In this document: one piece after another, positions 1 through 64,000 of the stretch
Numbering within the stretch: the stretch's first letter is position 1
How the letters are laid out: each line of letters opens with the position of its first letter
Source of the DNA: a virus
DNA: 64,000 bases
Virus record (IMG/VR): IMGVR_UViG_2802429139_000001
Reading direction: 5' to 3' (one strand)
The notes under the pieces: generated by a model
Seen by the model: the letters and a program-made list of their open reading frames with translations, nothing else
What the model was told of the DNA's origin: nothing
Database searches by the model: none
Position numbers and translations under genes: made by a program

Positions 1-39
1 TATCTCACGTTGACCAGGCGGTCGCCAAAGTAGACGATC

Positions 40-77
40 AGAACTGAGACCTGTTGCTATACAGCAGGTCTCAGTTC
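40..77. terminator. Perfect inverted repeat AGAACTGAGACCTG...CAGGTCTCAGTTC, hairpin downstream of minus gene 178..375
   Basis: 14-bp stem arms read directly from sequence. Confidence 0.5.
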
Positions 78-177
78 CATTCTTGTCAGCGCGCCCAAAC
101 GCCCAACGCGATGACGACTAGAACGCCGAGAACGGCTGCGCGCCAGAGAGTCGTACACATCGCCGCGTAGGGGTCAG

Positions 178-375
178 TCACGCCCCCGCCACCTCCGCGA
201 GTGTTCCCGTGATGGCGGTCGCCAGCTCGGCGGCGTCGCCGTAGTCCAGCTCGACCGACTGAAAATCGCCGTCCCGGTCCAGGACCTTGACGGTGATCTT
301 CTGCGCCTTGGCCCAATGCTGCACATCCAGCGTGTCGCCATCCGGGTCAGTTGCAGTGAAGACCTGTTCCGACAT
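178..375 (-). CDS. Hypothetical small acidic protein (65 aa)
   Basis: ATG preceded by perfect RBS GAAGGAGG; overlapping ORF 86..316 is Arg/Gly-rich wrong frame. Confidence 0.6.
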   Translation of the reverse strand: MSEQVFTATDPDGDTLDVQHWAKAQKITVKVLDRDGDFQSVELDYGDAAELATAITGTLAEVAGA

Positions 376-581
376 AGTGAGCCTCCTTCATAGCGTGACG
401 GTAGACCACTCTACTACCAAAACTGTACAAGGTCTATGCCCACCGTTTGACGTAGCGTTGCCTTGTACAACAACTTCGGTGTGTTCATATTGGTAGACTT
501 GTCTACCATCACTGCTACACTGATCATCGACACCGCAAGGTGTCAATCACAACGACGACAAGCGGAAACAAGGAGGTGAAC
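376..581. promoter_or_regulatory. Divergent intergenic region with operator-like palindromes (TGGTAGACTTGTCTACCA at 491..508; GGTAGACCACTCTACTACCAA at 400..420; CTGTACAAGG/CCTTGTACAA inverted pair)
   Basis: Palindromes read from sequence between divergently oriented ORFs. Confidence 0.5.
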
Positions 582-767
582 ATGGTTCAACCGCCTGACG
601 GGATGAGCCGAGATGAGGCGTTAGCAGCGCTGCGCCAACGGCGCAGAGTTGTCACCCAGAAGATTGCAAATCGCAAACGCGAGCTTCGTGCTCTCGTGGC
701 TGAAGTGCAATCCCTGGAGACAGAGCTAGCCCACATCGAACAAGGCGAAGATCTGCTGTCTAGCTAG
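582..767 (+). CDS. Hypothetical coiled-coil protein (62 aa)
   Basis: RBS AAGGAGG 6 nt upstream of ATG at 582; heptad-like Arg/Glu/Leu-rich sequence; leader motif CAATCACAACGACGACA upstream. Confidence 0.55.
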   Translation: MVQPPDGMSRDEALAALRQRRRVVTQKIANRKRELRALVAEVQSLETELAHIEQGEDLLSS

Positions 768-775
768 TCAGCAGG

Positions 776-812
776 TCACCAGGGGGTCGGGAGCGACCCT
801 CTCGGCCCCCTG
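776..812 (+). terminator. GC-rich hairpin CCAGGGGG...CCCCCTGG followed by T-rich tract
   Basis: Inverted repeat read from sequence after stop of 582..767. Confidence 0.4.
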
Positions 813-1030
813 GTCTCGTCTCGCTTGTCCTAGAGGTGATTTCGTTGGTCGCGATCACGGCAAGGACGCGAGCTAGCGCGCTAGGTGATCATTGGGCGCG
901 CTCCGTTTCGACTGGCTCACGTCACCAACACAACGCACCCCCGCCCGTTCTTTCTATACCGGGTGGCGGGCGGGGGTGTTCAAACATCATCAACAACAAC
1001 CTCTTTCGCAAGGTGCGGAAGGTGCATGCA

Positions 1031-2470
1031 ATGAAAGCGAGAAAACCAATGAACGATACCGACATCATCACCGGTGATGAGGTTACTTTTCACAACAACC
1101 CGCAGATCGTTCTGCCGGAAGGCATTACATACGGCCGCGCCAAGGAGATCCTGGAGCGCATGCAGGATGAGGCCGAGTCGGTGCAGCAGACCAGTCGCAC
1201 CTACCAGTTTCGCCCGTTTGACGGCGCGGTCGCCACCTCTCGGGTGATGAAGCGCATGTTCGGTATCACCATCGGCGCTCCGAGCGGTGGCGGCTTCTTC
1301 TCCCCGCCCGAGCCTCCGGAAACCCGCACGGTGCAGATTTCGGCGACGGAGACTCTGGAGGTTCCGTGGGGCAACGTCTACCTTCCCAGCGTGGACAACA
1401 AGACCGTCGTCCAGGTCGGCGGAAGGCGCGACCGCGACAACGGAATTGTCACGCACGTCAACGTCATCAGTGCGAAGAAGAACGCCAAGATCGCGCGCGA
1501 GTTCCTGGATGCGATCGGTGAGGAGCTGAAAACCAACTCGATCTATCGTGGCAAGGCGATCGTAGGCACCGAGGAGCCGGAGTTCCTGAACCTCGCGACC
1601 ATCGTACCGAGTGAGATCGTCTTCTCCGATGAAGTGATGAGCACACTGGAAGGCACTCTGTGGTTAGTGATTCGGCACCGTAAGGCGCTCAAGGGCGAGG
1701 GTGTGCGCATCAAGCGTGCGCTGCTGTTGGAGGGTCCGTACGGCACCGGGAAGACCTCGGCCGGTCAGCTCACCGCGCTGGAGGCCGTCCAGAACGGTTG
1801 GACGTTCATCGCTGCACGACCGGGCGATGACATCAACGATGTGCTCCGCACGGCCAAGCTGTACCAGCCCGCGGTGGTCTTCATCGAGGATGTGGACAAC
1901 CAGACATCGACCAGCGACGTGGATCAGGTGTCCAAGCTGCTGGAGACCTTCGATGGTGTGACATCCAAGGGGTCCGAGGTCGCACTTCTGATGACTACCA
2001 ACCACTTTGAGCGCATCCATAAGGGTATGCTCCGCCCAGGTCGCATCGATGCGGTGGTGGAGGTCGCGGCACTGGATCGCAACGGTGTTGAGCGTCTAAT
2101 CAAGGCCGTCGTCGCGTCCGAGCGTCTTGCCGAGGACGTGGACTATGACAAGGTCTATGAGGCGATGACCATCCAGCTTGGTGACGGTGTGGTGGTCGGC
2201 TTCTATCCAGCGTTCGTGCGCGAGGCGCTGGAGCGCGCCAAGACGTTCGCCATCGGTCGGCTCAATGGTGGAACCAACTACAAGCTGGACACCACCGATC
2301 TGGTCGGCGCGGCGGTCTCGCTGCACAACCAGCTCAAGGCCCAGTTTGAGGCCGAAGAGGGTATCGCCAGGCCGACGATCGACGATCAGATCCAGGGTCT
2401 CATGAGCGACTTCGAGATCCGGGATTACGACAACGATTACGTCGGTACCTTGAAGCTCAAGAAGAGCTGA
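1031..2470 (+). CDS. Classical-clade AAA+ ATPase with ~230-aa N-terminal domain of unknown function
   Basis: Walker A GPYGTGKT, Walker B VVFIEDVD, second region of homology MTTNHFERIHKGMLRPGRID; start trimmed to ATG 1031 with GGAAGG RBS. Confidence 0.85.
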   Translation: MKARKPMNDTDIITGDEVTFHNNPQIVLPEGITYGRAKEILERMQDEAESVQQTSRTYQFRPFDGAVATSRVMKRMFGITIGAPSGGGFFSPPEPPETRTVQISATETLEVPWGNVYLPSVDNKTVVQVGGRRDRDNGIVTHVNVISAKKNAKIAREFLDAIGEELKTNSIYRGKAIVGTEEPEFLNLATIVPSEIVFSDEVMSTLEGTLWLVIRHRKALKGEGVRIKRALLLEGPYGTGKTSAGQLTALEAVQNGWTFIAARPGDDINDVLRTAKLYQPAVVFIEDVDNQTSTSDVDQVSKLLETFDGVTSKGSEVALLMTTNHFERIHKGMLRPGRIDAVVEVAALDRNGVERLIKAVVASERLAEDVDYDKVYEAMTIQLGDGVVVGFYPAFVREALERAKTFAIGRLNGGTNYKLDTTDLVGAAVSLHNQLKAQFEAEEGIARPTIDDQIQGLMSDFEIRDYDNDYVGTLKLKKS

Positions 2471-2491
2471 TCCGCACCGCAGATACAAAGA

Positions 2492-2527
2492 AGCACCCCC
2501 GAGAGCGAATCTCGGGGGTGCTTCCGT
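2492..2527. terminator. Hairpin GAAGCACCCCCGAG...CTCGGGGGTGCTTC after AAA ATPase gene
   Basis: 14-bp perfect inverted repeat directly after stop codon. Confidence 0.6.
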
Positions 2528-2840
2528 ATCAACACATTTCGCCACTGTGGCGCATCTAGCGCCTGATCATTCTCCCGAATGACACACCGAGCAGAACACC
2601 GAACCCGACCAGTACGCCCAGGGTTGTCAGCAGGGTTCGCGTGGTCATCTCTTCGGCCTCGATCTCCTCCAGGTCGTCACACTCGGGACACCGGCACTTC
2701 TCCCGGTAGTGCGTGCAGTCGCAGGGGCCATCCAGCTCATGGCCAGCGCACGCGCCGGCGCGGTGGTGCGGGTCGCCAAGGTCGTGGTTTTCCAGGTCGT
2801 GGCCCGCACGCGCAGATGTCGGTGAGACCCAGATACTCGG

Positions 2841-3209
2841 TCATCGCTTGCCTCTCCAGCGGCGCACCGTCATGCGGTCGACGCGTGCTGCGCGCTGTGC
2901 GCCATGCTCGCTCAATCCGTCTTCCATCGACAGCAGCGCCACGACGCGCGCGACGGCCATGCCCATGTCGGCGCGGCTCCGCGCGCGCTCCAGCGCTTGC
3001 CCCGCGTCTTCTAGTGTCAGCTCTTCCGCGAGGTACCGCGCCGCGGCCATCATCGCGGCGTCGCGCATCGGATACTCGGCAGGGTCGGCGTAGCGTTCGA
3101 CCAGATCGTTGAACGTGTCCGCGAAACGCACCGACGCTGCGCGAGACAGCTTGAAACCGTTCTCGCGTAGCCATCCGGTCGCGTTGGTGGGAGCTGTTGC
3201 CATGGTCAT
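2841..3209 (-). CDS. Hypothetical protein (122 aa)
   Basis: GGAGGA RBS before ATG at 3209; GC3-rich frame; ends at TGA 2841..2843, with an open coding-like continuation downstream. Confidence 0.6.
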   Translation of the reverse strand: MTMATAPTNATGWLRENGFKLSRAASVRFADTFNDLVERYADPAEYPMRDAAMMAAARYLAEELTLEDAGQALERARSRADMGMAVARVVALLSMEDGLSEHGAQRAARVDRMTVRRWRGKR

Positions 3210-3266
3210 GAAGTGTCCTCCAGTTGTCACCTTCTAGTCTAGTGACGCGGCCGGTAGTCCAAGCTA

Positions 3267-4064
3267 CTAGCGCGGCAAACCTAGAGGGTCTACCGAATCA
3301 ATCGGACGGTCCATCGCCGCGGTTAGGCCAGCGCGCGCGCCCTGTTTGAATCCGTCGTCACTGAACTGATCCACCATCGTGTTGACCGCATCCGGATACG
3401 CATCTCGCATCGCGTCGCGAGCGCGCTCACGGTCCGACTTGTACAGCGCGACCACGCCAGCCTTGTTGGCCGCATCACCTTCCTGCTGTTTGATGCGCTC
3501 AGCGATCGACGCTGCGAACCCAATGAGCCAGGATTGACGGTAGACGTGCAGCGATTGCGGCGCTCGCTTATCGCGCGTCATCTGCACCAGGTGGTCCAAC
3601 CGCTCTGCCCGATTCATGGCCGCCCACTCATCCACGGTGGCCGTACGGAACGTCTCTCGTTTCGGCATCTCCACTTTGGCGACCAAGCGTGTCGCCTGTG
3701 GTTGCAATATCTCCCAGAGCATCCTCAGGCGTTCGACATGGTGAGACATGCCGAACACGTGCACGAGCGGCATGTTATTGAGACCAACGGTCTTGCAGTG
3801 CAGCGCCTCCGCGAGGATGGACAGCATGTGTTTCTGCTCGGCCTGATAGGGACCGCGCACCAGTAGCAGCGTGTCGATGGCGTTCGGGATGTCGCTGATG
3901 TCGAGACCGCGCTGGTGTGCGCGCACAGTCGCCAGATCGATGCCGTGTTTGGCGAGCAGCGCGAAGGCGCGTTCCTGAAATGCCTCCTCCTCGGGCGTCC
4001 CAGTCACATCCTCGGCCTGTCGCAACAGCTTTGCGATCTTGTCAACGATCCTGTCGTCAGTCAT
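3267..4064 (-). CDS. DUF2786-like protein (265 aa)
   Basis: N-terminal KIAKLLRQAEDVTGTPEEEAFQERAFALLAKHGIDL resembles DUF2786 signature. Confidence 0.65.
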   Translation of the reverse strand: MTDDRIVDKIAKLLRQAEDVTGTPEEEAFQERAFALLAKHGIDLATVRAHQRGLDISDIPNAIDTLLLVRGPYQAEQKHMLSILAEALHCKTVGLNNMPLVHVFGMSHHVERLRMLWEILQPQATRLVAKVEMPKRETFRTATVDEWAAMNRAERLDHLVQMTRDKRAPQSLHVYRQSWLIGFAASIAERIKQQEGDAANKAGVVALYKSDRERARDAMRDAYPDAVNTMVDQFSDDGFKQGARAGLTAAMDRPIDSVDPLGLPR

Positions 4065-4184
4065 GGGTGTCCCCTGATGTCGCGTTGTCTTGGTAGTTCA
4101 TTCTACCAAAATACTAGTAGACCTCTCTACCATTGTGCTACGGTCGATTGGTCTACCAAACAACGGACGAAAGGGCTGCTGCTC
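4065..4184. promoter_or_regulatory. Divergent promoter/operator region with three palindromes (TTGGTAGTTCATTCTACCAA 4090..4108; GTAGACCTCTCTAC 4116..4134; TTGGTCTACCAA 4149..4160)
   Basis: Half-site TTGGTAGAC / GTCTACCAA recurs here and at 400..509. Confidence 0.55.
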
Positions 4185-4388
4185 ATGGCCAAGAGGGTTT
4201 GGATCGATAACGGCGGAATGGTCACCTGCGACGAGCACTCGGGTATGTACATGCGTTTCGCCATCAAGGAGCGGCCCAGCGCGAAGCGGCACACCACACC
4301 TCTTGGTGTGTACGTCGCAGATGAGTCCGGAAAGTACGAGTGCGAAACTTGCGTCCCCTTCCACACGAGGAACCCAAATGCCCAGTAA
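4185..4388 (+). CDS. Small Zn-ribbon-like protein (67 aa; CDEH...CETC)
   Basis: AAAGGG RBS; stop overlaps start of next gene by 11 nt (translational coupling). Confidence 0.55.
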   Translation: MAKRVWIDNGGMVTCDEHSGMYMRFAIKERPSAKRHTTPLGVYVADESGKYECETCVPFHTRNPNAQ

Positions 4389-5400
4389 ATGGTCCAACGT
4401 GCTCCGCGGTGTCGCCTTTGGCGACGCGTGGGGCTACCGCAATGAATTCAGGTCGTACGCTCAGCTCACCCAGCACGGTCTCATGGGTCCTGCGCTGCCT
4501 GAGAAGCTGATCATCAGTGACGACACTCAGATGACGCTCGCGCTCGCGCGCGCTCTGCGCGGTGCGAGCGACAAGACTGACAGTGAGATCCGTGCCGACG
4601 TGCTTACGGAGTGGGTCAACTGGTACGGCGACCCTGACAACAACCGCGCACCTGGCAATACCTGCATGCGCGCGATCGACGCCATCAAGCAAGGTGCGCA
4701 CTGGCTAGACGCTGTGGTAGCCGACTCTGATGGTTGCGGAACCGTGATGCGTGTCAGCCCAGCGGCGCTCGTGAACAGTGAATTCCATAGCTGGCAAGGC
4801 ATTTCGACCTGGCAGGCTCTCACAACGCATGGATCACCGACAGGCGCGGCGGCATCACTGGTGGGTGCTGCCCTGATTCGGCTAGCACCCATGCCTGGCG
4901 ACACCGTGAACTACGCGCTGGACCTCACGCTTGAGGCTGTCGGCGATCCTGATGATCTGCTGCTGCATGGACTCGACGAGTGGATCGTCGAGAATGGCGA
5001 CTACTACGGTCCGGCTTATCAAGAGGGTGCACGTCGATTCATCACGCGCGGAATGCTGAATCTCGCGCACACGTTGGTAGACGCGGACATTGCGCTGAGA
5101 AACATTCGCGCGAAGGATCTAGATCCCTGGGACCTAGATCCGTGCGAGCTGGCAGGTCCGGGATGGCGTGCGCACCATGCGCTTTCAACCGCGCTGCTGT
5201 GCGTCGACCTTTTCCCGGAAGATCCGATCTCCGCGCTACGTCGCGCGACGGTCACCAGTGGAGACAGTGACTCGATCGCTGCGGTCGCTGGGGCCGTCCT
5301 CGGTGCGATCCATCCTGACCCCTGGCCTGACGGTTGGTTCGATCGACTGGAAACGCGCTACCAGAAAGAGATTTCAGAGGCAGAAGGGTTTGGGTTCTGA
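4378..5400 (+). CDS. ADP-ribosylglycohydrolase (DraG/ARH family)
   Basis: GVAFGDAWG, SDDTQM, C-terminal TSGDSDSIAAVAGAVLGA signatures of the ARH family. Confidence 0.85.
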   Translation: MPSKWSNVLRGVAFGDAWGYRNEFRSYAQLTQHGLMGPALPEKLIISDDTQMTLALARALRGASDKTDSEIRADVLTEWVNWYGDPDNNRAPGNTCMRAIDAIKQGAHWLDAVVADSDGCGTVMRVSPAALVNSEFHSWQGISTWQALTTHGSPTGAAASLVGAALIRLAPMPGDTVNYALDLTLEAVGDPDDLLLHGLDEWIVENGDYYGPAYQEGARRFITRGMLNLAHTLVDADIALRNIRAKDLDPWDLDPCELAGPGWRAHHALSTALLCVDLFPEDPISALRRATVTSGDSDSIAAVAGAVLGAIHPDPWPDGWFDRLETRYQKEISEAEGFGF

Positions 5401-5678
5401 TGATCCATGCAGATCACGACAGCGAACCGTACAAACACGGCTACGACGACGGCAAGAAGATGGCGCCGTTCGTGAAAAAGTTCCCAGCATGCGTGTCCAT
5501 CCCTATGCGGTGGTCAGCAGATCCGGGACCGAAGCGGTCTGACGGATGGCCTGAGGCTGCTCACGCGTATGCCGAAGGCGTGCAAGATGGTTGGACCGAC
5601 AACTACACACCAGAACCGGGAGGGCGTCTGATCTCCGACATCACAACCGAATTGGACACCGAGGAGAAGGGCACATGA
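5400..5678 (+). CDS. Hypothetical protein (92 aa), third gene of ARH operon
   Basis: ATGA overlap with ARH stop; GC3-rich. Confidence 0.5.
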   Translation: MIHADHDSEPYKHGYDDGKKMAPFVKKFPACVSIPMRWSADPGPKRSDGWPEAAHAYAEGVQDGWTDNYTPEPGGRLISDITTELDTEEKGT

Positions 5679-5753
5679 GCATTGAGAATGAGCTACTGAG
5701 CAAGACGGCCAAACAGATTCACGACGGCCAGATCACAAGACCGTAGAACACAA

Positions 5754-5803
5754 AAGAAAACGCCCCCAACCGCAACTGAATGCGGTTGGGGGCGTTTCTC
5801 TTT
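5754..5803. terminator. Bidirectional intrinsic terminator (AAAA-CGCCCCCAACCGCA...TGCGGTTGGGGGCG-TTTCTCTTT)
   Basis: 14-bp stem flanked by A-run and T-run between convergent genes. Confidence 0.7.
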
Positions 5804-5869
5804 GGCCCTGGCGGGAGCGCTTGCACCTGGTTCACCGGACAGGCGCGAGTGCTACGACCGCCAGGGGCT

Positions 5870-7042
5870 TTACGCCGGTTCGGTATGGCGAATCGGCTGA
5901 ATCATCTGAATCGTCTCGCCTGCAAGCGGGTTGGCCAGCAAGTCATCGGCCTCGACAACATCGGGCGCGAACATCAACCCGCGCAGACCACCTTGCAGGC
6001 CGATGGTCACCTTCTCGCTGTCGAGTGCGTTGAGGCTGTCCATGAGGTACACGGGGTTCAGCCAGATAGTCTCGGCGTCGCCGGTGAGCTGTACATCCAC
6101 GTCTTCGTTGACGGTGCCGATCGACGTGCTCGCGTAGACGTTCAGGCCACCCTCACCGAATGTGAGCTTCATCCGCGGATGGTTCTCAGCCGACGTGCCG
6201 GTGACGGCCAGCGCGCGCGTGACAGCCTCGATGATCTCGGGGACCACGACCGTTGCCGTCGTCAGGTATTGCTTCGGCAGTGCGCCGCGGCAATTCGGGA
6301 ACTTGTCATCGACCAGGCGCGTGGTCATGCGCCGAGTGCCGCCATGGATGCCGAGAAGCTGTGCGTTGCTTTCGGTTCCGCTGACGGCGAGATACACCTG
6401 ATCGTCACCGAGCCGGCCGATCTCGGCCAGTGCGCGAGTCGGGATCAGTAAGTGTTGCCCAATGGACGGGTCAGCCAGTGGCGTCCAGTCGATCTCGCGC
6501 ATGGCGATCCGGTGACCGTTGGTCGTGGTCAGCGTCAGCGTGGTCTCACTGGTGATCTCCAGTTGCACGCACATCTGACCAGGCTTGGCCTCGTCGGTGC
6601 TGGCCGCGCCGATCACCTGCGTGACGGCGTGACTGAACTCGTCGGCGCTAACGGTGCCGGTGTCATCCGGCAGCGCCGGGAGCACCGGGTACTGGTCGGC
6701 GATCATCGTCGGCAGCGTGAAGTCCACCTTGCCGCACTGGATGGCCACGGTCGAACCGTTGTCGGTCCAGGTGATCGGCTTGCGTGGCAGCACCTTGGCG
6801 ATCGTTGCCAGTAGCCGCCCACTGACCAGCGAGCTACCCGGCGTCATCTGCTCGGCGTCGGGTAGTCCGATCTCGGCGCTCACGTCTAGGTCGAAGCTGC
6901 TCAGCGTCAACCCGAGCGGGCCCGCGGTGACCAGCATTCCCGCGAGAATCGGCGTCTGTGGCTTACCGGGGATGATGCGTGCGGCCCACGTGACCGCCTC
7001 TGTGAACGCGTCGCGGTCCATGGTGAATGAAAGGTCAGGCAT
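5870..7042 (-). CDS. dnaN: DNA polymerase III beta sliding clamp homolog (DnaN-like)
   Basis: TTNGHRIAM, TRLVDDKFPNCRGALP, NPVYLMDSLNAL match conserved DnaN blocks. Confidence 0.8.
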   Translation of the reverse strand: MPDLSFTMDRDAFTEAVTWAARIIPGKPQTPILAGMLVTAGPLGLTLSSFDLDVSAEIGLPDAEQMTPGSSLVSGRLLATIAKVLPRKPITWTDNGSTVAIQCGKVDFTLPTMIADQYPVLPALPDDTGTVSADEFSHAVTQVIGAASTDEAKPGQMCVQLEITSETTLTLTTTNGHRIAMREIDWTPLADPSIGQHLLIPTRALAEIGRLGDDQVYLAVSGTESNAQLLGIHGGTRRMTTRLVDDKFPNCRGALPKQYLTTATVVVPEIIEAVTRALAVTGTSAENHPRMKLTFGEGGLNVYASTSIGTVNEDVDVQLTGDAETIWLNPVYLMDSLNALDSEKVTIGLQGGLRGLMFAPDVVEADDLLANPLAGETIQMIQPIRHTEPA

Positions 7043-7087
7043 CTCTACTCCAAGGCTCTGGTGAGGGGTCTCAGAGCTGAATGTATC

Positions 7088-7101
7088 CCGGTAGTTGACA
7101 G
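7088..7101. promoter_or_regulatory. Copy 1 of CCTGGTAGTTGA(TAC) upstream motif, ahead of DnaN start
   Basis: Shared motif with 40399..40414, 48425..48441, 51067..51082. Confidence 0.4.
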
Positions 7102-7126
7102 TACATGTCCTACAGTTTTGGCAGCG

Positions 7127-7824
7127 CTACACGTCGAGATATTCGTACGACGTGAACAGCGCGCCGACGTTGATCACACCCAGGAACAGATCGACGCCGA
7201 CCGCGACGCCGTGGTTTCTGAACCCCGGCCCGTGATTGATCTCATTGGCACGCACCGGCAGACTCGTCACCTGCGTGCTGTTCCGGTAGGCGCGAATGGT
7301 GTGGTTCGGCTCGTCGTACCACACCGACACCGAATCGCTATTGGCCCATGCAACACTGACCGTCGCGTGCTTGGTCACCGTGGCCGCGTTGCCGCGGCCC
7401 TTGATGATATGCAGCTTGTTGTTGATGATGCCGGTCTCAACCTCGATGCCGTAGTACGTGTTGAACAGCGCATCACCACAGATCACCAGCCGAGTCTTCC
7501 CACCCGCCAGCGAGCCGATGACGGCGTTGGCGCGGCCGTTGTCGCTCATCGCCTGCACCTTGTGGCGCACCAGGCCGCGGCCAGCCAGCTTTCCGCCGTC
7601 GATGTAGGGGTCGCCACCGAAGAACGGCAGGCCGCCGTAGACCATCGTGAACTTGTCCAGGTTCGTGAAGGTGTCGGTAACGTGCATCTTGCCCGTCACG
7701 CGAACGTCAGCGACGACGCCAATGCGAGCGCCCTTGCCGACACCCTCGATGGGCTGAGACAGCACACCGGGCCGCGCGTGAACCATCCGCGTGAACGGCT
7801 TGGGCGGCCGGACTAGGGTCATGC
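7127..7824 (-). CDS. Hypothetical protein, possible beta-helix fibre/minor tail-like (232 aa)
   Basis: Start trimmed to ATG with ATGA overlap at 7819..7824; repetitive beta-strand-rich sequence. Confidence 0.5.
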
Positions 7825-8139
7825 GCGTTCCTGCACATACGGATTGAGCGCCACCACCAGATCGGCAGCAGTCTCGAAGTTCGTGACGAATGGCCGCGAT
7901 GCGACGAACGCGCCAGCATTCCAGAACCCGATGTGTGTCGATGTCCCGACGTACGCCGCGAACGTGACCACCGAGGTTGACTCGCCGTTGTCGGCTGTCG
8001 CCCACGTCGGCGTTTTCCGCACGACGCCTGGCATCTCGTTGGCTCCACCGGCACCAGGCTCGGCGTTGTGCAGTGAGACCTCATCGAAGTAGCCAACCAT
8101 TGTGGCGCAAATGGCATTCAGAACAGCTTCGTCAATCAT
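7819..8139 (-). CDS. Hypothetical protein (106 aa)
   Basis: Operon position, start/stop overlaps. Confidence 0.45.
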   Translation of the reverse strand: MIDEAVLNAICATMVGYFDEVSLHNAEPGAGGANEMPGVVRKTPTWATADNGESTSVVTFAAYVGTSTHIGFWNAGAFVASRPFVTNFETAADLVVALNPYVQERA

Positions 8140-8142
8140 TTG

Positions 8143-8463
8143 CTACCCCTGCCTTGAGACGGTGCCGAGAATCCAGACCAGACGCGGCTTTGGCGCGTCC
8201 GGGTAGACGACATAGACGCGGAATCGCGCCCCGGCTGGGATCGGCTCTAGATCATCGGCCTCGATGAAGAAGCTTGCGCCGGAGGTATCAACGTCGATAG
8301 ATGGCCAGATGCCCAGCGTCTCACTGAAATTGTGCGAATACATGTACAGCGTGACGGTGGTGCCAGCGGGGAGCGTATCACCCGCTGGCACGTCCCATCG
8401 GTGCACGAGGTCCTGGCCCTGAATGAGGTTGATGCGATCAACGATCGCGACATTACCTATCAT
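8143..8463 (-). CDS. Hypothetical protein (106 aa)
   Basis: Operon position. Confidence 0.45.
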   Translation of the reverse strand: MIGNVAIVDRINLIQGQDLVHRWDVPAGDTLPAGTTVTLYMYSHNFSETLGIWPSIDVDTSGASFFIEADDLEPIPAGARFRVYVVYPDAPKPRLVWILGTVSRQG

Positions 8464-8779
8464 TTCGGTGCCTTTTCGCTAGTTCCTGGTCCGATGCAAT
8501 ACGTTCGTCGCGTTCGGCATTGAGGTCTTCGCGAAGATTGCGGAACCCAGTGCGGACCTCAGAGCGGAAGTCGCCGAAGTCCTTTCGTATACCGCGAACG
8601 TCGTCTTTTACCTCGTCAAGGTCGGTGCGCATCGGTGTCTTATGACCGTTTTGGACCTGACCGCGAATGGCTTCCAACTGATTGCGCGTCTGCCGTTGGG
8701 ACAGCACGTAGGCAATGCCGATGATGCCGTAGGCGATCAAGTCCATCAGGTTGTCGGCTCCGATGCCGCTCCAGTTCAC
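8453..8779 (-). CDS. Membrane-anchored coiled-coil protein, lysis-cassette associated (108 aa)
   Basis: N-terminal TM helix (LIAYGIIGIAYVL) then charged coiled coil. Confidence 0.5.
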   Translation of the reverse strand: MNWSGIGADNLMDLIAYGIIGIAYVLSQRQTRNQLEAIRGQVQNGHKTPMRTDLDEVKDDVRGIRKDFGDFRSEVRTGFRNLREDLNAERDERIASDQELAKRHRNDR

Positions 8780-8780
8780 G

Positions 8781-8993
8781 TCAGAACAACCCGTCTCGCC
8801 GCTGCTCGTGCAGCACTCGACCGGCTACGCCGATCACTCCGAGCCCCAGCATTGTTCCGGCCATGTCCAGCAATGGCGGCACCGCTTCCTTGTCGATGAC
8901 ATTGGCAGCCGCAAGCCCCGTGAGAACAACGAAAGTAACGCCGTATAGCGCGATTCGCTGTGCGGATGTCAGCTTCTCACTCAGATTTGGCAT
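8781..8993 (-). CDS. Putative holin (70 aa, two TM segments)
   Basis: Two hydrophobic helices, directly downstream of lysB. Confidence 0.55.
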   Translation of the reverse strand: MPNLSEKLTSAQRIALYGVTFVVLTGLAAANVIDKEAVPPLLDMAGTMLGLGVIGVAGRVLHEQRRDGLF

Positions 8994-9014
8994 GATAGTT
9001 CCTCTCGTAATTCG

Positions 9015-10091
9015 CTATGCCGCAAGTGCTTTGCGGCCATATGCGTTCATCGAGTCGATGGCGTGCCGGACAGAGCTACGCCCTGAGCCGTCCATCACGT
9101 CATCAATCCCGTAGGTGCCGTGATCGCGCGCACCGGATGCCGCGAATCGGATCGCGATACCAGCGGCGCGTGCGGCGTCGATCAGGTTCAGCGGGTTGCC
9201 CAACAGCTCGGTAATCTGCTCAACCAGACCACCCTTCCCGGTCAATGCCGCCACCACGTCTGTGGCCATCTGGAATGGGTCGTGAATCTGGAGACGTGTC
9301 AGCACGTCATAGACGGCTGTAATGTCGTCACCAGCATCACCTTTCGGCACGGCTGTATACATATCGCCAGCGTGCGCGTAATCGTGCCAGGTGGACGGCG
9401 TGCCTTCGATTCGTCTCGGGGAGATGCCGCGGCCCGGTAGCGTGTCACCGGGCCATGCGTGGTTCTCTTCGCGGGACGGATTGCCGAAGGTGTAGCCGCC
9501 GGCCAGATCCGCGAGGCGATGCGACAACGAGCCACCGTGGATGACCTCACGCAACAGTAGCGACGCCGCCTCGGCACCCTGCGAGTAGCCGCCGAGCATG
9601 AACTTCCCTGGCGTGGCGGCGATCCGCTTGATGCCAGCGCGTACGGCGACCTCGACTGATTCCTGGTAAGACAGCGACGTGATACCCGTGACTGGTCCCC
9701 CGGGGATGGGGCCGAAGCTGGCCGGGTAGTCGATCGGTACCCAGGTGAAGAACCCGGGGTCAAGGCCGCGCGCCACGTCGGCCTGGAAACCCCAGTCCGC
9801 AGCAGACCAGGTACCAGCGAACGTGTACACGGTAATGCGCTGCCACGGCAGCGGTTTGAGCCCATAAAGCCGCATCCGAGTCGCGTAGTTGGCGATACCG
9901 ACCGCCGGCAGTCCAACATTCTTCTGGAACTGGATCAGCACACGCTCAGTTAGCTCATCGAAGTAGTCGCCGTGGGTCATGCCCATGTCGCGCGCCCAGC
10001 GGAATTTCTCAGTGAGGTAGTACCGGACTCGTTCAACCTCGGGCCCCTGATCGCCCTCGCCGTAGCCGACGAACTGACCGTTAACGATCAC
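9015..10091 (-). CDS. lysB: Lysin B, mycolylarabinogalactan esterase
   Basis: GYSQG serine-esterase motif; position after lysin A. Confidence 0.85.
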   Translation of the reverse strand: MIVNGQFVGYGEGDQGPEVERVRYYLTEKFRWARDMGMTHGDYFDELTERVLIQFQKNVGLPAVGIANYATRMRLYGLKPLPWQRITVYTFAGTWSAADWGFQADVARGLDPGFFTWVPIDYPASFGPIPGGPVTGITSLSYQESVEVAVRAGIKRIAATPGKFMLGGYSQGAEAASLLLREVIHGGSLSHRLADLAGGYTFGNPSREENHAWPGDTLPGRGISPRRIEGTPSTWHDYAHAGDMYTAVPKGDAGDDITAVYDVLTRLQIHDPFQMATDVVAALTGKGGLVEQITELLGNPLNLIDAARAAGIAIRFAASGARDHGTYGIDDVMDGSGRSSVRHAIDSMNAYGRKALAA

Positions 10092-11548
10092 TTCTCACCC
10101 CTGACCTTGGCCAGGATGCGGCGGGCTAGCTCGGCGTCCCGCTGCCGATCCGGGTACTCGTCGGGGTCGGCCCCGGCAATCTCCTCCAGCAGATCGATCG
10201 CCTTGGCGTCGCCATACTCGGCGCGCTTCTCGATAGCCTCGACGTGACTGTTGGCGTCCATCACCCGGATGTATCCGCGTACGTTGTTCGCCTTCTTCTC
10301 GCCGAGATGGCGCAGCGGGGAGAGCGATTCCACGATCTCCTGTTGCTCGCGCACGAAGTTGAGAATTTCGCGCTGTTCGTCGTCGGATAGTGCCATGAGG
10401 AAACCTCCTGTTTTGGAGCCGATTTGGCGCTGAACGTCGGCACGGAAGATGTCCATGTCGATCTGGCCGGGGTCCCACTTGCCCTCGTCGGTCTGTGGGT
10501 CGCCGTCGTCGTATTCCTTGTGTGAGATGCTTCGGCTGGCATCGACGCCAAGGCGACGGTTGATCGCGGCGTTGATCTTGACCAGCGTCTCGTATTGGGC
10601 ATTGGGCCACGAGCTGCGGTGGCGCAGGGGCAGATCAGATGAACCGCCACCGTCGTTCTGGCATTCGATGCCGATGGTCCGCCGATTGCCCGTTCCGGGT
10701 CTCAGATCGCCGTACGCACCCGTTCCGGCGTGCCAGCACACACCGACAGCGACCAACTCGGCCACGCCGTCACGGCGCAAATGGATGTGTGAGAGCGGCC
10801 CTTTCAGATCCGGCCGCCCATTCCAGATGGATTGCCATGTGGATTCGTTGCTTCCGGTGTGGTGGTTGACGACGCCCCAGAGCGAGCCCATGTCGCCGTG
10901 GCCGCGCGCTAGCCAGCTCACATCGCCTATCGAGCACTCGACGACGGTCACACCCTCGGCGCGCAGTACGTCGGCCAGCCATACCGGGTCGCCCGTCCAC
11001 GGTCCCGAGGGTTGTTCCGGCTCGCCGGGGTTGCCACTGACGGCGCGGTCATAGACCTCGTTGGCCTCGCGCCAGCGCTCGTCGTAGCGGTCCGGGAACG
11101 CTGAGCGCTGCACGTCTTGAGCCATCCGGCCGGGTGAACGGGAGTTAGTGCGGTAGTCGTACGGCAGACGCAATAGCGCCTCTAGGAACATGCGTGAGGA
11201 CTCGCGAATGTCCATGCGGCGGAACGCACCGACCGGGTCACCGAAGAGACCGCCCCAGCCCCAGTTGGCACCCTTGGGTGCCTGCTGCTGAAAGTACCCT
11301 GAGGAGTAGCCGTCGTCTCCCTCGGCGTCGTGCAGCAGCGCCAGGCATTGCGGGTCCTTGACGTTGGCGAAGCACCACCAGCCATACTCACCAGAGTCGG
11401 GGTTGGTCGTGCCGACCTCAACGGCGATCGTGGCGAGCGCGATCTTGACGCCCTTGGGTTCGACGCCGAGCATCGCGGCCACTGAGATCACCTCGCGCGC
11501 AATCTCTTCGCGAGTCAGCATCGGCTTGGAGCGAGTGAATCGCATCAT
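10088..11548 (-). CDS. lysA: Lysin A endolysin (N-terminal hydrolase domain + amidase_2 + C-terminal domain)
   Basis: GYFQQQ N-domain, HHTGSNE...HKEYDDG amidase-2-like motifs. Confidence 0.85.
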   Translation of the reverse strand: MMRFTRSKPMLTREEIAREVISVAAMLGVEPKGVKIALATIAVEVGTTNPDSGEYGWWCFANVKDPQCLALLHDAEGDDGYSSGYFQQQAPKGANWGWGGLFGDPVGAFRRMDIRESSRMFLEALLRLPYDYRTNSRSPGRMAQDVQRSAFPDRYDERWREANEVYDRAVSGNPGEPEQPSGPWTGDPVWLADVLRAEGVTVVECSIGDVSWLARGHGDMGSLWGVVNHHTGSNESTWQSIWNGRPDLKGPLSHIHLRRDGVAELVAVGVCWHAGTGAYGDLRPGTGNRRTIGIECQNDGGGSSDLPLRHRSSWPNAQYETLVKINAAINRRLGVDASRSISHKEYDDGDPQTDEGKWDPGQIDMDIFRADVQRQIGSKTGGFLMALSDDEQREILNFVREQQEIVESLSPLRHLGEKKANNVRGYIRVMDANSHVEAIEKRAEYGDAKAIDLLEEIAGADPDEYPDRQRDAELARRILAKVRGEK

Positions 11549-11552
11549 CTGG

Positions 11553-11693
11553 TCACCATCCGTACTTCCCTTTCACAAGGCGCGGGTCCTTCTTCTCGCC
11601 GGGCGAGTAGAACCGAGTGATCACGACGAAAGTGATTGCCGCCGTTATCCCCGCGATACTCACTAGCCCAAGGCCGAACAGCGCGGCCTTCAT
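11553..11693 (-). CDS. Small membrane peptide (46 aa) immediately upstream of lysA
   Basis: ORF below track cutoff; starts right after stop of upstream gene; single TM helix. Confidence 0.35.
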   Translation of the reverse strand: MKAALFGLGLVSIAGITAAITFVVITRFYSPGEKKDPRLVKGKYGW

Positions 11694-11972
11694 TTACGGC
11701 CGCTTAAATCGCAGAAAGTCGGGCAGGAACGACGGCAGCAGGTTGGCCAGCCGTTGCGCCAGGCCATCGAGCACCACGTCATCGATCTTCCACGGGGTCA
11801 CGTTGGTCATGTTGTCGATGATTTTCGGAAGCGCCGCAGCAATTTTCGCTGTGAGAATGTCCGCGAACCTGTCTGCGAGCTTGTCAAGCAGTTCGGGCCG
11901 CTCCTCGAAATATTCCTGGGCAGCTTCTAGCGCCACAGTGACGATCGACTTGCCGAGCGACCGCGGGTTCAT
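11694..11972 (-). CDS. Hypothetical protein
   Basis: ATGA overlap with upstream gene. Confidence 0.45.
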   Translation of the reverse strand: MNPRSLGKSIVTVALEAAQEYFEERPELLDKLADRFADILTAKIAAALPKIIDNMTNVTPWKIDDVVLDGLAQRLANLLPSFLPDFLRFKRP

Positions 11973-12376
11973 AGCTTGAAAATCTTGTTCGCGCCGTTGT
12001 CCCAAACGATGTTGATGTCACCACCGTTGGGCGAAACGGGAAGGCCTGTCGCCGTGTCGATGTATGCAATCAGCGGGGACGTGGCCGCACTGCCCGTGTC
12101 CTTGATGAGAACGACCGCCTCAACGCTCGCACCCGATACCGCCGGGTGCGTAACGTCGGCCGCATCGCAGACACCAGCGGTCGCGGTCTTGGAGCCCAAC
12201 GCTGCTGAGGTGGCGATGCGTGCACCGGCTGCAATATCCGAAAGAAACTGATGTGTCGCAAGATTGACCGTGTACGCGCCGGTGTCCACCAGGACAGCCT
12301 TGATCGTGTCACCGGTCCAGTTGATGCCACCGGTCGCGAACGCTTCACGGCCCTTGTCGTACAGTGCATTTGCCAT
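11969..12376 (-). CDS. Minor tail/hypothetical protein (135 aa)
   Basis: AAGGTGG RBS before ATG at 12376. Confidence 0.5.
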   Translation of the reverse strand: MANALYDKGREAFATGGINWTGDTIKAVLVDTGAYTVNLATHQFLSDIAAGARIATSAALGSKTATAGVCDAADVTHPAVSGASVEAVVLIKDTGSAATSPLIAYIDTATGLPVSPNGGDINIVWDNGANKIFKL

Positions 12377-12453
12377 TGTGATTTCCACCTTCTTTTGCGC
12401 AGGGCTAACGCCCGGATCAGAGGTGAGCCGGGTGCGTGGAGGGAACTCGCGAG

Positions 12454-14199
12454 CTAGCTGAGTACGACGGCCATGGCACCCCAATTGATAGAGGTGTTTG
12501 CGAGCTTGAAAGTTGTTGTGTCAGAGGCAACATTCATAATTAGGTAAATCTGAGATGCCCCCTGGGAAAGGAACAATGCGCCACCGCCCTCGGTCCCTGT
12601 GGGAGCCGTGGAGGTGCCAAAAACCTGGAGGATCATCTGACCCGCAGTGCAGGTCACAGCCTGTGTCGGTTGCGATGAAGTACCCGAGGTCTTAGTTACG
12701 GTTCCTGACGGGGATGTGACACCGGACAGCGCGACTCCTGCCATGCGCCACCAACCGCTGCCAGTGGCCGTCACCGAAATGGTCTTGGTGCCCGCCGATC
12801 CCATGGCTGATGCGCTCCGGTAGATCTTGATGAACCCGGTGCCCACGCCTGATGTGAAGGTCTGGGTATCCAGGAGAGTCATGGCAGCGCCGGCACAAGT
12901 GACCGAAGACGGGTTGCCTGCGCGGTCTTGCACGACGGCGCAGTACACGTAATCACCTACTGCGGCATAGACATCGAAGGTGGAGGTGCCGCCGTTACTT
13001 TCTGACGTAGTGCCGTAGCTGCATCCGAGAGTCACCCCAGACTGTGTGGCGGGCTGAAGCGGGACAGCCAGCGCGGCCCAGTTTCGCGACGCGCTCAGTG
13101 AGCCCGTAAATGATGTGTCGGCGTCTGTATCTCTGACCGATTGAGTCAGGAATCCAGCGTTATCGAGATAGCGACTTGCGCCGCCCGTGAGACTCGACAG
13201 GGTGGTGCTGTTCTCGCCGGGCGTGAACGCGTGCACCGTTCTGCCGTTCAGGGGCACCGTGACTGATTGTGAGAAGGTGGTACCGATGCCTGTCGTCTGT
13301 TTGGCCGGGCCGTATCCCTGGACACCCGTGTAGGACGCGGCCACTACCTGGCCCCAACTGAATCCGGCCTTGTTGATGTTGACGGTTGCACTGCCAACGG
13401 CGACATTGCGAATCAGATACGCGCCCATGACAACACCACCGTTGAGTGCCTGGCCAAGGCAGATCATCGGCAAGTTGCTCGCACCGTACGTGGCGCTGAG
13501 GGGGCCGATGCTGCCCACCGAGTAGAAGGCCAGCACATCCGCCCCAGCGGCGGGACTGATGGTGCATGAGGTTGGCGAGCCGGTCGTTTCTGATCCGACG
13601 CCCACCGTGTCGAAAACGACCAAAGCCGTCTGTGTTATCGCGGGTGCACCGAACGCCTCCGCTGATGCAATTCCCGTAGTGGCGATGGTCATCGCGCCAC
13701 GGGTGAGTGTCGTCGCGCCGAACGCCTCGGCGCTGACGATGCTGGTCGGGGCGACGTTGCGGCTTATTTGCGGGCTGGGTACCGCCTCGGCTGATGGAAT
13801 GCCAGCGGTGACGATGACGACGTGGGAGAGCTTCGCCGTGCCGAAAGCCTCTGCCGATGGAATACCCGTGGGGGTCACCGTTACGGGTCCCACGGTGAAC
13901 ACGGGTGTGCCGAAAGCCTCTGCCGACGGAATCGCAACGGGGTTGAATGTGTTGCGCAGCAGTGCTGTACCGAAAGCCTCCCCTGACGGGATGCCGGTGG
14001 GGTACGTGAACTGCGGGAACGTGACCAGCGGTGAGCCGATCGCCTCGCCCGATGGAATGCTGGCGGGGCGCAGGTTGTAGACCAGTTTCACCAGTTCGGG
14101 TGTTCCGAACGCCTCCGCCGAAGCGATCGACGGAACCGATAGACCGAATCGTCCGTACCATTGGCCCCCTGAACTCTTGACCGGGAAGCCCTGGGGCAT
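12454..14199 (-). CDS. Minor tail protein with seven tandem ~22-aa repeats (IPSAEAFGTP...)
   Basis: Repeat units visible in translation; tail module position. Confidence 0.7.
   Translation of the reverse strand: MPQGFPVKSSGGQWYGRFGLSVPSIASAEAFGTPELVKLVYNLRPASIPSGEAIGSPLVTFPQFTYPTGIPSGEAFGTALLRNTFNPVAIPSAEAFGTPVFTVGPVTVTPTGIPSAEAFGTAKLSHVVIVTAGIPSAEAVPSPQISRNVAPTSIVSAEAFGATTLTRGAMTIATTGIASAEAFGAPAITQTALVVFDTVGVGSETTGSPTSCTISPAAGADVLAFYSVGSIGPLSATYGASNLPMICLGQALNGGVVMGAYLIRNVAVGSATVNINKAGFSWGQVVAASYTGVQGYGPAKQTTGIGTTFSQSVTVPLNGRTVHAFTPGENSTTLSSLTGGASRYLDNAGFLTQSVRDTDADTSFTGSLSASRNWAALAVPLQPATQSGVTLGCSYGTTSESNGGTSTFDVYAAVGDYVYCAVVQDRAGNPSSVTCAGAAMTLLDTQTFTSGVGTGFIKIYRSASAMGSAGTKTISVTATGSGWWRMAGVALSGVTSPSGTVTKTSGTSSQPTQAVTCTAGQMILQVFGTSTAPTGTEGGGALFLSQGASQIYLIMNVASDTTTFKLANTSINWGAMAVVLS
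13600..14080 (-). repeat. Tandem in-frame ~66-72 bp coding repeats inside the minor tail gene
   Basis: Recurring CCGAA(A/C)GCCTC(C/G)GC(T/C)GA(T/C)GG(A/C)AT units on plus strand. Confidence 0.5.
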
Positions 14200-16334
14200 C
14201 AGGCAGTCCTTATCGCGCAGAAGCCGGAACCGCCCGGACGTCCACCGTTGGCCGATCCACCCACGCCGCCCTCACCGCCGCCACCGCCACCACCAGGCGA
14301 ATTGCCATTGGTGTCCATTGCCGCCGCGAGACCGCCCACGAAGAGCCGACCAAAGAACGGGTAGTTCACCTGGGCTTCGCCAACCGGGTCGCGGTTGAAA
14401 AACCCGCCGTATGCCAGTCGGCCACCCACACCGCCGGGGATGTTCAGTAGAACCGTGACTGGACTACCTGCGAAGTGAACATTCAGCGCACCGCCTGCGC
14501 TGCCGTTCTGCTCCCTACCGGGAGCGCCTGCACCGCCAGATGGGAGGTAGATCTCCAACTCGGTGACATCCCAGGGGATGCCAACACCGCGCTCTAGACT
14601 TACCGCCGCCCACAGCCCGCGGCGTCCACCTTCACCCGGCTTGTTCCAGCCACCGTCACCGCCACCACCGCCGCCACCAGCGCTAGACCCAATGATGTAG
14701 ATGTAGCGAGCGTCGGTGGGAATCAGGAAGGAATGCGTGCCTGGTGTTGAGAAGTCTGTCCACGGTGAATCCAGAAGCGTCTCACCGAGTGCACCCCAGG
14801 CGGGCGCGGACTCGGACCGAACGATCGCGCCGGAGATAGACCCGGGAAGCCCGCTGCCTGTGTTGTTCTTCTCTGTGGGGTAGGTCGGCAATGGCTGCAC
14901 AACCTCTGTCACCTGCAGCAATGAAGGGGTGGTGAACATTTGGCCAGCAGTGCCACCAACCTGTCGTACCGCGATGAATACGGTTTCGCCGCGACCGACT
15001 CCAACACCGCCGGGGATAGCGAATGTCTGCACTTTGGATGCGGTCAGGCTCGACTTCTTATCACCGAGATTCACTGCCAGGGTGAGTGTTCCGTCTGTCT
15101 CGATCTTGTAGACGCCGACATAGCAATTGGTCATTGCCGAGCCGACGAGCCCGAACTTCAGCGCCTTATAGACCCGATCCGTGTCTGGCGTGATAGGGAT
15201 GTAAGTGATGTCATTCAGCGCGGGGGTAAACATCGACTGCGCTGAAATGATTGGGAACGAAACGTCATCGTGAGTTCCGGTCGAGATCCATCGAGGACTG
15301 CGCCGAGGCCGGATGACCATCGATGCCGCGAACTGGGCATTCGCATTGGCGTCACTGGCTACTGATGTGACATGTCCAGCAGCAGCTTTCACATCATCCG
15401 GCGTCTTGCCGATGGCGTTGCCACCAAACACACCATTCCAGAAGCTATTCCAGGTGTTTTGGATGTCTTCACCGATGTTGCTTCCACCCTCTAGGATACT
15501 TTGCAGATCCAGTGGATTGATCTTGTTTATCATGTGTGGCAACACATTTGAGAACCACACATCCCCCGAAGTCGCACCAGAATCGAGCATAAGGAGCGGC
15601 GCTGCATACGCCACTCCGCTCTCGACTTTCCAGGGCTGAGACGGCATGGCCTGCCAGATGCCGTTGGCTGCGGGGGGTTGCAATTGACCAGTGATCACGT
15701 CGGGCAACGGGTTCTTGTTCGCATCCCAGGTTGCGAAACCAACCTTGATGGGATTCGTCCCCGGTGTGGCGGTCAGGCTCGACCACATCATGCCCGCGGG
15801 TAGCTCAAGTATCTGTCCGGGAACCACATTGAATATCTCTGAGCGTGCCGACTGCTGGGTTCCGTTGGCGGTCATCTTGGCCGACCCGCCCGACTGCCAG
15901 CCGGGCTTAGTGGGGTCCCACTGGAGGAATGGGTTGCCACTCACGCTCAGCGCATTGAGGAACTGGCCAGCGCCGCTGATCAGGTCTTCGATGACATCAG
16001 AAATCCAAGAACGCGGAATCGTCCCCCGGAAGACGATCGACAGCAGATCACCGATGATGGGAATCTGAAACAGCGCGTCCAGTGCCTCCTCGGCAGACGG
16101 GAATATCGCAAACGGGTTGCCGATCAGTTTGCGAATCAAAGCCGTTAGCATCGCCAGGCTGTGTGGCATACCCGTCGGAAGGCCGCCGAAGAACCCGCCC
16201 GTGAACTGATCCAGCGCCGTCTGATAGGGCGCGTTGTACTTGTTGCGCCAGTCGATCTCGGTCATCTCCGCCCATGCGGCCAGGCTGTCGTAATTGGCCG
16301 CCTGCTCGGGGTTGAGCTGATCGGGCTGGGTCAC
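14199..16334 (-). CDS. Minor tail protein with glycine-rich C-terminus
   Basis: GGGGGGDGGW and GGGGGGGEGGVGG runs typical of actinophage minor tail proteins. Confidence 0.75.
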   Translation of the reverse strand: MTQPDQLNPEQAANYDSLAAWAEMTEIDWRNKYNAPYQTALDQFTGGFFGGLPTGMPHSLAMLTALIRKLIGNPFAIFPSAEEALDALFQIPIIGDLLSIVFRGTIPRSWISDVIEDLISGAGQFLNALSVSGNPFLQWDPTKPGWQSGGSAKMTANGTQQSARSEIFNVVPGQILELPAGMMWSSLTATPGTNPIKVGFATWDANKNPLPDVITGQLQPPAANGIWQAMPSQPWKVESGVAYAAPLLMLDSGATSGDVWFSNVLPHMINKINPLDLQSILEGGSNIGEDIQNTWNSFWNGVFGGNAIGKTPDDVKAAAGHVTSVASDANANAQFAASMVIRPRRSPRWISTGTHDDVSFPIISAQSMFTPALNDITYIPITPDTDRVYKALKFGLVGSAMTNCYVGVYKIETDGTLTLAVNLGDKKSSLTASKVQTFAIPGGVGVGRGETVFIAVRQVGGTAGQMFTTPSLLQVTEVVQPLPTYPTEKNNTGSGLPGSISGAIVRSESAPAWGALGETLLDSPWTDFSTPGTHSFLIPTDARYIYIIGSSAGGGGGGGDGGWNKPGEGGRRGLWAAVSLERGVGIPWDVTELEIYLPSGGAGAPGREQNGSAGGALNVHFAGSPVTVLLNIPGGVGGRLAYGGFFNRDPVGEAQVNYPFFGRLFVGGLAAAMDTNGNSPGGGGGGGEGGVGGSANGGRPGGSGFCAIRTA

Positions 16335-16762
16335 AGCTCGCCCGTCTCCCGCTTCTTGAGCAGGCGCTCAAGTAGTTCGGCCTGCTGTAGGCGCGACAGC
16401 TTGTTGATCGCCACGTCGGCTGGATGCTCCTCCTCGACAGGCGTTTCCAGCGGCACCCACTGCCCCGGTGAGGTCATCCAGTGCGGTCCGTTGGCCTTGG
16501 GTGGAATCCACTTCTTGACCGGTTCGCGCACCAGGCCCGAGCCGCATTCGTATAGGTGCTCAGAGACCGCCATGTTGTAGCCGATAGGCATCACGAGCTG
16601 AGCGCCGACGACACCAGGCAGCGCGACGAGCATCCATAGGAACATCTCGCGCGGGTTCTCAAGGTCGCAATTCTCGCGTGTGGGAAAGCCTTTGGAGAAC
16701 TCGTAGTCTTGAGCGTTGGCACCGTTCATCCCAAAGTTGGGATTCATCGCGGGCATCGTCAC
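16331..16762 (-). CDS. Hypothetical tail-associated protein
   Basis: Operon position. Confidence 0.5.
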   Translation of the reverse strand: MTMPAMNPNFGMNGANAQDYEFSKGFPTRENCDLENPREMFLWMLVALPGVVGAQLVMPIGYNMAVSEHLYECGSGLVREPVKKWIPPKANGPHWMTSPGQWVPLETPVEEEHPADVAINKLSRLQQAELLERLLKKRETGEL

Positions 16763-18490
16763 CTAGTACACTCCCAGATCTCGCAGGGCGGCGACGATGG
16801 ACTCGATCTTGCCCCAGGCCCGCTGTGCCGGGTCCTGTAGCGCGCGTTCGTCGCCGATGGTTAGTTGCCACTCGGGTGGGGTCTCTTCGTCCCACTTGAG
16901 GTCTATGCGCCGACACCGATCCATCTGGATTCGGTTCCGGGTGTCGTTGCGTAGAGCGATACCTACGCGATCGTCCAGGAAGAAGTGACCAAGGCCGCTG
17001 TCGCCCACCATGAACGGCGCACCGTCCACCACCGACACCTTGCAACTGATGGTTGTCTTCGTCGCCCAGAAGCCAGCGCGAAGCACCATCAGAGCTGCGA
17101 TGGTGTACGCCTTATTCGCGCCATCCTGGAAGTACTCGAAATATCGAGACCAGCCCGAATTCTGCGCCCGCTGAGTTGATTTGACGCTCCACCAGGCCAG
17201 AACCGTGTCTTCGTACAACGGCTTGACCAGCGTGTCCACAGTGCCACCCAGGGACCCGATCTGGGCGATTCCACCGAGAATGTCAAAACCTGCCTGGATC
17301 GATGCACTGATGGCCTCATTCACGCCAGGCATACTGTGACCACCGACGTTCACCTGAATACCCTTGGCGGGCGACACCGTGAATTCTGATGTCTGGATTG
17401 GTGATTGGTCACCGTCGCGGTAGATGACGTACGGCATCTCCTTGCGGGTCAGCCGCAAGCCGGGGATGAAATAGTCCTCGGGGATGTCATTATCGGCGAT
17501 CAGATCATCGGTCGAGTCAATGAAATCGTCCGCAAATTCGGCTGCGGTGCGGAACAATCCATCGAACATCGAGCCGCCATGCGATGTTCCGATCATCACG
17601 CCGGACTTATCGACGATGTCGATGACCAGGGTCCCGCTGCGCAGCTTGGCACCCGGCCACGGCTCTGGGTCGCCCTCTAGCCAGCGGCGGCACACAACGC
17701 TGTATTCGGCATCCTCCAGCATGATCTTCGCCATGTCGTGCCAGTTGGCCCAGCGCGACGACACCATGCCCCAGACAGCACCGCTGGCCATTGCCTCGAA
17801 GAATGAGGTCGGCTTGACGACGATGCTCCAGGTCGACTGGTCGAGTCCGCTGAACCAGCTCGCCAGATTCAGCGGATCATCGGGAATCGTTATGAGCGGG
17901 TTATGTTCCCGGAAGAACTGGAGGAACAGACTCATTTTCAAAATCCACGGCACGGGGCCAGCTAGGATGAAAGCCCTGGGGGCCTGAAATGCCGCCGGTA
18001 GGAATGGGTTACTCCAGACGGAGTACCATTTCAGGTTCTCGTAGTCGTGAAGCCAAGTGACGCTTAGTGTTTGATCGCCGTCCTCGTCTGACTTGAGTGT
18101 CGCCTTGTCGAGACGCCCTGACCAGCGGGCACCGCAATAGTCCACGGTGATGTGGACGTTGCGCTTCTCTCCGCGATCCATGCGGCCCTGCATGTCGTGA
18201 ATCCACTGCGCCACTTCTGACGTGAACGGGATGTCTGTCTGGCCGGGGCCAGAGTCGTTGGAGATAAACGAGAATTCAGCCCGGTACTCGGTGGCCAGGA
18301 CGTGATGTAGTTCCCATTCGCCATCGAAGATGCGAACGACCGGCGGCTGACGGCGAAGTCTGACCTCGGCGCGCTCTTGCTTGATTGTCTCGTCCCAGAT
18401 CGCCTCGCATTGCGCGCGCAGGTCTAGGTTGTCGAAGTCGAGCTGAATGGGTTCGTAGTCGAGTACGGCGGTGGCGTCGTTGACGCTCAC
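16763..18490 (-). CDS. Minor tail protein (575 aa)
   Basis: Position downstream of tape measure and Dit-like gene. Confidence 0.7.
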   Translation of the reverse strand: MSVNDATAVLDYEPIQLDFDNLDLRAQCEAIWDETIKQERAEVRLRRQPPVVRIFDGEWELHHVLATEYRAEFSFISNDSGPGQTDIPFTSEVAQWIHDMQGRMDRGEKRNVHITVDYCGARWSGRLDKATLKSDEDGDQTLSVTWLHDYENLKWYSVWSNPFLPAAFQAPRAFILAGPVPWILKMSLFLQFFREHNPLITIPDDPLNLASWFSGLDQSTWSIVVKPTSFFEAMASGAVWGMVSSRWANWHDMAKIMLEDAEYSVVCRRWLEGDPEPWPGAKLRSGTLVIDIVDKSGVMIGTSHGGSMFDGLFRTAAEFADDFIDSTDDLIADNDIPEDYFIPGLRLTRKEMPYVIYRDGDQSPIQTSEFTVSPAKGIQVNVGGHSMPGVNEAISASIQAGFDILGGIAQIGSLGGTVDTLVKPLYEDTVLAWWSVKSTQRAQNSGWSRYFEYFQDGANKAYTIAALMVLRAGFWATKTTISCKVSVVDGAPFMVGDSGLGHFFLDDRVGIALRNDTRNRIQMDRCRRIDLKWDEETPPEWQLTIGDERALQDPAQRAWGKIESIVAALRDLGVY

Positions 18491-19440
18491 TCAAGGCCCC
18501 ATGGCCGCGACCAGTGCCGCGGCTGTACCAGTTGAGCCATTGCACCTCCAGCGGGGGCGTTCTTGTAGCTGATCGGTATCTGTTGCTTCGGCGTGTACGG
18601 CGGGATGACGTGCATGAAGTGGCGGCCATTCATCAGCGGCAACATGTTGGTGTAGTGCGCATCGCGAATCATCAAGTCCTGCTTGTTCAGACTGATGACC
18701 GCGCCACCCTGTACGGCGGTGATCGGCGGGATCGACAGGACCCGAGAGCGGTAGGCGCCACCGGGTTTGCGCGCGTACTTCTTGCCGCGCCAACTGAAGT
18801 CCGGGATCTCCCACTCAGCACGCGTCAGAATCCACTTGTGCCGCATGGGCTGATCGGTCGGGTTCTCGATCTCGATGTACCCCGTCGCGTCGGTGCCGCC
18901 ATCTGAGAACTCGGTGATAACCGGGTTCTCGTACCACATGGGTTGGCCTGCACGCAGTTTCAGAATCAGATTGAGGTACTGTTGCTTGATCGGATCAAGC
19001 TCCGACTCGATGACCGGATTCTCATACATCAACACGTCGAGCATGCGCACGCCCGACTTCTCAGTCTCGACGCCGAGCGTGATCGGCTCGGGGTCGTCGT
19101 CCCACTCATCTTCTTCGTAGGCGAAGATCTTGCGGAAGTCTGATTCGTTCTCTTCCATGGTGCGACCGAGGGTTTCGATGCAATGGAATCCAAGGGTGAG
19201 GTCGCGATGCAGGACCTTCTTGCCCTTCTGCGTCGCGCCATCCTGGAACGCGCCCGCCTTCCAGGTGGTCTTGACCGGGGCGTCATAGATGCCCTGTACC
19301 TGACCCTTGGCATTCCAGACGCCCTCATGGCCTTCGACCTCGCCGTGCGTGTGGAACCGACGGCCGTCCCCGCTAATCCACATCGAAAGGATCTGTGACT
19401 CATATCGATCGGGCTGGATGATGAACGGATTGCTACTCAT
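18487..19440 (-). CDS. Minor tail protein (distal tail-like, 317 aa)
   Basis: Immediately follows tape measure. Confidence 0.7.
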   Translation of the reverse strand: MSSNPFIIQPDRYESQILSMWISGDGRRFHTHGEVEGHEGVWNAKGQVQGIYDAPVKTTWKAGAFQDGATQKGKKVLHRDLTLGFHCIETLGRTMEENESDFRKIFAYEEDEWDDDPEPITLGVETEKSGVRMLDVLMYENPVIESELDPIKQQYLNLILKLRAGQPMWYENPVITEFSDGGTDATGYIEIENPTDQPMRHKWILTRAEWEIPDFSWRGKKYARKPGGAYRSRVLSIPPITAVQGGAVISLNKQDLMIRDAHYTNMLPLMNGRHFMHVIPPYTPKQQIPISYKNAPAGGAMAQLVQPRHWSRPWGLE

Positions 19441-22400
19441 GGCCGCCCCGCGTACCGCATCATCTGGAGCTTCTGCTTGTCGTTGAGCTGACCCATCAAT
19501 TCGTCCACGTCCTTGACGTTGATGTTGTCGACCTTGATGCTGTAGTCGTTGCCCTGCAGCGCGCCTGGCTCAAGCGGCTGCCGCGCGGCAGCGCTGCTCA
19601 CATCGGCCCACTGGCGGCCAGTCAGAACCGGCTCTGGCGACTTCGACAAGTTGATGGCCATGCCACCCGGAGGCAGCATGCCGCCGGAGTCGAAAATCCC
19701 CATCATCTTGAGCCATTCCGGCCCCATGGGTGAGTTCGGGCTCTGCTGCTGCGGCCCCGCTGTGGGCGGGCCATCCATCGTCGGTGGCGGTGCGGCCGGA
19801 CCGGGGCCGGTCTTCGTGCCGAATGGGTTTGAGCCAGCGGGTGGCGGAGGCAGCGGTCCTTGGCCGCCACCCACACCCGGCAGTGCGCCGGGTTGCGGCT
19901 GAGTCTGCGCACCGGGTGCGCCAGAGCCCGGCATCTGACCGGCCTGGACGGGTGCACCCGGCAGCTCGGGGCCAGGTGCCGCGCCAAGGCCCTCGCCATG
20001 TTCCTTGGTACCGGGATCGACCGCGGACTTCTGCGCCTCGGCCTTTTCCAGCGTCGTAGTCGCCGCGCCCTGATTCTGGAGCTGCGGCACAAAGCCCGTG
20101 TAGTCGTAGCCGAGCCAGCGCGGAGCGCCGAATGGGAACAACTGCTCGACAAGCGCGTCCACGCCGATACCGGCCATCTGGAAGCCCCAGCTCACGCCGC
20201 GCTTGGCCGCGTTCGCGCCGAGACCGATGGCCGCTGCCGCGGCCGGACCTGCGGCCTGACCACCAGCGCCGAAGCTGCCGACTGTGGCGGCCGCTGACGC
20301 TGCCGTGGCCGCCGCTGACGCGGCCTGATCGATGAGCCCGTTGACAGCCTCGGCACCCATGTTGAGCAGCCCAGCGGCGAAGCTGGTACCCGCGGTGCCG
20401 GTACCGCCGGCAGCGGCGGGAATGTACCCCTCGGTGCGGTCGGTGCCGCGATCGTTCATGTCACCGGCAGCCAGGGCTTTCACGCCATTTTCGCGGCCAG
20501 TCGGGATGCCGCCATTACCCATGATCTGCGCCATCAGGGCCGACGCATTGGGGGTACCCGTGCCGCCGTTGGCCATGTACTGCTCGGTGAGCTGGCGTCG
20601 CACCTTGGCGGGCAGGGTGAATCGAGTGTTCTTCCGCGGCTTACCGCCACCGATCGACGTAGCGTGCACGTGATCCATGTGGTTGGCGGTCGGGCCGCCG
20701 CGATCGTCCATCCGATTCGACTGACCGTTAGCGCCCGTCCAGTTCTGTTGCCATATAACATCTTCCAGGCCATAGGCACTGGCATTCTCCAGTAGATGCC
20801 GACGGATGTCGTCACCGAGTTGCTTACCCTCGGGTGTACTGGAATCGGGAATCATGATGTCGAGTGCGCGCCCGGACGGGTGGTACGGCATCGAGTCGGA
20901 GCGCATGCCGCCGATCTCCCGAATGCGATCACCGAACAGCATCGAAATGGCGCGGTTGATTAGAATTGTCTTGCTCTGCAAGCCTGCTTCATCCGCTAGG
21001 CCCGGACCTAGGTCGCCGCCGAAGAGGTCTTCCAGGTCAATAGGTCCGCCATCTTTGAACCCCGGAAGCATGCCCTGCGCTGCCGCTCTTCGGAGCTGGA
21101 ACACGCCTCGGTGGCCGCCCATGTTGTCCACGTCGTCAGCGGTGAGCATGTGCTCACCCTGCGACCCCCACATGAGCACGTCGTCGGACTTTCCGCTACC
21201 GGGGCCGTAGACCGCGCCGCCATCCTTCTTCTTCGGAAGCTGCTGCAAGGCACCCGCTACAGACCCCATGGGTCCAGGCAGAATTGCGCCCAGCCCGGTC
21301 ATCTGCGCCTGAATTGTCATGGTGTGGGGCTGGTTGATTTTCTCGATCAGCTCTGCAATTCGGCGCTTCGCGTCGTCGGTCTCTGCGACAACCTTGAAAT
21401 TGCCGTCCTTCATTTTCTGAACGTCGTAACCGAGACTCTTGAGTTTGTTCTGGGTGTCTTCGGTCAACGCGGTGACGACAACCGACTTGCTATCTGGCAC
21501 TTGGACAATGGATGCGCCAAGCTCCTTGAAACGCTTCACGCCTTCTTCGGTTGCACGCCAGGTACCTTCGAGCATGGACTGGAGGTCACGCTGTTTCTGT
21601 GACATATCCCCAATGGAGTTGCGCTGCTCATTGATGTTCTGCGTCATCGTGATAAACGACTCACGTACATCGGGCATGATGTCGATGAAGCCCTGAAGCC
21701 CCTCAACACCCTTTTGATAGTCCTTGTTGATGCTTTTCTGGTTTGACTGATAGTCGCCGAGCTTCTTGTTAACGTCATCCCACGCAGTGCCCTCACGCAG
21801 AAGTGCCTGCGTCAGTTCTTCATTGGTGATACCTGCGTTACGAATATCGATCATCGCGCTTCTGGTTCGCATCCCCTTGTCGCTGATCTGCTCGCCGATG
21901 ATGTCGGCAGCCTTCTTACGGATGTCGTTGTACGCGTTGGGGTCACCAGTTCCCAGGGCTGCGTCGAGAAGTTGTGTGGGATCTAGGCCATAGCTGCGTG
22001 CGCGCTGATCGGTGTTGATCTCCTGAAACTTCGTCGCAACCTGTTCACGCGTCTGCTCAGTGATTCGCCCAGTGGACTTGTCAAGCGTGGCCCGTAACGC
22101 TTCTTCTTCCTGACGCTGTTGCGCAGCCTTGTCGGCAGCCTCTTGGTGCTTCGCGGCCAGAAGCCCCAGCGCGACCGATGCACCGCCAAGTGCCAATCCC
22201 CATGGACCACCGAGCGCGGACATGAGCCCACCTGCTGCGGTGGACAATCCAGCGGTTGCCGCACGTGCTACACCGGCTGTACGCCCGAACCGTTCGGCAC
22301 CATCGACACCCGAGCGGTACGCCTCACCCATGCGACCAAGCACCGAGTACCGCGCCTGCATGGTGGCAAGGGCCGCGTTCATGCCGTTCAACTGGACACC

Positions 22401-23987
22401 CTGCGCGGCCCCGAGACTGCGCTGTAGCTGCATCTCTTCACGGAAACCGCGCATGCCAGTGACAACACCGGGTAGGGTCTGCCGCAGATTGCCCAGCGGG
22501 CCGGGGAGCCGGTCTAGAAGCGTGGGGATAAACCTCCACGCCATCCACGCAACAGCGACCGCAGTCACCAGGGACTCTTGGCCGTCCAATGCGCTCGCGA
22601 CCGTACTCAGCAACGGCGCGACGAATCCGATGACATCTCCGGCGATTTTGAGCGCTTCAACGAACCCGGTCCACGCCGCGCTGCCGAGCGTTTGGAGGAC
22701 TTCCGCTAGCGCCTTGCCGAACTTCTGAATATCCGGCCATGCCTGCTTGACCTCTTTGGTGATGTCCGAGAAGACGCCGCTACTGGTGTCACCCTTGAGG
22801 GCGTCCAACAGATCTCCGAGAGTGCTGTTGGCCCAGTTGCCAACCTGCGCAAGCGGTCCATCAACCACGTCATACAAGGCCAGCTTCGCATCGTCCAGTG
22901 TGTTCTTGAGGCGCTCGAAAACACCTGGCAATCCTTGATTCTGCGCTGCTGCGAGTTGTGCTGCGCCGCCTTGCCGCGTGACCGCTGCATACATTTTGTC
23001 AAATGCTGCGGCGGTAGTGTTCATGCCTGCGATGCGCGCGGCGTCAGACCCAAATAGCTTGTTGGTCGCCCACTGGAAGTCCTGCTGACTCATGCGATTT
23101 GACGCTTGACTCAGTTGATCCATCAGAGATCGAATACCGACGAACCGTTTGTTCTGGTCGTAGAGCGTCAGCCCAAGCTCTTCGATCGCCTGCTGTGCGG
23201 GCTTACTTGAATCGGTGATAGCCAGCAGCGTTGCCTTGAGCATCGTTCCGGCATCCGAGCCAACGATGCCATTGTTCGCGAAGATGCCCAGTGCCGTGGC
23301 GGTGTCTTCCATCGTGAGCCCGAACTGAGCGGCGACCGCACCACCAGCCTGCATGCCATAGGCGAAGTCGGTGATCTCACCGGTGGATGCATTGGCGGTA
23401 TTGGCCAGTACGTCGGCGGCATCCGCGGCACGGCTGGCGTCCAGGTGGAATGTCTGGAGCGTGCGAGCTTGAATCGTCGCGGCGGTCGCCGCGTCTACCT
23501 GCGCAGCCGCCGCGAGCTGCACCGTGCCGCGCGCGGCTTCCATGGCCTGCTTGACGTTCAAGCCGCCCTTGACCAATTCGGTCATCGCTGCGGCGGCACT
23601 CTGCGCCGAAGTGCCCGAAAGGGTTACATCGCGGCCGAGTTCTCTTGCCTTGGCGCTGATCTGCGCCATCTCGGCGGCGCTGGCGCTGGAGACGCCCCGC
23701 ATCGTGTTGAGGTTGCGCTCAAATTCCAGGCCCGACTTGACGGCCGCAGTGAAGCCAGCGGTCACCGACGCCAATCCGCCAGCGATGCCCGCGGTCGCGA
23801 GTCCCTTCTTCATGAAGTCACCGAATGACGCGGAGGCGCCCTGCCCCATATCGCGGCCCATGCGCCGGCCAGCGGCTCCAGCGTCGTTACCGGCAGCATT
23901 CAGCGCGCGGGTGATGCCCTTCTGGAGATCACGTGTCTCCGCGACGAGGGAGACGTAACCTACAGCCAGCTCTACGCCTTTAGCCAA
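19437..23987 (-). CDS. Tape measure protein (1516 aa)
   Basis: Size, Ala/Gly-rich coiled regions, position after chaperones. Confidence 0.9.
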   Translation of the reverse strand: MAKGVELAVGYVSLVAETRDLQKGITRALNAAGNDAGAAGRRMGRDMGQGASASFGDFMKKGLATAGIAGGLASVTAGFTAAVKSGLEFERNLNTMRGVSSASAAEMAQISAKARELGRDVTLSGTSAQSAAAAMTELVKGGLNVKQAMEAARGTVQLAAAAQVDAATAATIQARTLQTFHLDASRAADAADVLANTANASTGEITDFAYGMQAGGAVAAQFGLTMEDTATALGIFANNGIVGSDAGTMLKATLLAITDSSKPAQQAIEELGLTLYDQNKRFVGIRSLMDQLSQASNRMSQQDFQWATNKLFGSDAARIAGMNTTAAAFDKMYAAVTRQGGAAQLAAAQNQGLPGVFERLKNTLDDAKLALYDVVDGPLAQVGNWANSTLGDLLDALKGDTSSGVFSDITKEVKQAWPDIQKFGKALAEVLQTLGSAAWTGFVEALKIAGDVIGFVAPLLSTVASALDGQESLVTAVAVAWMAWRFIPTLLDRLPGPLGNLRQTLPGVVTGMRGFREEMQLQRSLGAAQGVQLNGMNAALATMQARYSVLGRMGEAYRSGVDGAERFGRTAGVARAATAGLSTAAGGLMSALGGPWGLALGGASVALGLLAAKHQEAADKAAQQRQEEEALRATLDKSTGRITEQTREQVATKFQEINTDQRARSYGLDPTQLLDAALGTGDPNAYNDIRKKAADIIGEQISDKGMRTRSAMIDIRNAGITNEELTQALLREGTAWDDVNKKLGDYQSNQKSINKDYQKGVEGLQGFIDIMPDVRESFITMTQNINEQRNSIGDMSQKQRDLQSMLEGTWRATEEGVKRFKELGASIVQVPDSKSVVVTALTEDTQNKLKSLGYDVQKMKDGNFKVVAETDDAKRRIAELIEKINQPHTMTIQAQMTGLGAILPGPMGSVAGALQQLPKKKDGGAVYGPGSGKSDDVLMWGSQGEHMLTADDVDNMGGHRGVFQLRRAAAQGMLPGFKDGGPIDLEDLFGGDLGPGLADEAGLQSKTILINRAISMLFGDRIREIGGMRSDSMPYHPSGRALDIMIPDSSTPEGKQLGDDIRRHLLENASAYGLEDVIWQQNWTGANGQSNRMDDRGGPTANHMDHVHATSIGGGKPRKNTRFTLPAKVRRQLTEQYMANGGTGTPNASALMAQIMGNGGIPTGRENGVKALAAGDMNDRGTDRTEGYIPAAAGGTGTAGTSFAAGLLNMGAEAVNGLIDQAASAAATAASAAATVGSFGAGGQAAGPAAAAAIGLGANAAKRGVSWGFQMAGIGVDALVEQLFPFGAPRWLGYDYTGFVPQLQNQGAATTTLEKAEAQKSAVDPGTKEHGEGLGAAPGPELPGAPVQAGQMPGSGAPGAQTQPQPGALPGVGGGQGPLPPPPAGSNPFGTKTGPGPAAPPPTMDGPPTAGPQQQSPNSPMGPEWLKMMGIFDSGGMLPPGGMAINLSKSPEPVLTGRQWADVSSAAARQPLEPGALQGNDYSIKVDNINVKDVDELMGQLNDKQKLQMMRYAGRP

Positions 23988-24400
23988 CGCTCACTCCTCT
24001 CGGGATCATCTGTGATTTCCTGCCGCGCTTCCTGTCTCGCATCGCGCGGCGACGAGCGATCTCGTCGTCATGCCGCTGCTTGCGCACGGCCATGGGGACA
24101 GTCGGGTCGATCGAAGGGCCCTCATCGCTGGGTCGCTTGACTTGCTTGGGCTTCGCACCACGGCCACCCGCGCGCTGCCAGTTCGCACCCTGGAGCGTGA
24201 AAAGGATGGCGCACAGCAGGTCGACGTTCAGGTCCCATGCCCACGTGCGTGGGTGGCGCGCCCGGAACAGAGCCGATTTGTCGCCCAGGTTCTCCAGGAA
24301 CACGCGAAACTCCTGCCAGGACATCAGCGACGAGCCGATGTCCCGGCGGTGAAGCTGACGATCCAATAGATCGGCTTGGATCGCCTCCCCCCACTCGTCT
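23980..24400 (-). CDS. Tail assembly chaperone T-part, expressed by frameshift from G
   Basis: ORF in -1 frame overlapping end of 24399..24857 with no own RBS. Confidence 0.55.
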
Positions 24401-24857
24401 AGGAGTTCAAGGAGGCGGAAGATTCCCCCAGGTTCACCCCGGGCTCACCGTTGTCGCGCGTCTCGCCATCCTGGCCGACGGGCTTCTGAGATTCCTTGGC
24501 CCAGTGAGCAAGAATCTGGTCAAGCTCACCGACCGTGAGGGTCATCAGCCGGTCGCATAGCGACTCGTCGAGTACGGCGCTGAGCATGGCCCGCGCTGAG
24601 TCTCGGGTGGTCTCGTGCATGGTCCGGCGCGGCACCTCGGTTTCCGGGTTTCCCTCGTCATCGAGAACCGGATTACCCTCGGCATCCAGCACTGGGACGG
24701 GCTCGTCTAGCGCGGTGAGGTTTTCCTTCATCTTCCGGGCTAGGTCTTCATCCATGAAGTTCATGTGCGGCAAGGCGAAAGCCAGCACGGAGCCGTCTTT
24801 CATCGGCACCTCAAATTCGACCTTTGCCTCAGATGCGGGGGTGATACGAAATGCCAT
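24399..24857 (-). CDS. Tail assembly chaperone G
   Basis: Acidic 152-aa protein between major tail and tape measure genes. Confidence 0.7.
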   Translation of the reverse strand: MAFRITPASEAKVEFEVPMKDGSVLAFALPHMNFMDEDLARKMKENLTALDEPVPVLDAEGNPVLDDEGNPETEVPRRTMHETTRDSARAMLSAVLDESLCDRLMTLTVGELDQILAHWAKESQKPVGQDGETRDNGEPGVNLGESSASLNS

Positions 24858-24962
24858 GATGGACCGAACCTTTCAATTCGAGAGATGTTGACCGGACGGC
24901 CCCACCCCGGCAAGGGCGGTCCGGTCCAGAGGTACAACCATTGCCGGGGTGAGACTTTCGAC

Positions 24963-25544
24963 CTAGGAGCCCGAGCCAGTCGCGTCGGGGTCGTCGATCA
25001 GCGAGTAGACGCCGGGGTTACCAGATTCCGGCTTGTACACGTCAATGTTGACCGTGAACTTGACCAGTTGATCGTGGACATACTCGATGTCTTCGATCTC
25101 TACGATCTGGCCTTCTTCGATCACATTGAGCGCGGTCTTCCGTCCGTCGATGTAGCGCTGGATGAACGAGCTGCGGGGCAGCTGAGCATCCGACCATTCG
25201 ACGCGGTACTTGGCGTGCCCACTCGCGTAGCTCACGGTCACGTTGTCGTCACCGAAGACGGTCTTGAGCGTCACAATGTTCTGCTCGTAAATCGTGGCGG
25301 TAACGGTGCATTCGTAGTTGTCCTGGGTCGTCTTGACCGTTGACCCACCGAATGCCTTGTGCTTGGTGGTGTCACGCTTGGGGCTTACCTTGAACCCGTC
25401 GTCACCCATCCAGCCGTGGTCCTTGAATGCAGCGTCAAGCGCATCAAGGGCGTCATCGGGCAGCGGCGTCCCGAGAGGTGCACGGTAGAAGCTACCGCCG
25501 TCCTCGTGGAGAGTTGCCGCCCAAATGTTCTTGGAATTGGCCAT
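24963..25544 (-). CDS. Major tail protein (193 aa)
   Basis: Start trimmed to MANSKNIW; position upstream of chaperones. Confidence 0.65.
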   Translation of the reverse strand: MANSKNIWAATLHEDGGSFYRAPLGTPLPDDALDALDAAFKDHGWMGDDGFKVSPKRDTTKHKAFGGSTVKTTQDNYECTVTATIYEQNIVTLKTVFGDDNVTVSYASGHAKYRVEWSDAQLPRSSFIQRYIDGRKTALNVIEEGQIVEIEDIEYVHDQLVKFTVNIDVYKPESGNPGVYSLIDDPDATGSGS

Positions 25545-25611
25545 AATTGGTCCCCTTCTACTGAGAAGTGGTCGGAACTTGGACCGGACCTGAGGGGGCA
25601 CCCGTTTCGGG

Positions 25612-26034
25612 CTAGTTGGTGGAGATGAGCAGGTCGACCGTGAACTGATAGCGGTCGTGACTCGGTACGTCGGGATCGGGGAATTCCACGGGCCCGTTGT
25701 CATCACCGGCACAACGCACGAATCCGCCAGCGATCGTTTGGCCACTAGCAGCGCGCAACACCCCACGCGCCGCGTTGGCCAGCTTCTCCCCTTCTCCGCT
25801 ATCGTCCCAGCACTCGATCAGCAGATGTGCCTGGTCGGTAACGCGATTAAGCATCCCGCCCGAGTTCAGCCGCGTTACGCGGATGAACCTGCCAGGCAGG
25901 ATGCGATGACCCGTTGCGGTGCCTGGTTTCTTGGAGGAAACGAAGACTCCGGTCAGGCCAGTCTGGGGTAGTCCCGCGGTCAATGCTTGAACCGCAAGCG
26001 CTACAGACGGTTTGGGAACGATCAGCTCAGCCAT
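25612..26034 (-). CDS. Tail terminator / head-tail connector protein
   Basis: Position. Confidence 0.5.
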   Translation of the reverse strand: MAELIVPKPSVALAVQALTAGLPQTGLTGVFVSSKKPGTATGHRILPGRFIRVTRLNSGGMLNRVTDQAHLLIECWDDSGEGEKLANAARGVLRAASGQTIAGGFVRCAGDDNGPVEFPDPDVPSHDRYQFTVDLLISTN

Positions 26035-26308
26035 GGAGCCGCTTCACCAACGTATTGTGTCGAGCGTTGTGCCGAATGGCCTTGAAGTTCGTGGGTATGA
26101 CGGTTGTACGCCAGCGACCTTGAGGGCGCTTGGCACCCTGGATGCTGCTGGTCTTGAATCCGTCCGTGCCCGCCTCAGCGTTGGCACCCGCGGCGATCGC
26201 CGACGCGCGGCGTTCCAGGTCACTTCGCACACCCGACGCACCACGAATTTTGAAGTAGCCGTTCACCTTGTGGACGATGCGAACTCGGCTAGTCGCCATC
26301 GCTCTCAC
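26027..26308 (-). CDS. Head-tail connector protein (basic, 93 aa)
   Basis: Position. Confidence 0.4.
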   Translation of the reverse strand: MRAMATSRVRIVHKVNGYFKIRGASGVRSDLERRASAIAAGANAEAGTDGFKTSSIQGAKRPQGRWRTTVIPTNFKAIRHNARHNTLVKRLHG

Positions 26309-26467
26309 GGTCCTCGATTACGTGCGTCCACTGGTCGCCGTTGAAAATGGCCACCCGAGTCTCGGTGCTAACGACCAGGTTGTTGGTGACCTCTTCGGTC
26401 TCCCACTCGGCCTTGCCGCCTTCGGGGAAGTCGACGTACTCGCCGTTCTTGAGGTAAGCGCGAAACA
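26288..26467 (-). CDS. Small hypothetical protein (59 aa)
   Basis: Below track cutoff; ATGA overlap with upstream stop; GC3-rich. Confidence 0.3.
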
Positions 26468-26932
26468 TCAGGTGACCCTTTCTAGGTCGACAACCTTGCC
26501 GGGTTGCCAGAGGTGAAAGCCATTGGTGTAGTCACGCGGCCAACCCTGAACCTCGTAGCGGGTCCACACGATTCGGTCGGCGTCGAGCGCCTGGAGAATC
26601 CCGGAGCGTCCGGGTCGCACGCCGCGCAGTGAGTTCTTGTCGGGTAGGTCGATGACATCCATCGAGCCGGGGTCGTCCATCGCGTTGCCGTCGATGTCAA
26701 CGAGCACGGGTGGGATGTACAGCTCAACCCGATCGACTGATCGATCCTTGATGTATTCGGGGTCCCCAGCGCCACCAGGGGGCGCGGCCGCCTGGAACCA
26801 AAACAGAATGCCGAGCTGATCCTTCGGTGGCGTCCAGGTGCGAACTGGCGCATTCTCTGCGTTGACCGCGGTCGGGTCGTACCGGTGCAGCGCCCCCAGC
26901 AGGTTGGTGGGGATCGCCGCCACGATCGTCAT
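26468..26932 (-). CDS. Head-tail connector protein
   Basis: Position. Confidence 0.5.
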   Translation of the reverse strand: MTIVAAIPTNLLGALHRYDPTAVNAENAPVRTWTPPKDQLGILFWFQAAAPPGGAGDPEYIKDRSVDRVELYIPPVLVDIDGNAMDDPGSMDVIDLPDKNSLRGVRPGRSGILQALDADRIVWTRYEVQGWPRDYTNGFHLWQPGKVVDLERVT

Positions 26933-27333
26933 TCCGGCGTCACGTCCTCGGTATACGCATCTCGCGCGTCATAGGTCGGGGTGATGGTGAACGCACCACC
27001 GGACTTGATGCCACACAGGGCTTTGAGATCACGGATCTCGTCGGTCTCGAAGCGCCGGCGTCGCGGCTTGGAGGTATCAGAGCTGACCTGGTACGGGCCA
27101 GCCATGATGTTGCTCTGTACGCCACTCCCCGACTCTGCGGCGCGCACGATGACATCAATCAGGATGTCCTTGGCGGCGGCCGCCTTGCCGGGTGGGAATT
27201 CAGCAGAGGAAATACAGGGCGCGAACAGGGCCGCTCGCGCAATCGTGCCAGCGATGAGACGGTCAACCACTTCATCGGGCGCACCCGGTAGATGTGCCTG
27301 AATCTCGCCTCTGGTGATTGCAACGGCGGCCAC
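26929..27333 (-). CDS. Head-to-tail adaptor
   Basis: Position directly after major capsid gene. Confidence 0.55.
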   Translation of the reverse strand: MAAVAITRGEIQAHLPGAPDEVVDRLIAGTIARAALFAPCISSAEFPPGKAAAAKDILIDVIVRAAESGSGVQSNIMAGPYQVSSDTSKPRRRRFETDEIRDLKALCGIKSGGAFTITPTYDARDAYTEDVTPE

Positions 27334-27350
27334 TGTCCGCTCCCCTCTGA

Positions 27351-28244
27351 CTAGCTGCCCGGGGCGGCGTTGGCGCCCGTGATGCGGACGAAGCGGTTCA
27401 CGTCGCGAACGGCGAAGCCGACTTCAAACTCGACACGGACCGCGAACATGTTGCGCTGCCACAGGTTCAGCGTTTCGGCACCGTCAGTCAGGCTCGCCTG
27501 GCTGGAGATGTCGATGGACAGGCCCTCCACGTAGCCCCACATTGCGGTGGACCACTCGCCACCGAAGCCCACAGTGGACGGCGAACCGGCCTTGTAGGCG
27601 TGTGGCGTCTTGGAGACGGGGCGCGCCAGGATCTCGCGCTCAACGCGGCCCTCACGGGTAACCGAGTCGATGAAGATCGGACGGCCCATAGTGTCCTTGG
27701 CACCGAGCGCTGCGATCTCGGCCTGAGAAGTGAGAACCCAGCGCTCTACGTCGGAGCCCTCCACCGCGGCGACCGATTCCAACGCATCGACGTAGCCGTC
27801 ATAAACGTTGGTTGCGATCGAAGCGGTCGGCGCAGCCGCGAGAGTGTCGAATCCGGTACCGGGCGAGGGATCGAACCCCAGGCACGTACGGTCGAACTTC
27901 TTGGCCAGGACACGCGGAAGGCGACTGACAAGGGCGTTGTACAGGCCCGGAAGGTCGCGCTTGAACTGGTTCGAGAACGGGACGATCACGGCAAGCGTGT
28001 AGCCCTTGATGTTCTTGGAACTCAGCGATCCGCGGCTAACCGGCTTCTCGTCGGTCTCATCGACCCACTCGGCCTGGGGATCTCCCGTGATAATCGGGAT
28101 GGACAGGCCACCAGCGGGAAGATCAATCTGCGGCACGAGCTGCTGAATGATCGACGCCTGCTGGACGTTCTGCCAGATCTGCTGGGACACAGCCGGGGGC
28201 AAAAGCACCCCGTTTGTGGTCCGGTTGATGTCCACACCAGCCAT
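27351..28244 (-). CDS. Major capsid protein (HK97-fold like, 297 aa)
   Basis: Size and position after scaffold gene. Confidence 0.8.
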   Translation of the reverse strand: MAGVDINRTTNGVLLPPAVSQQIWQNVQQASIIQQLVPQIDLPAGGLSIPIITGDPQAEWVDETDEKPVSRGSLSSKNIKGYTLAVIVPFSNQFKRDLPGLYNALVSRLPRVLAKKFDRTCLGFDPSPGTGFDTLAAAPTASIATNVYDGYVDALESVAAVEGSDVERWVLTSQAEIAALGAKDTMGRPIFIDSVTREGRVEREILARPVSKTPHAYKAGSPSTVGFGGEWSTAMWGYVEGLSIDISSQASLTDGAETLNLWQRNMFAVRVEFEVGFAVRDVNRFVRITGANAAPGS

Positions 28245-28276
28245 GGGTGTGACCTCCTTTCAAATGAAAGTGGTTG

Positions 28277-28897
28277 CTAAATCACGCCTCTGAGCGCTGC
28301 GGCGAATTGCTCTTCTGGAGTTGCTCCAGCGGCACCACCGCGCCCAAACGCCGGATCGGGGGCTGGCCGTCGCGACTGGCTATTGGTCACCTCGGTGACG
28401 TAGGCAGCGAGCTTGGCCTTTAGGTCCTCGACCTCGGCAGTGATCTCTTCCTCAGAAGTTGCCGTGATCAGTGGCAGCGCGAACGGTGGAATTCCGTCGG
28501 CCAGTTGGTATCTCAGAAGGCGAGCGTCTGCCTCGGCCTTGTCAGCCTCAGCCTTCTCAGCACGAGCCCGATCCTGAGCCGCCTGATCTAGCACGCGCTG
28601 ATCGGGTGTCTTCTCGCTTTCCTTCTTCTGTTGTTCGCGATCGAACGCGGCCTTGTACTCGGCAAAGTGCTGATCATGTTCCTTCGCCTTGGCCGCGTTG
28701 GTCTTTGCGCGAGCCTCGTTCTTACGAGCCTGGTCGCGCCACTGGTCGCGTTCGCCCTCTAGCGTCGCGAGCTGTTCGTCAAACGACGTTTCCAGCTCGT
28801 CGATGCTCTCCCCCGTCGCGTCTGGCTGCTGACCAGCCGCGGTCTCGGCCGCTCCGGGCATCGAGTTGGGCGTGGGGGTTCCGGCTTCTTCTGACAT
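28277..28897 (-). CDS. Scaffolding protein
   Basis: Highly charged Ala/Glu/Lys-rich coiled coil upstream of capsid gene. Confidence 0.8.
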   Translation of the reverse strand: MSEEAGTPTPNSMPGAAETAAGQQPDATGESIDELETSFDEQLATLEGERDQWRDQARKNEARAKTNAAKAKEHDQHFAEYKAAFDREQQKKESEKTPDQRVLDQAAQDRARAEKAEADKAEADARLLRYQLADGIPPFALPLITATSEEEITAEVEDLKAKLAAYVTEVTNSQSRRPAPDPAFGRGGAAGATPEEQFAAALRGVI

Positions 28898-29000
28898 GTG
28901 AGATCTCTCCTGCGTTTCGCATAGAGGGGGCGCCCGTTTCGGGCGATCCGCTCGGGTGTGAGCGGAAGTCTGAGACGCCCAGATCGCTTGTTAAATAGCG

Positions 29001-29032
29001 ATTTTGGGCATGAAAAAGGCCCCTAACTATTT
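29001..29032 (-). terminator. Intrinsic terminator (GGCCCCTAAC...GTTAGGGGCC plus T5 on minus strand)
   Basis: 10-bp stem and U-run after 29060..29428. Confidence 0.65.
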
Positions 29033-29059
29033 GTTAGGGGCCGAACTCTGTTCTAAGAG

Positions 29060-29428
29060 TTAAATATTGGCGTTAAGCTCGATCGAAGAATCTTCGATGT
29101 CCGAGAGATTCGTCGTCGTCAACGTGCCGTCTTCATTCCACTCTGCACGCATCTGCTCGAAGGCGTCTTTCGCGGCACTCCCCTGCTGCAGCTCGCGACG
29201 AATTGACAGCGCGACGTACGCGTAAAGCATCTCGTCGCCATCTGCCACGTGCAGCAGACCACAAGCGTCTTCGTCGTTTGTCCAGAGTCGCCCCACTGGG
29301 TGTTCCAGCCCTGGGTCCTGGAACAGGTCCACGTAGCGTCCAGCGCCAATGCGCGCGCCGGGGTAATCCGGCTGGCTATAGAACGTGCCCAGCTCGGCGC
29401 TGATGATGTCGTATACGCCGTTGGGCAA
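29060..29428 (-). CDS. Hypothetical acidic protein, candidate immunity partner of upstream toxin-like domains
   Basis: Immediately downstream of MuF-toxin gene and ahead of terminator. Confidence 0.5.
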   Translation of the reverse strand: MPNGVYDIISAELGTFYSQPDYPGARIGAGRYVDLFQDPGLEHPVGRLWTNDEDACGLLHVADGDEMLYAYVALSIRRELQQGSAAKDAFEQMRAEWNEDGTLTTTNLSDIEDSSIELNANI

Positions 29429-29447
29429 CCAGCGTGTGGGGATGGGA

Positions 29448-32400
29448 TTAGACAGGTTGATCCACCACCTCCACGATCACGTCAACCTTGAACTGTGACG
29501 ACCCGGTTGACTTGCGCACTTCCAGCACCTTCATCTTCTGATTACGAGGAAGGATAACCTCGCGCTCGTGGGTTCCGACGGAGGTCAGTTGATCCATTCC
29601 ATCCGGTGTGCCTGACACGAAGATGCCGCGCTGACCGGGCTTCATCTTGTAGAGCACGCGAACCGGGTTGTGGAATGCCGGTGTGGTGGTGATTGACGTA
29701 GACAGGAAGGACTTGGACACGTACGTCTCACCCTCTAGCACCTTGAGCGCGTCGATGTCAGCGCCGAAACTGAACTTCATTCCCAGACTGTTCTCGTCGT
29801 TGAACTCGACAGCGTGCGTACCGCGGCTGAGCACGATGTGCTCCTCAAACGGATTGTGCTCGTAGAAAGCCGAATCGAGCGCCTTGGTTTTGGCTGACGG
29901 CACCTTGTCTTCGCGAGCGTGCGCGTTCATTGTGCTGTAGCCGCTGCCGGTGTACGACTTGATGGCGCTGTGCTGGTTGGATTTCCAAGCCGAGGCATTC
30001 TGTGGCGACATCAGCGAGCCGAACTGCTGCCACTCAACTGCCTTGCCGCTGGCATCGAAAACGTGCGGGTTGTCGGCAGACCCGACGGGAGCCTTGGAGT
30101 CGGCGATAACCGTCTTGCCGAGCTTGGTCAGCTCGCCAGCGGGCTGCTCATGTTCGGGTGTGTACTTCGTACCCTGTTTGATGACGACAGGTTTCGGCTG
30201 TTCTTTGATCTTGGAGTTACCCTGGGCTTTGAGCTTGTCTAGCGCCTTCTTGGCCATGTCGTCGCCGAGTGCGTCACCGTACTTGCCGAGCCATTTGGTC
30301 TGGACCCCAACGTCGTAGTAGCCCAACAGGTTCGCCAACTGATCGGTAGTGAGCGCCGCGATGCCGAACTCTTTGTCGAATTCGGGGATGGCCTCGGAGA
30401 GCTTGATACCCTTCTCGACCGCGTACGCCTTGACGGGCTGGAAGAACCCGCCAGAGCCGGCGTTCTTCAGGAACTCCTGTTCCCATTCGAGGATCTTGGC
30501 CGACTTCGTCGGATTGTTTGTAACGGGCTGCGCCACAGCTGGTGTCGCGTTACCGTTCTTCATCTGCCAGTACTGCGCGGGGGTCATCTTCGACAGTTGG
30601 GCGAAGTTGGCGGTGTCGCCCTTCTTCTTCGCCACGTACTTGGCCGACGCGAGCGCCTTGCCCGCCTTCTTCAGCACGTCCCCGTCTAGGATCGGAGTCG
30701 GCCCGGTCGGTATCGGAGACGGTGGCAGGAAATCGCCCTGGGTTATGTTCAGCCCCGGGGGCACGGTAATGACCTCACCCTTGACTTTGGTGTTCGTCAG
30801 ACGCTTCTCGACTGCCTTGATGTAATAGGAGCTCAGATCAGTTGCAAGACTGTTCTTTCGGGCAACAACTGCATCCAGGAACGCGTCAACATTGTTCGTC
30901 GCAATGTTGCCGTTCGCCTCGGCCAACAGCTTTCCCTGTTTGACTGCACCTTCGGCATAGGGCCGAAATAGATTGCGGATCTCCTTGTCTGGGATCGCTT
31001 GCAGACCTTGGATATAACTCGCTAGTTCGTCGCCCGAGGGATTGAGCAACTTACCGGGCTTGCCTTCGGCATACTGCCGAAACAGCGTGTTGTAGATGGG
31101 TTCTGGCGTGCCGTGCTTGACGTTGGGGTGGTAGTTCCAGTCCAGCGTGTCACCGCTGAAATACTTGAACGCTTGACCCTTGTCGATGCCGACGATCTCG
31201 CCGCCACCAGTGCGAATGAACTGTCCGGCGTGGCTGTCGTGGTTACCCATTAACCAGTCGAGCGCGTGATGCTTCTGGATGGTCAACAGATCGGCTTCAC
31301 TGATTGTGGACAGATCAACCCCAGATGGGAAGGCGCTCTTGCTGCCAGGAAACATGTACTGGACGGACTGGCGCTTACCGCCTACCGTCATGATGTACAT
31401 CGCTGGTGTCGTCAAGCCCGACTTCGCTTGCAGCTCAGCAGATGCCGCATCCAGCGTGACCAGGAATTGATCATTCGGATTCTTGGGACCCTTGACCAGC
31501 CACTTCTGAGACTGCGAGTCGGTGTACACCGTGGCGCCGTGCGTGCCGAGTACCTGACCGGTGCTGGCGAGCACGTTCGGTGAATCCGTCAGCTCGCCAA
31601 CGACGACCTTCGGCTTGGTCGCGGTGGATACCGTGCCGACTCCGGCGGTCGGCGCTGTCTCTGGCGTGGTGACCTTGGCGGTGGCCGTCGTCGTGGCCTT
31701 GGATGCGTTGCCGCCCTTGGATTGCGCGTACTCCGCGGGCGTCATCTTGGCCAGTGCGTTGTACTTGGCGGTGTCGCCCTTCTTTTTGGCCGCATGCTTG
31801 GCCGCCGCGAGTGCTTTAGCCGCCTTCTTGAGATCGACGTTCGCGGCCGCGTTGGCCATTGCGGTGACCTTCGCGGATGCCTTGGCTGCCGCGGCTGCCA
31901 TCTCAAGCAATGTCTGCTGTTCGTTGTAGACCTGCTCGGCCTTGAGCCACGCGACGGTATTGGCGGCGGCCTTCTTGTTGGCCACATACTTGGCCTGCGC
32001 TGCGGCCTTGGCCTTCTTCTTGGTGAAGTCCTTCTCAGCGACGAGCCACGCCGTCGCGTCGGTCTGGTACTGCTGCTCGGCCGCGAGCCATTCGGCAGTC
32101 GCCTTCTTCTTGGCGACGTACTTGGCCTGCGCTGCGGCCTTGGCCTTCTTCTTGGTGAAGTCCTTCTCAGCGACGAGCCACGTGGTCACGTCCGCCTGGT
32201 GCTGTTTCTCAGCGTCAAGCCACTTGGCGAGGTCCGCCGGTGCCGGTGACTTCTTGGTAGACATCGCTACCAGTGTTGGCCCGCTGCCTGACGCGGCCAG
32301 TTCGTTGGCCCGCATTTTCGACAGGACCGCGTTGAGCGTCGGCTTGATCTGCTCAGCTTCGAGCTGCTTGACCGTTTCGATGTACTCGGCGTCCCAGTCC

Positions 32401-32990
32401 TGGTAGTACCCCGGACGCTGGAACTTGAGCTTTCCGCGGGCGACGGCTGGCACGCAATGGCAGTTGTCATGACCCGCTTGCGCCGCGTGAGCGCTGCGGT
32501 AGACCGCTCCGCGGGTGGCCATCACTCGGCAGAACTCGCACGCTCCGGGCGACGCCAACCGCGAGTATTTGACTTTCTCGGTATCGGCGTTGCGCAGAAT
32601 CGTCGCGCGCGCGCCGTCGAACACCATGCGCTGTGCCGAACCCGTCAGCCTGGTCAGCGGATGGGCGGTGCCAGCGGCGCGGAACGCCCACTCAAGGGAG
32701 TTCATCATGCGGTCTTGCGACACCGCGTCGATCGCGGCTACCGCCTTGGGTGTGTACGGCTCATCGGGTGCCAGCTCGCCGTACCACTGATTGGCGACCT
32801 CGGATGCGGCCTCGACATAGGGCTGTACTACCTCGGGAAAGACTGCCTTGAATGCGTCCAGCAGGTCGGCAGCGGTAGCACCGTCGCTTTCGAGCTTCTT
32901 GTACAGGCCCACAAGGTCTTTGGTGGACAGCGTCGAAAGATCACCCAGGACGCTCTGGAGGGCTTGAGCCTGCTCAACCAGGCTGGCCAA
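29448..32990 (-). CDS. MuF-family minor capsid protein fused to internal repeats, a PI3/PI4-kinase-like domain and a C-terminal C3/VIP2-like ADP-ribosyltransferase domain
   Basis: N-term ACEFCRVMATRGAVY...HDNCHCVP (Phage_Mu_F); GNHDSHAGQF...VGIDKGQAF; YTGSGYSTMNAHAR, FLSTS, HEREVILP. Confidence 0.8.
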   Translation of the reverse strand: MASLVEQAQALQSVLGDLSTLSTKDLVGLYKKLESDGATAADLLDAFKAVFPEVVQPYVEAASEVANQWYGELAPDEPYTPKAVAAIDAVSQDRMMNSLEWAFRAAGTAHPLTRLTGSAQRMVFDGARATILRNADTEKVKYSRLASPGACEFCRVMATRGAVYRSAHAAQAGHDNCHCVPAVARGKLKFQRPGYYQDWDAEYIETVKQLEAEQIKPTLNAVLSKMRANELAASGSGPTLVAMSTKKSPAPADLAKWLDAEKQHQADVTTWLVAEKDFTKKKAKAAAQAKYVAKKKATAEWLAAEQQYQTDATAWLVAEKDFTKKKAKAAAQAKYVANKKAAANTVAWLKAEQVYNEQQTLLEMAAAAAKASAKVTAMANAAANVDLKKAAKALAAAKHAAKKKGDTAKYNALAKMTPAEYAQSKGGNASKATTTATAKVTTPETAPTAGVGTVSTATKPKVVVGELTDSPNVLASTGQVLGTHGATVYTDSQSQKWLVKGPKNPNDQFLVTLDAASAELQAKSGLTTPAMYIMTVGGKRQSVQYMFPGSKSAFPSGVDLSTISEADLLTIQKHHALDWLMGNHDSHAGQFIRTGGGEIVGIDKGQAFKYFSGDTLDWNYHPNVKHGTPEPIYNTLFRQYAEGKPGKLLNPSGDELASYIQGLQAIPDKEIRNLFRPYAEGAVKQGKLLAEANGNIATNNVDAFLDAVVARKNSLATDLSSYYIKAVEKRLTNTKVKGEVITVPPGLNITQGDFLPPSPIPTGPTPILDGDVLKKAGKALASAKYVAKKKGDTANFAQLSKMTPAQYWQMKNGNATPAVAQPVTNNPTKSAKILEWEQEFLKNAGSGGFFQPVKAYAVEKGIKLSEAIPEFDKEFGIAALTTDQLANLLGYYDVGVQTKWLGKYGDALGDDMAKKALDKLKAQGNSKIKEQPKPVVIKQGTKYTPEHEQPAGELTKLGKTVIADSKAPVGSADNPHVFDASGKAVEWQQFGSLMSPQNASAWKSNQHSAIKSYTGSGYSTMNAHAREDKVPSAKTKALDSAFYEHNPFEEHIVLSRGTHAVEFNDENSLGMKFSFGADIDALKVLEGETYVSKSFLSTSITTTPAFHNPVRVLYKMKPGQRGIFVSGTPDGMDQLTSVGTHEREVILPRNQKMKVLEVRKSTGSSQFKVDVIVEVVDQPV

Positions 32991-34464
32991 CAGATGCCGC
33001 TCTACGGTCAGCCAGGGACGCTACCTGGCTGTCCTGGCGTGCATTCTCGACACCTTGACGGACCGACGCGACGAGGTTTGTGACCGTCGTCTTCTTATCG
33101 TCGATCTCCATCTGTCGTTGATCGGCCCGGCTGATGCCCAGCTTGTCGCGGGTGACGCGCGAGGTTGGGGTGTAGACGCCCTTGTCGATGAGTTTGGTCA
33201 CCGCGTCGGATGTGGCGGCGAAGGTTGGTGTCGCGGCGTCGCGCCACTGCGGGCGCACCTTGCGAATCTCGTCGGGTAGTTCGTTGAACTTCTTGCCCTC
33301 ACGGACCATCACGCACAGCCGCGCGGTCTCCGACCAGCCGCGGCCGAATGTCTTCTGGCGCTGCTCTGCGCGCTTGACGTGGCGGCCCTCTAGTGACCGG
33401 ATTGCGTCGGCAGACGGCGGGTTGTCTGTCTCGAATCCCAGATAGTTTGCAGGGACTGCTATTTCAGACGAGACGAGCTGGCTGAGCGTGCGCATCTGGC
33501 CGAAGAACGATTCCAGGCTGGCGCCCTTGAATTCCTTGATATCCGGGATCTCCCCGTACTCGTCGCGCTCCAACGCGATCATGCGGCCGATGTAGGACTT
33601 CCACGCCGGAACTGGCTTACCGTCCTCGCCGACAAAGAACGATTCCTTCGCGCCGAGCACCGCGCGCTGTGGCGATGCCAGGTACTCGCGCGCCACTTCC
33701 ATGTTGGCTAGGGTTCGCATGCCCGACTGCGTATGCGAGATAAGCGTTTCGGTGATTTCGGAGTGGCCATTGCGGCCACGCGCACCCGACCGCGGCCGGT
33801 TGATCATCTGGGCGACCAGCACGCGCTCTAGGTTGTGCTTGTTGCGGTCAACCACGCGCATGTTGCCCACGCCCGCGGCGCTGAGTTCCATCGGGACGCA
33901 TTCCAGGGCGATGATTTCGTTGGGCAAAATCAGCCGCCCGCCGACCACACGCTGCTCACGGTCAACGATCTGGAGGAACGCCGAGGTGGCACGCCGGGTT
34001 CGGGGGTCGTAGATCGCGGTCATGTTCCGCGGCGACTCGACCGTCACGACCACTTCGGGCTCGTCATCGAGGCCGGAAGACACCGCCACAAAGGATGTTC
34101 CATACATCAAGCCGTCTGTGTGGTTGACATCAGACTCGACATCGAGATCGTTCTCCAGGAAGATCTCATCGAGGCCCAGCGGATCGCGGTCCTCGCCGTC
34201 ACCCTCGTATGACCAGCCCTCAAAGTTCAGCCGCTCGACCAAGCTGTCAACGGCGACGGCGGGCCAGCCGACACAGCACATCAGATTGGAAAGTGTTGGT
34301 GGAATGGCGATCTTGAGATCTTCCATTCGGCGCTTGGCCTCGTAATACTGCTCTTTGATCAGGTTTTCGCCCTGGTGCTTCTGGAGCTGAGTAGTCAGAT
34401 CCATCAGTACGGCTTGTTCGTCCTTCGACAACTGAAGCGACGGCAGCGCGATTGCAGTGGTCAT
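32974..34464 (-). CDS. Portal protein
   Basis: Size and position between TerL and MuF. Confidence 0.85.
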   Translation of the reverse strand: MTTAIALPSLQLSKDEQAVLMDLTTQLQKHQGENLIKEQYYEAKRRMEDLKIAIPPTLSNLMCCVGWPAVAVDSLVERLNFEGWSYEGDGEDRDPLGLDEIFLENDLDVESDVNHTDGLMYGTSFVAVSSGLDDEPEVVVTVESPRNMTAIYDPRTRRATSAFLQIVDREQRVVGGRLILPNEIIALECVPMELSAAGVGNMRVVDRNKHNLERVLVAQMINRPRSGARGRNGHSEITETLISHTQSGMRTLANMEVAREYLASPQRAVLGAKESFFVGEDGKPVPAWKSYIGRMIALERDEYGEIPDIKEFKGASLESFFGQMRTLSQLVSSEIAVPANYLGFETDNPPSADAIRSLEGRHVKRAEQRQKTFGRGWSETARLCVMVREGKKFNELPDEIRKVRPQWRDAATPTFAATSDAVTKLIDKGVYTPTSRVTRDKLGISRADQRQMEIDDKKTTVTNLVASVRQGVENARQDSQVASLADRRAASVGQPG

Positions 34465-36203
34465 CCGAGCACTACCATCCTTCCCTGGCTAGATGAGTTG
34501 ACGCGTACGCCGATGCCTTGCGCGTAGCAGTCGAGCCGCCCCTTGTACGCCATGACTGCCGCGTATGCGGCGTCAATCTTGTTGGGGGACTCTGGATATG
34601 CCTTGTGGATCAGGTAGCCGCGGCTGGCGGCGCGTTTTCGTGCGTTGAGAATGTGTTGCGTCAGCGCGAGGTCTCCGCCGTGACTGACCGTGATGACGGA
34701 GTCCTCCGCGCCGGCATCCTGACCGGAGGTGACGACGGCGTGACGGAAGATCTCGACGTGCTCGACTACGTTGATGCCCTTGCCCTTCGGCCAGGCCATC
34801 ATCGGATTTTTGACGGAGCACTTGACCTTGAGCCGTCGCCCGAAGTCCTTTTCCCATGCCACAACCTGCTCAGTCCAGCCGGTTGGATCAGCGTTGAACG
34901 CGATGACTCGGAAGTCTGCGAACGTCTTCCGCACTGCTGCGTCCACCTCGTGAACCGGGGGTACCCAGTTCTTTTCGTGTTTCTCGGCCTGCCAGATGCC
35001 GATGGTGAACAGTCGGCCGTCGTGGATGCGGCAACCGATCAGCGCTGTGGCGTCTGCTTTTCCGCGCTGGCGGCCGCGTGAGCCGTCGAACCCGACCGCA
35101 ATGAAGTCGCCTGGCTTGATGGGGTTTGGGTCTGGCTTGTCTTCGGCACCAACGCGAATCGCACTCCACTCGATCTGGCTGATCCACTGGTCTGACGCGT
35201 GCGTGATCTGATTCAGGTAATACCGGCGCGCGTCCTGCGGGTCGGTATCGTCATCCCAATACTCTTGGATGATGCGGTCAAGGTTGACCCATCCACCGTT
35301 GTCGTCGGCTGACTCGCCGTACGACACCCGCAGTCCCTCGCGCAGCGAGTCGTAGTCGGACGGATCGGTTTCCGGTGGCGCTTCGCGGTGGTCGTAGTAG
35401 AGGCCACCGGGCACCCGGCCCTCACCCTGTGGGCGCTCCGCGCGGATGAGCTGCGCCTGATAGGTCTTCCAGGATCGCTCGGCGACCGTGTTCTCACCGG
35501 GCAGGAACGCGTTTGGGGTCTCGACAGAGCAGCCGTTGACCTTACCGAGGTTGCGGCGGATGGTCCCTGCCAACCGCAGACCGCCGTTGGTCTCGGTCCA
35601 GCTCTCGGTCTGATCCATGGCGGTGAAAACGGGCCGGAAACCTTCACGGCTGATTCCGGCTGACGTGACGGCCTCGATTCGGCCACGTGGAACAGTGATG
35701 AACGTTTCCATCGGGTCAACGTCGTAGTCATCGAGCAGCCGATCACTGCTGCGCACCATGTCGAGGCAGGGGTCCCAGGTGTTGGCGGTCTGATCTTCTG
35801 AGACTGCGATGATTTGGACCTTCGGCTTGATGCCGAGATCGACCCAGGGGCGTCCTACGGGTTGACCATCAGCGTCCCAGCCGTCCATGACCACATCGCC
35901 AATTGCCTCGACGATGCACAGCGCGGCCACCAGCGGCGACTTACCCCAACCTTTGGGCCGGGAAAGTACCGCGCGGCGGATCAGCCGGCCGTTGTTCATC
36001 GCTCGGCCGACGATCGCGGTCCCAGGCTTGAACAGTGGGTCCACTTCATAGAGCCGAGCGACGAAATGCGCCTGTTCCGGCGTGAAGATCAGCGGCTCAC
36101 CCAGGCTTGGGCCGTCAACGACTTGGAGGTACTCGGTTATCCAGTCGAGTACGGCCCAGCCGAGCGTGGGGCGCTCACCGGGGACCGTTGGCTTCCAGGG
36201 CAA
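34461..36203 (-). CDS. Terminase large subunit
   Basis: ATPase and nuclease regions; upstream of portal. Confidence 0.9.
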   Translation of the reverse strand: MPWKPTVPGERPTLGWAVLDWITEYLQVVDGPSLGEPLIFTPEQAHFVARLYEVDPLFKPGTAIVGRAMNNGRLIRRAVLSRPKGWGKSPLVAALCIVEAIGDVVMDGWDADGQPVGRPWVDLGIKPKVQIIAVSEDQTANTWDPCLDMVRSSDRLLDDYDVDPMETFITVPRGRIEAVTSAGISREGFRPVFTAMDQTESWTETNGGLRLAGTIRRNLGKVNGCSVETPNAFLPGENTVAERSWKTYQAQLIRAERPQGEGRVPGGLYYDHREAPPETDPSDYDSLREGLRVSYGESADDNGGWVNLDRIIQEYWDDDTDPQDARRYYLNQITHASDQWISQIEWSAIRVGAEDKPDPNPIKPGDFIAVGFDGSRGRQRGKADATALIGCRIHDGRLFTIGIWQAEKHEKNWVPPVHEVDAAVRKTFADFRVIAFNADPTGWTEQVVAWEKDFGRRLKVKCSVKNPMMAWPKGKGINVVEHVEIFRHAVVTSGQDAGAEDSVITVSHGGDLALTQHILNARKRAASRGYLIHKAYPESPNKIDAAYAAVMAYKGRLDCYAQGIGVRVNSSSQGRMVVLG

Positions 36204-36692
36204 TTAGCCCGTCGACCCCAGCGGCCCGTACCGCCCTTTGGACCCGCCATCGGACTTCCCGCTCGGCTGACTGGCCTTCTTGTCGGCCTCATTGGCCGCG
36301 GCGAACTGAATGCGCAGACGAGCGCGGTCTTCCGGGGTCGCGCCGAATTTGGCAACGCGCAACCGCAGTTCGGCGGCCACTTTCACGTCGCCAGTCCAGT
36401 ACCGGGCGTGCAGTACCGCGGTGTCAAGCAGCTCCGACCAGTCCGTCGAAGTGAACTCTTTCGACAGCGGCGATTCCTTCCACATCTGCCACCACTCGAC
36501 CGTCCGCGCTGGCCACTTGAACCGCTGCGCGACGATCTCGCCCTCAACGCTGACCTCAAGGTCGAACTGCGGTAGCGGGGGCTGTTCAACAGGCTTAGCC
36601 GGGATGATGCGCATTACGTTGTCGCGACCACGGCGTGCGCCGTGTCCTGCAAGCCGATCCGGGTCCTTAGGACGCGGGCCTATTCCAGCCAT
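36204..36692 (-). CDS. Putative terminase small subunit
   Basis: Position directly upstream of TerL. Confidence 0.5.
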   Translation of the reverse strand: MAGIGPRPKDPDRLAGHGARRGRDNVMRIIPAKPVEQPPLPQFDLEVSVEGEIVAQRFKWPARTVEWWQMWKESPLSKEFTSTDWSELLDTAVLHARYWTGDVKVAAELRLRVAKFGATPEDRARLRIQFAAANEADKKASQPSGKSDGGSKGRYGPLGSTG

Positions 36693-36908
36693 GGGTGCCT
36701 GCTCTTTCTGTGCGCGTTTCGCGCGACCGTTTCGGTCAGGGTTGGCACTGAAACAGTGGCGAAACAGTGCCCTAGCTGCGGATATGCCGCATGTCTCAGC
36801 CGGGGTCGAAAAGGTCCAGACCCAGGCGGAGCCCCAGCGCCTATGCCAACCGGGGATTTCCGGGGGCCCAGGGGGCTCCCCTCCCCAGCCCCTCTGCGCC
36901 CGCGTGAG
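36693..36908. other. Probable cos/packaging region (GGCACTGAAACAGTGGCGAAACAGTGCC inverted/direct repeats, G-rich runs)
   Basis: Repeats between HNH and TerS genes. Confidence 0.35.
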
Positions 36909-37217
36909 CTATCGGTTGCGTCCTGGGTGTGGCTCTGGGTCCCGGTACCGCTTGCGGGTACGACCTTGAGCCGCTTGCTTAGCCGTCTTCTTCTTGTGGC
37001 ATGGGCTGCATACGCACTGGAGTTCGTCCACGGTGAGGGTCATGCGCCTATCGATGCCCCGTTGGGCCACACCGTCTTTGTGGTCCAGCTCTTCGTAGAC
37101 ACCCGTGCATCCGTCGTAGCGCAACTGACACTCATCGTTGTCTCTGATGCGCACAGTGCGGCGTACAGACGCCGGAACGTTGGTCCCAGTGCCTCGACCG
37201 TCACCTGCCCACACCAT
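36909..37217 (-). CDS. HNH endonuclease
   Basis: CQLRYDGC...LDHKDG...CSPCHKKK. Confidence 0.75.
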   Translation of the reverse strand: MVWAGDGRGTGTNVPASVRRTVRIRDNDECQLRYDGCTGVYEELDHKDGVAQRGIDRRMTLTVDELQCVCSPCHKKKTAKQAAQGRTRKRYRDPEPHPGRNR

Positions 37218-37218
37218 C

Positions 37219-37518
37219 TCAGTCTTGTGATGCGTCGTTGATGTCTTCGGTGACCCGTTCGAGAACCGTAACGTCGTCAACCACAACGTCATCGATCTCT
37301 ATGTCCGAGACCAAGAGCGTGAGGGTCAAGGTGTTGAGCGTGTTGGTATCGGTACTACCTAGGTGTACCGTCACCCCACCCTCGGCAATGAGCCCCGGCA
37401 CCTGCACGCCATCGACCAGTACAGTGTGGTCAGCAGTGATGTACACCCTCTGCCTGCCACCGCCTGCGAACTCGGATGATCCACCATGATCAGAGGGATA
37501 CGGATCAGCGATGTACAT
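37219..37518 (-). CDS. Hypothetical protein
   Basis: Operon position. Confidence 0.45.
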   Translation of the reverse strand: MYIADPYPSDHGGSSEFAGGGRQRVYITADHTVLVDGVQVPGLIAEGGVTVHLGSTDTNTLNTLTLTLLVSDIEIDDVVVDDVTVLERVTEDINDASQD

Positions 37519-38218
37519 GCGGTCTCCTCAGGGTCAGCTTGACCTCATCGCTTGACCAGTGCTCGCGTGTGCCAACCCGCCACCCCCTACGCGGGGTGAC
37601 CACTATGGCCCCGTCAACTATGCGTGGCCCACGGGGTACCCCATCGGAATGCTCATCGATAACCGTAGGTGTATCAGCATGATTCACCAAGCTAGGCCAG
37701 GTATATCCGATGCGATGCCCTATTGCGCTGGCCCAGTGTTCTATCGCATGGTCCTGTGCCATGAACACTGCGGGAGGCTGTGCCAGATGCTCCAGCATGC
37801 TCCGTACTAGCGGTGTACGGATGGCCACACCCACCGCGTGCAGCAGTACATGACCAGTGAGCCAGCACGGGGCGGCCGGCGTCTCCGGTGACAGCGCGCG
37901 AGCGATCGTACGAATGCTGGTCTGCGCGAACTCGGGCCTGCCCTTGCCCAGATACAGCGAGACGATCGGCGTGGGCGCAACCGCCAAAGCTGATTCCAGT
38001 TGTGCGCGAAATCCTTCGACAGGCTGCGCGTCGTCTTCAAGTACGACACTCCAGTCAGAGTCATACGCGGTCAGCATCGACCACACACGACGATGGTTAC
38101 CCTCGCAACCGAGATCGCCATCGTCGTACGCGACCACGTTCGCGTCAACAGCCCCGATCATGCCCTCGGCCTGAAGCATTCGATTCTGATGCGCAACAAC
38201 CCCAATTTGGATGTTCAT
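37505..38218 (-). CDS. Putative GT-A-like glycosyltransferase
   Basis: VLEDDAQP DxD-like motif; weak similarity only. Confidence 0.4.
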   Translation of the reverse strand: MNIQIGVVAHQNRMLQAEGMIGAVDANVVAYDDGDLGCEGNHRRVWSMLTAYDSDWSVVLEDDAQPVEGFRAQLESALAVAPTPIVSLYLGKGRPEFAQTSIRTIARALSPETPAAPCWLTGHVLLHAVGVAIRTPLVRSMLEHLAQPPAVFMAQDHAIEHWASAIGHRIGYTWPSLVNHADTPTVIDEHSDGVPRGPRIVDGAIVVTPRRGWRVGTREHWSSDEVKLTLRRPHVHR

Positions 38219-38892
38219 CGCCGCTTCGCAACCAGCATGTTGAAGTAGAACGCGATGGACTCGACAGGCACGTTCCACGCGTAGCGGGAGGGGAATAGAT
38301 CAAGCTCTGTGCGACCGCGGTAGTTGACTTCATCGGTCAACCGCTGGAAGAACTGCATCATCGTGAACTCGCCATCGCGCCTGCGCTTTTCGGGGTTCTC
38401 GTTGGCTTCCATGGACCCGTAATAGTGCTCATGGTAGGACGCGTGCGTGTCCTCCACGACGTAGATGCCACCCGGTGTGACGTGGCGAAACAGTAGCTCA
38501 AATGAGCGAATCGTCTTGGATGACAGATGACTTGCGTCATCTATGATCACATCGAATGGCCCATAGACCGCGGCTAGCTGATCTATCATCCCCTGATCAT
38601 CCTGCGAACCCTGCCAGAGCGTGATGCGCTCGTCGTCATCAGGCTGGACGTTCTTGGATTCCAGCTCGACCACAATGATCTCAGCGCCAGGATGTGGGAA
38701 GTACTCAGCCCACGTCCGGGCGCTGTTGCCACCACAGTCTGGGTCCTCGTGGCCACCCCAGCCCAGCTCCAGTAGCGTTATGGGCTTGTCGCGCAATGGC
38801 TCTAGCAGTGGCTCATAGATCGCCGTGTAATTGTGATTCAGCGACGACTTGTCTGTGCCATGCTTCTGCGCGATCTCATCGAGAGTCATCAT
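38215..38892 (-). CDS. Class I SAM-dependent (O-)methyltransferase-like protein
   Basis: LLELGWGG...DASH Rossmann-type motifs. Confidence 0.55.
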   Translation of the reverse strand: MMTLDEIAQKHGTDKSSLNHNYTAIYEPLLEPLRDKPITLLELGWGGHEDPDCGGNSARTWAEYFPHPGAEIIVVELESKNVQPDDDERITLWQGSQDDQGMIDQLAAVYGPFDVIIDDASHLSSKTIRSFELLFRHVTPGGIYVVEDTHASYHEHYYGSMEANENPEKRRRDGEFTMMQFFQRLTDEVNYRGRTELDLFPSRYAWNVPVESIAFYFNMLVAKRR

Positions 38893-40313
38893 TTGTGCTT
38901 CCAGACGCTCCAGTCGTTGCGCTCGTTGGCCTTGAATGTGGTGAGCCACTGACTGCCCCAAACGATCTGCTCACGCCATTTGGGCGAGCGTGCAACGTAA
39001 TTGAATGCCGCCATATCACCCTTGACCTTGCTCGGCCCCACGCGGAAGATCTCACGCACCATGTCGGCGCAGAAGTCCAGCAGCGTCGCGTGATCACCAC
39101 CTACGACGCCTGCGTTGAGTAGTTGAGCGCCACCATTCTCGGCTATCCACTGCTGATAAGGCGGATGATTCTGGCGCATCCAGGGGATGTCCAAGACGGT
39201 TGGCTCATGCCCGACATACAGCGCACCCTCACGCATCAAGCCCCAGGGCTCGCGCAACATCTCGACGTCGGTGCCATCGGTCATCCATACCCACGCGCTC
39301 TCGTGGTCGCGCAGATAGCGATAGCAGACTATCCAGCGTTGGAGGTATGGATTCAGACCCGACTCCACAGACGCCCCGGCGCCTCCGTCGTGCTCATAGG
39401 GTTCGTCGGCCAGAATGATCGACTTCGCACCTCTGATTGACTTGCGCCAGGCCTGAAAGTCGGCTGACACCAACTTGGAAGCGTTCTTACGCTGTGGATC
39501 AACCACTTTCGTCAACATGGTGGTGATGACTTCATTGCTCAGTTGACGGTATGGGACGAATCCGTGCGTGGTCTCGCGCAGCTCGGCCAGCAGATGATCG
39601 TTGCGCTCGATCTGCGTCTGGCGCTCACGATCGTTGACGCTGCGCTTGAATTCGGGATGCTTGTGCCAGTGCTCATCCATCGAATAGATGAACTCGGCTG
39701 AACCCGCGGCGTCCTGAAATGCATTGGTAGTCAGGCCGGTGTTGTTGATGCGAAGGCTGTACTCGACGTGCTCATGACCCCATACGCCGAAGATGGTTCG
39801 CATGCCACCACAGCGCTCGATGACACTGTGGTTCACGTAGATGAGACACCCCATTGGGTGATTGAATGCGCGCGTCCGACCGTCTTCATAGATGGTCTCC
39901 GGTGTGCCCACGGGTTTACCGTTCGCGTCAAGCGTCTTGAACAGATAGCACAGGTGGGGCTCTGGGTTATCGATGTAGAGATCTGTCCAGCCCTGTTTGA
40001 TCGGATAGCAGTCGTCATCAAGAAGAAACAGCTCGGTACAGCCAGCATCAACCAGCAGCTCAATGCACTTGTTCTTGGCCGCGGCGACGCCAGCACGCTC
40101 AGCGAATCGATAGGTGATACCTAAGCCTGGCTGCGTGGATGCGTCGTCAACGACAACCACCGTTGCACCCGGCGTAAAGCGCCGGACATGCTCAAGTGTT
40201 GTGGCTAGGACTTCGGGGCGGTTCCGCGTCGTGATCGCGACGCCGATATGCGATTGCGCCGGCGTGCCGGACGGTACGAACTCAACCCCATTGATCAGCA
40301 CTGATGGATTCAA
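38889..40313 (-). CDS. Glycosyltransferase (family-2-like N-terminal domain plus C-terminal domain)
   Basis: GVAITTRNRPEVL...VVVVDDAS; GGAGG RBS before TTG start. Confidence 0.6.
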   Translation of the reverse strand: MNPSVLINGVEFVPSGTPAQSHIGVAITTRNRPEVLATTLEHVRRFTPGATVVVVDDASTQPGLGITYRFAERAGVAAAKNKCIELLVDAGCTELFLLDDDCYPIKQGWTDLYIDNPEPHLCYLFKTLDANGKPVGTPETIYEDGRTRAFNHPMGCLIYVNHSVIERCGGMRTIFGVWGHEHVEYSLRINNTGLTTNAFQDAAGSAEFIYSMDEHWHKHPEFKRSVNDRERQTQIERNDHLLAELRETTHGFVPYRQLSNEVITTMLTKVVDPQRKNASKLVSADFQAWRKSIRGAKSIILADEPYEHDGGAGASVESGLNPYLQRWIVCYRYLRDHESAWVWMTDGTDVEMLREPWGLMREGALYVGHEPTVLDIPWMRQNHPPYQQWIAENGGAQLLNAGVVGGDHATLLDFCADMVREIFRVGPSKVKGDMAAFNYVARSPKWREQIVWGSQWLTTFKANERNDWSVWKHK

Positions 40314-40398
40314 AATCGCCTCCGACGGAAGGCCTGGACCGGATTTTGGGATGGGTCTGTCAGTTGCTCATGATACGACGTGTAGTGGACATTGTGTT

Positions 40399-40414
40399 GC
40401 CTGGTAGTTGATGG
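40399..40414. promoter_or_regulatory. Copy 2 of CCTGGTAGTTGA motif upstream of glycosyltransferase operon
   Basis: Shared motif. Confidence 0.4.
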
Positions 40415-40431
40415 CGCGCCCGACATACAAC

Positions 40432-40461
40432 GAAGGCCCCCGGAGGGGTCCGAGGGCCTTC
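40432..40461. terminator. Hairpin GAAGGCCC...GGGCCTTC between early and glycosylation modules
   Basis: 8-bp GC stem. Confidence 0.4.
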
Positions 40462-40511
40462 GTCCATCACAACAACGACACCTTTGCGGAAAGGTGCCTG
40501 ATCAGTATAGA

Positions 40512-40886
40512 TCAGGCTTCGCGCGGTCGTCTGCGCGCGAGGTAGCGATTCACCTCGCCGACGTTGTACAGCTTGGTTCCGTCGTGCGCCTCGGAACTTG
40601 TTATGTAACCGCGATAGTTCCATTGCTGAACCGTGCTAGGCAGCACGTCAGCGATCTCGGCCATCTCATTGGCCGTCAACCACTGATCAGGGTCGTACGG
40701 CATCGTGCTCGGCTGCGTCCAGTACACGTGCTCATCAACGCGTGCCTGATGGAATCGCGCGAGCGCCGCAGCTGGGTCCTCGATGTCACCGGCGACCACT
40801 CGCGTCAGCAGGTCGATCGCGATGATCGCGATGCGCTTGTTCCTAACCTCGCGTGACTCCCGGTAGATGTGGACGTTGGTGCTCAT
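40512..40886 (-). CDS. HTH DNA-binding protein (excisionase/MerR-like fold)
   Basis: LTANEMAEIADVLPSTVQQWNYRGYI. Confidence 0.5.
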   Translation of the reverse strand: MSTNVHIYRESREVRNKRIAIIAIDLLTRVVAGDIEDPAAALARFHQARVDEHVYWTQPSTMPYDPDQWLTANEMAEIADVLPSTVQQWNYRGYITSSEAHDGTKLYNVGEVNRYLARRRPREA

Positions 40887-41794
40887 CGGTCGGCCGTACC
40901 CTCCAGCGCGGTCAGGAAGCGTTCCCACGGCATGCCGGTAGTAGCGCACGCCAGCTCTAGGTACCACTGCCGTTCGACGGCCAGCCAGGCGCATACGTCG
41001 CGCTGCCATTCTGCCTCCGCAAGTAACCATTTCAGCATCTCGTGCTCCTCCTGATCTGTGAGAACCATCGACTGGAGCCACTTGTACTCGGCCTCGGTCC
41101 ATGTGCCGTCCTGGTTGGGCCCACCGTTGCACGCCAGGCAGCGGATGACCTCAGGCGTGATGTCCTCTTGGTTGGCTGAGCTGACACTTTGACGTTTGTC
41201 CTGCACCTCTTTGACCAGCGCCAGCTCGCCGCACACGGGACACGGTAGGTGTTGCTTCTCTCGGTACAGTGTCTCGCCGAGATGCCGACGGACGCGATAA
41301 CCGAGGTCGAACACCTTGAGAGCCAACATGGTTCCCTCTTGCGAGGACGCCAGCACGTCAATGTTCTTGGTCACCACGTCAACAGCTTTGAGCACCACCC
41401 GGAAGTCGTATCTGTCGGCCGATGACTGACCGACCACCACGTCACCACGGGAGCGCTTGCGCTCACCCCTGCCTAGTGCCAGCCGCGTAGAGCGGTCGCA
41501 GATATCGACGATCTCACCCATCAGCTCGGCGGTGTCCACGTTGATCAGCACCTTTGAGCCGGGTTTGGGTCTGCGGCTGATGTCCTCGGCCTGGCCGCGC
41601 GCTCGCTTCTCCCCTATCGTCAGTTTCAATTTGCACCAGTCATTGGGCATGCGACGGATTAGTTTTCGCGTCTTGAGCTGGCACGCCTCGCAAAGATACG
41701 CCTCGCCGGTCACTTCGGCGGCACGACGCTGCCCGGCGACTACTTCGTAGCCGTCGCACAGTCGGCCAGCCCTACAACGGCGTACCTCACTCAT
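40883..41794 (-). CDS. Hypothetical Cys-rich protein (303 aa)
   Basis: CxxC pairs; ATGA overlaps. Confidence 0.5.
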   Translation of the reverse strand: MSEVRRCRAGRLCDGYEVVAGQRRAAEVTGEAYLCEACQLKTRKLIRRMPNDWCKLKLTIGEKRARGQAEDISRRPKPGSKVLINVDTAELMGEIVDICDRSTRLALGRGERKRSRGDVVVGQSSADRYDFRVVLKAVDVVTKNIDVLASSQEGTMLALKVFDLGYRVRRHLGETLYREKQHLPCPVCGELALVKEVQDKRQSVSSANQEDITPEVIRCLACNGGPNQDGTWTEAEYKWLQSMVLTDQEEHEMLKWLLAEAEWQRDVCAWLAVERQWYLELACATTGMPWERFLTALEGTADR

Positions 41795-42173
41795 CGAGTG
41801 GTTCAACCTCCATGATGTTGTGTGGATCATTCAGTGGCCGTTGGCATGTGGTGCACATCAACACGAAGTCGCGTTCCTTGATCAATCGTTGATTGGCCGC
41901 GGCAATCCGCGCCGCGACGCGCTCACCGATCAGCATGCAGCGCGCACAGACGAAGAAGATCGTGCCGCCACTCGGCGTGAGCCCGGGCTGAGTGCACTTG
42001 TCGATCATGTGCATCTCGACGCGATACTTGGCTGGCTTGCCGCAGCGCCCCTCATGCTCGGGCTGATCTTCATTCAGCCCGCATTTGACGCACTCACAAG
42101 GCCCGTGATCGGGTGCGAACTCCAGGGCCTCCAGTACGTCTTGATCGGTCATCGGGATCGACCAACCCACCAC
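41787..42173 (-). CDS. Cys-rich zinc-finger protein
   Basis: Multiple CxxC motifs. Confidence 0.5.
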   Translation of the reverse strand: MVGWSIPMTDQDVLEALEFAPDHGPCECVKCGLNEDQPEHEGRCGKPAKYRVEMHMIDKCTQPGLTPSGGTIFFVCARCMLIGERVAARIAAANQRLIKERDFVLMCTTCQRPLNDPHNIMEVEPLDE

Positions 42174-42255
42174 ATGAGCACTCGATAGAGGCTGATCGCA
42201 GTGAACCCGACGACGAGGTTATGCGCGAACTCAAACCAGAAGAATGTCCAGTCCA

Positions 42256-42510
42256 TCAGAAGCACTCCCCGGCATGCACGAGATGACACGCCTCGCAGGG
42301 TTTTCGGTCGTCGCGCTCTTTGACCTCGACAAACTTGACGTGGCGCACTTCGTCATCGCCATTGGGGTCGAAGGACGTTGGGTCGTTGTAACACCCGGCA
42401 TGCACCAGATCGCCATCGTCGTCATAGATGACATCCTGACCGACTGCGATCATCTCGCCACAGTCGAAACAGTGGCCCTCGTAGGCCGCCTCGAATTCTC
42501 TACTCGGCAT
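42256..42510 (-). CDS. Cys-rich small protein
   Basis: CFDCGE...HAGC...CEAC. Confidence 0.45.
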   Translation of the reverse strand: MPSREFEAAYEGHCFDCGEMIAVGQDVIYDDDGDLVHAGCYNDPTSFDPNGDDEVRHVKFVEVKERDDRKPCEACHLVHAGECF

Positions 42511-42642
42511 CGGCCAGCTCCGCACACGAGACATGCACTGGCTCTTCGTCATGGTTCCGGTACGTCACGCGCGCGCCCAGCGAGTAGCCCTTTCCACAGA
42601 GTGCGCACTGACCGGGCTGGAGCGCCCCGAATGTCACGCCGA

Positions 42643-43110
42643 TCATCGCCAGTTCCATTCCGTCGCGGGCGCGATGAAGATCGACACACCTGGCGTCTCA
42701 CCGATCTCGGCGGTTCGTTTTCGGCCGTGGAGGTCGATCACACGCGAGTCGTCGTCGTAGACCACATGCGTCAACGCGTCCAGAATGGCCCTCTCCAGCT
42801 TGTCGGTGTCGGGCTTCTTGATGGCCGGTGGAGTCGGCTTAGTTTTCGGCAGCGACAGCGGGCGCGGGAGGACAAAGGTCAGTTCCATAGCTAACGCCGT
42901 CTCGACGTAGATGGGTCGGCCAGCCATGGCCTGCTGCGCGAAGACCGCGACATCGGAACGCCACGGCTTCAGGTCCTTCGAGCTTTCCACCATGTGCCCC
43001 CTGCCGACATGTCGCTTTGAACCTTGCGGTGCAGACTTCCCCGGCACGAAGAACGACACGAACGGCGGGGGCGCTTTCGCGCCGATCGACGGATTCACTG
43101 CATCAGGCAT
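42643..43110 (-). CDS. rusA: RusA-like Holliday junction resolvase
   Basis: FFVPGKSAPQGSKRH...DTDKLERAILDALT. Confidence 0.75.
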   Translation of the reverse strand: MPDAVNPSIGAKAPPPFVSFFVPGKSAPQGSKRHVGRGHMVESSKDLKPWRSDVAVFAQQAMAGRPIYVETALAMELTFVLPRPLSLPKTKPTPPAIKKPDTDKLERAILDALTHVVYDDDSRVIDLHGRKRTAEIGETPGVSIFIAPATEWNWR

Positions 43111-43295
43111 CCCAGAACCTCCCTGGAGCGTTGTTGCGACTCCCGACGCTCAATCACACGCCGGTTGATGTTTGATGTTCCAGCGTTTGATTGGGCTGCC
43201 ACAACGAGGCCACCCAACGTGAACGCGGGACCGCCCAACACGTCGCGGATGGGTTTCATCCACTGTTTCGGGCCGGTCAGCCATACGGTGGACGG

Positions 43296-43430
43296 GGTGA
43301 CTGTTTCGCGACCTGTGTTCAGAAACCCTTTAGGGTTTCTGAAACAGTCGCCAGTCACACACCGTGCTGACTGTTTCAACTCGACTGTTTCACTGACTGA
43401 AACACTGAAACAGTCGAAGCATCTGCGTAG
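43296..43430. repeat. Iteron cluster (about 6 copies of GACTGTTTC / GAAACAGTC plus AGAAACCCTTTAGGGTTTCT palindrome); putative replication origin
   Basis: Read directly; adjacent to primase-helicase gene. Confidence 0.55.
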
Positions 43431-43432
43431 GG

Positions 43433-45076
43433 TCATGACCACCTCGCCGCTGATGGGTTCAATGTCATGACCTTGGCGTTACGGGCACCCTCACCGACAA
43501 GGATGACCGACTCCTCGATCGCGGTCTTGATGATCTTGCGCGCGGCATGGAATCCGACGCCACTCTCGCCGAGTTTGGCCGTCAGCGCTCGCATGCCAAG
43601 GCCGCCGATGAACTCGGGATCAGAGAGAATCTGGACCACCAGCGGCAGCCCGTCGCGCGCTTTCGTCGCCGCCCGGCCACCCTCATGCAGTAGCAGCCCG
43701 CCCGTCTCCGGCAGGTACTCCAGCAAACCCTCGGCGACCGCCACGTCTCGCCCGTGCGCCGAGAAGAACCGCTTACCCCCATCGGCTGCCGGGTCCTCTC
43801 CCTCCTCGGTCTGCTCACGCACGATCTTCCAGAGCACATCCGGCCAATCGAGCAGCCGGGAATCGCCGCGGCTGCGCTCAGCGCTGTGGCCCATGTGATG
43901 CACCACGATCGACTCGTCGGCCCCGGTCTCGGCCACGAACGCGTCCCAGGCGACCAGATACTTACCGGCGTCCTTGTCCTCCGAGAGCCCCAGAGCGTCC
44001 AGACAGGGCCGCAGGCAGTCCAGGATGATGAAGTCCGACCCATGCAGCTTGGCCGCCCAGGACGCACGGGTGCTCGGGTCGATGATGTTGAACGTCGCAA
44101 GATGACCCTTCATCGGGAGCACCTGCACACGTTCGGTGTTCTGAATACCCTGCGCGCGTAGCCATCTGCGAAACATGCGCTCATCTAGCTCGGTATCGAT
44201 CACCGTGACCCGCTCAACCTGAGTCGTCGTGAACTTCCCGAGGAATGACACACCGTCGGCCAGCGAGCGCAGTAGGTTGGCCATCATCGTCGTCTTGCCG
44301 GCTTTGTACTGGGCTGCCAGTAGCGCGCGGCCACCCACCGGTAGCAGCTCGCCGATGCGATAGACGGCGTCCTCGTCGGGAATGCTCAAGAAGTCGGTCA
44401 GCGACACTGGATCTGGCGCTGTTTGGCCTAGCTCATGTGCCTGCTGGGCCGCGTAGAGCGCTCGGCCTTCGTCTGACACGCGGAGGTCGTATGCGGACTG
44501 CTGGACGCGCCTACGGTGCATCAACAGACGCTCAGCCTCGGCGTCGCTGATCTCAGCCGCGGGTGCCGGGTCGCCAGCAGGGTCAACCGGGTCAGTCGGC
44601 GGGTCGTTCGGGTCAATGGTGAACGCGGCCGGTATTTCCTCACGCTCGGGCACCTGCCGCGCGCCGACCTTGGCGTCACTGCCGCGGAACGCCGATCGGA
44701 TCGTCGGCATGATCTCGCTTTCGGCCAGGCCGATCGACCGCGCCGTGCTCACCAGGTTGTTGATGGCCGTCTGTTCGTCGATCCTTCCGGCGCGCACCAG
44801 TCCCGCGAGGCTGAATGTTGAGTCATTGAGCTGTTGGTTGCGCGCACCCTCTGGCGTCGCCGCCAGGATCGCCAGCTCCTTTTCCATCGCGGCGCGACCG
44901 TAGCGATCGTCACCGATGAATTCGATAGGCGTCGCGCGCCGTGGTGCCGGTGGTGGCCCGGTGTCGCTTCCGCGGAATCCGCGCATGCGCTCTTTGAATG
45001 AGATGACCTGACCGCCATTGTCTTCGGGCGGTGGCGTTACCGTCTCGTCATTGTTTTCGTCACTCATCGCCGTCAC
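43433..45076 (-). CDS. DNA primase/helicase (RepA-like RecA-fold ATPase with PriCT-like N-terminal domain)
   Basis: QYKAGKTTMMANL Walker A; VVHHMGHSAER. Confidence 0.8.
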   Translation of the reverse strand: MTAMSDENNDETVTPPPEDNGGQVISFKERMRGFRGSDTGPPPAPRRATPIEFIGDDRYGRAAMEKELAILAATPEGARNQQLNDSTFSLAGLVRAGRIDEQTAINNLVSTARSIGLAESEIMPTIRSAFRGSDAKVGARQVPEREEIPAAFTIDPNDPPTDPVDPAGDPAPAAEISDAEAERLLMHRRRVQQSAYDLRVSDEGRALYAAQQAHELGQTAPDPVSLTDFLSIPDEDAVYRIGELLPVGGRALLAAQYKAGKTTMMANLLRSLADGVSFLGKFTTTQVERVTVIDTELDERMFRRWLRAQGIQNTERVQVLPMKGHLATFNIIDPSTRASWAAKLHGSDFIILDCLRPCLDALGLSEDKDAGKYLVAWDAFVAETGADESIVVHHMGHSAERSRGDSRLLDWPDVLWKIVREQTEEGEDPAADGGKRFFSAHGRDVAVAEGLLEYLPETGGLLLHEGGRAATKARDGLPLVVQILSDPEFIGGLGMRALTAKLGESGVGFHAARKIIKTAIEESVILVGEGARNAKVMTLNPSAARWS

Positions 45077-45079
45077 GGA

Positions 45080-45472
45080 CTAGATCCACGGGCCATCTTC
45101 GGCCGCTGACCCAATGGCCGCGAAACGCTGTGCCGTGTCGGCGTCCACACCCAGCGCTGTCCACTCACCGGGGGTGTCAAAGAACTCTTCGCGCGTCATC
45201 TCCAGCATGTCCTCACCGGCGATCAGGCGGTCCACGATCGATTGCGGCGCGTGGATGGTGTGCACGTATTTGACAGCGGGCGACGCATCGATGACAGCCG
45301 GACCGTCGCCCTGGATGACGCGCTGCGGGAATGCGACATAGCGCACAGCCTCGGCAATGTCGGTGGCAACCGTTCTCAACGTCGGCACACCATCGATGTC
45401 CTGCTCTTTGTCTGGCCAGTGCCCGGTAATTGTCGTCTCGATCATGCTGATCAGCTCGGTTTCCGAACCCAT
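45080..45472 (-). CDS. Hypothetical protein
   Basis: Leader motif CAATCACAACACACC upstream. Confidence 0.5.
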   Translation of the reverse strand: MGSETELISMIETTITGHWPDKEQDIDGVPTLRTVATDIAEAVRYVAFPQRVIQGDGPAVIDASPAVKYVHTIHAPQSIVDRLIAGEDMLEMTREEFFDTPGEWTALGVDADTAQRFAAIGSAAEDGPWI

Positions 45473-45645
45473 GGCACTCCTCGGGGTGTGTTGTGATTGC
45501 CTCTCATTGTGCGCCACGCGGGCGCACTATAGGTCCCACACGCGTCCACACGAGCACTTGAACGCCGCGCGGCCACCGCGCCCGGCTGTCTCGCCGAGTA
45601 CGCGGTGACCACGAAACGAGTGCCACCACATTCGCAGCACGAACA

Positions 45646-46089
45646 TCACACGCCAGCCGCGGCCCTGAACACGTCGTACAGCTTGCGGAAACCCAGTCGT
45701 TCCAGCTGCCCGCTACTCACCTCGTCGTCGGCGATCGCTTCGAGTGTGCGCCGGAGTGCAGTCAGGCCATCAACATCGACCCGAATCACGCGTGTGACCT
45801 CCGTGCCATTCGGATCACGATCATTCCAGGCTCGATCATCGATGCCATGCCAACCGCGCACGTTGACGGCTTGTTTCATCTGATCGTGCGTAATCGTCTC
45901 ACCGTGCCGAATCTTCTGAGTGAGCATGTCTCTCAGCGCCTTCAGATGCGGGAGGTCCTCTCGCAACCAGTTGGCGCGACGCTCTTTTCGCCACTCCTTC
46001 ACCTCGCGCGCATACCGCGCTTTGTCATCCTCGTGGGCCTTGAGCGCATCATCTATCGCCTGAATCAGCAAGGCGCGCTTCATTTTCAT
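45646..46089 (-). CDS. Hypothetical protein (147 aa)
   Basis: GC3-rich ORF. Confidence 0.5.
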   Translation of the reverse strand: MKMKRALLIQAIDDALKAHEDDKARYAREVKEWRKERRANWLREDLPHLKALRDMLTQKIRHGETITHDQMKQAVNVRGWHGIDDRAWNDRDPNGTEVTRVIRVDVDGLTALRRTLEAIADDEVSSGQLERLGFRKLYDVFRAAAGV

Positions 46090-46523
46090 AGCTGTTGGCT
46101 CCTTAGTTGGTTGTCACGTTTACTCAGCCATCCATCGATGTCAGAGACGTGACCGTCCACGTGATAGTTGACGATCTGATCACTGCTCACCGGGTTGTCG
46201 TGTTTCTCAGCCAGCACACGGACGGTCGGCCATTCGTCCGGCCCGATCCATCGCATGAGTTCATCCCACGTGCGCGAGCGCTGTGGGTAGTTGGAACGTG
46301 AGTCCTGCGTGAGCACCCACTTGTCGCCATTGCGAATGGCCGCGTAGTTCAACGGCTGTTGGTCATCCTCGCGAACCTTGATGAACGCGACGACCGCGAA
46401 GGGCTCGCTCGGTTCGAGCGGCATGCCTGACATTTCCTCGCGCTCGATCTCGGCATCGAGGCTTCGCAGGTAGTTCACGACACCTTCACGTTCGACGCGT
46501 AGGCGCTCAATGGTTGTTTTCAC
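46086..46523 (-). CDS. Hypothetical protein (GTG start, 145 aa)
   Basis: GC3 rises only after GTG at 46523; GGAGACA RBS. Confidence 0.45.
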   Translation of the reverse strand: MKTTIERLRVEREGVVNYLRSLDAEIEREEMSGMPLEPSEPFAVVAFIKVREDDQQPLNYAAIRNGDKWVLTQDSRSNYPQRSRTWDELMRWIGPDEWPTVRVLAEKHDNPVSSDQIVNYHVDGHVSDIDGWLSKRDNQLRSQQL

Positions 46524-46737
46524 TGTCTCCGTATACCTTTCGTTGTGATTCGTTGCAGAGGTAGCAGAGCCTCGCTCTGATGTTGACGTGTCTGAATGGT
46601 TTGTCGCACCGCTCGCACAGATGCCACTGGAGTACGGGATCGCCCGTAACAGTGGCTCCCAAAAGAGCGCCACGTACCCGAGTGCTGCGATCGGGATACC
46701 GATGGCCGCGGCCACGGCCGCGTGATGTACCAGGCAT
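46507..46737 (-). CDS. Possible small Zn-ribbon protein (CxxC-x18-CxxC)
   Basis: Starts directly after upstream stop; low GC3 makes it uncertain. Confidence 0.3.
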   Translation of the reverse strand: MPGTSRGRGRGHRYPDRSTRVRGALLGATVTGDPVLQWHLCERCDKPFRHVNIRARLCYLCNESQRKVYGDSENNH

Positions 46738-46740
46738 GGG

Positions 46741-47274
46741 CTACTCACCGCACCCACCCGCGCCGAAGTCCTGCCACGGGACGAAGCGTGCCGCTGGGTT
46801 ATACGGCTCCAGTCCCACCATGTACCGCGTCGGGCACCAGAATCCCCACTGGCGCACGCGCCGGCCGGTGATGAGCAGCGTCCAGGCTGGAACATCCTGC
46901 ACGCTCGCACTTCTCGCGCAAGAGCCATCCTCGTATCGATCCTGTACCGTGACGGTGTCCAGCTTCACGATGTGCCGATGGACTGCCCGCCGGAACGCCC
47001 ACGACCAACGCTCGCGCCGGATCACGCCAGTGTCGGTGTGCTCGAAGTAGTGCCCCTTGAGCACCCACGACACGAACCACCATGGGTGGTCATGTGGCGC
47101 GCGGTCGTCGTCACTGTGAATAAACTGGTGGACATAGACATTCAGCAGCGGGTTGCGCGGAATGACGTACCAACGTTTCAGATACAGCTCACCATGACTG
47201 TTGTATATGAGCTGATGAGGCTCACGCCGCAACAGTTTTCGCAGCCAGCGCTTGTTGCTTGGCCCGTGGTTCAT
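46741..47274 (-). CDS. His-rich hypothetical protein (HQFIH...HDHPWW; possible metal-binding or cupin-like)
   Basis: Motifs only. Confidence 0.45.
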   Translation of the reverse strand: MNHGPSNKRWLRKLLRREPHQLIYNSHGELYLKRWYVIPRNPLLNVYVHQFIHSDDDRAPHDHPWWFVSWVLKGHYFEHTDTGVIRRERWSWAFRRAVHRHIVKLDTVTVQDRYEDGSCARSASVQDVPAWTLLITGRRVRQWGFWCPTRYMVGLEPYNPAARFVPWQDFGAGGCGE

Positions 47275-47510
47275 CGCCTCATCACCTCTCCCTGAAAATT
47301 CATCGTGCATTCGACACGGGCCAATCCGGTATGCACCTCAACTGTTTTCGTGACCTGGTGACCGTGAGAGGCGCGATGGTCGTCCACCCACTCATCACGT
47401 GACCGCGCATTGAGGAATGGCTGCGCCTGATTGCAGTCATGGCAGATGCCCATGAACTGCACTTCAGGCTCGCCAGGGAAGCTGTAGACGGTGCGAAAGG
47501 GTCTAGCCAT
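47271..47510 (-). CDS. Small Cys-containing protein
   Basis: ORF. Confidence 0.45.
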   Translation of the reverse strand: MARPFRTVYSFPGEPEVQFMGICHDCNQAQPFLNARSRDEWVDDHRASHGHQVTKTVEVHTGLARVECTMNFQGEVMRR

Positions 47511-47748
47511 TGGTCGTACCTCGCTGCTGCGCGAGACGATCCACCGCGACGACCAGTAGGTCGATAAGGTTCTCCATTTTCAGTTCCGGCCTCATCGACG
47601 CTCCAAGCGCCATCACCCCGGCAATGAACTTCGCAGGGAGTGGCCCGGTTTCCGGCTGCGAAGCGAGCATGACATCAAGCTCCGCACCAACTTTCGCGTA
47701 CCAGGCGATCGCTTCGGCCTCTTGTACGGGCGTGAACGGGTGCGTCAT
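47503..47748 (-). CDS. Small protein, paralog family member 1 (C-terminal LIDLLVVAVDRLAQQR)
   Basis: Shared C-terminal motif with next two genes. Confidence 0.5.
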   Translation of the reverse strand: MTHPFTPVQEAEAIAWYAKVGAELDVMLASQPETGPLPAKFIAGVMALGASMRPELKMENLIDLLVVAVDRLAQQRGTTNG

Positions 47749-48014
47749 GACGCCTGCCGCTGTTGTGCCAGACGATCGATTGCGAGCACAAGAAGGCTGA
47801 CAAGTTCGTTGATCTCGCCAACTTCGGCCTTCTCGTGCATCGCCGCGAACTTCGCCGCGATGTTGACCAGTGCCACGCCGCGATCAGGCGTGACCTGCCC
47901 GACTAGCTCAACGTGGTCGTCGATCATCTCATCGAGTTCATCGCCAACCTCTTGGAGCCAGGTGTCAATCATCCCGGCGAGAACCGGCGTCACACCTATT
48001 CCCTCCATGGTCAA
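47745..48014 (-). CDS. Small protein, paralog family member 2
   Basis: LVSLLVLAIDRLAQQR. Confidence 0.5.
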   Translation of the reverse strand: MTMEGIGVTPVLAGMIDTWLQEVGDELDEMIDDHVELVGQVTPDRGVALVNIAAKFAAMHEKAEVGEINELVSLLVLAIDRLAQQRQAS

Positions 48015-48418
48015 GACACCTCCTGTCGCGCAAGGCGATCAAGAGCGACCACGAAGAGATCGATCAGATCATCGGTCCTCAGAAAGTCCTCGGTACCAAA
48101 CGTCTTGACTGTCGTGTTCAGCAGGCCCGCCAGAAGTTTCAGCGGCGGGGCGCCATGCTCTCGCACCATGTCGCGATGCTCTTTGACCATCGCGTCCAGC
48201 GACTCGCCAACCGCCTGCTGCCAGGCCTGATCCTCTTCGGTGACTGGTAGGTAGGTCATGCCGTCACCACCCAGATCAGCGCCTCCGGGTCGAAGCCGAG
48301 ACGTTTGACCGTCGCCGTGTAGGCGGGCGTCTCGTCGTACTCCGGTAACCGGATGCCCAGGAATTTGTAGATCCAGTGCTTCACCGTTCTCTCCCAATTT
48401 CATTGTTGTGATTGTCAA
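48011..48418 (-). CDS. Small protein, paralog family member 3
   Basis: LIDLFVVALDRLARQE. Confidence 0.5.
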   Translation of the reverse strand: MTITTMKLGENGEALDLQIPGHPVTGVRRDARLHGDGQTSRLRPGGADLGGDGMTYLPVTEEDQAWQQAVGESLDAMVKEHRDMVREHGAPPLKLLAGLLNTTVKTFGTEDFLRTDDLIDLFVVALDRLARQEVS

Positions 48419-48424
48419 TTCATT

Positions 48425-48441
48425 GCCTGGTAGTTGATACC
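48425..48441. promoter_or_regulatory. Copy 3 of CCTGGTAGTTGATAC motif, followed by CTACC (GGTAG-N11-CTACC)
   Basis: Shared motif. Confidence 0.4.
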
Positions 48442-48442
48442 G

Positions 48443-48763
48443 CTACCCGAGATTGTCTCGATTGAGCGGCACGACCGTGAGAGTCGTCGTGCCGAACTGT
48501 GGACGCCCCAGAAGGCGCGCGTAGATCTTCTGGCGTGCCGTCTCCATGGCCGCCGGGTCGGCGCTGATGTCCCTGATAATCTTCTCGACAATCGTTGCCT
48601 GGACCTCCTCCGGCGGTGCGTCGTCGTGACCCTCCGACGCGTTCATGATGAGCGTGGCCACACCACTGGCGAAGCCGTCAAGCCAGATGTCCAGCAGGAC
48701 CTCCGGGTTGACCTGTTTCACCTCAACATCAGGGTCAGTGTTGGTGTTCGTCGATTCATTCAT
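48443..48763 (-). CDS. Hypothetical acidic protein
   Basis: ATGA overlap with Prim-Pol stop. Confidence 0.5.
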   Translation of the reverse strand: MNESTNTNTDPDVEVKQVNPEVLLDIWLDGFASGVATLIMNASEGHDDAPPEEVQATIVEKIIRDISADPAAMETARQKIYARLLGRPQFGTTTLTVVPLNRDNLG

Positions 48764-49467
48764 TCTTTCTCTCCCTTTACTTTCGGTGACGGCTTGACCG
48801 TCCACGACCAGCGGTGCTGGGGGTCTATGCGCGATGGCGGCGCGACGACATAGCCACCGACGCCGCGGTAGTCGATACCGGGCGCGATGCGTGCTGAGTT
48901 GCCGTCGCCGGTGGGCTCGATGAGGAGGTGCACGCCACCAGATGAGGTGGCCACCCTGCCATGGACATCTGGTACGCGATCCTCATTGATCATGTCGCGC
49001 AACGACAACCAGCCATCGGGTACGTCCACATCGATCACGTCGAAGTGGACGCCGGTCGGTATGCCGATGTTGCATAGCGGATGTTTGGTCCAGAACTTCT
49101 TGATGCGCTCAGGATCAGTCGTCGCGTCCTTGAAACCGTTTCCGCCATCCTTCTTCGCGATCGCCGGCCGCTTCCCACCCACCTCCAGCGGGAACACAGG
49201 CCAGCCGTACTCCGTGGCGTAGAACAGCGCCGAGAGCCCCAGTGGCGGGGGGATCTCATCGAGCGCTTTCAGCTCAGCCTCGATGCGCGCCTCAAGCTCG
49301 GGCTGGTCGCTCATGTAGACGGCGGCGCGCAACTCCTCGGTTAGCAGCTCCACGCGCGTCAGGGTTGGCGTTGGCGCGTTCTCTGCGCACTCCGGATGCT
49401 GACGCTGGTCGTCGTCGGTGACGATCATGAGTGTGTTGCACGAGACGCACGTGGAGTAGGTGAACAT
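48760..49467 (-). CDS. Bifunctional DNA primase/polymerase (Prim-Pol) domain protein
   Basis: YGWPVFPLEVGGKRPA...DVIDVDVPDGW. Confidence 0.8.
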   Translation of the reverse strand: MFTYSTCVSCNTLMIVTDDDQRQHPECAENAPTPTLTRVELLTEELRAAVYMSDQPELEARIEAELKALDEIPPPLGLSALFYATEYGWPVFPLEVGGKRPAIAKKDGGNGFKDATTDPERIKKFWTKHPLCNIGIPTGVHFDVIDVDVPDGWLSLRDMINEDRVPDVHGRVATSSGGVHLLIEPTGDGNSARIAPGIDYRGVGGYVVAPPSRIDPQHRWSWTVKPSPKVKGEKE

Positions 49468-49470
49468 CGG

Positions 49471-49707
49471 TCACCACCCTCGCCGAGGGGTCGGTAAGAT
49501 CGCCGCCTGATTCTCAAGCCGCTCGATCTCGTCGGCCAGCACCTCGACGCAATTAGCCAGGCCAACGATGAGACCGTTGGTGTTGCCATTGATCTCGCCG
49601 ACCAGTCGCCCTGTCAGCTCGCGACCATCGAAGTCCTTGACGTCCCTCTCGGCGTCAGTGCGTATCTCGCTGGCGATCTCGCGCGCACGAGCGGTCTTAG
49701 CGCTCAT
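49471..49707 (-). CDS. Hypothetical protein
   Basis: ORF. Confidence 0.4.
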   Translation of the reverse strand: MSAKTARAREIASEIRTDAERDVKDFDGRELTGRLVGEINGNTNGLIVGLANCVEVLADEIERLENQAAILPTPRRGW

Positions 49708-49913
49708 CCCTGCATTCCCATCAGTCGCTCTGTCTGGATTGCGCTTTCGTCGTCGCGTTTGAACTCGGTGCAGAGGCAGCGGTGGTAGACGTGCCCAGAC
49801 TTCGCGCTGTGTGGGATGTCTGAGCAGTTCGTGCAGCCGAGGCACTGGCCGAATCCAGCCACGTGCGTGTCATCGTCGTGACCGCACTTACAGGTAGGTG
49901 CTGGCGCGCTCAT
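49704..49913 (-). CDS. Cys-rich zinc-finger protein (69 aa)
   Basis: CKCGHDDDTH...CLGCTNC. Confidence 0.45.
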   Translation of the reverse strand: MSAPAPTCKCGHDDDTHVAGFGQCLGCTNCSDIPHSAKSGHVYHRCLCTEFKRDDESAIQTERLMGMQG

Positions 49914-50395
49914 GGCAAGTGGTGTTTACCCGTTGCGCCGACGAGCACGTTCTTGTCGGGGTGCGTCTTCTTGTAAGCGATCGTTCGTCGCAGCATCGAC
50001 AGCACGTCTTGTCGCTTATGCCGTGGCGCAAAAAGCTCGACTGACTGCTCCGGAGTCAGACCGAGCAGGTCCGCGGCACGATCCTGGATGTCCATCGGCT
50101 TGTTGTTGCCACCCTTGGATACCACCCGATCGATCTGAATGCGCGCTGTCGAGTCGAGTAGGTCGATCCTGACGTTTTCAATTACGCCGACATCTCCGAC
50201 GATCTGACATGCCCACCCGGCGACGCACGCGGTGGTGGGACACGCCACGATCAGGCGACCACTTCGGCGCTTCGTGATCAGACTGGGATCATTGATCACT
50301 ACGGCCCACGTGGCCTGATTGTGCGAGTCTGGATCACTCTTGATCTTGTCGTGAACTTTCTGCATGAGGTCGGTATTGATCTCAAGTGTCTTCAT
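49910..50395 (-). CDS. Hypothetical protein (161 aa)
   Basis: GGAGA RBS; leader motif ATTGACACACAACGACA upstream. Confidence 0.5.
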   Translation of the reverse strand: MKTLEINTDLMQKVHDKIKSDPDSHNQATWAVVINDPSLITKRRSGRLIVACPTTACVAGWACQIVGDVGVIENVRIDLLDSTARIQIDRVVSKGGNNKPMDIQDRAADLLGLTPEQSVELFAPRHKRQDVLSMLRRTIAYKKTHPDKNVLVGATGKHHLP

Positions 50396-50574
50396 TTCGT
50401 TCTCCGCGTTGGTTTGTCGTTGTGTGTCAATAGTTTTGGGTGGCGCGCCCCGCCCCGACCGCCAGCGATTGGGACCTGAAACCAATCACTATGGTCGGGA
50501 TAGGGAGCGGGGCGCGCCTGCCGAGACGAGCAGATCGGGCGGGGGTTTGATCCGCTTCTAGCCTCGGCCGCTCA

Positions 50575-51039
50575 TCAGAACGGTGGTTCCGCGCTGTTGT
50601 TCGACCATGGGTCATCCGCAGGCGCGGTCGCCGCGGCAACAGGTGCGGCCATGTTCTGCTGGAACTTGTCGCTAGCGAGATACTTTCGCGCCAGCGCCTT
50701 CTCATCCTCGGTCGGTTCGCTCAGCGTCCAGGGCGGCTTCTGGCCCGGCTTGGGTACACCCTTGCCGAGTCTGCCCAGATTGAAGCGGCCAGTGCCGATG
50801 TTGCCCTTGATCTGACCTTGCAGCACCAGCGGGAAGACGTACCCGTTGCGGTACACCGAGCCAGCTTCCGGACCGTCCAGCACGTGAACGTTGGCCTCGA
50901 TGGCGTCCTTCGGCCCATAATTCTTGGTCGGCACTCCCACCTTCAGCTCAAGGGGCTGGACAAGCAGCAATCGCTTCTCCAGGTCCTCCCAGTTGATGAC
51001 ATCTGCCGAGCCTGGACCGTCGAATAGGTCATCACTCAT
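50575..51039 (-). CDS. Hypothetical protein with SSB-like acidic C-terminal tail (DDPWSNNSAEPPF)
   Basis: C-terminal tail resembles SSB tip; no obvious OB-fold sequence. Confidence 0.45.
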   Translation of the reverse strand: MSDDLFDGPGSADVINWEDLEKRLLLVQPLELKVGVPTKNYGPKDAIEANVHVLDGPEAGSVYRNGYVFPLVLQGQIKGNIGTGRFNLGRLGKGVPKPGQKPPWTLSEPTEDEKALARKYLASDKFQQNMAAPVAAATAPADDPWSNNSAEPPF

Positions 51040-51066
51040 TGGTTGATCCTTTCATTCCTGGTAGTT

Positions 51067-51082
51067 GATACGCGCGGCGCAC
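51067..51082. promoter_or_regulatory. Copy 4 of CCTGGTAGTTGATAC motif
   Basis: Shared motif. Confidence 0.4.
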
Positions 51083-51105
51083 GCATCCCGTTCCGGCGCA
51101 GCCGG

Positions 51106-51294
51106 TTACGGCTTGGTGTCGAGCGGCTTGAACTGCAAGCCCGCCAGGTTGGCCTCTGCCTCAGTGATGTGGAAACCTCTCTCACGCGCGCGCCTGATCA
51201 TCGCGATCCGAGCGTTCAGGCGTCGCGTCTGTGCGTCGTCTCCGGTCACGCGGTCATACCTATCTCTGTAGCCGTAGCGCTTGTGTGTGGTCAT
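51106..51294 (-). CDS. Small basic protein (62 aa)
   Basis: ATGA overlap. Confidence 0.4.
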   Translation of the reverse strand: MTTHKRYGYRDRYDRVTGDDAQTRRLNARIAMIRRARERGFHITEAEANLAGLQFKPLDTKP

Positions 51295-51791
51295 GTGATG
51301 ACCGCTTTCGGTGTGCCCTCGCGCGTCTTGGTGCGAAAGATGTACCCACAGCCGCACTGATAGACCAGATGCGTTGGCGTGTCGGCGTCCTGGTCCACGC
51401 TCTCGGAGGCCCCGAACCATTCGGAATACCTCACGAAGCCGTTTGGCCCGTACGCGCCACCAGCCATGAAGGGGGACCCATGCGCCGTATAGGACTTCGT
51501 GAATGGCGTTTCCGGTTCGACCCATCCGACGAGGTGAACCTGAATATCCTCAAGCTTCTCGTCACACATCGGGCAGTGTGAGATGGAACCGAATGCCGGA
51601 AGCGTCAGGAATGCCACCGCACGCTCACTCTTACGGGTCAGCGCTAGCGTCCGTTGTAGCCTCTCGCGAGTCTCCGCGTGGTGCTTACGCTCCTGTTCGC
51701 GCGCAGCGTCGGCGATGCCAACACCTTTCGCCGCCCTGTCGGCGCGCTCGCGCTCGCTGGCCACCAGGCGGAGCAGCCGCTTTTTCTTCAT
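51291..51791 (-). CDS. Zn-finger hypothetical protein (HCPMC...CGCG)
   Basis: Cys motifs. Confidence 0.5.
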   Translation of the reverse strand: MKKKRLLRLVASERERADRAAKGVGIADAAREQERKHHAETRERLQRTLALTRKSERAVAFLTLPAFGSISHCPMCDEKLEDIQVHLVGWVEPETPFTKSYTAHGSPFMAGGAYGPNGFVRYSEWFGASESVDQDADTPTHLVYQCGCGYIFRTKTREGTPKAVIT

Positions 51792-52135
51792 CGCGAATCA
51801 CCGGACCCTTGCAGCGTGCCGCGCTCAGAACGTGAGGCCAGTTTGGCAATGTTGATGCCTGCGATCGACTCAAGATCAGCGCCGAGCTGGGTCGCCGTCT
51901 GGGCGACATACCAGAGCACATCGCCCAGCTCGAAGATGATGCGCATCCGCGCCTCATCTGTGATCACGCCAGCGTCGTCGCGCAGCACTTTCTTGGCCTT
52001 GTTCGCGATCTCACCGGCCTCGCCAGCGAGGCCAAGCGCGACGTAGGCCAATCCGTGTGCGCTGTCAGCGTCTCCAGCATCCGGGTAGATGGCCGTTTCA
52101 GCCGCTCGGCGCTGGTACTCATCAAGGGTGATCAT
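51788..52135 (-). CDS. mazG: MazG-like nucleotide pyrophosphohydrolase
   Basis: LAGEAGEIANKAKK...ELGDVLWYVAQ. Confidence 0.8.
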   Translation of the reverse strand: MITLDEYQRRAAETAIYPDAGDADSAHGLAYVALGLAGEAGEIANKAKKVLRDDAGVITDEARMRIIFELGDVLWYVAQTATQLGADLESIAGINIAKLASRSERGTLQGSGDSR

Positions 52136-53112
52136 CGGACGGGCACCGTCGGTATAGCGCCATTGATCGGCCAGCAGCCGGCGGTAGGCTGTCCCTTCTC
52201 CAGTGACTTCTGGATGCAGTACATGATGATGACGTTCGGGTCGTTGGACACCGACGACGCCAGTATCTTGTTGGCGTCGGCCTGCGCCTGTGCCGTCTGC
52301 TTAGCCTGCTCGGCCACCGCGGTGTTGGCCTTCTCGGCGTTGAACTGGTTGATCTTGTCTTCGGTCTGCTGGTCGTAGTCGATGATCGGCACGTTGACCT
52401 CAAGTACGTCGATTTGCGCACTGATCTTGTCGTTGAGACGCTTCTGGACCTCCCGCGACAAAGTGCCCAGGTCAGCGCCGTTCGTGGCGTTTTTGGGCGT
52501 GAGAGGGTCGAATGATGCGAATGTCTCATTCATCGCCGACTGAAGCGAGCGAGTGACCAGATTGGACTTCACGTTGTCGAACGTCTTGTATTGGACGAAG
52601 AGCACATCAGCGGCGTCAGCCTTGATCTGCCAGCGCACGTTTACGTCTGCGTCAGCCGTCGAGTTGTTACCCAGACGGATCTTCACGCGGTGGTCGCCGT
52701 TGAACACGTCGTTTTGAATCGCGCCATCCATCTCAGTCACGTTCGACCAAGGGGCTTTGACATGTAGTCCGTTCTGGAGCGTTGTGCCGGAGGGTTTCCC
52801 GAACGTGGTCACGATGCCGACGCTGCGCGTCGCCACGATCGTGAAGCATCCGAAAGCCAGAATGATCGCCGCTAGCGCGAGAACGGCAGTGCCGACGATG
52901 ATCGTCATCTTCGACGTACCGCGGTTCTCGGCTACGCGGTCGGCTTGGTTCTCCCAGTCGCGCAGCTTGTACGTGTAGTCATAGTCATTGGGCCCATCCT
53001 TCTCAGGCTTAGGGCCGACGCTGCCGGACTTGCGCAGCATCCAGAGTCCGACCCCGATGATCGGGACTGCGATGAAAACCAGGACAATGAATGTCCACAT
53101 CTGCCAGCTCAT
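52132..53112 (-). CDS. SPFH/band-7 (prohibitin-like) membrane protein
   Basis: Two N-terminal TM helices then SPFH-like domain. Confidence 0.75.
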   Translation of the reverse strand: MSWQMWTFIVLVFIAVPIIGVGLWMLRKSGSVGPKPEKDGPNDYDYTYKLRDWENQADRVAENRGTSKMTIIVGTAVLALAAIILAFGCFTIVATRSVGIVTTFGKPSGTTLQNGLHVKAPWSNVTEMDGAIQNDVFNGDHRVKIRLGNNSTADADVNVRWQIKADAADVLFVQYKTFDNVKSNLVTRSLQSAMNETFASFDPLTPKNATNGADLGTLSREVQKRLNDKISAQIDVLEVNVPIIDYDQQTEDKINQFNAEKANTAVAEQAKQTAQAQADANKILASSVSNDPNVIIMYCIQKSLEKGQPTAGCWPINGAIPTVPVR

Positions 53113-53149
53113 TTCATACCTTCCGTTGATGGTGTCGTTGTGTTGTTGA

Positions 53150-54079
53150 TTACGCCGCGCCGAGTTCGGTCAGGCGCCGTTTGACGACGACCTTGAACGC
53201 ATCGTCAATCGCGTCCTCCTCGTAGGCTGTCTGCCAGAGGTCGCGAAGTTCTTCCACGCTGGTGCAGGCCAGCGCGAGCGGGATCAGCGGATCGTCCTCA
53301 CTGATGGGGACAAACAGGCCGCTCTCACTACGCCAGTCCCAGACCTCCTTGGCAAGCTGGCACGCCTTCCAGCCGCGCGAGATGTCCACCCAGTGCAGCT
53401 CGCACTTGCCCTCACCGGATGGCAGATGAATGACGATGGCGCGGTCCTGGTCGATCTCAAAGCCGTCAACCTGGTCGCCGTCGGCGGTGTATGCCGTGCT
53501 GCGCGAGTACGCGCCGAGCTGCATCGAGATCTCACGCTCAGACCAGGTGATGTCACCCGTCTTGACGTCGATGATGTAGTACTTCCCCTGGTACTCCCCG
53601 ACCCGGTCTGGAGTGCCGGCGACCTGCCAGTCATGCAGGACGCGCATCGTCTCAATCTGCTTGTATTTCAGACCGTTTGCATCGCGGCACTTCTCATAAG
53701 CCTCAATGTCCCCGACGAACGCTGACGGGATGGAACCCAATGGCTCTCCGCGGTCCACACGCTCGCACAGCTTGTGCAGCGCCGTCCCGGTGGTCGACTT
53801 GGACGATGATCGCGCGTGCTCCATCGCCTTGTGCGCTACATCGTTGAGCGTCCCCTTGTCATCCTGCGTACACGACGCTGCGGCCAGCACCAGATCTTCA
53901 CGCTGACCCAACCCGAGCGCCACCTGGCGCAGCTTCCACTTCTCCAGGTTGTAGGTGTCTTCGAGTACGTTGATGAACTTGGTGGTCCGGCGGTAAGCCT
54001 TGAGCTTGCCGTCTGGCTGCTTGATCTTCGGTCGGCCCCAGCCGTCACGCGGGATGTCGTTGGTGAACTGATCACTCAT
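53150..54079 (-). CDS. PD-(D/E)XK nuclease (YqaJ/RecE-like exonuclease)
   Basis: TPD ... IIDVKTG motifs. Confidence 0.55.
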   Translation of the reverse strand: MSDQFTNDIPRDGWGRPKIKQPDGKLKAYRRTTKFINVLEDTYNLEKWKLRQVALGLGQREDLVLAAASCTQDDKGTLNDVAHKAMEHARSSSKSTTGTALHKLCERVDRGEPLGSIPSAFVGDIEAYEKCRDANGLKYKQIETMRVLHDWQVAGTPDRVGEYQGKYYIIDVKTGDITWSEREISMQLGAYSRSTAYTADGDQVDGFEIDQDRAIVIHLPSGEGKCELHWVDISRGWKACQLAKEVWDWRSESGLFVPISEDDPLIPLALACTSVEELRDLWQTAYEEDAIDDAFKVVVKRRLTELGAA

Positions 54080-54348
54080 CGAAACTCCCCCTTGTATAGG
54101 CCAGCGTCCGACAGGTCAGCAAGCGCTTGAGCCTGATTCATGATCTGATCGCGTGCGATGGCCATCACCTCGTCGCGCGGCACTGGCGCGAATACGACTG
54201 TTGTGCTGTCATTTTCGCTGTCGTACGCCGCCGACACTGGTCGCCAGAAGATGCCGCGAGAGCACGGCCCCAGCAGTTGTGGGGTGTTGGCGACCTCGCG
54301 CGCGTCACCGTCGTAGACGGCCCGGCGACGAGCTGGGACTTCGTTCAC
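54076..54348 (-). CDS. Hypothetical protein
   Basis: ORF. Confidence 0.45.
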   Translation of the reverse strand: MNEVPARRRAVYDGDAREVANTPQLLGPCSRGIFWRPVSAAYDSENDSTTVVFAPVPRDEVMAIARDQIMNQAQALADLSDAGLYKGEFR

Positions 54349-55064
54349 TCAGACACCTGCTGACGACTCGGGACCAGGCTGGCCAGTCCGACTGCTGCCT
54401 TGTTCTGTGCGTCCGAGTGGATGCCCAAGCCGATCTCGGCCAGCCAGGCGCGCAGTCCACCGCGCTCATTCGGCACGAGCGCCGCCAGCGCTACCGTAAG
54501 CACTTGCAGCTCATGACGATTACGCTTCTCCAGCCCCTTCCAGACCTCCTCGGGGTCATCCTCACGAATCTCGCTGACGAGCTTGTACGCCTCATCGAGC
54601 ACGCGACCACAGACCTTGACGTGAGCGCCGCTCTGGTTGTGCACCTTGACGGCTCCGCGCGGTGCGCGGTAGATACCGAGCGCCTTCTGAATGATCATCG
54701 CCTGGTCAGATGTGCTGGGCCGCAGGATCATCGCGACGTGCGCCAGGGCCAACTCGCTGTATCGCGTCGGCTGCGTCACGCTGCCGGGCATGTAACCCAC
54801 CTCGATCAGCTCTTCGTAGTACTGACGGGCGATATTGGTCAGCGTCGATCGGCTGATGCCGAAGTAGTCGCAGACCTCGGGGATGGTCATTGTTCCGGCA
54901 ACGACAGGGAACTCAATGCCGAGATCAGCCAGGCGCTCCAGCGCGACCGCCGAGAGCGCCTCTCGCCGCCGTTTCCAGTACAGCTTCTTGCGCGAACTAC
55001 GTTCGCCATCAGTCGTTTTCAGCACGCCGGTCGTCATGTCGTCGGTTACCAATGCGAGTGTCAT
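54345..55064 (-). CDS. HTH DNA-binding protein
   Basis: IPEVCDYFGISRSTLTNIARQY. Confidence 0.5.
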   Translation of the reverse strand: MTLALVTDDMTTGVLKTTDGERSSRKKLYWKRRREALSAVALERLADLGIEFPVVAGTMTIPEVCDYFGISRSTLTNIARQYYEELIEVGYMPGSVTQPTRYSELALAHVAMILRPSTSDQAMIIQKALGIYRAPRGAVKVHNQSGAHVKVCGRVLDEAYKLVSEIREDDPEEVWKGLEKRNRHELQVLTVALAALVPNERGGLRAWLAEIGLGIHSDAQNKAAVGLASLVPSRQQVSE

Positions 55065-55477
55065 GCGATCTCCTCAATGTCCGTCAAGGACTCCCCGTCT
55101 TCCAGGGCGATGATGACCAGCGGGTCCCTAACTCGGTGAAACGGGACGATGCGGAACTTCACGTCCCACACCGGGGGTGTGTCGTGCTGGTCTACCGTCT
55201 CGGTGCCGACGTAGACCGCCCAGTCGTCAACTTCGTCCCAGTGCGTTGACAGCAATAGGCGTCGCCCCTGACTGGTCACCAGTGCGTACGTGCCGGAGTG
55301 CAACGGCCAGTCGCTCCCGTTCATACGAAGGAACAACTGATGGTCCTGCGCTCCAGCCTCCACGATCAGGTTGTTGCCCGCGGTCAGCCAGTTGTCGATC
55401 TCTACGCGCGCCTCCATGTCTTGCGACGGAAGCTGTTGCATGAGTTGGCCGAACCAATCCTTGAGCTTTCCCATCAT
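55061..55477 (-). CDS. Hypothetical protein
   Basis: ATGA overlap. Confidence 0.45.
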   Translation of the reverse strand: MMGKLKDWFGQLMQQLPSQDMEARVEIDNWLTAGNNLIVEAGAQDHQLFLRMNGSDWPLHSGTYALVTSQGRRLLLSTHWDEVDDWAVYVGTETVDQHDTPPVWDVKFRIVPFHRVRDPLVIIALEDGESLTDIEEIA

Positions 55478-56001
55478 CGACTCCGAGGTCCCAGCGCGGC
55501 GGTCCGGAAGCATGCCGCGGTCGCCCTGGCGTCGTCTAGGGCGCTGTGCTCAGTGCCCGTGTCCACCGATAGCGATACGCACACGTCGTGCAGACCGCGA
55601 ATGTCGCTCGGGTCGAACCCCAGCGCGCCGCTGACGTACGCGCACACATCGGCCAGCCGGTAATGCCAGCTCTCCGCGTATCCCGTCGCCTTGACCAGCA
55701 TGTCGGCGTCGAACCGCGGGTTAGCGCCGCCGAGCCTGTTGCCCTTCAGCATGTCAAACAGCTCGCGATAGGCTTGGACGTTGTCGGCCGGACTCTTGAG
55801 CATCTTGCGGAACACGCCACGCTCGTAATACCTGTTGATACGCAACGCTTCCGGGTCGGCCAACATCATCTGATCAGGCTTGATGTAGGGCACAAAGTAG
55901 AGTTCCTGGCCGGTGGCGACGTTGACCGCCGCCACCTCCAGGATCGAGTGAACATCGGTGTCAAGACCTGTGGTCTCCAGGTCCACCACGATCAGGTCCA
56001 T
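55474..56001 (-). CDS. DnaQ-like 3'-5' exonuclease (DEDD)
   Basis: VVDLETTGLD ... HSALDDARA. Confidence 0.8.
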   Translation of the reverse strand: MDLIVVDLETTGLDTDVHSILEVAAVNVATGQELYFVPYIKPDQMMLADPEALRINRYYERGVFRKMLKSPADNVQAYRELFDMLKGNRLGGANPRFDADMLVKATGYAESWHYRLADVCAYVSGALGFDPSDIRGLHDVCVSLSVDTGTEHSALDDARATAACFRTAALGPRSR

Positions 56002-56549
56002 CAGTTTTCCGCCGCCTTTGATACCGGGGTGGTGACGACCGTGGGGACGTGGACGATTGTCCAGTCACCGCCGATCACGTACCGCGGGTCAACACTGTCG
56101 CTACCGAAGACGTTTTCATCCTGCGGTAGTCCGACGTTCATTCCCAAGTGGTGAGTCAGCAGGTGATGGATGAACGCCATCGCCTCAAACTTGCCTTCTG
56201 GGTTGATGCGCGCGAATTCCCAGCCGTCCAACGTTTTCAGGCCAGCGACGATCGCGAACGGGTGATCATCCATGCGACTGAAAATGATGCTGCCACTGGG
56301 GCACTCATCCGGCCGTGTCTTGTCCGGCCCGATGATTGTCATCGACGGATCGCGGCAGACGATCCACGTCATATCCAGGTCGCCCATTATCTCCTCGTCG
56401 GTAGACGGCTCTTGGGTGATCTTGAGCGTGCTCGATTCGGTGACCTGCATGAGATACCAGCCGTCCTCAGCGCGCAGACCGAAGACTGCGTGGTTGTCGT
56501 TGTCCGGGCAGATGGTGAACACCATTGCACCCGTGGGATACTCACGCAT
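56001..56549 (-). CDS. Hypothetical protein, paralog A (CPxNDNH motif)
   Basis: Shares motif with next gene. Confidence 0.5.
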   Translation of the reverse strand: MREYPTGAMVFTICPDNDNHAVFGLRAEDGWYLMQVTESSTLKITQEPSTDEEIMGDLDMTWIVCRDPSMTIIGPDKTRPDECPSGSIIFSRMDDHPFAIVAGLKTLDGWEFARINPEGKFEAMAFIHHLLTHHLGMNVGLPQDENVFGSDSVDPRYVIGGDWTIVHVPTVVTTPVSKAAEN

Positions 56550-56865
56550 GGTCGACCACCTCCTCGTCCTCGTCGGTGATCAACGGCGCGGTGGGAATGT
56601 GCACGATGGTCACGACCATCGGCTTGGGTCCCTGCTGGAGCTCGTGGAAGTCCTGATCACTGATGACCGGGATCGAATGACCAGCCAACAGCGCAAGACC
56701 CAACTTCTGAGGTTCCATGAACATGGTGAAATTGCCACGCTCAGCGACGCCGGAAAGGTTCCAGCCGTTGGCGTCTCGCAGTAGCACTGAGACATGGTTG
56801 TCGTTGCGTGGGCACACCCAGTACGCGATGGTGCCGCTGGGGTATGTCGGGTAGTTGGTGTCCAT
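56542..56865 (-). CDS. Hypothetical protein, paralog B (CPRNDNH motif)
   Basis: Shared motif. Confidence 0.5.
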   Translation of the reverse strand: MDTNYPTYPSGTIAYWVCPRNDNHVSVLLRDANGWNLSGVAERGNFTMFMEPQKLGLALLAGHSIPVISDQDFHELQQGPKPMVVTIVHIPTAPLITDEDEEVVDHA

Positions 56866-56972
56866 CAGAACGCCCCCACTCGGATCAGGTACGCCGCCGC
56901 GACGATCGGCCCGGTCATGGCCAACATCAGCCAGGACGCGTAGTCGCCGAAAGTCATTTCCTTGGATGACAT
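56865..56972 (-). CDS. Small hydrophobic peptide (35 aa)
   Basis: GGAAGG RBS and leader motif; below track cutoff. Confidence 0.3.
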   Translation of the reverse strand: MSSKEMTFGDYASWLMLAMTGPIVAAAYLIRVGAF

Positions 56973-57014
56973 CTCATTCCTTCCATTCGTTGGTGTCGTT
57001 GTTGTGATGCCCTT

Positions 57015-57782
57015 CTAGGAGGCCGACAGCTCCGCTAGCCGTCGTTTGCATGCCTCTTTGAAGCTGGGGGTGAGCGCAATGTTCTTGTGCGCTCGCGCGT
57101 ACACGTCGCGCAGCTCTTCGATGTCCTTCGCGCGTGCCGCGAGTACGTCGAACCGCTTGCGTGTCCTGTTGGAAAAGTTGTCGAACTGGCCGCGACGGCG
57201 GTAAGCCTGAGCGTTCTTGGGCCGGTCGTCGGGGCGCCGCACGGGTGCGATGTAGTCCTTGATGGTGCGCTTGCGAAGCTCAGAGAGCCTGTGTGCCAGC
57301 GACACATCGCCCCATCCGCGTAGCAGGTTGACCCAGTGCACGGTGGCTTTCTTTGCACCCTCAGGGATGTGCACGATCAGCCCGCGGTCGATGTCCATCG
57401 GTAGACCCTTGATGCGCTTCTTAGCCTCGGGGTCGTAGCTCTTGCTTCGCGCGGCCAACGCCATGAGTGCAATCGTCGAGCGATGGACCTCCGCGCCCGT
57501 CTCGATGCTCATTAGATAGAAGTTGTGGCGGTAGTACACGATTCGGTCGGGAATCGCGACCGCTTTGAGCTGGTCGTGGACGAAGGTCGGGACGATGCTG
57601 ACCATTTCCATTTCGGCGGTGGCGATCTGGTACGCCTTGAGGTCGACCCGGTCGATCGCCGCGAGGTCCTTGCCCTCGTCATTGGCCGCGAGTAGTCCAG
57701 TGAGATTGGTCTGGTGGCTCCAGGTCAGCCCCAGCGGCTCCAACAGCTCGGCCGCGGGTATGTACTGATCGACGGTGCTCAT
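57015..57782 (-). CDS. PD-(D/E)XK nuclease paralog, possibly degenerate (IPD ... IETG, no Lys)
   Basis: Aligns with 53150..54079 over C-terminal 150 aa. Confidence 0.5.
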   Translation of the reverse strand: MSTVDQYIPAAELLEPLGLTWSHQTNLTGLLAANDEGKDLAAIDRVDLKAYQIATAEMEMVSIVPTFVHDQLKAVAIPDRIVYYRHNFYLMSIETGAEVHRSTIALMALAARSKSYDPEAKKRIKGLPMDIDRGLIVHIPEGAKKATVHWVNLLRGWGDVSLAHRLSELRKRTIKDYIAPVRRPDDRPKNAQAYRRRGQFDNFSNRTRKRFDVLAARAKDIEELRDVYARAHKNIALTPSFKEACKRRLAELSAS

Positions 57783-59134
57783 GCCGCCACCGCTGCATTC
57801 AGCTCGGCCAGCAGGTCGGCCAGCATCCAGCGCAGCGCGCCGGCAGCCTGTTGCGGTACAACTCCATTGCCACAGATGCGCAGTTGCGCGCGCCGTGAGA
57901 GTCCTTCGATGTTGACCCAATCCAGCGGCCAGCCCATCATCCACTCAGAGAACCGCGGATTGAGCTGGGGCGACCCGTTGCCGGGTACCACGGGATAGGG
58001 CGCGGGCCGGAAAAGTGTCTCCCAACGCTTGACGGCCGGGTCGTACTGATGCCATTCCGGCTCGTTGTAGGCAACCGCAAGGTCGACCATCTGGACAATC
58101 GACGCGCCAATGCCGAAACTGCGCCGACGATCTGGGTGGTAGCCCTTACGGTCGCCATCGGTGGCCATCGGTGTGGGCATGAGCGCGAACGCGTCATCGA
58201 CGGCCGTACGAAGATCAGGTCCACCTGTCCCGTGCTGGCATCTACCACCATTGCCGTCACTCGCGCGCGGCGTCGGGAACAGCTCTTTGACCAGACCAGT
58301 CAGCAGTGGTTTTCCCGCGCTGTTGTGCGTGTTGTTCTGGAGCGCAATAGGCGTGGGTAGCAGCGGATCAGGACGCCCCTTGAGATCTGGCCGATCAGGC
58401 ACAGGATCATGACCCGTCGCGTATTGCGCGACGTACGGCAGCATCAGATGCTTGGACCCGCGGGTGTAGTAGCCAGCGGTTGGAGTCGGCAGCAGATCAC
58501 CGGACTCGACGATCAGTCCAGGATGGACCCCTGATTCGGGTCGGATTGCTTCTTCGACTTCTGCCGCCGTGAGGTCGGAACGATAGGCAAGGATGAAGAC
58601 TCGCTCGCGCTGATGCGGGGCTCCCCACCATGACGCGGATACAGTCCGCCAGCTCGCGTTATACCCGAGTCCGGCCAGGTCTCCGAGAACGGCTCCGGCT
58701 GCGTTGAGTGCAGATTGTCCTGCGTCTTCTCCCAGGTCTGAGTCGTTGGGTTCCATGTTGCGATTGGCGGTTGCACTGAGCAGTCCCCTCACGTTCTCGA
58801 TGACGACGAACTTCGGGCGAAGCGCAGAGATGGCCTCGGCGAAGTAGGACCAAAGGCCTGAGCGTGTCCCATCGGTAAGCCCCTTGCGAACGCCCGCGCA
58901 ACTCACGTCCTGGCATGGGAAACCACCGCACAGGATGTCAACACCCTCGACCGTGGCCCAGTCCACGGTGGTCACATCGATCAGGTTGGGCAGACCCGGA
59001 AAGCGAGCCGCGAGCACCTTCTGGGCGTCTTTGTTGAATTCGCAGACCCAGACGGTCTCAGCGTCGAAGATGGACGTGACACCTAGATCCAGCCCCCCAG
59101 CACCCGAAAATAGTGAACCGAGTTTCAGCGCCAT
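57779..59134 (-). CDS. DNA (cytosine-5) methyltransferase
   Basis: LFSGAGG (motif I), GFPCQDVS (motif IV), ENV. Confidence 0.85.
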   Translation of the reverse strand: MALKLGSLFSGAGGLDLGVTSIFDAETVWVCEFNKDAQKVLAARFPGLPNLIDVTTVDWATVEGVDILCGGFPCQDVSCAGVRKGLTDGTRSGLWSYFAEAISALRPKFVVIENVRGLLSATANRNMEPNDSDLGEDAGQSALNAAGAVLGDLAGLGYNASWRTVSASWWGAPHQRERVFILAYRSDLTAAEVEEAIRPESGVHPGLIVESGDLLPTPTAGYYTRGSKHLMLPYVAQYATGHDPVPDRPDLKGRPDPLLPTPIALQNNTHNSAGKPLLTGLVKELFPTPRASDGNGGRCQHGTGGPDLRTAVDDAFALMPTPMATDGDRKGYHPDRRRSFGIGASIVQMVDLAVAYNEPEWHQYDPAVKRWETLFRPAPYPVVPGNGSPQLNPRFSEWMMGWPLDWVNIEGLSRRAQLRICGNGVVPQQAAGALRWMLADLLAELNAAVAA

Positions 59135-59370
59135 CAGTGCCCCCGACTCTCTGGGGGCTCCCATGAGGGAAGCTCGGCAGCAAATCTCCGCAACTCTTCG
59201 GGTGTGAACATCACACGTCCGTCTAACACTCGGGGATTGATACGGCCTGTCCTAATGAGTTCATTGAGCTTGTTCAGAGAGATCTCACCCAGCGCTGCGG
59301 CGGCGACCTTCTTGGGCACAAAGATCGGTTCCATTCCGACTGTGATTTCACCCGTGATCAGATCGGACAT
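59134..59370 (-). CDS. HTH DNA-binding protein (excisionase-like)
   Basis: Small HTH protein beside cro-like gene. Confidence 0.5.
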   Translation of the reverse strand: MSDLITGEITVGMEPIFVPKKVAAAALGEISLNKLNELIRTGRINPRVLDGRVMFTPEELRRFAAELPSWEPPESRGH

Positions 59371-59681
59371 CAGCTCGCCTGCTGGTTGGTACGTCGTTGT
59401 CTGGTAATTGATGATGCGGGCTGAAAGAGATTCGACATCTTCACGCCGAGAGCCACCGAAATCGCCTGCGCCACTTCGATAGAGAAGGTTCGACAACGAT
59501 CAGGATCACCACTGAGGAGGTGGCCGATGAAAGACGGGTGCTTGCCGATTCTTTGAGCCAGGTGACGAGCCGTCATCAGCTTCTCAGGCTCAGGACCAAC
59601 CAGACTGCGCAGCAGCGGTAGGTTCTTGACCTCGACTGATCTGACATCGTGCGCCACGTTTTCACAACCCTTCAGCGCCAC
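59370..59681 (-). CDS. Cro-like HTH regulator
   Basis: LMTARHLAQRIGKHPSFIGHLLSG; divergent from repressor. Confidence 0.6.
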   Translation of the reverse strand: MALKGCENVAHDVRSVEVKNLPLLRSLVGPEPEKLMTARHLAQRIGKHPSFIGHLLSGDPDRCRTFSIEVAQAISVALGVKMSNLFQPASSITRQRRTNQQAS

Positions 59682-59945
59682 CCCATAACGATGTGGTGGC
59701 TAGTAGGTGAACGGGATGCGTAGATCATCAACTACTAGCTACTGCTCTGTCAACCACTGATATGCCGCGTGTAGCGAATCTACTAGTCCGCCACGCGGGT
59801 GGACTAACGAAGCCCTGCGCACTGAGCAGTGATGTTGTAAGGTTCAGCAACCACGAGTTACTAGTTGCATTACTGGTAATTTCAAGATCAAATAGAGCTG
59901 ATAGGGCCGCTAACTACTAGTGACCACCGACGATCGGAAGACAAG
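59682..59945. promoter_or_regulatory. Repressor/cro intergenic control region with five CTACTAG-type operator repeats
   Basis: GGCTAGTAGG, AACTACTAGCTA, ATCTACTAGTCC, GTTACTAGTTGC, AACTACTAGTGA. Confidence 0.55.
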
Positions 59946-60440
59946 ATGCCTATAACCAACGCGAGTAGCGATGAGGATGGGTTGACTCTCCAAGACCTGA
60001 TACTCACGCTCAAGGGTGATCGGACATACAAGGATCTAGAGGACGCCAGTGGCGGGGTAGTGAAAGCGCAGCGCTGGAACCAGATCACCAATGGAATCAA
60101 AGTCAAGGAGTTCCCAGAACCGGCGTCGATAGAAGGCATGGCTCGCGCACTCAACGTGAAGCTCGATGTCATATTGCTGTCGATTGCCCGATCTGTCGGC
60201 CTACCTGTCGAGGTGGATGTCTCACGACTGGCGGCCCTGCTCCCCCCTGGCGCCGAAAAACTAGGTGACGCTCAGCTCGGCCTCATGCTGTCGCTCTTAC
60301 GAGAGATGATCAAAGCGAGCGAAAATGATAGCGACGGGGACACTGAGAGTGCCCCAAAAGTATTGGGCTCCAAGACTAAACCGGAGCCTGGAGCCCCAAA
60401 GAAGACGACTCGCCGGACTAGGACCAATACCTCCAAGTAG
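59946..60440 (+). CDS. Immunity repressor-like HTH protein (164 aa)
   Basis: XRE-type HTH LTLQDLILTLKGDRTYKDLEDASG; only plus-strand gene in region, divergent from cro. Confidence 0.65.
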   Translation: MPITNASSDEDGLTLQDLILTLKGDRTYKDLEDASGGVVKAQRWNQITNGIKVKEFPEPASIEGMARALNVKLDVILLSIARSVGLPVEVDVSRLAALLPPGAEKLGDAQLGLMLSLLREMIKASENDSDGDTESAPKVLGSKTKPEPGAPKKTTRRTRTNTSK

Positions 60441-60446
60441 TGGGAC

Positions 60447-60809
60447 TCAGCAGTTGAGTAGGTGACCGCCTCGTGGTCGCCGATTCGACCTTTTCCCCAT
60501 GTCGATCGGAGCGGCACAGGGACGCTCCTGCCATGACAAATCGATGGGCACCGACACATGCGTCAGTAGGCCATCGTCGGTTTCTGTCCACACATCCTGT
60601 TGTCGCAGCGCGTAGAACTGAACCGCGAGCTGCGCGGCGTTCACACGCCGGCACGGGATCACCACTACCGACCCCGTGACAAGCTGAACTAGCTGACCGA
60701 TGTACACCATCGCGTGCGGCCCGACGTGGTGATATATGACCTCACCGACAGAGGGGTATATGGCTACAAACAAGATCATCCCCTGTTCCATACGCCACAA
60801 GCGCCCCAC
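60447..60809 (-). CDS. Hypothetical protein between repressor and integrase
   Basis: ORF in classic lysogeny-expressed location. Confidence 0.4.
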   Translation of the reverse strand: MGRLWRMEQGMILFVAIYPSVGEVIYHHVGPHAMVYIGQLVQLVTGSVVVIPCRRVNAAQLAVQFYALRQQDVWTETDDGLLTHVSVPIDLSWQERPCAAPIDMGKRSNRRPRGGHLLNC

Positions 60810-60869
60810 AGCCGTGGCAACGATGCTTTACGGCGCGCAGCCTGCCAGTTGACAGCCCCCGCGTGGGAC

Positions 60870-62318
60870 TCAATGTAGCGCTGGATTCAACAGCTTGGTC
60901 AGTTTTGACAATGCTGACTTCATCTGCGTCTGATCCACGTGGACGTAACCGCGATGCGCGACAACAGAACTCTGACCCATTATCGCCATCCGCACATCTT
61001 CTGGGACCTTGAGTTCCATCAAAAGCGTTGCGGCAGTGTGCCTTGCTGCATAGAGCATTCTGTTGGGCAAATCTGGGATTTCCAAGTTTCCAGATTCGAT
61101 CTCGATTTCATTACAGCCGGTAACAGATCCATCTAACTCGAACCCAGCGGCCACCATGAGCGCGTGCCATCGTTCATTCATCTCCGTCGGGCCATACGGC
61201 CGACCGTCATCATGAGCCCAGACCAAGTCCAGGGGTCCGGGCGTCTGACGCTCTAATCGCAAGCGCAACATAGTTTCCAGAGGCTTGATGAGAGGAAGGG
61301 GACGTTTACCTGCGGCTGTCTTAGGGCGCGTCCACACCTGGGTGCCGTGGCAGGGGCGGTACTCGAAGCCCGGTTGAAAGTCATATTCGGCATCCGGGCA
61401 CCAGCCCGCGCGCTTGCGTTTGCATGGGTAGGCGCCATCTTCATTGGGCACTCCGCACCCGTGCCTCTTGCTCGGCAGCTCTTGTAGCTGCCAGGACAGA
61501 TCCAGGACCTTGTTCTCGAAGTCGACCCGACTCCACTCAAGACCGTTCAACTCGCTCGGGCGAGCCACCGTCAGGAACGCGAAGCTCCAACGATCTGCCA
61601 GGGGGTCGTTCAAGTCGATCGCTGTGCGCATGACGTGTATAGCCTCAGGCGCGGTGAACGGCTGAATTTCGGCTGTCACATGGCTGGGCTTCTTGACCAT
61701 CGTTGCCACGTTGCGCTCCAGCACCCCTTCGTTGATCGCCCCTTTGAGCGCCTTCTGGAGAATCTGATGCGCCTTGACCGCGTTCCGGGTCGAGCCTGTT
61801 TCGTTGATCGTCTTGATAAGCGCGCGGACATCCTCTGGTGTCAGCTTGGCGAGCTGCTTCTTGCCGATGTGCGGCTTGATCAGCAGACGAATTCCCGATT
61901 CGTAGTAGAGATAGGTCTTCGGCTTCACGGCAGGCTTGTGGATGGTTTCCAGCCAGTAATCGAGCCACTGACCGACCGTGATCTTGGGTGACTGGATGAT
62001 GTTCCCCTTGGCGATGTCCTCCAGCAGCTTCTTACGCCGGTCGAGCGCCGTACCGCGGTCTTTCGCCGAGACCGTCTTTCGCCTCTGCTTGCCATCTGCA
62101 CCAGGCACGGTCACCGCACATACCCACATGCCGTCACTGCGTTTGTAAGGCTTGCCCTCCCCGCGCCCCGCGCGCTGGCGCGGCGTCAGGTGCCATGCTC
62201 CGCAGTCGCACTCGTACGGCTTGACGGCCTTCGGTGGGTTCCGATAGCGACGCGTCAGCTCATCAGTCGCGGTGATCTTGTCGGTGTAACCCTTGAGCTG
62301 AGGGGTTGGGCATCGCAT
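60870..62318 (-). CDS. int: Tyrosine integrase
   Basis: Arm-binding N-domain DGMWVCAVTVPGADGKQRRK; catalytic ARHTAATLL ... HRGY. Confidence 0.9.
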   Translation of the reverse strand: MRCPTPQLKGYTDKITATDELTRRYRNPPKAVKPYECDCGAWHLTPRQRAGRGEGKPYKRSDGMWVCAVTVPGADGKQRRKTVSAKDRGTALDRRKKLLEDIAKGNIIQSPKITVGQWLDYWLETIHKPAVKPKTYLYYESGIRLLIKPHIGKKQLAKLTPEDVRALIKTINETGSTRNAVKAHQILQKALKGAINEGVLERNVATMVKKPSHVTAEIQPFTAPEAIHVMRTAIDLNDPLADRWSFAFLTVARPSELNGLEWSRVDFENKVLDLSWQLQELPSKRHGCGVPNEDGAYPCKRKRAGWCPDAEYDFQPGFEYRPCHGTQVWTRPKTAAGKRPLPLIKPLETMLRLRLERQTPGPLDLVWAHDDGRPYGPTEMNERWHALMVAAGFELDGSVTGCNEIEIESGNLEIPDLPNRMLYAARHTAATLLMELKVPEDVRMAIMGQSSVVAHRGYVHVDQTQMKSALSKLTKLLNPALH

Positions 62319-62488
62319 GGCTCGGTTCTCCGTCGTTTGTCATCTGAGTCGGCAAACGCCTCACGAGACCCTGCCGCTGTAGCTTAGCTGTAGCTAAAAG
62401 AATGAATACTATGTTGCACTATGTTACTCAGTATATAGGGCTCACCTGCGCATATATGGGGTATCCGCAGCTCAATTCTATCGCACTC
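62319..62488. promoter_or_regulatory. attP arm with direct repeats (CTGTAGCTTAGCTGTAGCTA; ACTATGTTGCACTATGTTAC), candidate arm-type Int sites
   Basis: AT-rich repeats between int and tRNA core. Confidence 0.5.
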
Positions 62489-62538
62489 GCTGACTCTTAA
62501 TCAGCGGGTCTGGGGTTCGAAACCCTGACGGCGCACCA
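62489..62538 (+). tRNA. Partial tRNA-Lys(CTT): anticodon stem-loop to CCA only (attR core), not a complete gene
   Basis: GCTGA-CTCTTAA-TCAGC anticodon arm, T-arm TGGGGTTCGAAACCCTG, acceptor ACGGCGCACCA; no matching 5' acceptor or D-arm. Confidence 0.6.
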
Positions 62539-62837
62539 TGCAAACGCACTGCTCAGGCAGGGTTGTTGTCGTTTCGGAGTGTTTGCTGCCTGTGACAGAT
62601 GTGACCGATGTGACCGAAAGGTCTCCATATTGTCCCCGCGCTGCGGGAGCAGACCCACCACAGCAAACGGCGCGTCGGCGTGACATGTGAGACCGCCGTC
62701 CTAAGGTCGTGCCGTGTCTAATATGCCTCCCGACCCCGATGCATCTGACTCACGCGAGGACGGTGCACCTACCAAAGAGGCCTGTGCCAAGCTCTATCAG
62801 GAAGTGGGTCTGCTGCACGATCAGGTGACAATTTCGG

Positions 62838-63659
62838 TCACGCGGCCTGACTGGCCGTCGTGGTCATGATGGCTTCGTATTCGACGGGGGTCAACCGGCC
62901 GAGGGCGCCTTGGCGGCGACGTCGGTGGTAGGTGCGTTCGATCCAAGTGACGATGGCGATCCGCAGCTCCTCTCGGGTGGCCCAGCGGCGGCGGTCGAGG
63001 ACGTTCTTCTGCAGCAGGCTGAAGAAGCTCTCCATCGCCGCGTTGTCGCCGGCCGCGCCGACACGTCCCATTGAGCCGACCATGCCGTGATGGTGCAGGG
63101 CCTGGACGAACTTTCGACTTCGAAACTGCGACCCTCTGTCCGTGTGAACCACGCAGCCGGCGACCACCCCACGGCGGCCGACCGCGTTGCGCAGCGCGGC
63201 GGTCGCCAGGCGTGACTTCATTCGGGAGTCGATCGAATAACCCACGATGCGGTTGGAGAATGCATCCTTGATCGCGCAGAGGTAGAGCTTGCCATCGCCG
63301 GTGTAATGCTCAGTTATGTCGCTGAGCCACAACATGTTTGGCGTTTCAGCGGTGAAGTCGCGCTGGACCAGATCGTCGTGCACCGGCGGTCCTGGTTTGC
63401 CGTTCTTGCCGCGCTTCTTGCCGAACACGCTCCACAACTGCTGCTGTGAGCAGATGCGCCAGGCGGTGCGCTCGGCCATCGGCTCGCCGGCCTCACGGGC
63501 CTCCTCGACGAGGTAGCGGTAGCCGAACTCGGGGTCCTCGCCGTGCGCGTCGAACAGGGCGTTGGCGCGGTATGCCTCGACGAGTTCGGCATCGGTGATG
63601 GGATTTGCCCGCCAGCGGTAGTAGGGCTGGCGGGCGAGCTTGAGTACCCGGCGCGTCAC
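62838..63659 (-). CDS. IS3-family transposase OrfB (DDE catalytic domain)
   Basis: HTDRGSQFRSRKF ... integrase core. Confidence 0.85.
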   Translation of the reverse strand: MTRRVLKLARQPYYRWRANPITDAELVEAYRANALFDAHGEDPEFGYRYLVEEAREAGEPMAERTAWRICSQQQLWSVFGKKRGKNGKPGPPVHDDLVQRDFTAETPNMLWLSDITEHYTGDGKLYLCAIKDAFSNRIVGYSIDSRMKSRLATAALRNAVGRRGVVAGCVVHTDRGSQFRSRKFVQALHHHGMVGSMGRVGAAGDNAAMESFFSLLQKNVLDRRRWATREELRIAIVTWIERTYHRRRRQGALGRLTPVEYEAIMTTTASQAA

Positions 63660-63691
63660 CGCGACGGGAATCCCGTCGGCGGCGAGCTCAC

Positions 63692-64000
63692 TTACGAGCG
63701 GGTAGACCCTTTTCCCGGCAGATTGGCCTGCGACAAGTACGCCGCTGCCCGCCGTAAGACTTCATTCTCTTGTTCCAACAACCGATTTCGGCGTCGTAGC
63801 TCGCGCAGATCAGCGGAGTCATTGGTGCTCTTACCCGGCTTGGCGCCCTCGTCGACGTCGGCTTGGCGCATCCACTTGGTCAACGTCATCGGGTGCACGC
63901 CGAAATCGGTGGCGATCTGCTCGATCGTCACCCCGTCGTCGCGGTTACGGGCAACGCGGACGACGTCGTCGCGAAATTCACGGGGGTAGGGCCTAGGCAC
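63692..64000 (-). CDS. IS3-family transposase OrfA (HTH + leucine zipper)
   Basis: MPRPYPREFRDDVVRVA...LRELRRRNRLLEQENEVLRRAAAYL. Confidence 0.8.
   Translation of the reverse strand: MPRPYPREFRDDVVRVARNRDDGVTIEQIATDFGVHPMTLTKWMRQADVDEGAKPGKSTNDSADLRELRRRNRLLEQENEVLRRAAAYLSQANLPGKGSTRS

Follow-up and report, generated by a model that had tools for sequence, protein, structure and literature searches.

The ADP-ribosylhydrolase (ARH) gp84 (4378..5400, plus strand; 340 aa) most likely strips protein-linked, and probably arginine-linked, ADP-ribose that is added by ADP-ribosyltransferases (ARTs) of the R-S-ExE type, a reading that we favor with moderate confidence. The ARTs in question would be those forming the C-terminus of large, usually head-module, actinobacteriophage proteins, here gp53. 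The window analyzed, a stretch of 64,000 nucleotides, is the reverse complement of Mycobacterium phage prophiFSIL01-1, a Mycobacterium abscessus prophage of cluster MabR, for which GenBank BK061311.1 already labels the gene “ADP-ribosyl glycohydrolase” with hypothetical proteins on both sides.

The ARH gene lies in a plus-strand operon with small ORFs. It is preceded by gp85 (4185..4388), an ATG...TAA ORF for a 67-aa Cys/His protein, which overlaps it by 11 nt, with a GAGGAA Shine-Dalgarno sequence 6 nt 5' of the ARH start, and is followed by gp83 (5400..5678; 92 aa), where stop and start overlap by 1 nt in the TGATGA at 5398-5403. The overlaps among these ORFs had been described in the original prediction, and both the coordinates and the TGATGA matched. 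Behind gp83, and overlapping its end by ATGA, is a 23-aa ORF (5675..5746, plus strand) that is absent from the annotation; it has a strong Shine-Dalgarno sequence (GAGGAGAAGGG) and is not conserved, so that we list it as tentative. GC3 exceeds GC2 in gp85, gp84 and gp83 alike, and all three ORFs look coding. A GC-rich hairpin with an 18-pair stem (5757..5798), T-rich on either side, is probably a bidirectional terminator, serving the ARH operon on one side and the convergent dnaN gene on the other.

Upstream, between gp86 and the ARH operon, three operator-like 16-bp palindromes with the consensus GGTAGA-N4-TCTACC occupy 4092-4107, 4116-4131 and 4142-4157, and a candidate extended -10 element (TGcTACGGT, ~4136-4144) abuts the third of these sites. 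Nine such palindromes with two mismatches or fewer are found in the window against 0.83 expected; six of the nine have at most one mismatch, and all but one of these six fall in two divergent promoter regions. Two further copies (400-415 and 492-507) lie upstream of the gp91/AAA-ATPase operon, whose McProf counterparts are the other lysogeny-expressed gene set (PMC9434293). The palindromes are conserved in McProf, FSAT, FVLQ and a sixth MabR-like prophage. The region 4092..4157 thus appears to be an operator-rich divergent promoter of the ARH operon, and the helix-turn-helix protein gp87 (2841..3230, minus strand), a divergent neighbor of the operon in 5/5 MabR prophages, is a candidate binder of the palindromes.

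That gp84 is an ARH had been read from the motifs GVAFGDAWG, SDDTQM and SGDSDSIAAVAG, all of which are found in it, and the assignment is borne out by a match to Pfam PF03747 (159.2 bits against a gathering cut-off of 26.2, E=2.3e-46, profile positions 3-279 of 287) together with conserved catalytic and metal-binding residues. D16, E23, D48, D49, T50, D296 and D298 are invariant in alignments of 17 and of 40 homologues; the catalytic Glu23 and the metal ligands in two Asp/Thr motifs, D48-D49-T50 and D296-S-D298-S299, align with VEF, TDDTEM and GDADT of DraG. Judged by sequence, gp84 is a confident PF03747 member with a predicted intact active site. The AF2 model (pLDDT 94, pTM 0.94) has the all-alpha ARH fold, and in Foldseek it reaches TM scores of 0.67-0.70 to ARH3 and ARH1 and, against DraG, 0.61 when query-normalized and 0.71 when target-normalized; it also resembles the Listeria ART-ARH immunity protein 8za7. 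Because these structures rank nearly equal, the fold leaves arginine versus serine specificity unsettled.

A sequence search against solved structures returned DraG as the best match of gp84 (7.5e-12) and Tri1 as the second (2.9e-9), both of them bacterial enzymes specific for arginine. Among the NCBIfam equivalogs, gp84 scores 51.6 bits against the DraG model TIGR02662, where the cut-off is 337, and 42.4 bits against the Tri1 model NF041672, where it is 490; in sequence it is therefore nearest to these two proteins and, as far as the profiles indicate, an equivalog of neither. Tri1 carries an N-terminal extension of roughly 60 residues that occludes the active site of Tre1. This extension is absent from gp84, whose residue 6 aligns to Tri1 residue 73, and only an enzymatic mode of action would therefore be expected.

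The presumed writer of the marks erased by gp84 is gp53 (29448..32990, minus strand), a minor capsid protein of the VG15/MuF type. The original prediction had placed an ART domain here, and it is genuine: PF25310 (VG15) matches at aa 7-203 and PF03496 at aa 1002-1171 (~nt 29478-29987), with the R (LSRGT), STS (FLSTS) and ExE (HEREV) motifs intact. The gene follows that for the portal, and gp54 (29060..29428, minus strand; 122 aa) sits 19 nt downstream, directly 3' of the ART gene. With an N-terminal head domain, a gene next to that for the portal, a C-terminal toxin domain and a small downstream ORF, gp53 has the predicted make-up of a MuF-family polymorphic toxin. The gp54 family (motif YPDYPG...GR...LWTNDxDG) follows the ART in MabR, Sixama and Cafasso phages, and also follows a closely related ART that forms the C-terminus of a 6,354-aa WXG100/T7SS polymorphic toxin of Mycolicibacterium, there with an 8-nt overlap. 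We consider gp54 a candidate for the dedicated, immunity-like gene of the gp53 toxin, with a product that may be a cognate immunity protein of the binding type. Since this gene adjoins the toxin, the ARH would be a second, enzymatic layer rather than “the” antidote. The T7SS toxin with the same ART and immunity cassette has no ARH within 10 kb; immunity to this toxin can therefore do without an ARH.

In prophiFSIL01-1 the ARH and ART genes are 25 kb apart on opposite strands, and the link between gp84 and gp53 consequently rests on co-occurrence rather than adjacency. Few phages carry this ARH subfamily (27 of 50,697 records), and the ART was found in 81 of the same records; 13 of the 27 ARH-positive records are also ART-positive (hypergeometric P ~3e-30, uncorrected for phylogeny). 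All five MabR prophages carry both the ARH and the MuF-ART, and an ART is present in at least four of six ARH-bearing phage lineages (MabR, the Cafasso group, Sixama/Forza and GMA2). The R-S-ExE ART found alongside the ARH forms the C-terminal part of a large protein, which in most cases belongs to the head module. Among IMG/VR loci, an ExE ART lies within 10 kb at 28 of 77 ARH loci, in several different architectures; at 22 of these 28 the ART ORF (1,440-1,710 aa in the complete cases) and the ARH share a strand, the former ending 0.45-1.5 kb upstream of the latter, so that adjacency is seen in at least 22 related metagenomic loci. The distant ARH loci (L064-L092) gave 0/29 with an ExE ART within that distance, in keeping with a link specific to this subfamily. 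Against the link, many ART-bearing phages are without ARH, for example those of cluster A with a “VIP2-like toxin”. For Phrappuccino/Settecandela and the Trina group no ART was found in the parts searched, which for Phrappuccino were six large structural proteins scanned with Pfam and for Trina a minor part of the genome. Phrappuccino gp57 carries a Zeta-toxin domain instead of an ART. Among the five MabR prophages, ARH similarity does not track ART similarity; such absence of co-variation is what a product-directed eraser would be expected to show, and hence is uninformative rather than positive evidence.

Taken together, the genes point to an ART-ARH genomic association of the Imm-ARG, Tri1 or BAH type. 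An antidote to the prophage's own ART, which the original prediction had offered as its second option, is accordingly the functional reading of that prediction that fares best, given the counts for MabR prophages, phage records and IMG/VR loci; what does not stand is a sole antidote, as gp54 is the immunity-like gene beside the toxin.

The Trina group would be compatible with a different substrate. There the ARH sits near NAD-salvage genes, the homologue of Rhodococcus phage Trina lying 5 kb from genes for nicotinamide phosphoribosyltransferase and ribose-phosphate pyrophosphokinase, and some members of the ARH family act on O-acetyl-ADP-ribose (PMC9503650). The enzyme might accordingly hydrolyze soluble derivatives such as O-acetyl-ADP-ribose, signaling nucleotides or ADPr-1''-phosphate instead of protein adducts. 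However, NAD-salvage genes are not annotated in prophiFSIL01-1, Iyer et al. argued that phage ARG domains prefer macromolecular conjugates (PMC9503650), and the close association with ExE ARTs, which modify proteins, argues for the contrary, so that we hold metabolite processing to be the least probable of the readings weighed here.

Expression data are available for McProf, whose ARH is 64% identical to gp84, and not for prophiFSIL01-1 itself: McProf gp86, which is the ARH, and gp85, encoded downstream of it, belong to the 16 genes expressed in lysogeny (PMC9434293, PMC8191103). This is not as expected of a purely lytic-cycle counter-defense gene, and it bears on the first suggestion of the original prediction, namely that the ARH reverses anti-phage ADP-ribosylation by host systems (DarT-, CmdT- or other ART-based) and thereby enables phage replication. 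Instead of belonging to an early lytic operon, the gene is part of the right arm, which is expressed in lysogeny, and in genome comparisons it goes most strongly with the phage's own ART and not with any host system. PADLOC gave no match for any protein of the operon, nor was there a match to an anti-defense family. The known erasers of DNA- and RNA-linked ADP-ribose are macro and NADAR domains. Erasers of the ARH or macro type are nevertheless plausible tools for such a purpose, and ADP-ribose-processing domains of phages are widely discussed in this sense (PMC9503650); moreover, divergence among the MabR ARH genes peaks in the central region, which probably faces the substrate (44-60% nucleotide identity, as opposed to 80-92% at the ends), as expected in a conflict. 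We found no specific support for counter-defense, however, and consider it unlikely.

Expression in the lysogen would also suit an enzyme that acts on endogenous ADP-ribosylation of the host, be it regulatory protein modification or small-molecule conjugates, and so shifts host physiology. McProf alters whiB7 expression and aminoglycoside resistance, with all 16 expressed genes listed as candidates (PMC8191103, PMC9434293), and an effect of this kind might feed into the stress and antibiotic phenotypes associated with McProf. Many actinobacterial chromosomes and mobile elements encode ARH homologues of ~40-50% identity with no ART nearby; bacterial homologues that are 50% identical lie in mycobacterial mobile-element-like regions with ParA/ParB, where no ART was found within 10 kb. 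Against such lysogenic conversion, no host writer has been named, the McProf authors favor a polymorphic toxin cassette, and the co-occurrence with the phage ART would be left unexplained; we judge it very unlikely.

The original prediction had further taken the tight coupling of the ARH to a “Zn-ribbon” partner as a sign of a regulated complex. The Cys/His pairs are there (C15-x2-H18 ... C53-x2-C56), and this CxxH...CxxC pattern is conserved in the three known copies of gp85, which are 97% identical. A search for its family in Pfam, PHROGs, NCBIfam and PADLOC gave no match, and the single-sequence AF2 model is of low confidence (pLDDT 55), with strands at 35-38, 41-45 and 51-56 and the first knuckle unmodelled. 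The Zn-ribbon is thus a pattern, and zinc binding is putative. That gp85 is a genuine gene, and a lineage-restricted near-orphan, is indicated by 4-6 synonymous and no non-synonymous differences over codons 1-60 in each pair among FSIL, McProf and FSAT, and by its distribution: it is present in three phage records, in 3/5 MabR prophages, and as a single cluster among 5.8 billion proteins. gp83 (motif EPY..GY...VS.P.RW..DPGPK..DGWPEAAHAY..G.QDGW) belongs to a small family, and two further MabR prophages carry homologues of 62-69% identity in the corresponding place; a full-library HMMER search yielded two genuine small homologues, besides two repetitive proteins that are probably spurious. It too occurs in 3/5 MabR prophages, a set that differs from that of gp85, and the two are found together only in FSIL01-1 and one close relative. 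The position of the 23-aa ORF is taken by different small ORFs in other MabR prophages.

An obligate unit of gp85, ARH and gp83, with the small proteins regulating or targeting the hydrolase, would be suggested by the overlapping stop and start codons throughout the operon and, in a few further lineages, by Cys/His-rich small proteins encoded right beside the ARH. Yet start/stop overlaps are normal in phage operons, and the Cys/His proteins of different lineages are not demonstrably homologous. The neighbors of ARH homologues in other lineages are unrelated to gp85 and gp83, and in the largest ARH group the adjacent proteins are unrelated and without Cys pairs. A two-knuckle Cys/His scan of small ORFs abutting ARH genes gave 4/79 against a background of 2.7%, which is not significant, and the scan was crude, missing some true cases owing to ambiguous ORF starts; the recurrence of Cys-rich neighbors is for these reasons anecdotal. 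Examples are Cafasso gp117, Phrappuccino gp192, FSQJ gp89 and a metagenomic locus (L034), and the Cafasso ARH itself carries a Cys/His-rich N-terminal extension. Because gp85 and gp83 are near-orphans that some MabR prophages lack, an obligate three-protein complex is not supported, and we regard it as highly improbable. The small ORFs, including that of 23 aa, instead appear to be co-transcribed, translationally coupled passengers, exchanged by recombination among MabR prophages and not required as partners of the ARH.

Returning to the erasure of gp53-type marks, we infer from the gene content the substrate and linkage of the ARH, the packaging and injection of gp53, a protective role and regulation by the HTH protein, which would combine as follows. 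Late in infection, gp53 would be made together with gp54, the small binding-type immunity protein; packaged into the particle, it would enter the next host with the DNA and ADP-ribosylate host targets. The ARH would be transcribed apart from the late genes, on the opposite strand, its promoter lying in the right arm expressed in lysogeny and being under operator control; it would erase these marks. In a lysogen it could guard the cell against gp53 that leaks or is induced, and against the ART that superinfecting relatives deliver, and it might let a cell entering lysogeny recover.

A broader version of this proposal, which we advance tentatively and think rather unlikely, is that the whole operon is a prophage-encoded anti-ART immunity island, the small ORFs being orphan immunity genes against other head-borne toxins. 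The island may be expressed in lysogens under its HTH neighbor through the shared GGTAGA-N4-TCTACC operators, and its ARH may (i) erase the marks of capsid-borne ARTs of superinfecting phages, and (ii) reset the cell after the phage's own toxin has been injected, permitting lysogeny. If true, injected MuF toxins and lysogen-expressed erasers would form a weapon and shield pair of phage-versus-phage conflict in mycobacteria.

Clinical M. abscessus frequently carries MabR prophages, and McProf alters tolerance to antibiotics; a link from the ARH to a head-borne ART supplies a concrete, testable function for one of the 16 lysogeny-expressed McProf genes. It also prompts one to ask how mycobacterial cells are affected by injected MuF-ART toxins, and whether the eraser serves lysogens in excluding related phages, a matter that bears on phage therapy of M. 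abscessus. The locus reveals no new kind of system, the toxin/eraser arrangement being already known, and the ART-ARH pairing recurs across many architectures in the comparative data.

Several described systems are instructive for comparison. In the host ARG-centered systems of Iyer et al. (2022; PMC9503650), an ARG under a negative transcription factor, with no adjacent writer, is proposed to erase the ADP-ribosylation of an invading phage; the HTH neighbor and operators of the prophage resemble this logic, while the Nudix/WYL sensors, phosphatases and chaperones of those systems are not seen in the gp84 cassette. DraG, the ADP-ribosyl-[dinitrogen reductase] glycohydrolase (PDB 2woc/2woe), is the best structure match and shares the Glu and the Asp/Thr metal motifs, but gp84 is ~40 residues longer with a variable helical insert, and no DraT/nitrogenase context was seen. 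In Tre1-Tri1 of the Serratia proteamaculans T6SS (PDB 6dre/6drh), an ARH-fold immunity enzyme counters an arginine-directed ART toxin, and Tri1 is the second-best match of gp84 both among solved structures and in NCBIfam; here, however, the roughly 60-residue extension is missing and delivery would be by the phage capsid rather than a T6SS. Imm-ARG (Imm-ADP-RGHD) proteins likewise have an active ARG domain, are strictly associated with R-S-E ART toxins, and are predicted to neutralize Tox-ART-RSE toxins by reversing the modification (Zhang et al., 2012; PMC3482391). That class is defined by adjacency to polymorphic toxins, whereas the association here is at the level of the genome, although the genes are adjacent in many related viral contigs.

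A close parallel is offered by a Bacteroides stercoris prophage, in which two proteins, Bsi as a binder and BAH as a hydrolase, neutralize the MuF-family toxin Bxa (PMC11699363). In both cases a MuF-type head-module protein carries a C-terminal ART, a small non-enzymatic candidate binder lies beside the toxin (gp54 here, Bsi there), and a separate ARH reverses the modification without binding the toxin (as predicted for gp84, and as BAH does). The two differ in that BAH and Bsi adjoin bxa, whereas gp84 is 25 kb off on the opposite strand with counterparts in McProf that are lysogeny-expressed; in host phylum; and in that BAH, compared here by its description, is ARH1-like and gp84 nearest in sequence to DraG and Tri1. 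The “binder plus eraser” logic of two immunities, experimentally shown only for Bacteroides Bxa, would thus extend to actinobacteriophages, and the pairing of gp84 with gp53 appears to fit the logic of ART toxin and enzymatic ARH immunity known from Imm-ARG, Tre1-Tri1 and Bxa-Bsi-BAH.

Reverse-complemented, the genome of prophiFSIL01-1 (BK061311.1), a Mycobacteroides abscessus prophage of cluster MabR, is 100% identical to window positions 3200-7100, the coordinates being related as BK061311.1 position = 62536 - window position. Its annotation names gp84 as ‘ADP-ribosyl glycohydrolase’ (ARH) and lists the neighbours gp85 and gp83 as hypothetical; the three genes lie in the right arm, with the lysis cassette and a DnaN-like clamp on one side and a WXG100/Tde-like polymorphic toxin cassette at attR on the other. 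The gene layout of the original prediction is borne out by the sequence, as are all the motifs quoted in it: gp85 (67 aa; 4185-4388, + strand, ATG to TAA) overlaps the ARH gene (4378-5400, +; GAGGAA 6 nt 5' of the ATG) by 11 nt, and the latter joins gp83 (92 aa; 5400-5678, +) through a TGATGA junction. All three appear to be coding: GC3 exceeds GC2 in each, pairwise comparisons of gp85 between the prophages FSIL01-1, McProf and FSAT01-1 reveal only synonymous differences in codons 1-60 (4-6 per comparison), with amino-acid changes confined to its end, where it runs into the start of the ARH gene, and the 92-aa ORF has syntenic homologues at 62-69% identity. An unannotated 23-aa ORF (5675-5746, +) follows with an ATGA overlap and a strong Shine-Dalgarno sequence (GAGGAGAAGGG), and an 18-pair hairpin at 5757-5798 probably acts as a terminator. 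The annotated gp82, a 35-aa ‘membrane protein’ at about 5719-5826 (-), runs opposite the 23-aa ORF and overlaps the terminator hairpin; no coding-like GC3 bias was seen in a roughly placed (1-nt offset) window, and gp82 may be a spurious gene call.

The assignment of gp84 as an ARH was upheld by its match to PF03747 (E=2.3e-46) and by a complete set of active-site residues, in which Glu23, D48-D49-T50 and D296-x-D298-S299 align with VEF, TDDTEM and GDADT of DraG. These residues are invariant in 17 and in 40 homologues, the most remote of which have about 30% identity. Since an alignment-based AlphaFold2 model (pLDDT 94) matches ARH3, ARH1, DraG and 8za7, a Listeria ‘ART-ARH toxin-immunity’ structure, about equally (TM 0.6-0.7), the fold does not discriminate between linkage specificities. 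By sequence, the closest characterised proteins are DraG and Tri1, both arginine-specific bacterial enzymes; gp84 belongs to neither equivalog, because it scores far under both cut-offs, and Tri1 has an N-terminal extension that is absent in gp84. The centre of the gene (nt 400-800, aa about 135-265) encodes a helical insert with lower pLDDT, and among the MabR ARH genes it retains 44-60% nucleotide identity versus 80-92% at the ends; a substrate-facing region under diversifying selection, or subject to recombination, could account for this.

A more variable picture emerges for the flanking genes. Within the phage collection the 67-aa protein is found in FSIL01-1, McProf and FSAT01-1 only, with one further MabR-like prophage in IMG/VR, and it forms one cluster among 5.8 billion proteins. 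The 92-aa protein occurs in FSIL01-1, FSQJ01-1, FVLQ01-1 and the IMG/VR relative that also has the 67-aa protein, with two small homologues elsewhere. McProf and FSAT01-1 carry an unrelated 144-146-aa protein (phrog_6045) 3' of the ARH, while 5' of it FVLQ01-1 has a Cys-free 45-aa protein and FSQJ01-1 different 67- and 44-aa proteins. As the small ORFs differ among the MabR prophages, the ARH is the constant element in a mosaic of neighbours, which argues against the proposed regulated complex of three proteins; the ‘Zn-ribbon’ label given to the 67-aa protein likewise found neither a family match nor a confident structure in its support. Cys/His-rich sequences adjoin ARHs in other lineages. 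In the Gordonia phage Cafasso (gp116-gp117; locus L019, 1872-3286) the ARH has an N-terminal extension of this kind (YCTYCDHRCF...TCQAGKDH), with a 68-aa six-Cys protein, gp117, ahead of it; Phrappuccino gp192 (L017, 5984-6142) is a 52-aa four-Cys protein just 3' of the ARH, and another such small protein or extension is present in L034. These showed no demonstrable homology, and in a crude scan their frequency was not above background, so that the recurrence of small metal-binding-like modules beside ARHs is anecdotal.

Expression in lysogeny is documented for a relative of the window prophage: RNA-seq of M. chelonae carrying McProf detected 16 expressed prophage genes (PMC9434293, PMC8191103), and the lysogeny-expressed genes common across MabR genomes include McProf gp85, gp86, gp91 and gp92 (PMC9434293). 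McProf gp86 is the ARH, and gp85 the gene 3' of it. In the window, three 16-bp palindromes, GGTAGA-N4-TCTACC (4092-4107, 4116-4131 and 4142-4157), lie in the presumed divergent promoter region common to the ARH operon and gp86, a DUF2786/DUF7168 protein, and two more (400-415 and 492-507), in a second such region, precede the gp91/AAA-ATPase operon. These are exactly the two promoter regions that match the McProf lysogeny-expressed gene sets. Allowing at most one mismatch, 64 kb contain six sites, five of them inside these regions; with up to two mismatches there are nine, against 0.83 expected. The palindromes are kept in five of six MabR-like prophages (that of the window, McProf, FSAT01-1, FVLQ01-1 and a sixth relative) and are absent in FSQJ01-1. 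The HTH protein gp87 (2841-3230, -), a divergently oriented neighbour of the ARH operon in each of the five MabR prophages, is the obvious candidate for a regulator acting through them. The AAA-ATPase of the lysogeny cassette, gp90 (845-2470, +), gave weak matches to the IetA/IteA anti-phage ATPases (PADLOC E=2.8e-5, far below any cut-off) and otherwise resembles a Cdc48/proteasomal-type AAA+ protein.

The ADP-ribosyltransferase (ART) domain reported at 29448-32990 (-) is indeed present, as the C-terminal PF03496 domain of gp53, whose N-terminus is a VG15/MuF-type minor capsid domain. All three of its motifs, R (LSRGT), STS (FLSTS) and ExE (HEREV), are intact. Arginine-directed transferases of the R-S-E clade typically have the ExE form, and together with the sequence neighbours of gp84 this motif points to arginine as the linkage that gp84 would cleave. 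Directly 3' of the ART gene lies gp54 (29060-29428, -; phrog_9543, no known function), with homologues in the same position in all five MabR prophages and in Sixama and Cafasso, which share the motif YPDYPG...GR...LWTNDxDG. In Mycolicibacterium sp. XJ870, a homologue with 52% identity (L102, 10001-10402) shares 8 nt with the 3' end of the gene for a 6,354-aa WXG100/SecA-domain T7SS polymorphic toxin, the C-terminal ART of which is clearly of the gp53 subfamily. One toxin domain and a small downstream gene on two unrelated delivery scaffolds is a hallmark of polymorphic toxin-immunity cassettes; on this recurrence, gp54 is very probably a binding-type cognate immunity protein of the gp53 ART, and its small family, which consistently follows this ART subfamily, probably forms a new group of immunity proteins against R-S-ExE ART toxins. 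In L103 and L104, orphan members adjoin a prophage integrase. In FSQJ01-1 the homologue is a single intact ORF (L098, about 2110-2515; BK061312.1, about 34488-34893) that the record splits into two short hypothetical genes, gp55 and gp56, placed in other frames or segments; this is likely an annotation error.

Among 50,697 phage records this ARH subfamily is rare, with matches in 27 records from six actinophage lineages, and the gp53 ART domain matches 81. Both occur in 13 records (hypergeometric P about 3e-30), including all five MabR prophages, four Cafasso-group Gordonia phages, Sixama and GMA2, and many ART-bearing phages have no ARH. Forza, a Sixama relative missed by tblastn, also has a head-module protein (1,017 aa) that ends in a PF03496 domain, and overall at least four of the six ARH lineages carry, besides the ARH, a large protein with a C-terminal ART. 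This protein is within the head module in Sixama and Forza, and apparently outside it in Cafasso. No ART was found among the proteins scanned of Phrappuccino (ARH, gp191), nor in the part of Trina searched. Phrappuccino gp57 (L016, 38600-41866), a 1,088-aa head-module protein with a C-terminal Zeta-toxin/AAA_33 kinase domain, is apparently another head-borne polymorphic toxin. The ARH of the Rhodococcus phage Trina (L020, 8184-15743) lies about 5 kb from genes for nicotinamide phosphoribosyltransferase and ribose-phosphate pyrophosphokinase (NAD+ salvage), which suggests a different, NAD-metabolism-linked role in that lineage.

In IMG/VR, 77 ARH loci were searched with a local HMM that was made from four ART domains and taken through one iteration, and 28 had an ART ORF within 10 kb of the ARH, in every case with the ExE motif. 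In 22 loci the ART-bearing ORF (1,440-1,710 aa where complete, some being truncated by contig ends) is encoded on the ARH strand and terminates 0.45-1.5 kb 5' of the ARH; the order in the main group is ART protein, 66-aa ORF, 108-130-aa ORF, roughly 150-aa ORF, ARH and a prohead-protease-like gene. Other placements are on the opposite strand at 3.6-4.3 kb and downstream at 4.7 kb, and a 345-kb (jumbo-phage-sized) contig has three tandem ART paralogues immediately 5' of the ARH (L060, 6014-9612). No ART was found in any of 29 loci with more distant ARHs (L064-L092).

The best-supported reading of the ARH is the known pairing of an ART toxin with enzymatic immunity by an ARH; the alternative of counter-defence against host systems was not supported. 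The co-occurrence of ART and ARH favours the suggestion that gp84 is an antidote to the prophage's own ART. Given gp54, and because no ARH lies within 10 kb of the XJ870 T7SS toxin gene, we regard the ARH as an additional layer rather than the essential antidote. Its placement would fit a role in shielding the lysogen, both from its own toxin upon induction and from an ART brought by superinfecting relatives, and may also fit the recovery of newly infected cells entering lysogeny. The gp84 gene is already annotated in GenBank and such pairings are known; the genome-level linkage of ART, ARH and gp54 in actinophages is useful rather than surprising. Enzymatic ARH immunity to an ART toxin has reportedly been shown for Tre1-Tri1. 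Imm-ARG was predicted as immunity to R-S-E toxins (PMC3482391), packaging of MuF toxins and their injection along with the DNA have been proposed (PMC5576092), and, as the most relevant precedent, the prophage MuF-family toxin Bxa is neutralised by the binder Bsi and the hydrolase BAH (PMC11699363). Here, by contrast, the eraser is located outside the head module, in a cassette under separate regulation; McProf expresses the corresponding genes in lysogeny.

Follow-up and report, generated by a model that had tools for sequence, protein, structure and literature searches.

The 64,000-nt stretch of DNA analysed here (the window; IMG/VR record IMGVR_UViG_2802429139_000001) encodes a genuine three-domain DnaN-type sliding clamp of an M. 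abscessus prophage. With a probability that we put at roughly 0.55, this protein is a functional, selectively kept clamp of a phage lineage that most likely serves as a DNA-encircling platform in the lytic phase, with altered partner specificity.

The gene itself is not a discovery. It is already deposited as gp81 of Mycobacterium phage prophiFSIL01-1 (BK061311.1), identical to the gene in the window at the DNA and protein level (100%) and carrying the same annotation, which bears out the earlier view that the clamp is prophage-encoded. It is also published, and the clamp has been named as a gene common to all genomes of cluster MabR (PMC9434293, 2022). The MabR papers do not analyse the clamp protein or its pocket, nor do they deal with its lineage and regulation. 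Beyond the MabR annotation, we describe the purifying selection on the gene, a phage-only lineage with a post-lysis position, the cis elements around the gene and an unusual pocket.

Identity and predicted fold of gp81

The clamp gene occupies positions 5870–7042 on the minus strand (a protein of 390 aa; the coordinates include the stop), with its ATG start at 7042–7040 and its stop codon at 5872–5870. An earlier reading, made from the sequence only, had assigned a DnaN-like clamp to positions 5870–7101; the ORF within that span stands, while the upper end does not, as the ORF begins at 7042 and the span takes in ~60 nt of 5′ flank. The three peptide blocks quoted in that reading are all present: TTNGHRIAM at residues 173–181, RLVDDKFPNCRGALP at residues 242–256 and NPVYLMDSLNAL at residues 329–340.

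The profile search that it had proposed as a check found all three Pfam clamp domains, PF00712 (E = 2e-29), PF02767 (E = 5e-17) and PF02768 (E = 7e-14), each above its gathering score and together covering residues 5–356. Thus, gp81 carries three tandem domains in one chain, as is characteristic of the beta-clamp family (~370–400 aa). The other searches agree with this assignment: TIGR00663 scores 209.6 bits (cut-off 137.65), PHROG 947 (‘DNA polymerase processivity factor’) matches with E = 7e-66, and a search of the PDB returns mycobacterial beta clamps at E of about 1e-72. The AlphaFold2 model of the monomer (pLDDT 87.6, pTM 0.83) has the three-domain clamp fold, and mycobacterial clamps rank first when this model is compared with the PDB using Foldseek (E about 1e-41, TM 0.86–0.91). 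The lack of such a fold, which would have spoken against the sequence-only reading, is therefore not what was found.

Strong purifying selection acts on the gene, with dN/dS ratios of 0.08–0.20 at dS of 0.2–1.2 among the five MabR clamp orthologues (gp81 and its counterparts in McProf, prophiFSAT01-1, prophiFVLQ01-1 and prophiFSQJ01-1). Characterised members of the DnaN family form a head-to-tail dimeric ring. The basic channel residues and several dimer-interface positions are conserved in gp81, a pattern that is compatible with such a ring, without being proof of it.

Lineage and gene neighbourhood

In an exhaustive HMMER search, the best relatives of gp81 outside MabR are two metagenomic phage clamps, P0042 (299 bits) and P0043 (287 bits). 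Against gp81, mycobacterial clamps of the host type reach about 248 bits in a phmmer search of the PDB, and they share 34–38% identity with gp81 in the Foldseek alignments. A neighbor-joining tree groups four MabR clamps with gp34 of mycobacteriophage DS6A, annotated as a DNA polymerase processivity factor, and the metagenomic clamps P0042–P0050; the group has 98/100 bootstrap support and excludes the host clamp of mycobacteria. The low identity and the separate clade rule out a recent capture of host dnaN. The gene does not have the close identity or the dnaA-dnaN-recF context of a host dnaN orthologue either, but lies between lysis and lysogeny genes. The host DnaN proteins (PDB 3P16, 5AH2, 8DJQ and others) nevertheless share the three-domain fold and most core residues with gp81. 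Differences include polar residues in gp81 at the positions of L155 and M362, and a G-H-R motif, as found in E. coli, where actinobacterial clamps have R-F/Y-R.

The placement of the gene after the lysis cassette, noted earlier, is confirmed: the clamp gene is co-oriented with, and 3′ of, the genes for lysin A, lysin B, holin and four small proteins. Its membership of the late operon is a positional assignment. The replication module lies a long way from the clamp gene, which counts against a role in lytic replication. A position just 3′ of lysis/holin genes is shared by all seven members of the clade with a readable upstream flank (this window, DS6A, P0042, P0043, P0046, P0047 and P0049), although in P0046 the upstream genes are a DUF7427 gene and a small ORF, neither of them named as holin or lysin. 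We therefore define a DS6A/MabR clade of actinophage clamps by monophyly and post-lysis position, and gp81 shows both.

DS6A gp34 and P0042–P0050 also share a W-x-N-P motif with gp81; they are only 34–45% identical to it, keep methionine at the position of M362 and often lose R365 and L366. The genes that follow the clamp differ as well. An exonuclease-type gene comes next in DS6A and P0047, and an unannotated gene of ~400 aa in P0044, P0046 and P0049; both are absent from MabR. In the window, a homologue of McProf gp84, the gene with the highest lysogenic expression, was sought beside the clamp and is absent, the insertion being specific to McProf and FVLQ01.

DnaN-type clamps are also encoded by other mycobacteriophages and actinophages, such as Cluster O phage Corndog (gp84), Cluster K5 phage Waterfoul (gp48) and Arthrobacter phages, all of which fall outside the DS6A/MabR clade as far as scores show. 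The Cluster O gene lies in a leftwards-transcribed region together with Ku, and the Waterfoul gene among replication genes (gp46–49). For the Cluster O phages and Waterfoul, the annotated functions given in the respective papers include no DNA polymerase.

Peptide-binding pocket and potential partners

We compared gp81 with a published list of pocket residues (subsites I and II; PMC11139829). The equivalents of T172, G174, H175, R176, P242, N320, Y323, P363 and R365 are kept, while four positions are changed (L155 to Q, R246 to G, V247 to A and M362 to Q), as is L366 (to H), which adjoins the listed pocket. All five MabR clamps deviate in a similar manner, with L155 replaced by Q or T, M362 by Q, V247 by A (FSQJ01-1 keeps V), R246 by G, A or S, and L366 by H or F. 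Most of these positions have been described in a review as conserved across bacteria; position 246 is variable among homologues in any case. Among 165 other homologues, Q is found at position 362 in six and at position 155 in none. The six are divergent clamps, so that M362Q is not a unique signature, and L155Q is MabR-specific within the sampled homologues. Since the pocket deviates in all five MabR clamps, it is uncertain whether gp81 binds canonical LF-type motifs such as those of DnaE1 and the delta subunit of the clamp loader. The divergence of the pocket suggests that partner specificity has changed.

The gene set of the phage includes a DnaB-like helicase, a primase-polymerase, a DnaQ-like exonuclease and nucleases; neither a DNA polymerase nor a clamp loader is part of it. 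Without a polymerase of its own, the phage relies on host Pol III, and this enzyme works with a beta clamp. The AAA-ATPase gp90 was considered as a clamp loader and rejected, as it is a classical AAA protein of the Cdc48/FtsH type; the clamp-loader PHROG matches it only marginally (E = 5e-4) and in the P-loop region alone, and it has relatives in phages of Gordonia and of the Gram-negative hosts Erwinia, Salmonella, Pseudomonas and Klebsiella. The clamp-binding motif Q[LIVMF]x[LM](x)F does not occur in any of the 93 annotated phage proteins (1.1 expected from shuffling).

The idea, raised in the sequence-only reading, that a phage clamp could redirect Pol III or act as a clamp decoy is speculation that the atypical pocket neither proves nor excludes. 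As a host-takeover clamp, gp81 would poison host replication by titrating the host loader or polymerase, or by forming mixed dimers with host DnaN, and so divert resources to the phage. Several of its dimer-interface positions do resemble those of actinobacterial clamps, and overexpression of Waterfoul gp48 inhibits the growth of M. smegmatis (PMC9339283). However, the authors of that study ascribe the toxicity to replisome stoichiometry rather than to a dedicated function (PMC9339283), and a phage that lacks a polymerase needs an active host replisome. We consider host takeover very unlikely to be the function of gp81.

The non-canonical pocket could also, by analogy, accommodate a phage factor through which the clamp links replicating or nicked phage DNA to late transcription or packaging. 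There is a precedent for beta clamps that activate late transcription (PMC12867686). Both in T4, with gp45, and in Mu, with MuC and the host clamp, a sliding clamp links replication with late transcription. Mu uses the clamp of its host. The T4 clamp gp45, which has a dedicated loader, is PCNA-like, a trimer built from two-domain subunits. For gp81, neither a partner nor a loader is evident. The clamp gene adjoins late genes across the DS6A/MabR clade, as such a coupling might predict. On the other hand, we identified no Mor/MuC-like or gp33/gp55-like partner, and the absence of the clamp-binding motif from the annotated phage proteins also argues against it. The case is one of gene position and analogy, and we give it little chance of being correct.

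Cis elements and expression

Between gp80 and the clamp gene lie 84 nt of intergenic sequence (7043–7126, minus strand), a candidate promoter/operator region. It is conserved in all five MabR prophages, with a mean column identity of 85% that includes the most divergent of them, FSQJ01-1. A Shine-Dalgarno-like GGAG (7048–7051, minus strand), 5 nt upstream of the ATG, is conserved in the same alignment. Further upstream is a 12-mer box (7087–7098, minus strand) that reads TCAACTACCGGG on the strand of the gene, one mismatch from the consensus TCAACTACCAGG; on the plus strand it reads CCCGGTAGTTGA, one mismatch from CCTGGTAGTTGA, and it can also be written as a TCAACTACCRGG box. The upstream motif reported in the earlier reading is thus real, and it recurs at other sites. 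Three exact copies of TCAACTACCAGG are found besides the clamp box, at early-region sites, and all four sites are intergenic and co-oriented (minus strand). One copy (40400–40411), within a doubtful 38-aa ORF (gp44), comes immediately after a hairpin in the interval from gp43 to a glycosyltransferase gene. The other two lie between gp25 and gp26 (48426–48437) and between gp19 and gp20 (51057–51068). When up to two mismatches are allowed, the 12-mer has 14 matches compared to 2.9 expected, a number reached in none of 100 shuffles. The orthologous sites of all three exact copies are conserved in McProf. The notion of a 12-mer regulon across all MabR phages is upheld only in part: the early-region copies are present in McProf and absent from prophiFSQJ01-1.

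The hexamer TACATT (7080–7085, minus strand), which resembles a −10 element of the TAnnnT type, starts 2 nt 3′ of the 12-mer box and 7 nt after its TCAACT core, and is a putative promoter element. The TAnnnT pattern is present in all five MabR prophages (TACATT, TACTGT or TAGATT), and the 12-mer box and hexamer together show no more than two substitutions across them. This conservation suggests that the clamp gene may form its own transcription unit. A related box, GTCAAy-N7/8-TAnnnT, is found 5′ of the clamp genes in four distant phage contigs (L009, L010, L013 and L015), and several of the clade members DS6A and P0042–P0050 have this box. A simple scan of the clamp upstream region found no canonical sigma-70 −35/−10 pair. 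On inspection, the conserved upstream box fits neither a −35/−10 pair with 17-nt spacing nor the SigF or ECF consensus sequences.

The bidirectional terminator proposed earlier is confirmed. A G+C-rich hairpin with an 18-bp stem and a 6-nt loop, flanked by U-rich runs on both strands, lies at 5757–5798, between the clamp gene and the convergent gp83. Its free energies of −45.0 kcal/mol (clamp strand) and −38.3 kcal/mol (opposite strand) correspond to z of about −8.6, and FSAT01-1 and FSQJ01-1 carry this hairpin as well. A search for structured RNA around the clamp gene using Rfam gave only sub-threshold hairpin matches, which fall on this terminator.

An upstream element conserved to this degree could permit independent expression, and an alternative reading is that the prophage expresses the gene in the lysogen. 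There, gp81 could serve as a reserve or decoy clamp on which clamp toxins, inhibitors from superinfecting phages or griselimycin-type antibiotics have no effect. Its gene is located between the lysis genes and attR, and it is one of those that the MabR authors regard as ‘most likely expressed during lysogeny’ (PMC9434293). Neither of two papers names the McProf clamp (gp83) as a gene with lysogenic expression. Of the 16 McProf genes that have such expression, one goes unnamed in the text examined. The pocket that binds griselimycin and clamp peptides is altered in gp81. GriR, an extra copy of DnaN in producers of griselimycin-type antibiotics, is reported (Kling et al., 2015) to have reduced affinity for the antibiotic and thereby to confer resistance.

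Several observations weigh against a protective clamp of this kind. The gene has the orientation of the late genes and comes directly after tail-like genes, its 12-mer box is common to early lytic intergenic sites and not to lysogeny genes, and the same post-lysis position is kept in DS6A, where an annotated exonuclease gene follows, and in other members of the clade. The PADLOC-DB defence models match neither the clamp nor its immediate neighbours, the only hits being weak IetA/TRIP13-like P-loop matches on the distant gp90. Overall, we regard expression as a protective clamp in the lysogen as unlikely.

Proposed role and significance

We favor the lytic-phase platform as the role of gp81, and infer its ring formation, loading, partners, timing and role as follows. 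Transcription would start from the conserved upstream element of the gene, or reach it by read-through from the late genes, and would stop at the bidirectional terminator. The gp81 ring would encircle phage DNA during lytic growth, presumably loaded by the host clamp loader, since the phage encodes none. It could then tether host DnaE1, the phage DnaQ-like exonuclease, primase-polymerase or nucleases, or several of these, to phage DNA, in the service of replication or of recombination-dependent repair. The effect of Waterfoul gp48 overexpression would, by analogy, fit an interaction with the host replisome (PMC9339283). Points against the platform are the deviating pocket residues, the lack of the canonical clamp-binding motif in the annotated phage proteins, the distance to the replication module and the grouping of the gene with likely lysogeny genes by the MabR authors (PMC9434293).

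A bolder proposal is that the DS6A/MabR-clade clamps are orthogonal to that of the host, their re-specified pocket, with polar residues at the positions of L155 and M362, dropping the host motif and either recruiting a phage partner or evading toxins or griselimycin-like antibiotics. We consider this improbable. If true, it would mean that late transcription, recombination-dependent replication or packaging is coupled to phage DNA, and it would explain the conserved placement of these clamps beside lysis and late genes.

The value of gp81 as a discovery is small, given the existing GenBank annotation and the beta clamps known in several groups of actinobacteriophages. It does present a functional puzzle, in that strong selection maintains a clamp with an atypical pocket, encoded at a conserved site beside the lysis genes, in phages that have neither polymerase nor loader. 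M. abscessus, the host, is a drug-resistant pathogen whose clamp is targeted by griselimycins, and MabR prophages have been associated with increased intrinsic resistance. Should lysogens express gp81 as a second clamp with an altered pocket, this would be of clinical relevance.

Identification and source of the clamp gene

Positions 1-20000 of the window match BK061311.1 bases 62535-42536 at 100% identity in reverse orientation, so that subtracting a window position from 62536 gives the record position. BK061311.1 describes Mycobacterium phage prophiFSIL01-1, which resides as a prophage in Mycobacteroides abscessus strain 1009. The last ~1.5 kb of the window (62536-64000) extends past the left end of the deposited record and is presumably host chromosome beside attL.

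The ORF listing and the raw sequence both place the clamp gene (gp81, 390 aa) at 5870-7042 on the minus strand, with an ATG start codon at 7042-7040 and, 5' of it, a GGAG at 7051-7048. The sequence-only reading had recognized a DnaN-like clamp by eye from three peptide blocks, which are located at residues 173-181, 242-256 and 329-340. Database matches bear out this assignment. All three beta-clamp domains, N-terminal (PF00712), central (PF02767) and C-terminal (PF02768), score above the Pfam gathering score, the NCBIfam dnaN model TIGR00663 matches with 209.6 bits (cut-off 137.65), and PHROG 947, "DNA polymerase processivity factor", matches with an E-value of 7e-66. Among solved structures, mycobacterial beta clamps give the best sequence matches (E about 1e-72). 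An AlphaFold2 model calculated with 26 homologues (mean pLDDT 87.6, pTM 0.83) displays the three-domain clamp fold, whose absence the sequence-only reading had named as its refutation, and Foldseek aligns it with the clamps of M. thermoresistibile, M. smegmatis, M. marinum and M. tuberculosis (TM 0.86-0.91, E about 1e-41). The observation and the identification are confirmed as correct.

NCBI lists the exact protein under the name "DNA polymerase III subunit beta [Mycobacteroides abscessus]". Orthologues with 73-90% identity occur at the same position, with the same annotation, in four related prophages: McProf (M. chelonae), prophiFSAT01-1, prophiFVLQ01-1 and prophiFSQJ01-1. The paper defining cluster MabR, to which these five prophages belong, includes the sliding clamp among the genes common to all MabR genomes in the interval from the lysis cassette to attR (PMC9434293). 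The finding is thus already known, and the novelty of the gene and its annotation is nil.

A phage clamp clade with conserved synteny

When 1.84 billion representative proteins were searched exhaustively with HMMER, two uncharacterized proteins from metagenomic phage contigs, P0042 (45% identity, 299 bits) and P0043 (44%, 287 bits), came out closest to the MabR clamp, followed by P0044-P0050. In searches of the PDB, mycobacterial host clamps score about 248 bits (phmmer) and share 34-38% identity with the window clamp (Foldseek alignments). A neighbor-joining tree groups the MabR clamps, gp34 of mycobacteriophage DS6A and P0042-P0050 with a bootstrap of 98/100, apart from the M. tuberculosis-type host clamp and other chromosomal actinobacterial clamps. 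Where they overlap, the M. tuberculosis sequence in the tree and the PDB alignments agree.

Read along the phage forward strand, minor tail genes are followed by lysin A, lysin B, holin, gp77 (DUF2746), gp78, gp79, gp80, an 84-nt gap and the clamp, beyond which lies a set of convergent and divergent genes. The post-holin genes gp79 (8146-8463, minus strand) and gp80 (7130-7822, minus strand) look structural: the former contains an LtfC-like beta-sandwich domain and the latter matches minor-tail-protein PHROGs, so that the late structural block would extend past the lysis cassette to the clamp. The location of the clamp after the lysis cassette, noted in the sequence-only reading, is evident in the window and recurs in other members of the clade. 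DS6A gp34 (34% identical to the window clamp) likewise lies directly after its own lysis cassette; next to it come a small gene and then an exonuclease. The contigs carrying P0042-type relatives are phage-like, with a holin, DUF2746/DUF7427 or lysin block preceding the clamp. The order is holin, one ORF, DUF7427, clamp for P0042; holin, DUF2746-like, clamp for P0043; DUF7427, one ORF, clamp for P0046; lysin through DUF7427, clamp, RNase_H_2-type exonuclease, with an integrase further on, for P0047; and amidase, PG-binding protein, holin, DUF7427, one ORF, clamp for P0049. The placement is thus conserved across a phage clamp clade and is not a quirk of one prophage. In contrast, Cluster O phages carry their clamp gene together with a Ku protein in a region transcribed leftwards (PMC4351075), and the clamp gene of Waterfoul (gp48) is located among replication genes (PMC9339283).

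Selection and the peptide-binding pocket

Comparing the five MabR orthologues in pairs gives dN/dS values of 0.08-0.20 (dS 0.2-1.2); the protein is clearly functional. Pocket residues were taken from a review (PMC11139829) and mapped by alignment with E. coli DnaN (NC_000913.3), whose numbering is used here. Equivalents of T172, G174, H175, R176, P242, N320, Y323, P363 and R365 are retained. The clamp has the G-H-R motif of E. coli, whereas actinobacterial clamps have R-F/Y-R. Other positions are altered: L155 is replaced by Gln (Thr in FSQJ01-1), M362 by Gln in all five MabR clamps, V247 by Ala in four of the five, R246 by Gly, Ala or Ser, and L366, which adjoins the pocket, by His or Phe. 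Among 165 other homologues in the alignment, Gln is found at position 362 in six and at position 155 in none; position 246 varies among them, and its change thus carries little weight. Since the review gives G174 and V344 as the sole non-conserved residues of the beta-clamp pocket (PMC11139829), the MabR pocket is atypical. We infer from the alignment that these replacements would have a structural consequence.

Upstream element and terminator

The sequence-only reading had also assigned the clamp its own upstream motif. This is the box CCCGGTAGTTGA at 7087-7098, which reads TCAACTACCGGG on the clamp strand and differs by one mismatch from the 12-mer TCAACTACCAGG, found in exact copies on the minus strand at 40400-40411, 48426-48437 and 51057-51068. 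All four sites are intergenic, co-oriented with transcription and present at orthologous positions in McProf; the three early-region copies were not found in FSQJ01-1, the most divergent MabR member. All five MabR prophages share the 84-nt region 5' of the clamp (mean column identity 85%), and its conserved part covers the box and a TAnnnT hexamer (TACATT at 7080-7085) that begins 2 nt past the box and 7 nt past its TCAACT core. A related box, GTCAAy-N7/8-TAnnnT, lies 5' of clamp genes in four distant phage contigs (L009, about 1715-1740; L010, about 940-965; L013, about 7210-7235; L015, about 7925-7950), whose clamps are 37-45% identical to the window clamp. The clamp gene may thus be accompanied by a regulatory element as it moves between phages. 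A simple scan found no canonical sigma-70 promoter 5' of the clamp, and the element is a candidate promoter and operator.

Weaker copies of the 12-mer occur in the repressor/cro and gp85/gp86 intergenic regions. The latter, a divergent region at about 4065-4185, contains several GGTAGA/CTACC repeats, including the inverted repeat TTGGTAGAATGAACTACCAA, and looks like an operator cluster.

The bidirectional terminator described after the clamp is confirmed: it is a G+C-rich 18-bp hairpin at 5757-5798, 71 nt 3' of the stop codon and between the clamp and the convergent gp83, with U-rich runs on each strand. Its free energies are -45.0 and -38.3 kcal/mol (z about -8.6), and no shuffled sequence folded equally well. 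The hairpin is also present in FSAT01-1 and FSQJ01-1. The gp82 of the public record (35-aa "membrane protein", 5719-5826, minus strand) overlaps it and is probably a spurious gene call.

Expression, partners and possible roles

RNA-seq of a McProf lysogen revealed 16 expressed prophage genes (PMC8191103). The genes named in two papers are gp1-3, gp48-50, gp56, gp84, gp85-86, gp91-92 and the toxin cassette (PMC9434293, PMC8191103), a list that lacks the clamp (McProf gp83) and leaves one of the 16 unaccounted for in the text. McProf gp84 is reported to have the highest expression of any prophage gene in lysogeny. This 51-codon ORF (L003, 7191-7346) is an insertion that separates the clamp stop codon from the terminator; as it is convergent with the clamp, its transcript would enter the clamp gene in antisense orientation. 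A counterpart was not found in the window prophage.

Phage gene products include RusA, a DnaB-like helicase, a small primase-polymerase and three exonucleases (one DnaQ-like, one of the Cas4 family and one other), but no DNA polymerase. The annotated phage proteins contain no canonical clamp-binding motif (1.1 expected). Several less likely roles compete with the best-supported reading given below. The clamp may be expressed in lysogeny and protect against clamp-targeting toxins or antibiotics. By analogy with T4 gp45 or the Mu MuC-clamp system (PMC12867686), it may couple to transcription. It may also interfere with the host replisome, as overexpression of the Waterfoul clamp inhibits growth (PMC9339283); the earlier suggestions of Pol III redirection or a decoy fall among these possible roles.

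The AAA-ATPase gp90 (845-2470, plus strand) was ruled out as a clamp loader, being a classical Cdc48/FtsH-type protein, with an nSTAND-like signal. Its relatives are 52% identical in Gordonia phages and about 30% in Erwinia, Salmonella, Pseudomonas and Klebsiella phages, and its McProf orthologue is reported to be expressed in lysogeny. Neither the clamp nor its neighbours matched a defence system in PADLOC. The prophage also carries a minor-capsid/ADP-ribosyltransferase domain fusion (gp53, about 29448-32990, minus strand) and a separate ADP-ribosyl glycohydrolase (4378-5397, plus strand), which could be a writer/eraser or toxin/antidote pair. The McProf orthologue of the glycohydrolase (gp86) is reportedly expressed in lysogeny, and the P0047 prophage (L013) also has one near its clamp.

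The best-supported reading is a beta clamp of phage lineage that would be made in lytic growth. The host loader would place it on DNA, where it would serve phage replication or recombination as a platform with an altered specificity for its partners. The residual interest is modest and lies in the position after the lysis genes that a phage-only clade of clamps conserves, in the unusual pocket and in the conserved upstream box.

Follow-up and report, generated by a model that had tools for sequence, protein, structure and literature searches.

Virion-borne effectors have precedents in T4 Alt, SPP1 gp7, the MuF toxins, and the polyvalent proteins (PMC5512222, PMC5576092, PMC9503650). The MuF polymorphic toxins include a MuF-ADP-ribosyltransferase (ART) fusion, the "EFV toxin" of an Enterococcus faecalis V583 prophage (Jamet et al. 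2017, PMC5576092). In polyvalent proteins, ART is the commonest modifying domain, fusions to MuF and portal domains occur, and some members carry kinases, which are either from a C-lobe-less Ser/Thr/Tyr kinase clade (Verrucomicrobia, Chlamydia, and Bacteroidetes) or zeta-toxin kinases fused to MuF (PMC5512222, PMC9503650). Phage T4 packages the ExE-type ART Alt in its head and injects it with the DNA, and Alt modifies host proteins on arginine (PMC5512222). SEA-PHAGES annotations include a [quoted passage not shown] for example, Microbacterium phage Cicada gp5. Neither MuF-ART head proteins nor polyvalent phage effectors are a new concept, but to our knowledge, almost none of them has been tested experimentally.

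We analyzed a 64,000-nucleotide stretch of viral DNA (the window) that is 100% identical to Mycobacterium phage prophiFSIL01-1, an integrated prophage of Mycobacterium abscessus. The genes of interest lie in the order terminase, portal, gp53, gp54, scaffold, and capsid. The gp53 gene (29448..32990, minus strand) has a TTG start and encodes 1,180 aa; its first 17 nt are shared with the end of the portal gene (32974..34464), and gp53 thus comes immediately after the portal gene within the packaging/head module. The open reading frame (ORF) is as a preliminary description had reported it, with all of the peptides quoted there at the expected residues. From its N terminus, the polyvalent head protein gp53 has a MuF-type anchor, Lys/Ala-rich repeats, a kinase-like domain, and an ART. 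The domains previously proposed for a MuF-effector fusion were supported, but the MuF-ART fusion was already known in GenBank, which labels prophiFSIL01-1 gp53 "minor capsid and ADP-ribosyltransferase fusion"; GenBank and SEA-PHAGES also name it a minor capsid (MuF-like) protein. We consider it reasonably probable that gp53 is a virion-borne multienzyme effector, a polyvalent MuF-family protein, with gp54 providing immunity and an ADP-ribosylglycohydrolase (ARH) removing the mark.

The anchor (aa 7 to 203; 32382..32972, minus strand) matches Pfam VG15 (PF25310), a MuF-type head-morphogenesis domain, with an E value of 7.4e-38 (131 bits versus a cut-off of 26) and carries a CxxC...HDNCHC motif. 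This region had been taken for Phage_Mu_F, and the VG15 match supports a MuF-type character, but PF04233 (Phage_Mu_F) itself gave no match on gp53 at an E value of ≤1 in the Pfam search, and NCBIfam gave none either. The same N-terminal position is held by PF04233 in related kinase-ART proteins. The anchor also matches head-and-packaging PHROG families 1752/193 and is homologous to the VG15-type N termini of viral contigs L033, L035, and L037. Between anchor and kinase lies a Lys/Ala-rich linker (aa 236 to 460; 31611..32285, minus strand) with 28% Ala, 16% Lys, and a pI of 9.9, in a protein whose overall pI is 9.12. The two internal repeats noted earlier are real, are ~43 aa long, and have 30/43 residues in common: copy 1 (31704-31832, minus strand) is inside the linker, and copy 2 (aa 773 to 815; 30546..30674, minus strand) begins the second effector segment, the DNA repeat (30547-30674 and 31705-31832) having 77% identity. 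A stretch related to copy 2 sits between the kinase and ART of a Mycolicibacterium toxin. The linker also contains a tandem 44-aa Lys/Ala-rich repeat (31962-32225, minus strand; 35/44 residues identical; two units of 132 nt, 85% identity), which was absent from the preliminary description.

The next segment (aa 461 to 754; 30729..31610, minus strand) is predicted to adopt a PI4K-II/CtkA/HipA-like kinase fold that includes the β3 Lys, the Asp and Asn of the catalytic loop, and an Asp for metal binding; its predicted active site comprises K500, D585, H587, Q590, and D603. The best fold match is the lipid kinase PI4K-IIα. Neither PF00454 nor PF07804 attained its cut-off on gp53 (best, HipA_C with an E value of 0.19 and 11.8 bits versus 30.5), so the evidence for the kinase assignment, which had been proposed before, is the predicted structure together with motif conservation. 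A profile search of PDB sequences returned no match. Some members of the kinase-like family, which has ~1,570 cluster representatives, do reach HipA_C at an E value of 5e-8; because profile membership fails for gp53, we regard its domain as like the PI3K/PI4K/HipA kinases by predicted fold and as belonging to a separate family without a Pfam model. Standalone relatives of the domain are found inside tail or structural modules, in keeping with a virion location.

The C terminus of gp53 (aa 933 to 1180; 29451..30194, minus strand) is a C2/VIP2-type ART with a conserved N-terminal extension. PF03496 (ADPrib_exo_Tox) matches the core (aa 1002 to 1171) with an E value of 6.8e-16 and 58.6 bits, above the gathering cut-off of 23.4, which bears out the ART family suggested earlier. 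Alignment to C2-I toxin and Lmo0066 gave the catalytic residues R1056, S1097-T-S1099, and E1142-x-E1144, the R-S-E arrangement of C2/C3/VIP2/Alt-type enzymes, and R1056, S1097, S1099, E1142, and E1144 are kept in 23 to 24 of 24 relatives. The STS and ExE parts of the previously proposed triad held, but the catalytic arginine is R1056 (VLSRGT) and not the NAHAR arginine; the latter, R1026 of YTGSGYSTMNAHAR, is put by the alignment in an upstream Y..Y..N..LR helix. The ExE motif is associated with arginine specificity in this ART class, and from this motif, the gp53 ART would be an arginine-specific enzyme.

The preliminary description had presented kinase plus ART as an unfamiliar combination. 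Our literature search found no paper describing the pairing, but a large unannotated family has it as its prevailing architecture. Among the best 146 family representatives, the kinase precedes an ART in 94, the ART is C-terminal in 91, and none has the reverse order. In a sample of 29 family members, 17 had an ART and 14 had Phage_Mu_F or VG15, and kinase and ART were encoded in one ORF in 15/27 viral contigs. Lytic M. smegmatis phages, e.g., Onyinye, bear the same module. A 6,354-aa WXG100_2 protein of Mycolicibacterium sp. XJ870 has a C-terminal part arranged as kinase-ART-ART-kinase-ART, and the whole 715-aa kinase-ART unit of gp53 shows 38 to 40% identity to two tandem units in this toxin. 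One kinase copy of the toxin lacks the K, N, and D residues, and noncatalytic copies are therefore tolerated. Across the family, the kinase domain is recurrently linked to NAD/ADP-ribose domains (C2/VIP2-type ART, Scabin-like ART, and NUDIX, with an ARH nearby in Phrappuccino).

The acidic 122-aa ORF noted in the preliminary description, gp54 (29060..29428, minus strand; pI 4.08), exists and starts 19 nt downstream of gp53. Translation may in fact begin farther upstream, at an ATC (29459-29461) that follows a GGAGG. An intrinsic-terminator-like hairpin (29013..29042, minus strand) closes the gp53-gp54 pair ahead of the scaffold gene; it has a 10-bp GC-rich stem (29018-29042), a 5-nt loop, T5 at 29013-29017, a ΔG of -21.3 kcal/mol, and a z score of -4.4, and it recurs in every one of the five MabR prophages, McProf and FVLQ showing paired changes. 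The hairpin and T5 recognized earlier are real, but the coordinates given then, 29001..29032, span the 3' half only. The short gap between gp53 and gp54, their shared strand, and the terminator directly after gp54 make it probable that the two genes are cotranscribed.

Homologues of gp54 lie directly after an ART-ending ORF in 12/13 loci, which are five MabR prophages, Onyinye, Sixama, Morgana, three metagenome contigs, and the WXG100 toxin. The exception is L016, where the homologue follows a 152-aa non-ART ORF, and there were no homologues at 6 kinase-only loci. The Morgana homologue follows an ART outside any structural module, and a homologue with 52% identity overlaps and follows the XJ870 WXG100 toxin gene. 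The gp54 gene adjoins the toxin gene, and its family moves with the toxin domain across delivery domains: it accompanies the ART in one type VII-secretion toxin as well as in four phage lineages. An immunity gene should show this pattern, which is consistent with the earlier reading of gp54's position. Since the family follows ART-ending proteins and never kinase-only proteins, gp54 is probably the ART immunity protein. The predicted fold of gp54 gave no functional clue.

An ARH gene had been reported at 4378..5400, and this plus-strand gene does encode an ADP-ribosylglycohydrolase (PF03747, E value of 2.3e-46). It lies ~24 kb from the ART, on the opposite strand and in a different expression block. 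Its matches to TIGR02662 (DraG; 51.6 bits versus a cut-off of 337) and NF041672 (Tri1; 42.4 versus 490) are both weak. ARH is present in 13/13 of the phage records with the closest ARTs and in only 27 of 50,697 records overall, and the ART-ARH co-occurrence spans four phage lineages. ARH is not obligatory, since Onyinye-like phages lack it although they carry both the ART and gp54. The gene sits in a region that the MabR papers regard as expressed in lysogeny, and the McProf lysogen RNA-seq paper makes no statement on ARH expression in lysogeny.

In the explanation that we favor, the MuF-type domain would set a few gp53 copies inside the capsid beside the portal, with the Lys/Ala-rich repeats serving as flexible linkers that are possibly DNA associated. 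We infer that gp53 passes into the mycobacterial cell along with the injected phage DNA, where its PI4K-II/CtkA/HipA-like kinase and its C2/VIP2/Alt-like arginine-specific ART, a unit of ~700 aa that appears to be inherited jointly, would act on host targets. As the cognate immunity protein, gp54 would keep the ART harmless in the virion-producing cell, and the prophage ARH could strip off the ADP-ribose mark, for example, during the establishment of lysogeny or upon superinfection of a lysogen. It is doubtful that the kinase and ART are one obligate two-enzyme unit with a shared substrate, and not independent effectors; the kinase might, for example, add phosphate to the ADP-ribosylated target or to the ADP-ribose itself, producing a removal-resistant mark or a new signal, or it might make the target ready for the ART. 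Such a unit would explain the kinase-then-ART order in 94/94 representatives, the unit duplication in the type VII-secretion toxin, and the recurrent fusions to Scabin-like ART and NUDIX.

Other readings of the locus differ on what gp53, its kinase fold, or gp54 does. A classical MuF polymorphic toxin for interbacterial competition would kill or arrest nonimmune cells, with gp54 and/or ARH shielding lysogens, and would be a weapon and not a means of host takeover. A temperate phage with a C-terminal toxin domain and then an ORF of <150 aa is the arrangement of Jamet et al. (PMC5576092), the kinase-ART-gp54 cassette also terminates the WXG100 (type VII secretion) toxin, and the ARH region is the one regarded as lysogenically expressed. 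However, gp54 is in the late structural block and is not among the McProf genes listed as expressed in lysogeny, the module is also present in lytic phages, Onyinye among them, and the phage's own infection would suffer from a lethal toxin; we consider a competition toxin unlikely. Kinase folds are able to catalyze other reactions, and the gp53 domain might be no protein kinase. It could instead phosphorylate lipids, as a phosphatidylinositol kinase directed at the mycobacterial membrane, which is rich in PI; it could work together with the ART as an AMPylase-like enzyme or as a phosphotransferase directed at nucleotides or ADP-ribose; or it could be a pseudokinase with a role in regulation or target binding. 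The lipid kinase as top fold match, the persistent association with NAD/ADP-ribose domains, and the Mycolicibacterium copy without K, N, and D point in this direction, which we rate as quite unlikely. We think it very unlikely that gp54 is an assembly chaperone or minor head component that loads the ART-bearing protein into capsids and not an immunity protein: its gene is inside the head block, its fold is uninformative, and its acidity, set against the basic gp53 and linkers, would suit a chaperone, but the Morgana homologue is away from any structural module, another comes after a WXG100 toxin that ends in an ART and is encoded on a bacterial chromosome, a setting without a capsid, and none accompanies kinase-only virion proteins.

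The locus adds a large kinase-fold family that occurs mostly in a fixed kinase-then-ART unit, often MuF anchored, a new family of small proteins with the behavior of an ART immunity partner, and a phyletic link of this ART type with a rare phage ARH. The gp54 family occurs with both capsid-delivered and type VII-secreted toxins, which indicates that phage heads and the secretion systems of bacteria trade effector cassettes within Mycobacteriales. M. abscessus is a drug-resistant pathogen and a target of phage therapy, and its prophages are thought to affect fitness. Phage-injected proteins that rewire or poison M. abscessus, and the antidotes of lysogens, would matter for superinfection outcomes and for the choice of therapeutic phages.

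The gp53 kinase-like domain has only 13 to 14% identity to PI4K type II alpha, Helicobacter pylori CtkA, and the HipA-family kinases and differs from them in being embedded in a phage structural protein and in reaching no Pfam model at threshold. Like the MuF polymorphic toxins (PMC5576092), gp53 is from a temperate phage, is encoded after the portal gene, and has an N-terminal MuF-type domain, a C-terminal ART, and a small downstream ORF as proposed immunity gene. Unlike those toxins, gp53 has a PI4K-II/HipA-like kinase between anchor and ART, Lys/Ala-rich repeats, and an anchor of the VG15 and not the PF04233 family; the word "kinase" occurs 0 times in Jamet et al. (PMC5576092), where no kinase is listed. 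The polyvalent proteins (Iyer et al. 2017, PMC5512222; Iyer et al. 2022, PMC9503650) are likewise large and virion associated, with several effector enzymes strung together, but their kinases differ from the gp53 family, and these two papers describe no fixed kinase-then-ART order, tandem unit duplication, or dedicated immunity family. As in Tre1-Tri1 and DraT-DraG, an ExE-type ART and an ARH-superfamily enzyme share one genome; here, in contrast, the small nonenzymatic gp54 holds the immunity position, and ARH is distant. PHROG 802, "Alt-like," matches gp53 weakly, and T4 Alt itself is not MuF anchored and is without a kinase partner; we know of no dedicated immunity protein for Alt. The WXG100/LXG-type (type VII secretion) toxins of Actinobacteria resemble gp53 through the XJ870 protein, with its kinase-ART units and then a gp54 homologue, and differ in delivery, for which these toxins have a secretion signal and gp53 has a capsid anchor.

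The region 29001..32990 is 100% identical to its counterpart in prophiFSIL01-1 (BK061311.1), a Mycobacteroides abscessus strain 1009 prophage assigned to cluster MabR, and the DNA identity is 76-90% in four relatives (McProf, prophiFSAT01-1, prophiFVLQ01-1 [FVLQ], and prophiFSQJ01-1 [FSQJ]). The genes on the - strand run in the order large terminase, portal (32974..34464), gp53 (29448..32990), gp54 (29060..29428), scaffold, and major capsid. GenBank annotates gp53 as a [quoted passage not shown] and the 122-amino-acid (aa) gp54 as a "hypothetical protein," and neither is discussed in the MabR cluster paper (PMC9434293). Since gp54 lies 19 nucleotides (nt) downstream of gp53 on the same strand and ahead of a terminator, the two genes are probably expressed from one late transcript. 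The terminator, a hairpin with a 10-bp GC-rich stem and a T5 tail at 29013..29042, was correctly recognized in the preliminary description, but the coordinates reported there took in only its 3' half. The hairpin has a predicted dG of -21.3 kcal/mol (z = -4.4, with none of 200 shuffles folding as well) and is kept in all five MabR prophages. In McProf, an additional 46-aa gene in reverse orientation, gp56 (L004 1273..1413), separates the gp54 homolog from the scaffold gene; published RNA-seq reported this gene to be expressed in lysogeny (PMC8191103), and it has no counterpart in the window.

All of the peptides originally quoted as landmarks are present in gp53. A Pfam search matched aa 7-203 to VG15 (PF25310, a MuF-type head protein family; E = 7.4e-38), which upholds the proposed MuF-type domain but not a match to PF04233 (Phage_Mu_F) itself, and an NCBIfam search returned nothing for gp53 or gp54. 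When VG15-type and PF04233-type N termini were compared by jackhmmer in a small local set, linkage was found among the VG15-type proteins only. The two internal repeats noted previously are 43 aa each, with 30 of 43 positions identical, and are also seen as a 128-nt DNA repeat. A second repeat type is a tandem pair of 44-aa units (35/44 identical; consensus WLxAExxxQxDxxxWLVAEKDFTKKKAKAAAQAKYVAxKKA) within a linker of 28% Ala and 16% Lys, encoded by a 132-nt tandem repeat with 85% identity at 31962..32225. The composition of these Lys/Ala-rich units resembles that of histone-like or HupB-type tails, and on this basis they may bind DNA.

At the C terminus of gp53, aa 1002-1171 matched ADPrib_exo_Tox (PF03496; E = 6.8e-16). 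When gp53 is aligned to C2-I toxin and Listeria Lmo0066, the catalytic Arg falls at R1056 (VLSRGT), the S-T-S motif at 1097-1099, and the E-x-E motif at 1142-1144; R1056, S1097, E1142, and E1144 are conserved in 24/24 relatives and S1099 in 23/24. The R/STS/ExE triad of the preliminary description is therefore present and conserved, but the Arg cited there, R1026, is part of an upstream Y..Y..N..LR helix. With this residue and the terminator coordinates corrected, the overall interpretation first offered for the locus is supported. An ExE motif marks enzymes that target arginine, among them C2-I, VIP2, iota toxin, and T4 Alt.

Pfam reported no match between VG15 and ADPrib_exo_Tox, and PDB sequence searches with whole gp53, the kinase segment alone, or a family profile gave nothing meaningful. 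The sole trace left by sequence methods was a subthreshold HipA_C match (E = 0.19) over "LMGNHDSH," and among the methods tried, only fold comparison recognized this middle domain. A database search returned 30 relatives of about 42% identity, all unannotated, whose alignment has the invariant blocks WLVK, QKHxxLDWxxxNHDxH, and GIDKGQ. An AlphaFold2 model built from this alignment was confident (pLDDT 89, pTM 0.88) and has the kinase fold that had been suspected, with K500 at the end of strand 3, D585, H587, and Q590 in the loop after a long helix, and D603 after the next strand pair. Across 39 nonidentical domains, D585 and H587 are conserved in all 39, K500 and D603 in 38 each, and position 590 is always N or Q. 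Given the modeled fold and the placement and conservation of these residues, we predict that the domain is catalytically active as a phosphotransferase and belongs to the PI3/4K-HipA-CtkA class. No existing sequence family includes it.

The kinase-ADP-ribosyltransferase (ART) architecture is unchanged in the five MabR prophages, and the possibility that it is confined to this cluster was ruled out by IMG/VR loci and a family-wide profile search. The kinase is encoded at 27 IMG/VR loci, and at 15 of these the same giant open reading frame (ORF) encodes an ART (14 detected by a custom ART profile and one, L049, by Pfam). Pfam found Phage_Mu_F, kinase, and ART together in the contigs L029, L030, L034, and L038, and VG15, kinase, and ART in L035. 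The exhaustive kinase-profile search, which covered 1.84 billion representatives, gave 1,573 family members, 509 of them at E ≤ 1e-30, mostly within proteins of 1,000-2,400 aa. Among the best 146 of these 1,573, a gp53-type ART is present in 94, always after the kinase and C-terminal in 91, and 25 of the 146 have at least two kinase copies. Pfam analysis of an every-fourth sample (n = 29) found ADPrib_exo_Tox in 17, Phage_Mu_F in 12, HipA_C in 3 (best E = 5e-8), VG15 in 2, and NUDIX in 1. Far from being unusual, as was first supposed, the pairing of kinase and ART is the predominant architecture in a large family that has no model. We found this coupling described neither in the surveys of MuF toxins, polymorphic toxins, polyvalent proteins, and viral NAD/ADP-ribose nor through a keyword search.

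Onyinye gp16, a 1,340-aa protein of a Mycobacterium smegmatis phage annotated just as an ADP-ribosyltransferase, has a kinase with 36% identity (E = 4e-47) and an ART with 27% identity (E = 3e-14) to those of gp53, and no MuF-type domain was detected in it. Other family members have different partners: an Actinomycetota metagenome-assembled genome encodes the kinase fused to a Scabin-like ART, NUDIX, and glutamine deamidase (L020 6609..13487), a viral contig encodes Phage_Mu_F, NUDIX, and kinase in one protein (L048 5472..10409), and an uncultured myovirus-like phage encodes a standalone 416-aa kinase-family protein (L013 5681..12482). A 774-aa Sixama protein in BFVD matches the kinase fold distantly (Foldseek E = 1.3e-7) and was missed by the kinase profile; 774 aa is the length of Sixama gp73 (L010 1..1830), and the ART gene gp75 lies two genes further downstream.

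The cassette is also present in a 6,354-aa protein of Mycolicibacterium sp. XJ870 (JBEFTI010000003.1; L015 1..6402), which has an N-terminal WXG100_2 domain, a type VII secretion signal, and SecA-like and glutamine-deamidase matches. Its final 2,001 residues are arranged kinase-ART-ART-kinase-ART, and gp53 463-1177 aligns as a whole segment to two tandem units with 38-40% identity. The second kinase copy, the sole degenerate copy seen, looks like a pseudokinase: its Lys, loop Asn, and metal-binding Asp are gone (CRVR, SRHDAH, and AAGKGQ). The third ART has SMS in place of STS.

The acidic 122-aa ORF previously placed in the immunity position, gp54, exists and has a pI of 4.08. The ORF directly after the Onyinye ART gene is homologous to it (E = 4e-11), and homologs also directly follow the ART genes of the Gordonia phages Sixama and Morgana, whose ART proteins lack the kinase. 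A gp54 profile search found 33 further clusters of 122-138 aa, and in four of the five contexts examined the member directly follows an ART-ending protein (the WXG100 toxin of XJ870, where the homolog has 52% identity and overlaps the toxin stop, and three phage contigs). In the fifth, L016 (5546..6411), a homolog with 46% identity follows a 152-aa non-ART ORF beside a phage integrase and may be an orphan immunity gene. Polymorphic-toxin immunity genes are defined by tracking the toxin domain whatever the delivery domain (PMC5576092, PMC3482391), and judged by this pattern of neighbors, gp54 is probably the ART immunity protein. That gp54 instead partners the kinase was ruled out, because in Sixama and Morgana it accompanies proteins that have the ART but no kinase, and no homolog was found at kinase-only loci (the standalone kinases of tail or structural modules, and Phrappuccino gp195). 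A structural search with the gp54 model (pLDDT 81) gave no informative match.

A gp54 broken beside an intact ART in FSQJ would speak against immunity, and GenBank cuts the FSQJ homolog into genes 55 and 56 (L002 1560..1925), one in the wrong frame. This reading was ruled out by a gapless DNA alignment and an open, conserved frame with 72% identity, and the split looks like an annotation artifact that arose because a canonical start codon is absent. The annotated gp54 TTG is missing from FVLQ and FSQJ, and FSQJ has no ATG, GTG, or TTG in the first 36 codons. The N-terminal motif of the family, M-x4-P-I-T/P-P-N/R-W-L, has its MabR equivalent, I-N-L-S-N-P-I-P-T-R-W-L, upstream of the annotated TTG (29428..29479, - strand). 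GGAGG-N6-ATC is common to the five MabR prophages, and its ATC lies at 29459-29461. In the stretch between gp53 and gp54 that is regarded as intergenic, most substitutions are silent when read in the gp54 frame. Together, these features suggest that gp54 initiates at a noncanonical ATC overlapping the final codons of gp53.

The gene at 4378..5400 (+ strand) encodes an ADP-ribosylglycohydrolase (ARH; E = 2.3e-46), as proposed, and its suggested link to the ART is backed as co-occurrence but not as mechanism. ARH homologs are present in only 27 of 50,697 phage records, and they occur in all 13 whose full-length ART matches are the closest; these 13 span four lineages (five MabR, Morgana, Aleemily, Cafasso, ObLaDi, two GMA2, and two Sixama). 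Onyinye-like phages have no ARH, and ARH is therefore accessory. Matches of the window ARH to DraG and Tri1 models were far below cutoffs, and the McProf RNA-seq paper makes no statement on ARH expression in lysogens. In Phrappuccino and Settecandela, an ARH gene precedes the gene for a kinase-bearing giant protein by four genes; in Phrappuccino (L008 1515..12450) these are gp191 and gp195 (2,030 aa, N-terminal kinase), gp195 adjoins the "virion structural protein" gp194, and no ART was detected in that interval.

On the model of SPP1 gp7, T4 Alt, MuF toxins, and polyvalent proteins (PMC5512222, PMC5576092, PMC9503650), we propose that gp53 would be positioned at the portal in a few copies by its MuF-type domain and would exit the capsid with the DNA. 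As infection begins, the kinase and the arginine-directed ART would act on targets in the host, with gp54 presumably neutralizing the ART in the producing cell and ARH perhaps removing the ADP-ribose mark later or in lysogens. The standalone L013 kinase gene, with tail sheath/tube genes on one side and a putative tape-measure gene (775 aa) on the other, fits a virion-delivered role for the kinase. The sequence analysis establishes which domains are present, how well their active sites are conserved, the order of the genes, and the patterns of co-occurrence; packaging, ejection, the two activities with their targets, and neutralization by gp54 are inferred. The MuF-ART fusion is already annotated in GenBank; as far as we could establish, what is new is the family of kinase-fold domains, the fixed pairing of this kinase with the ART, the family of probable immunity proteins to which gp54 belongs, and a cassette common to this phage protein and a type VII-secreted toxin.
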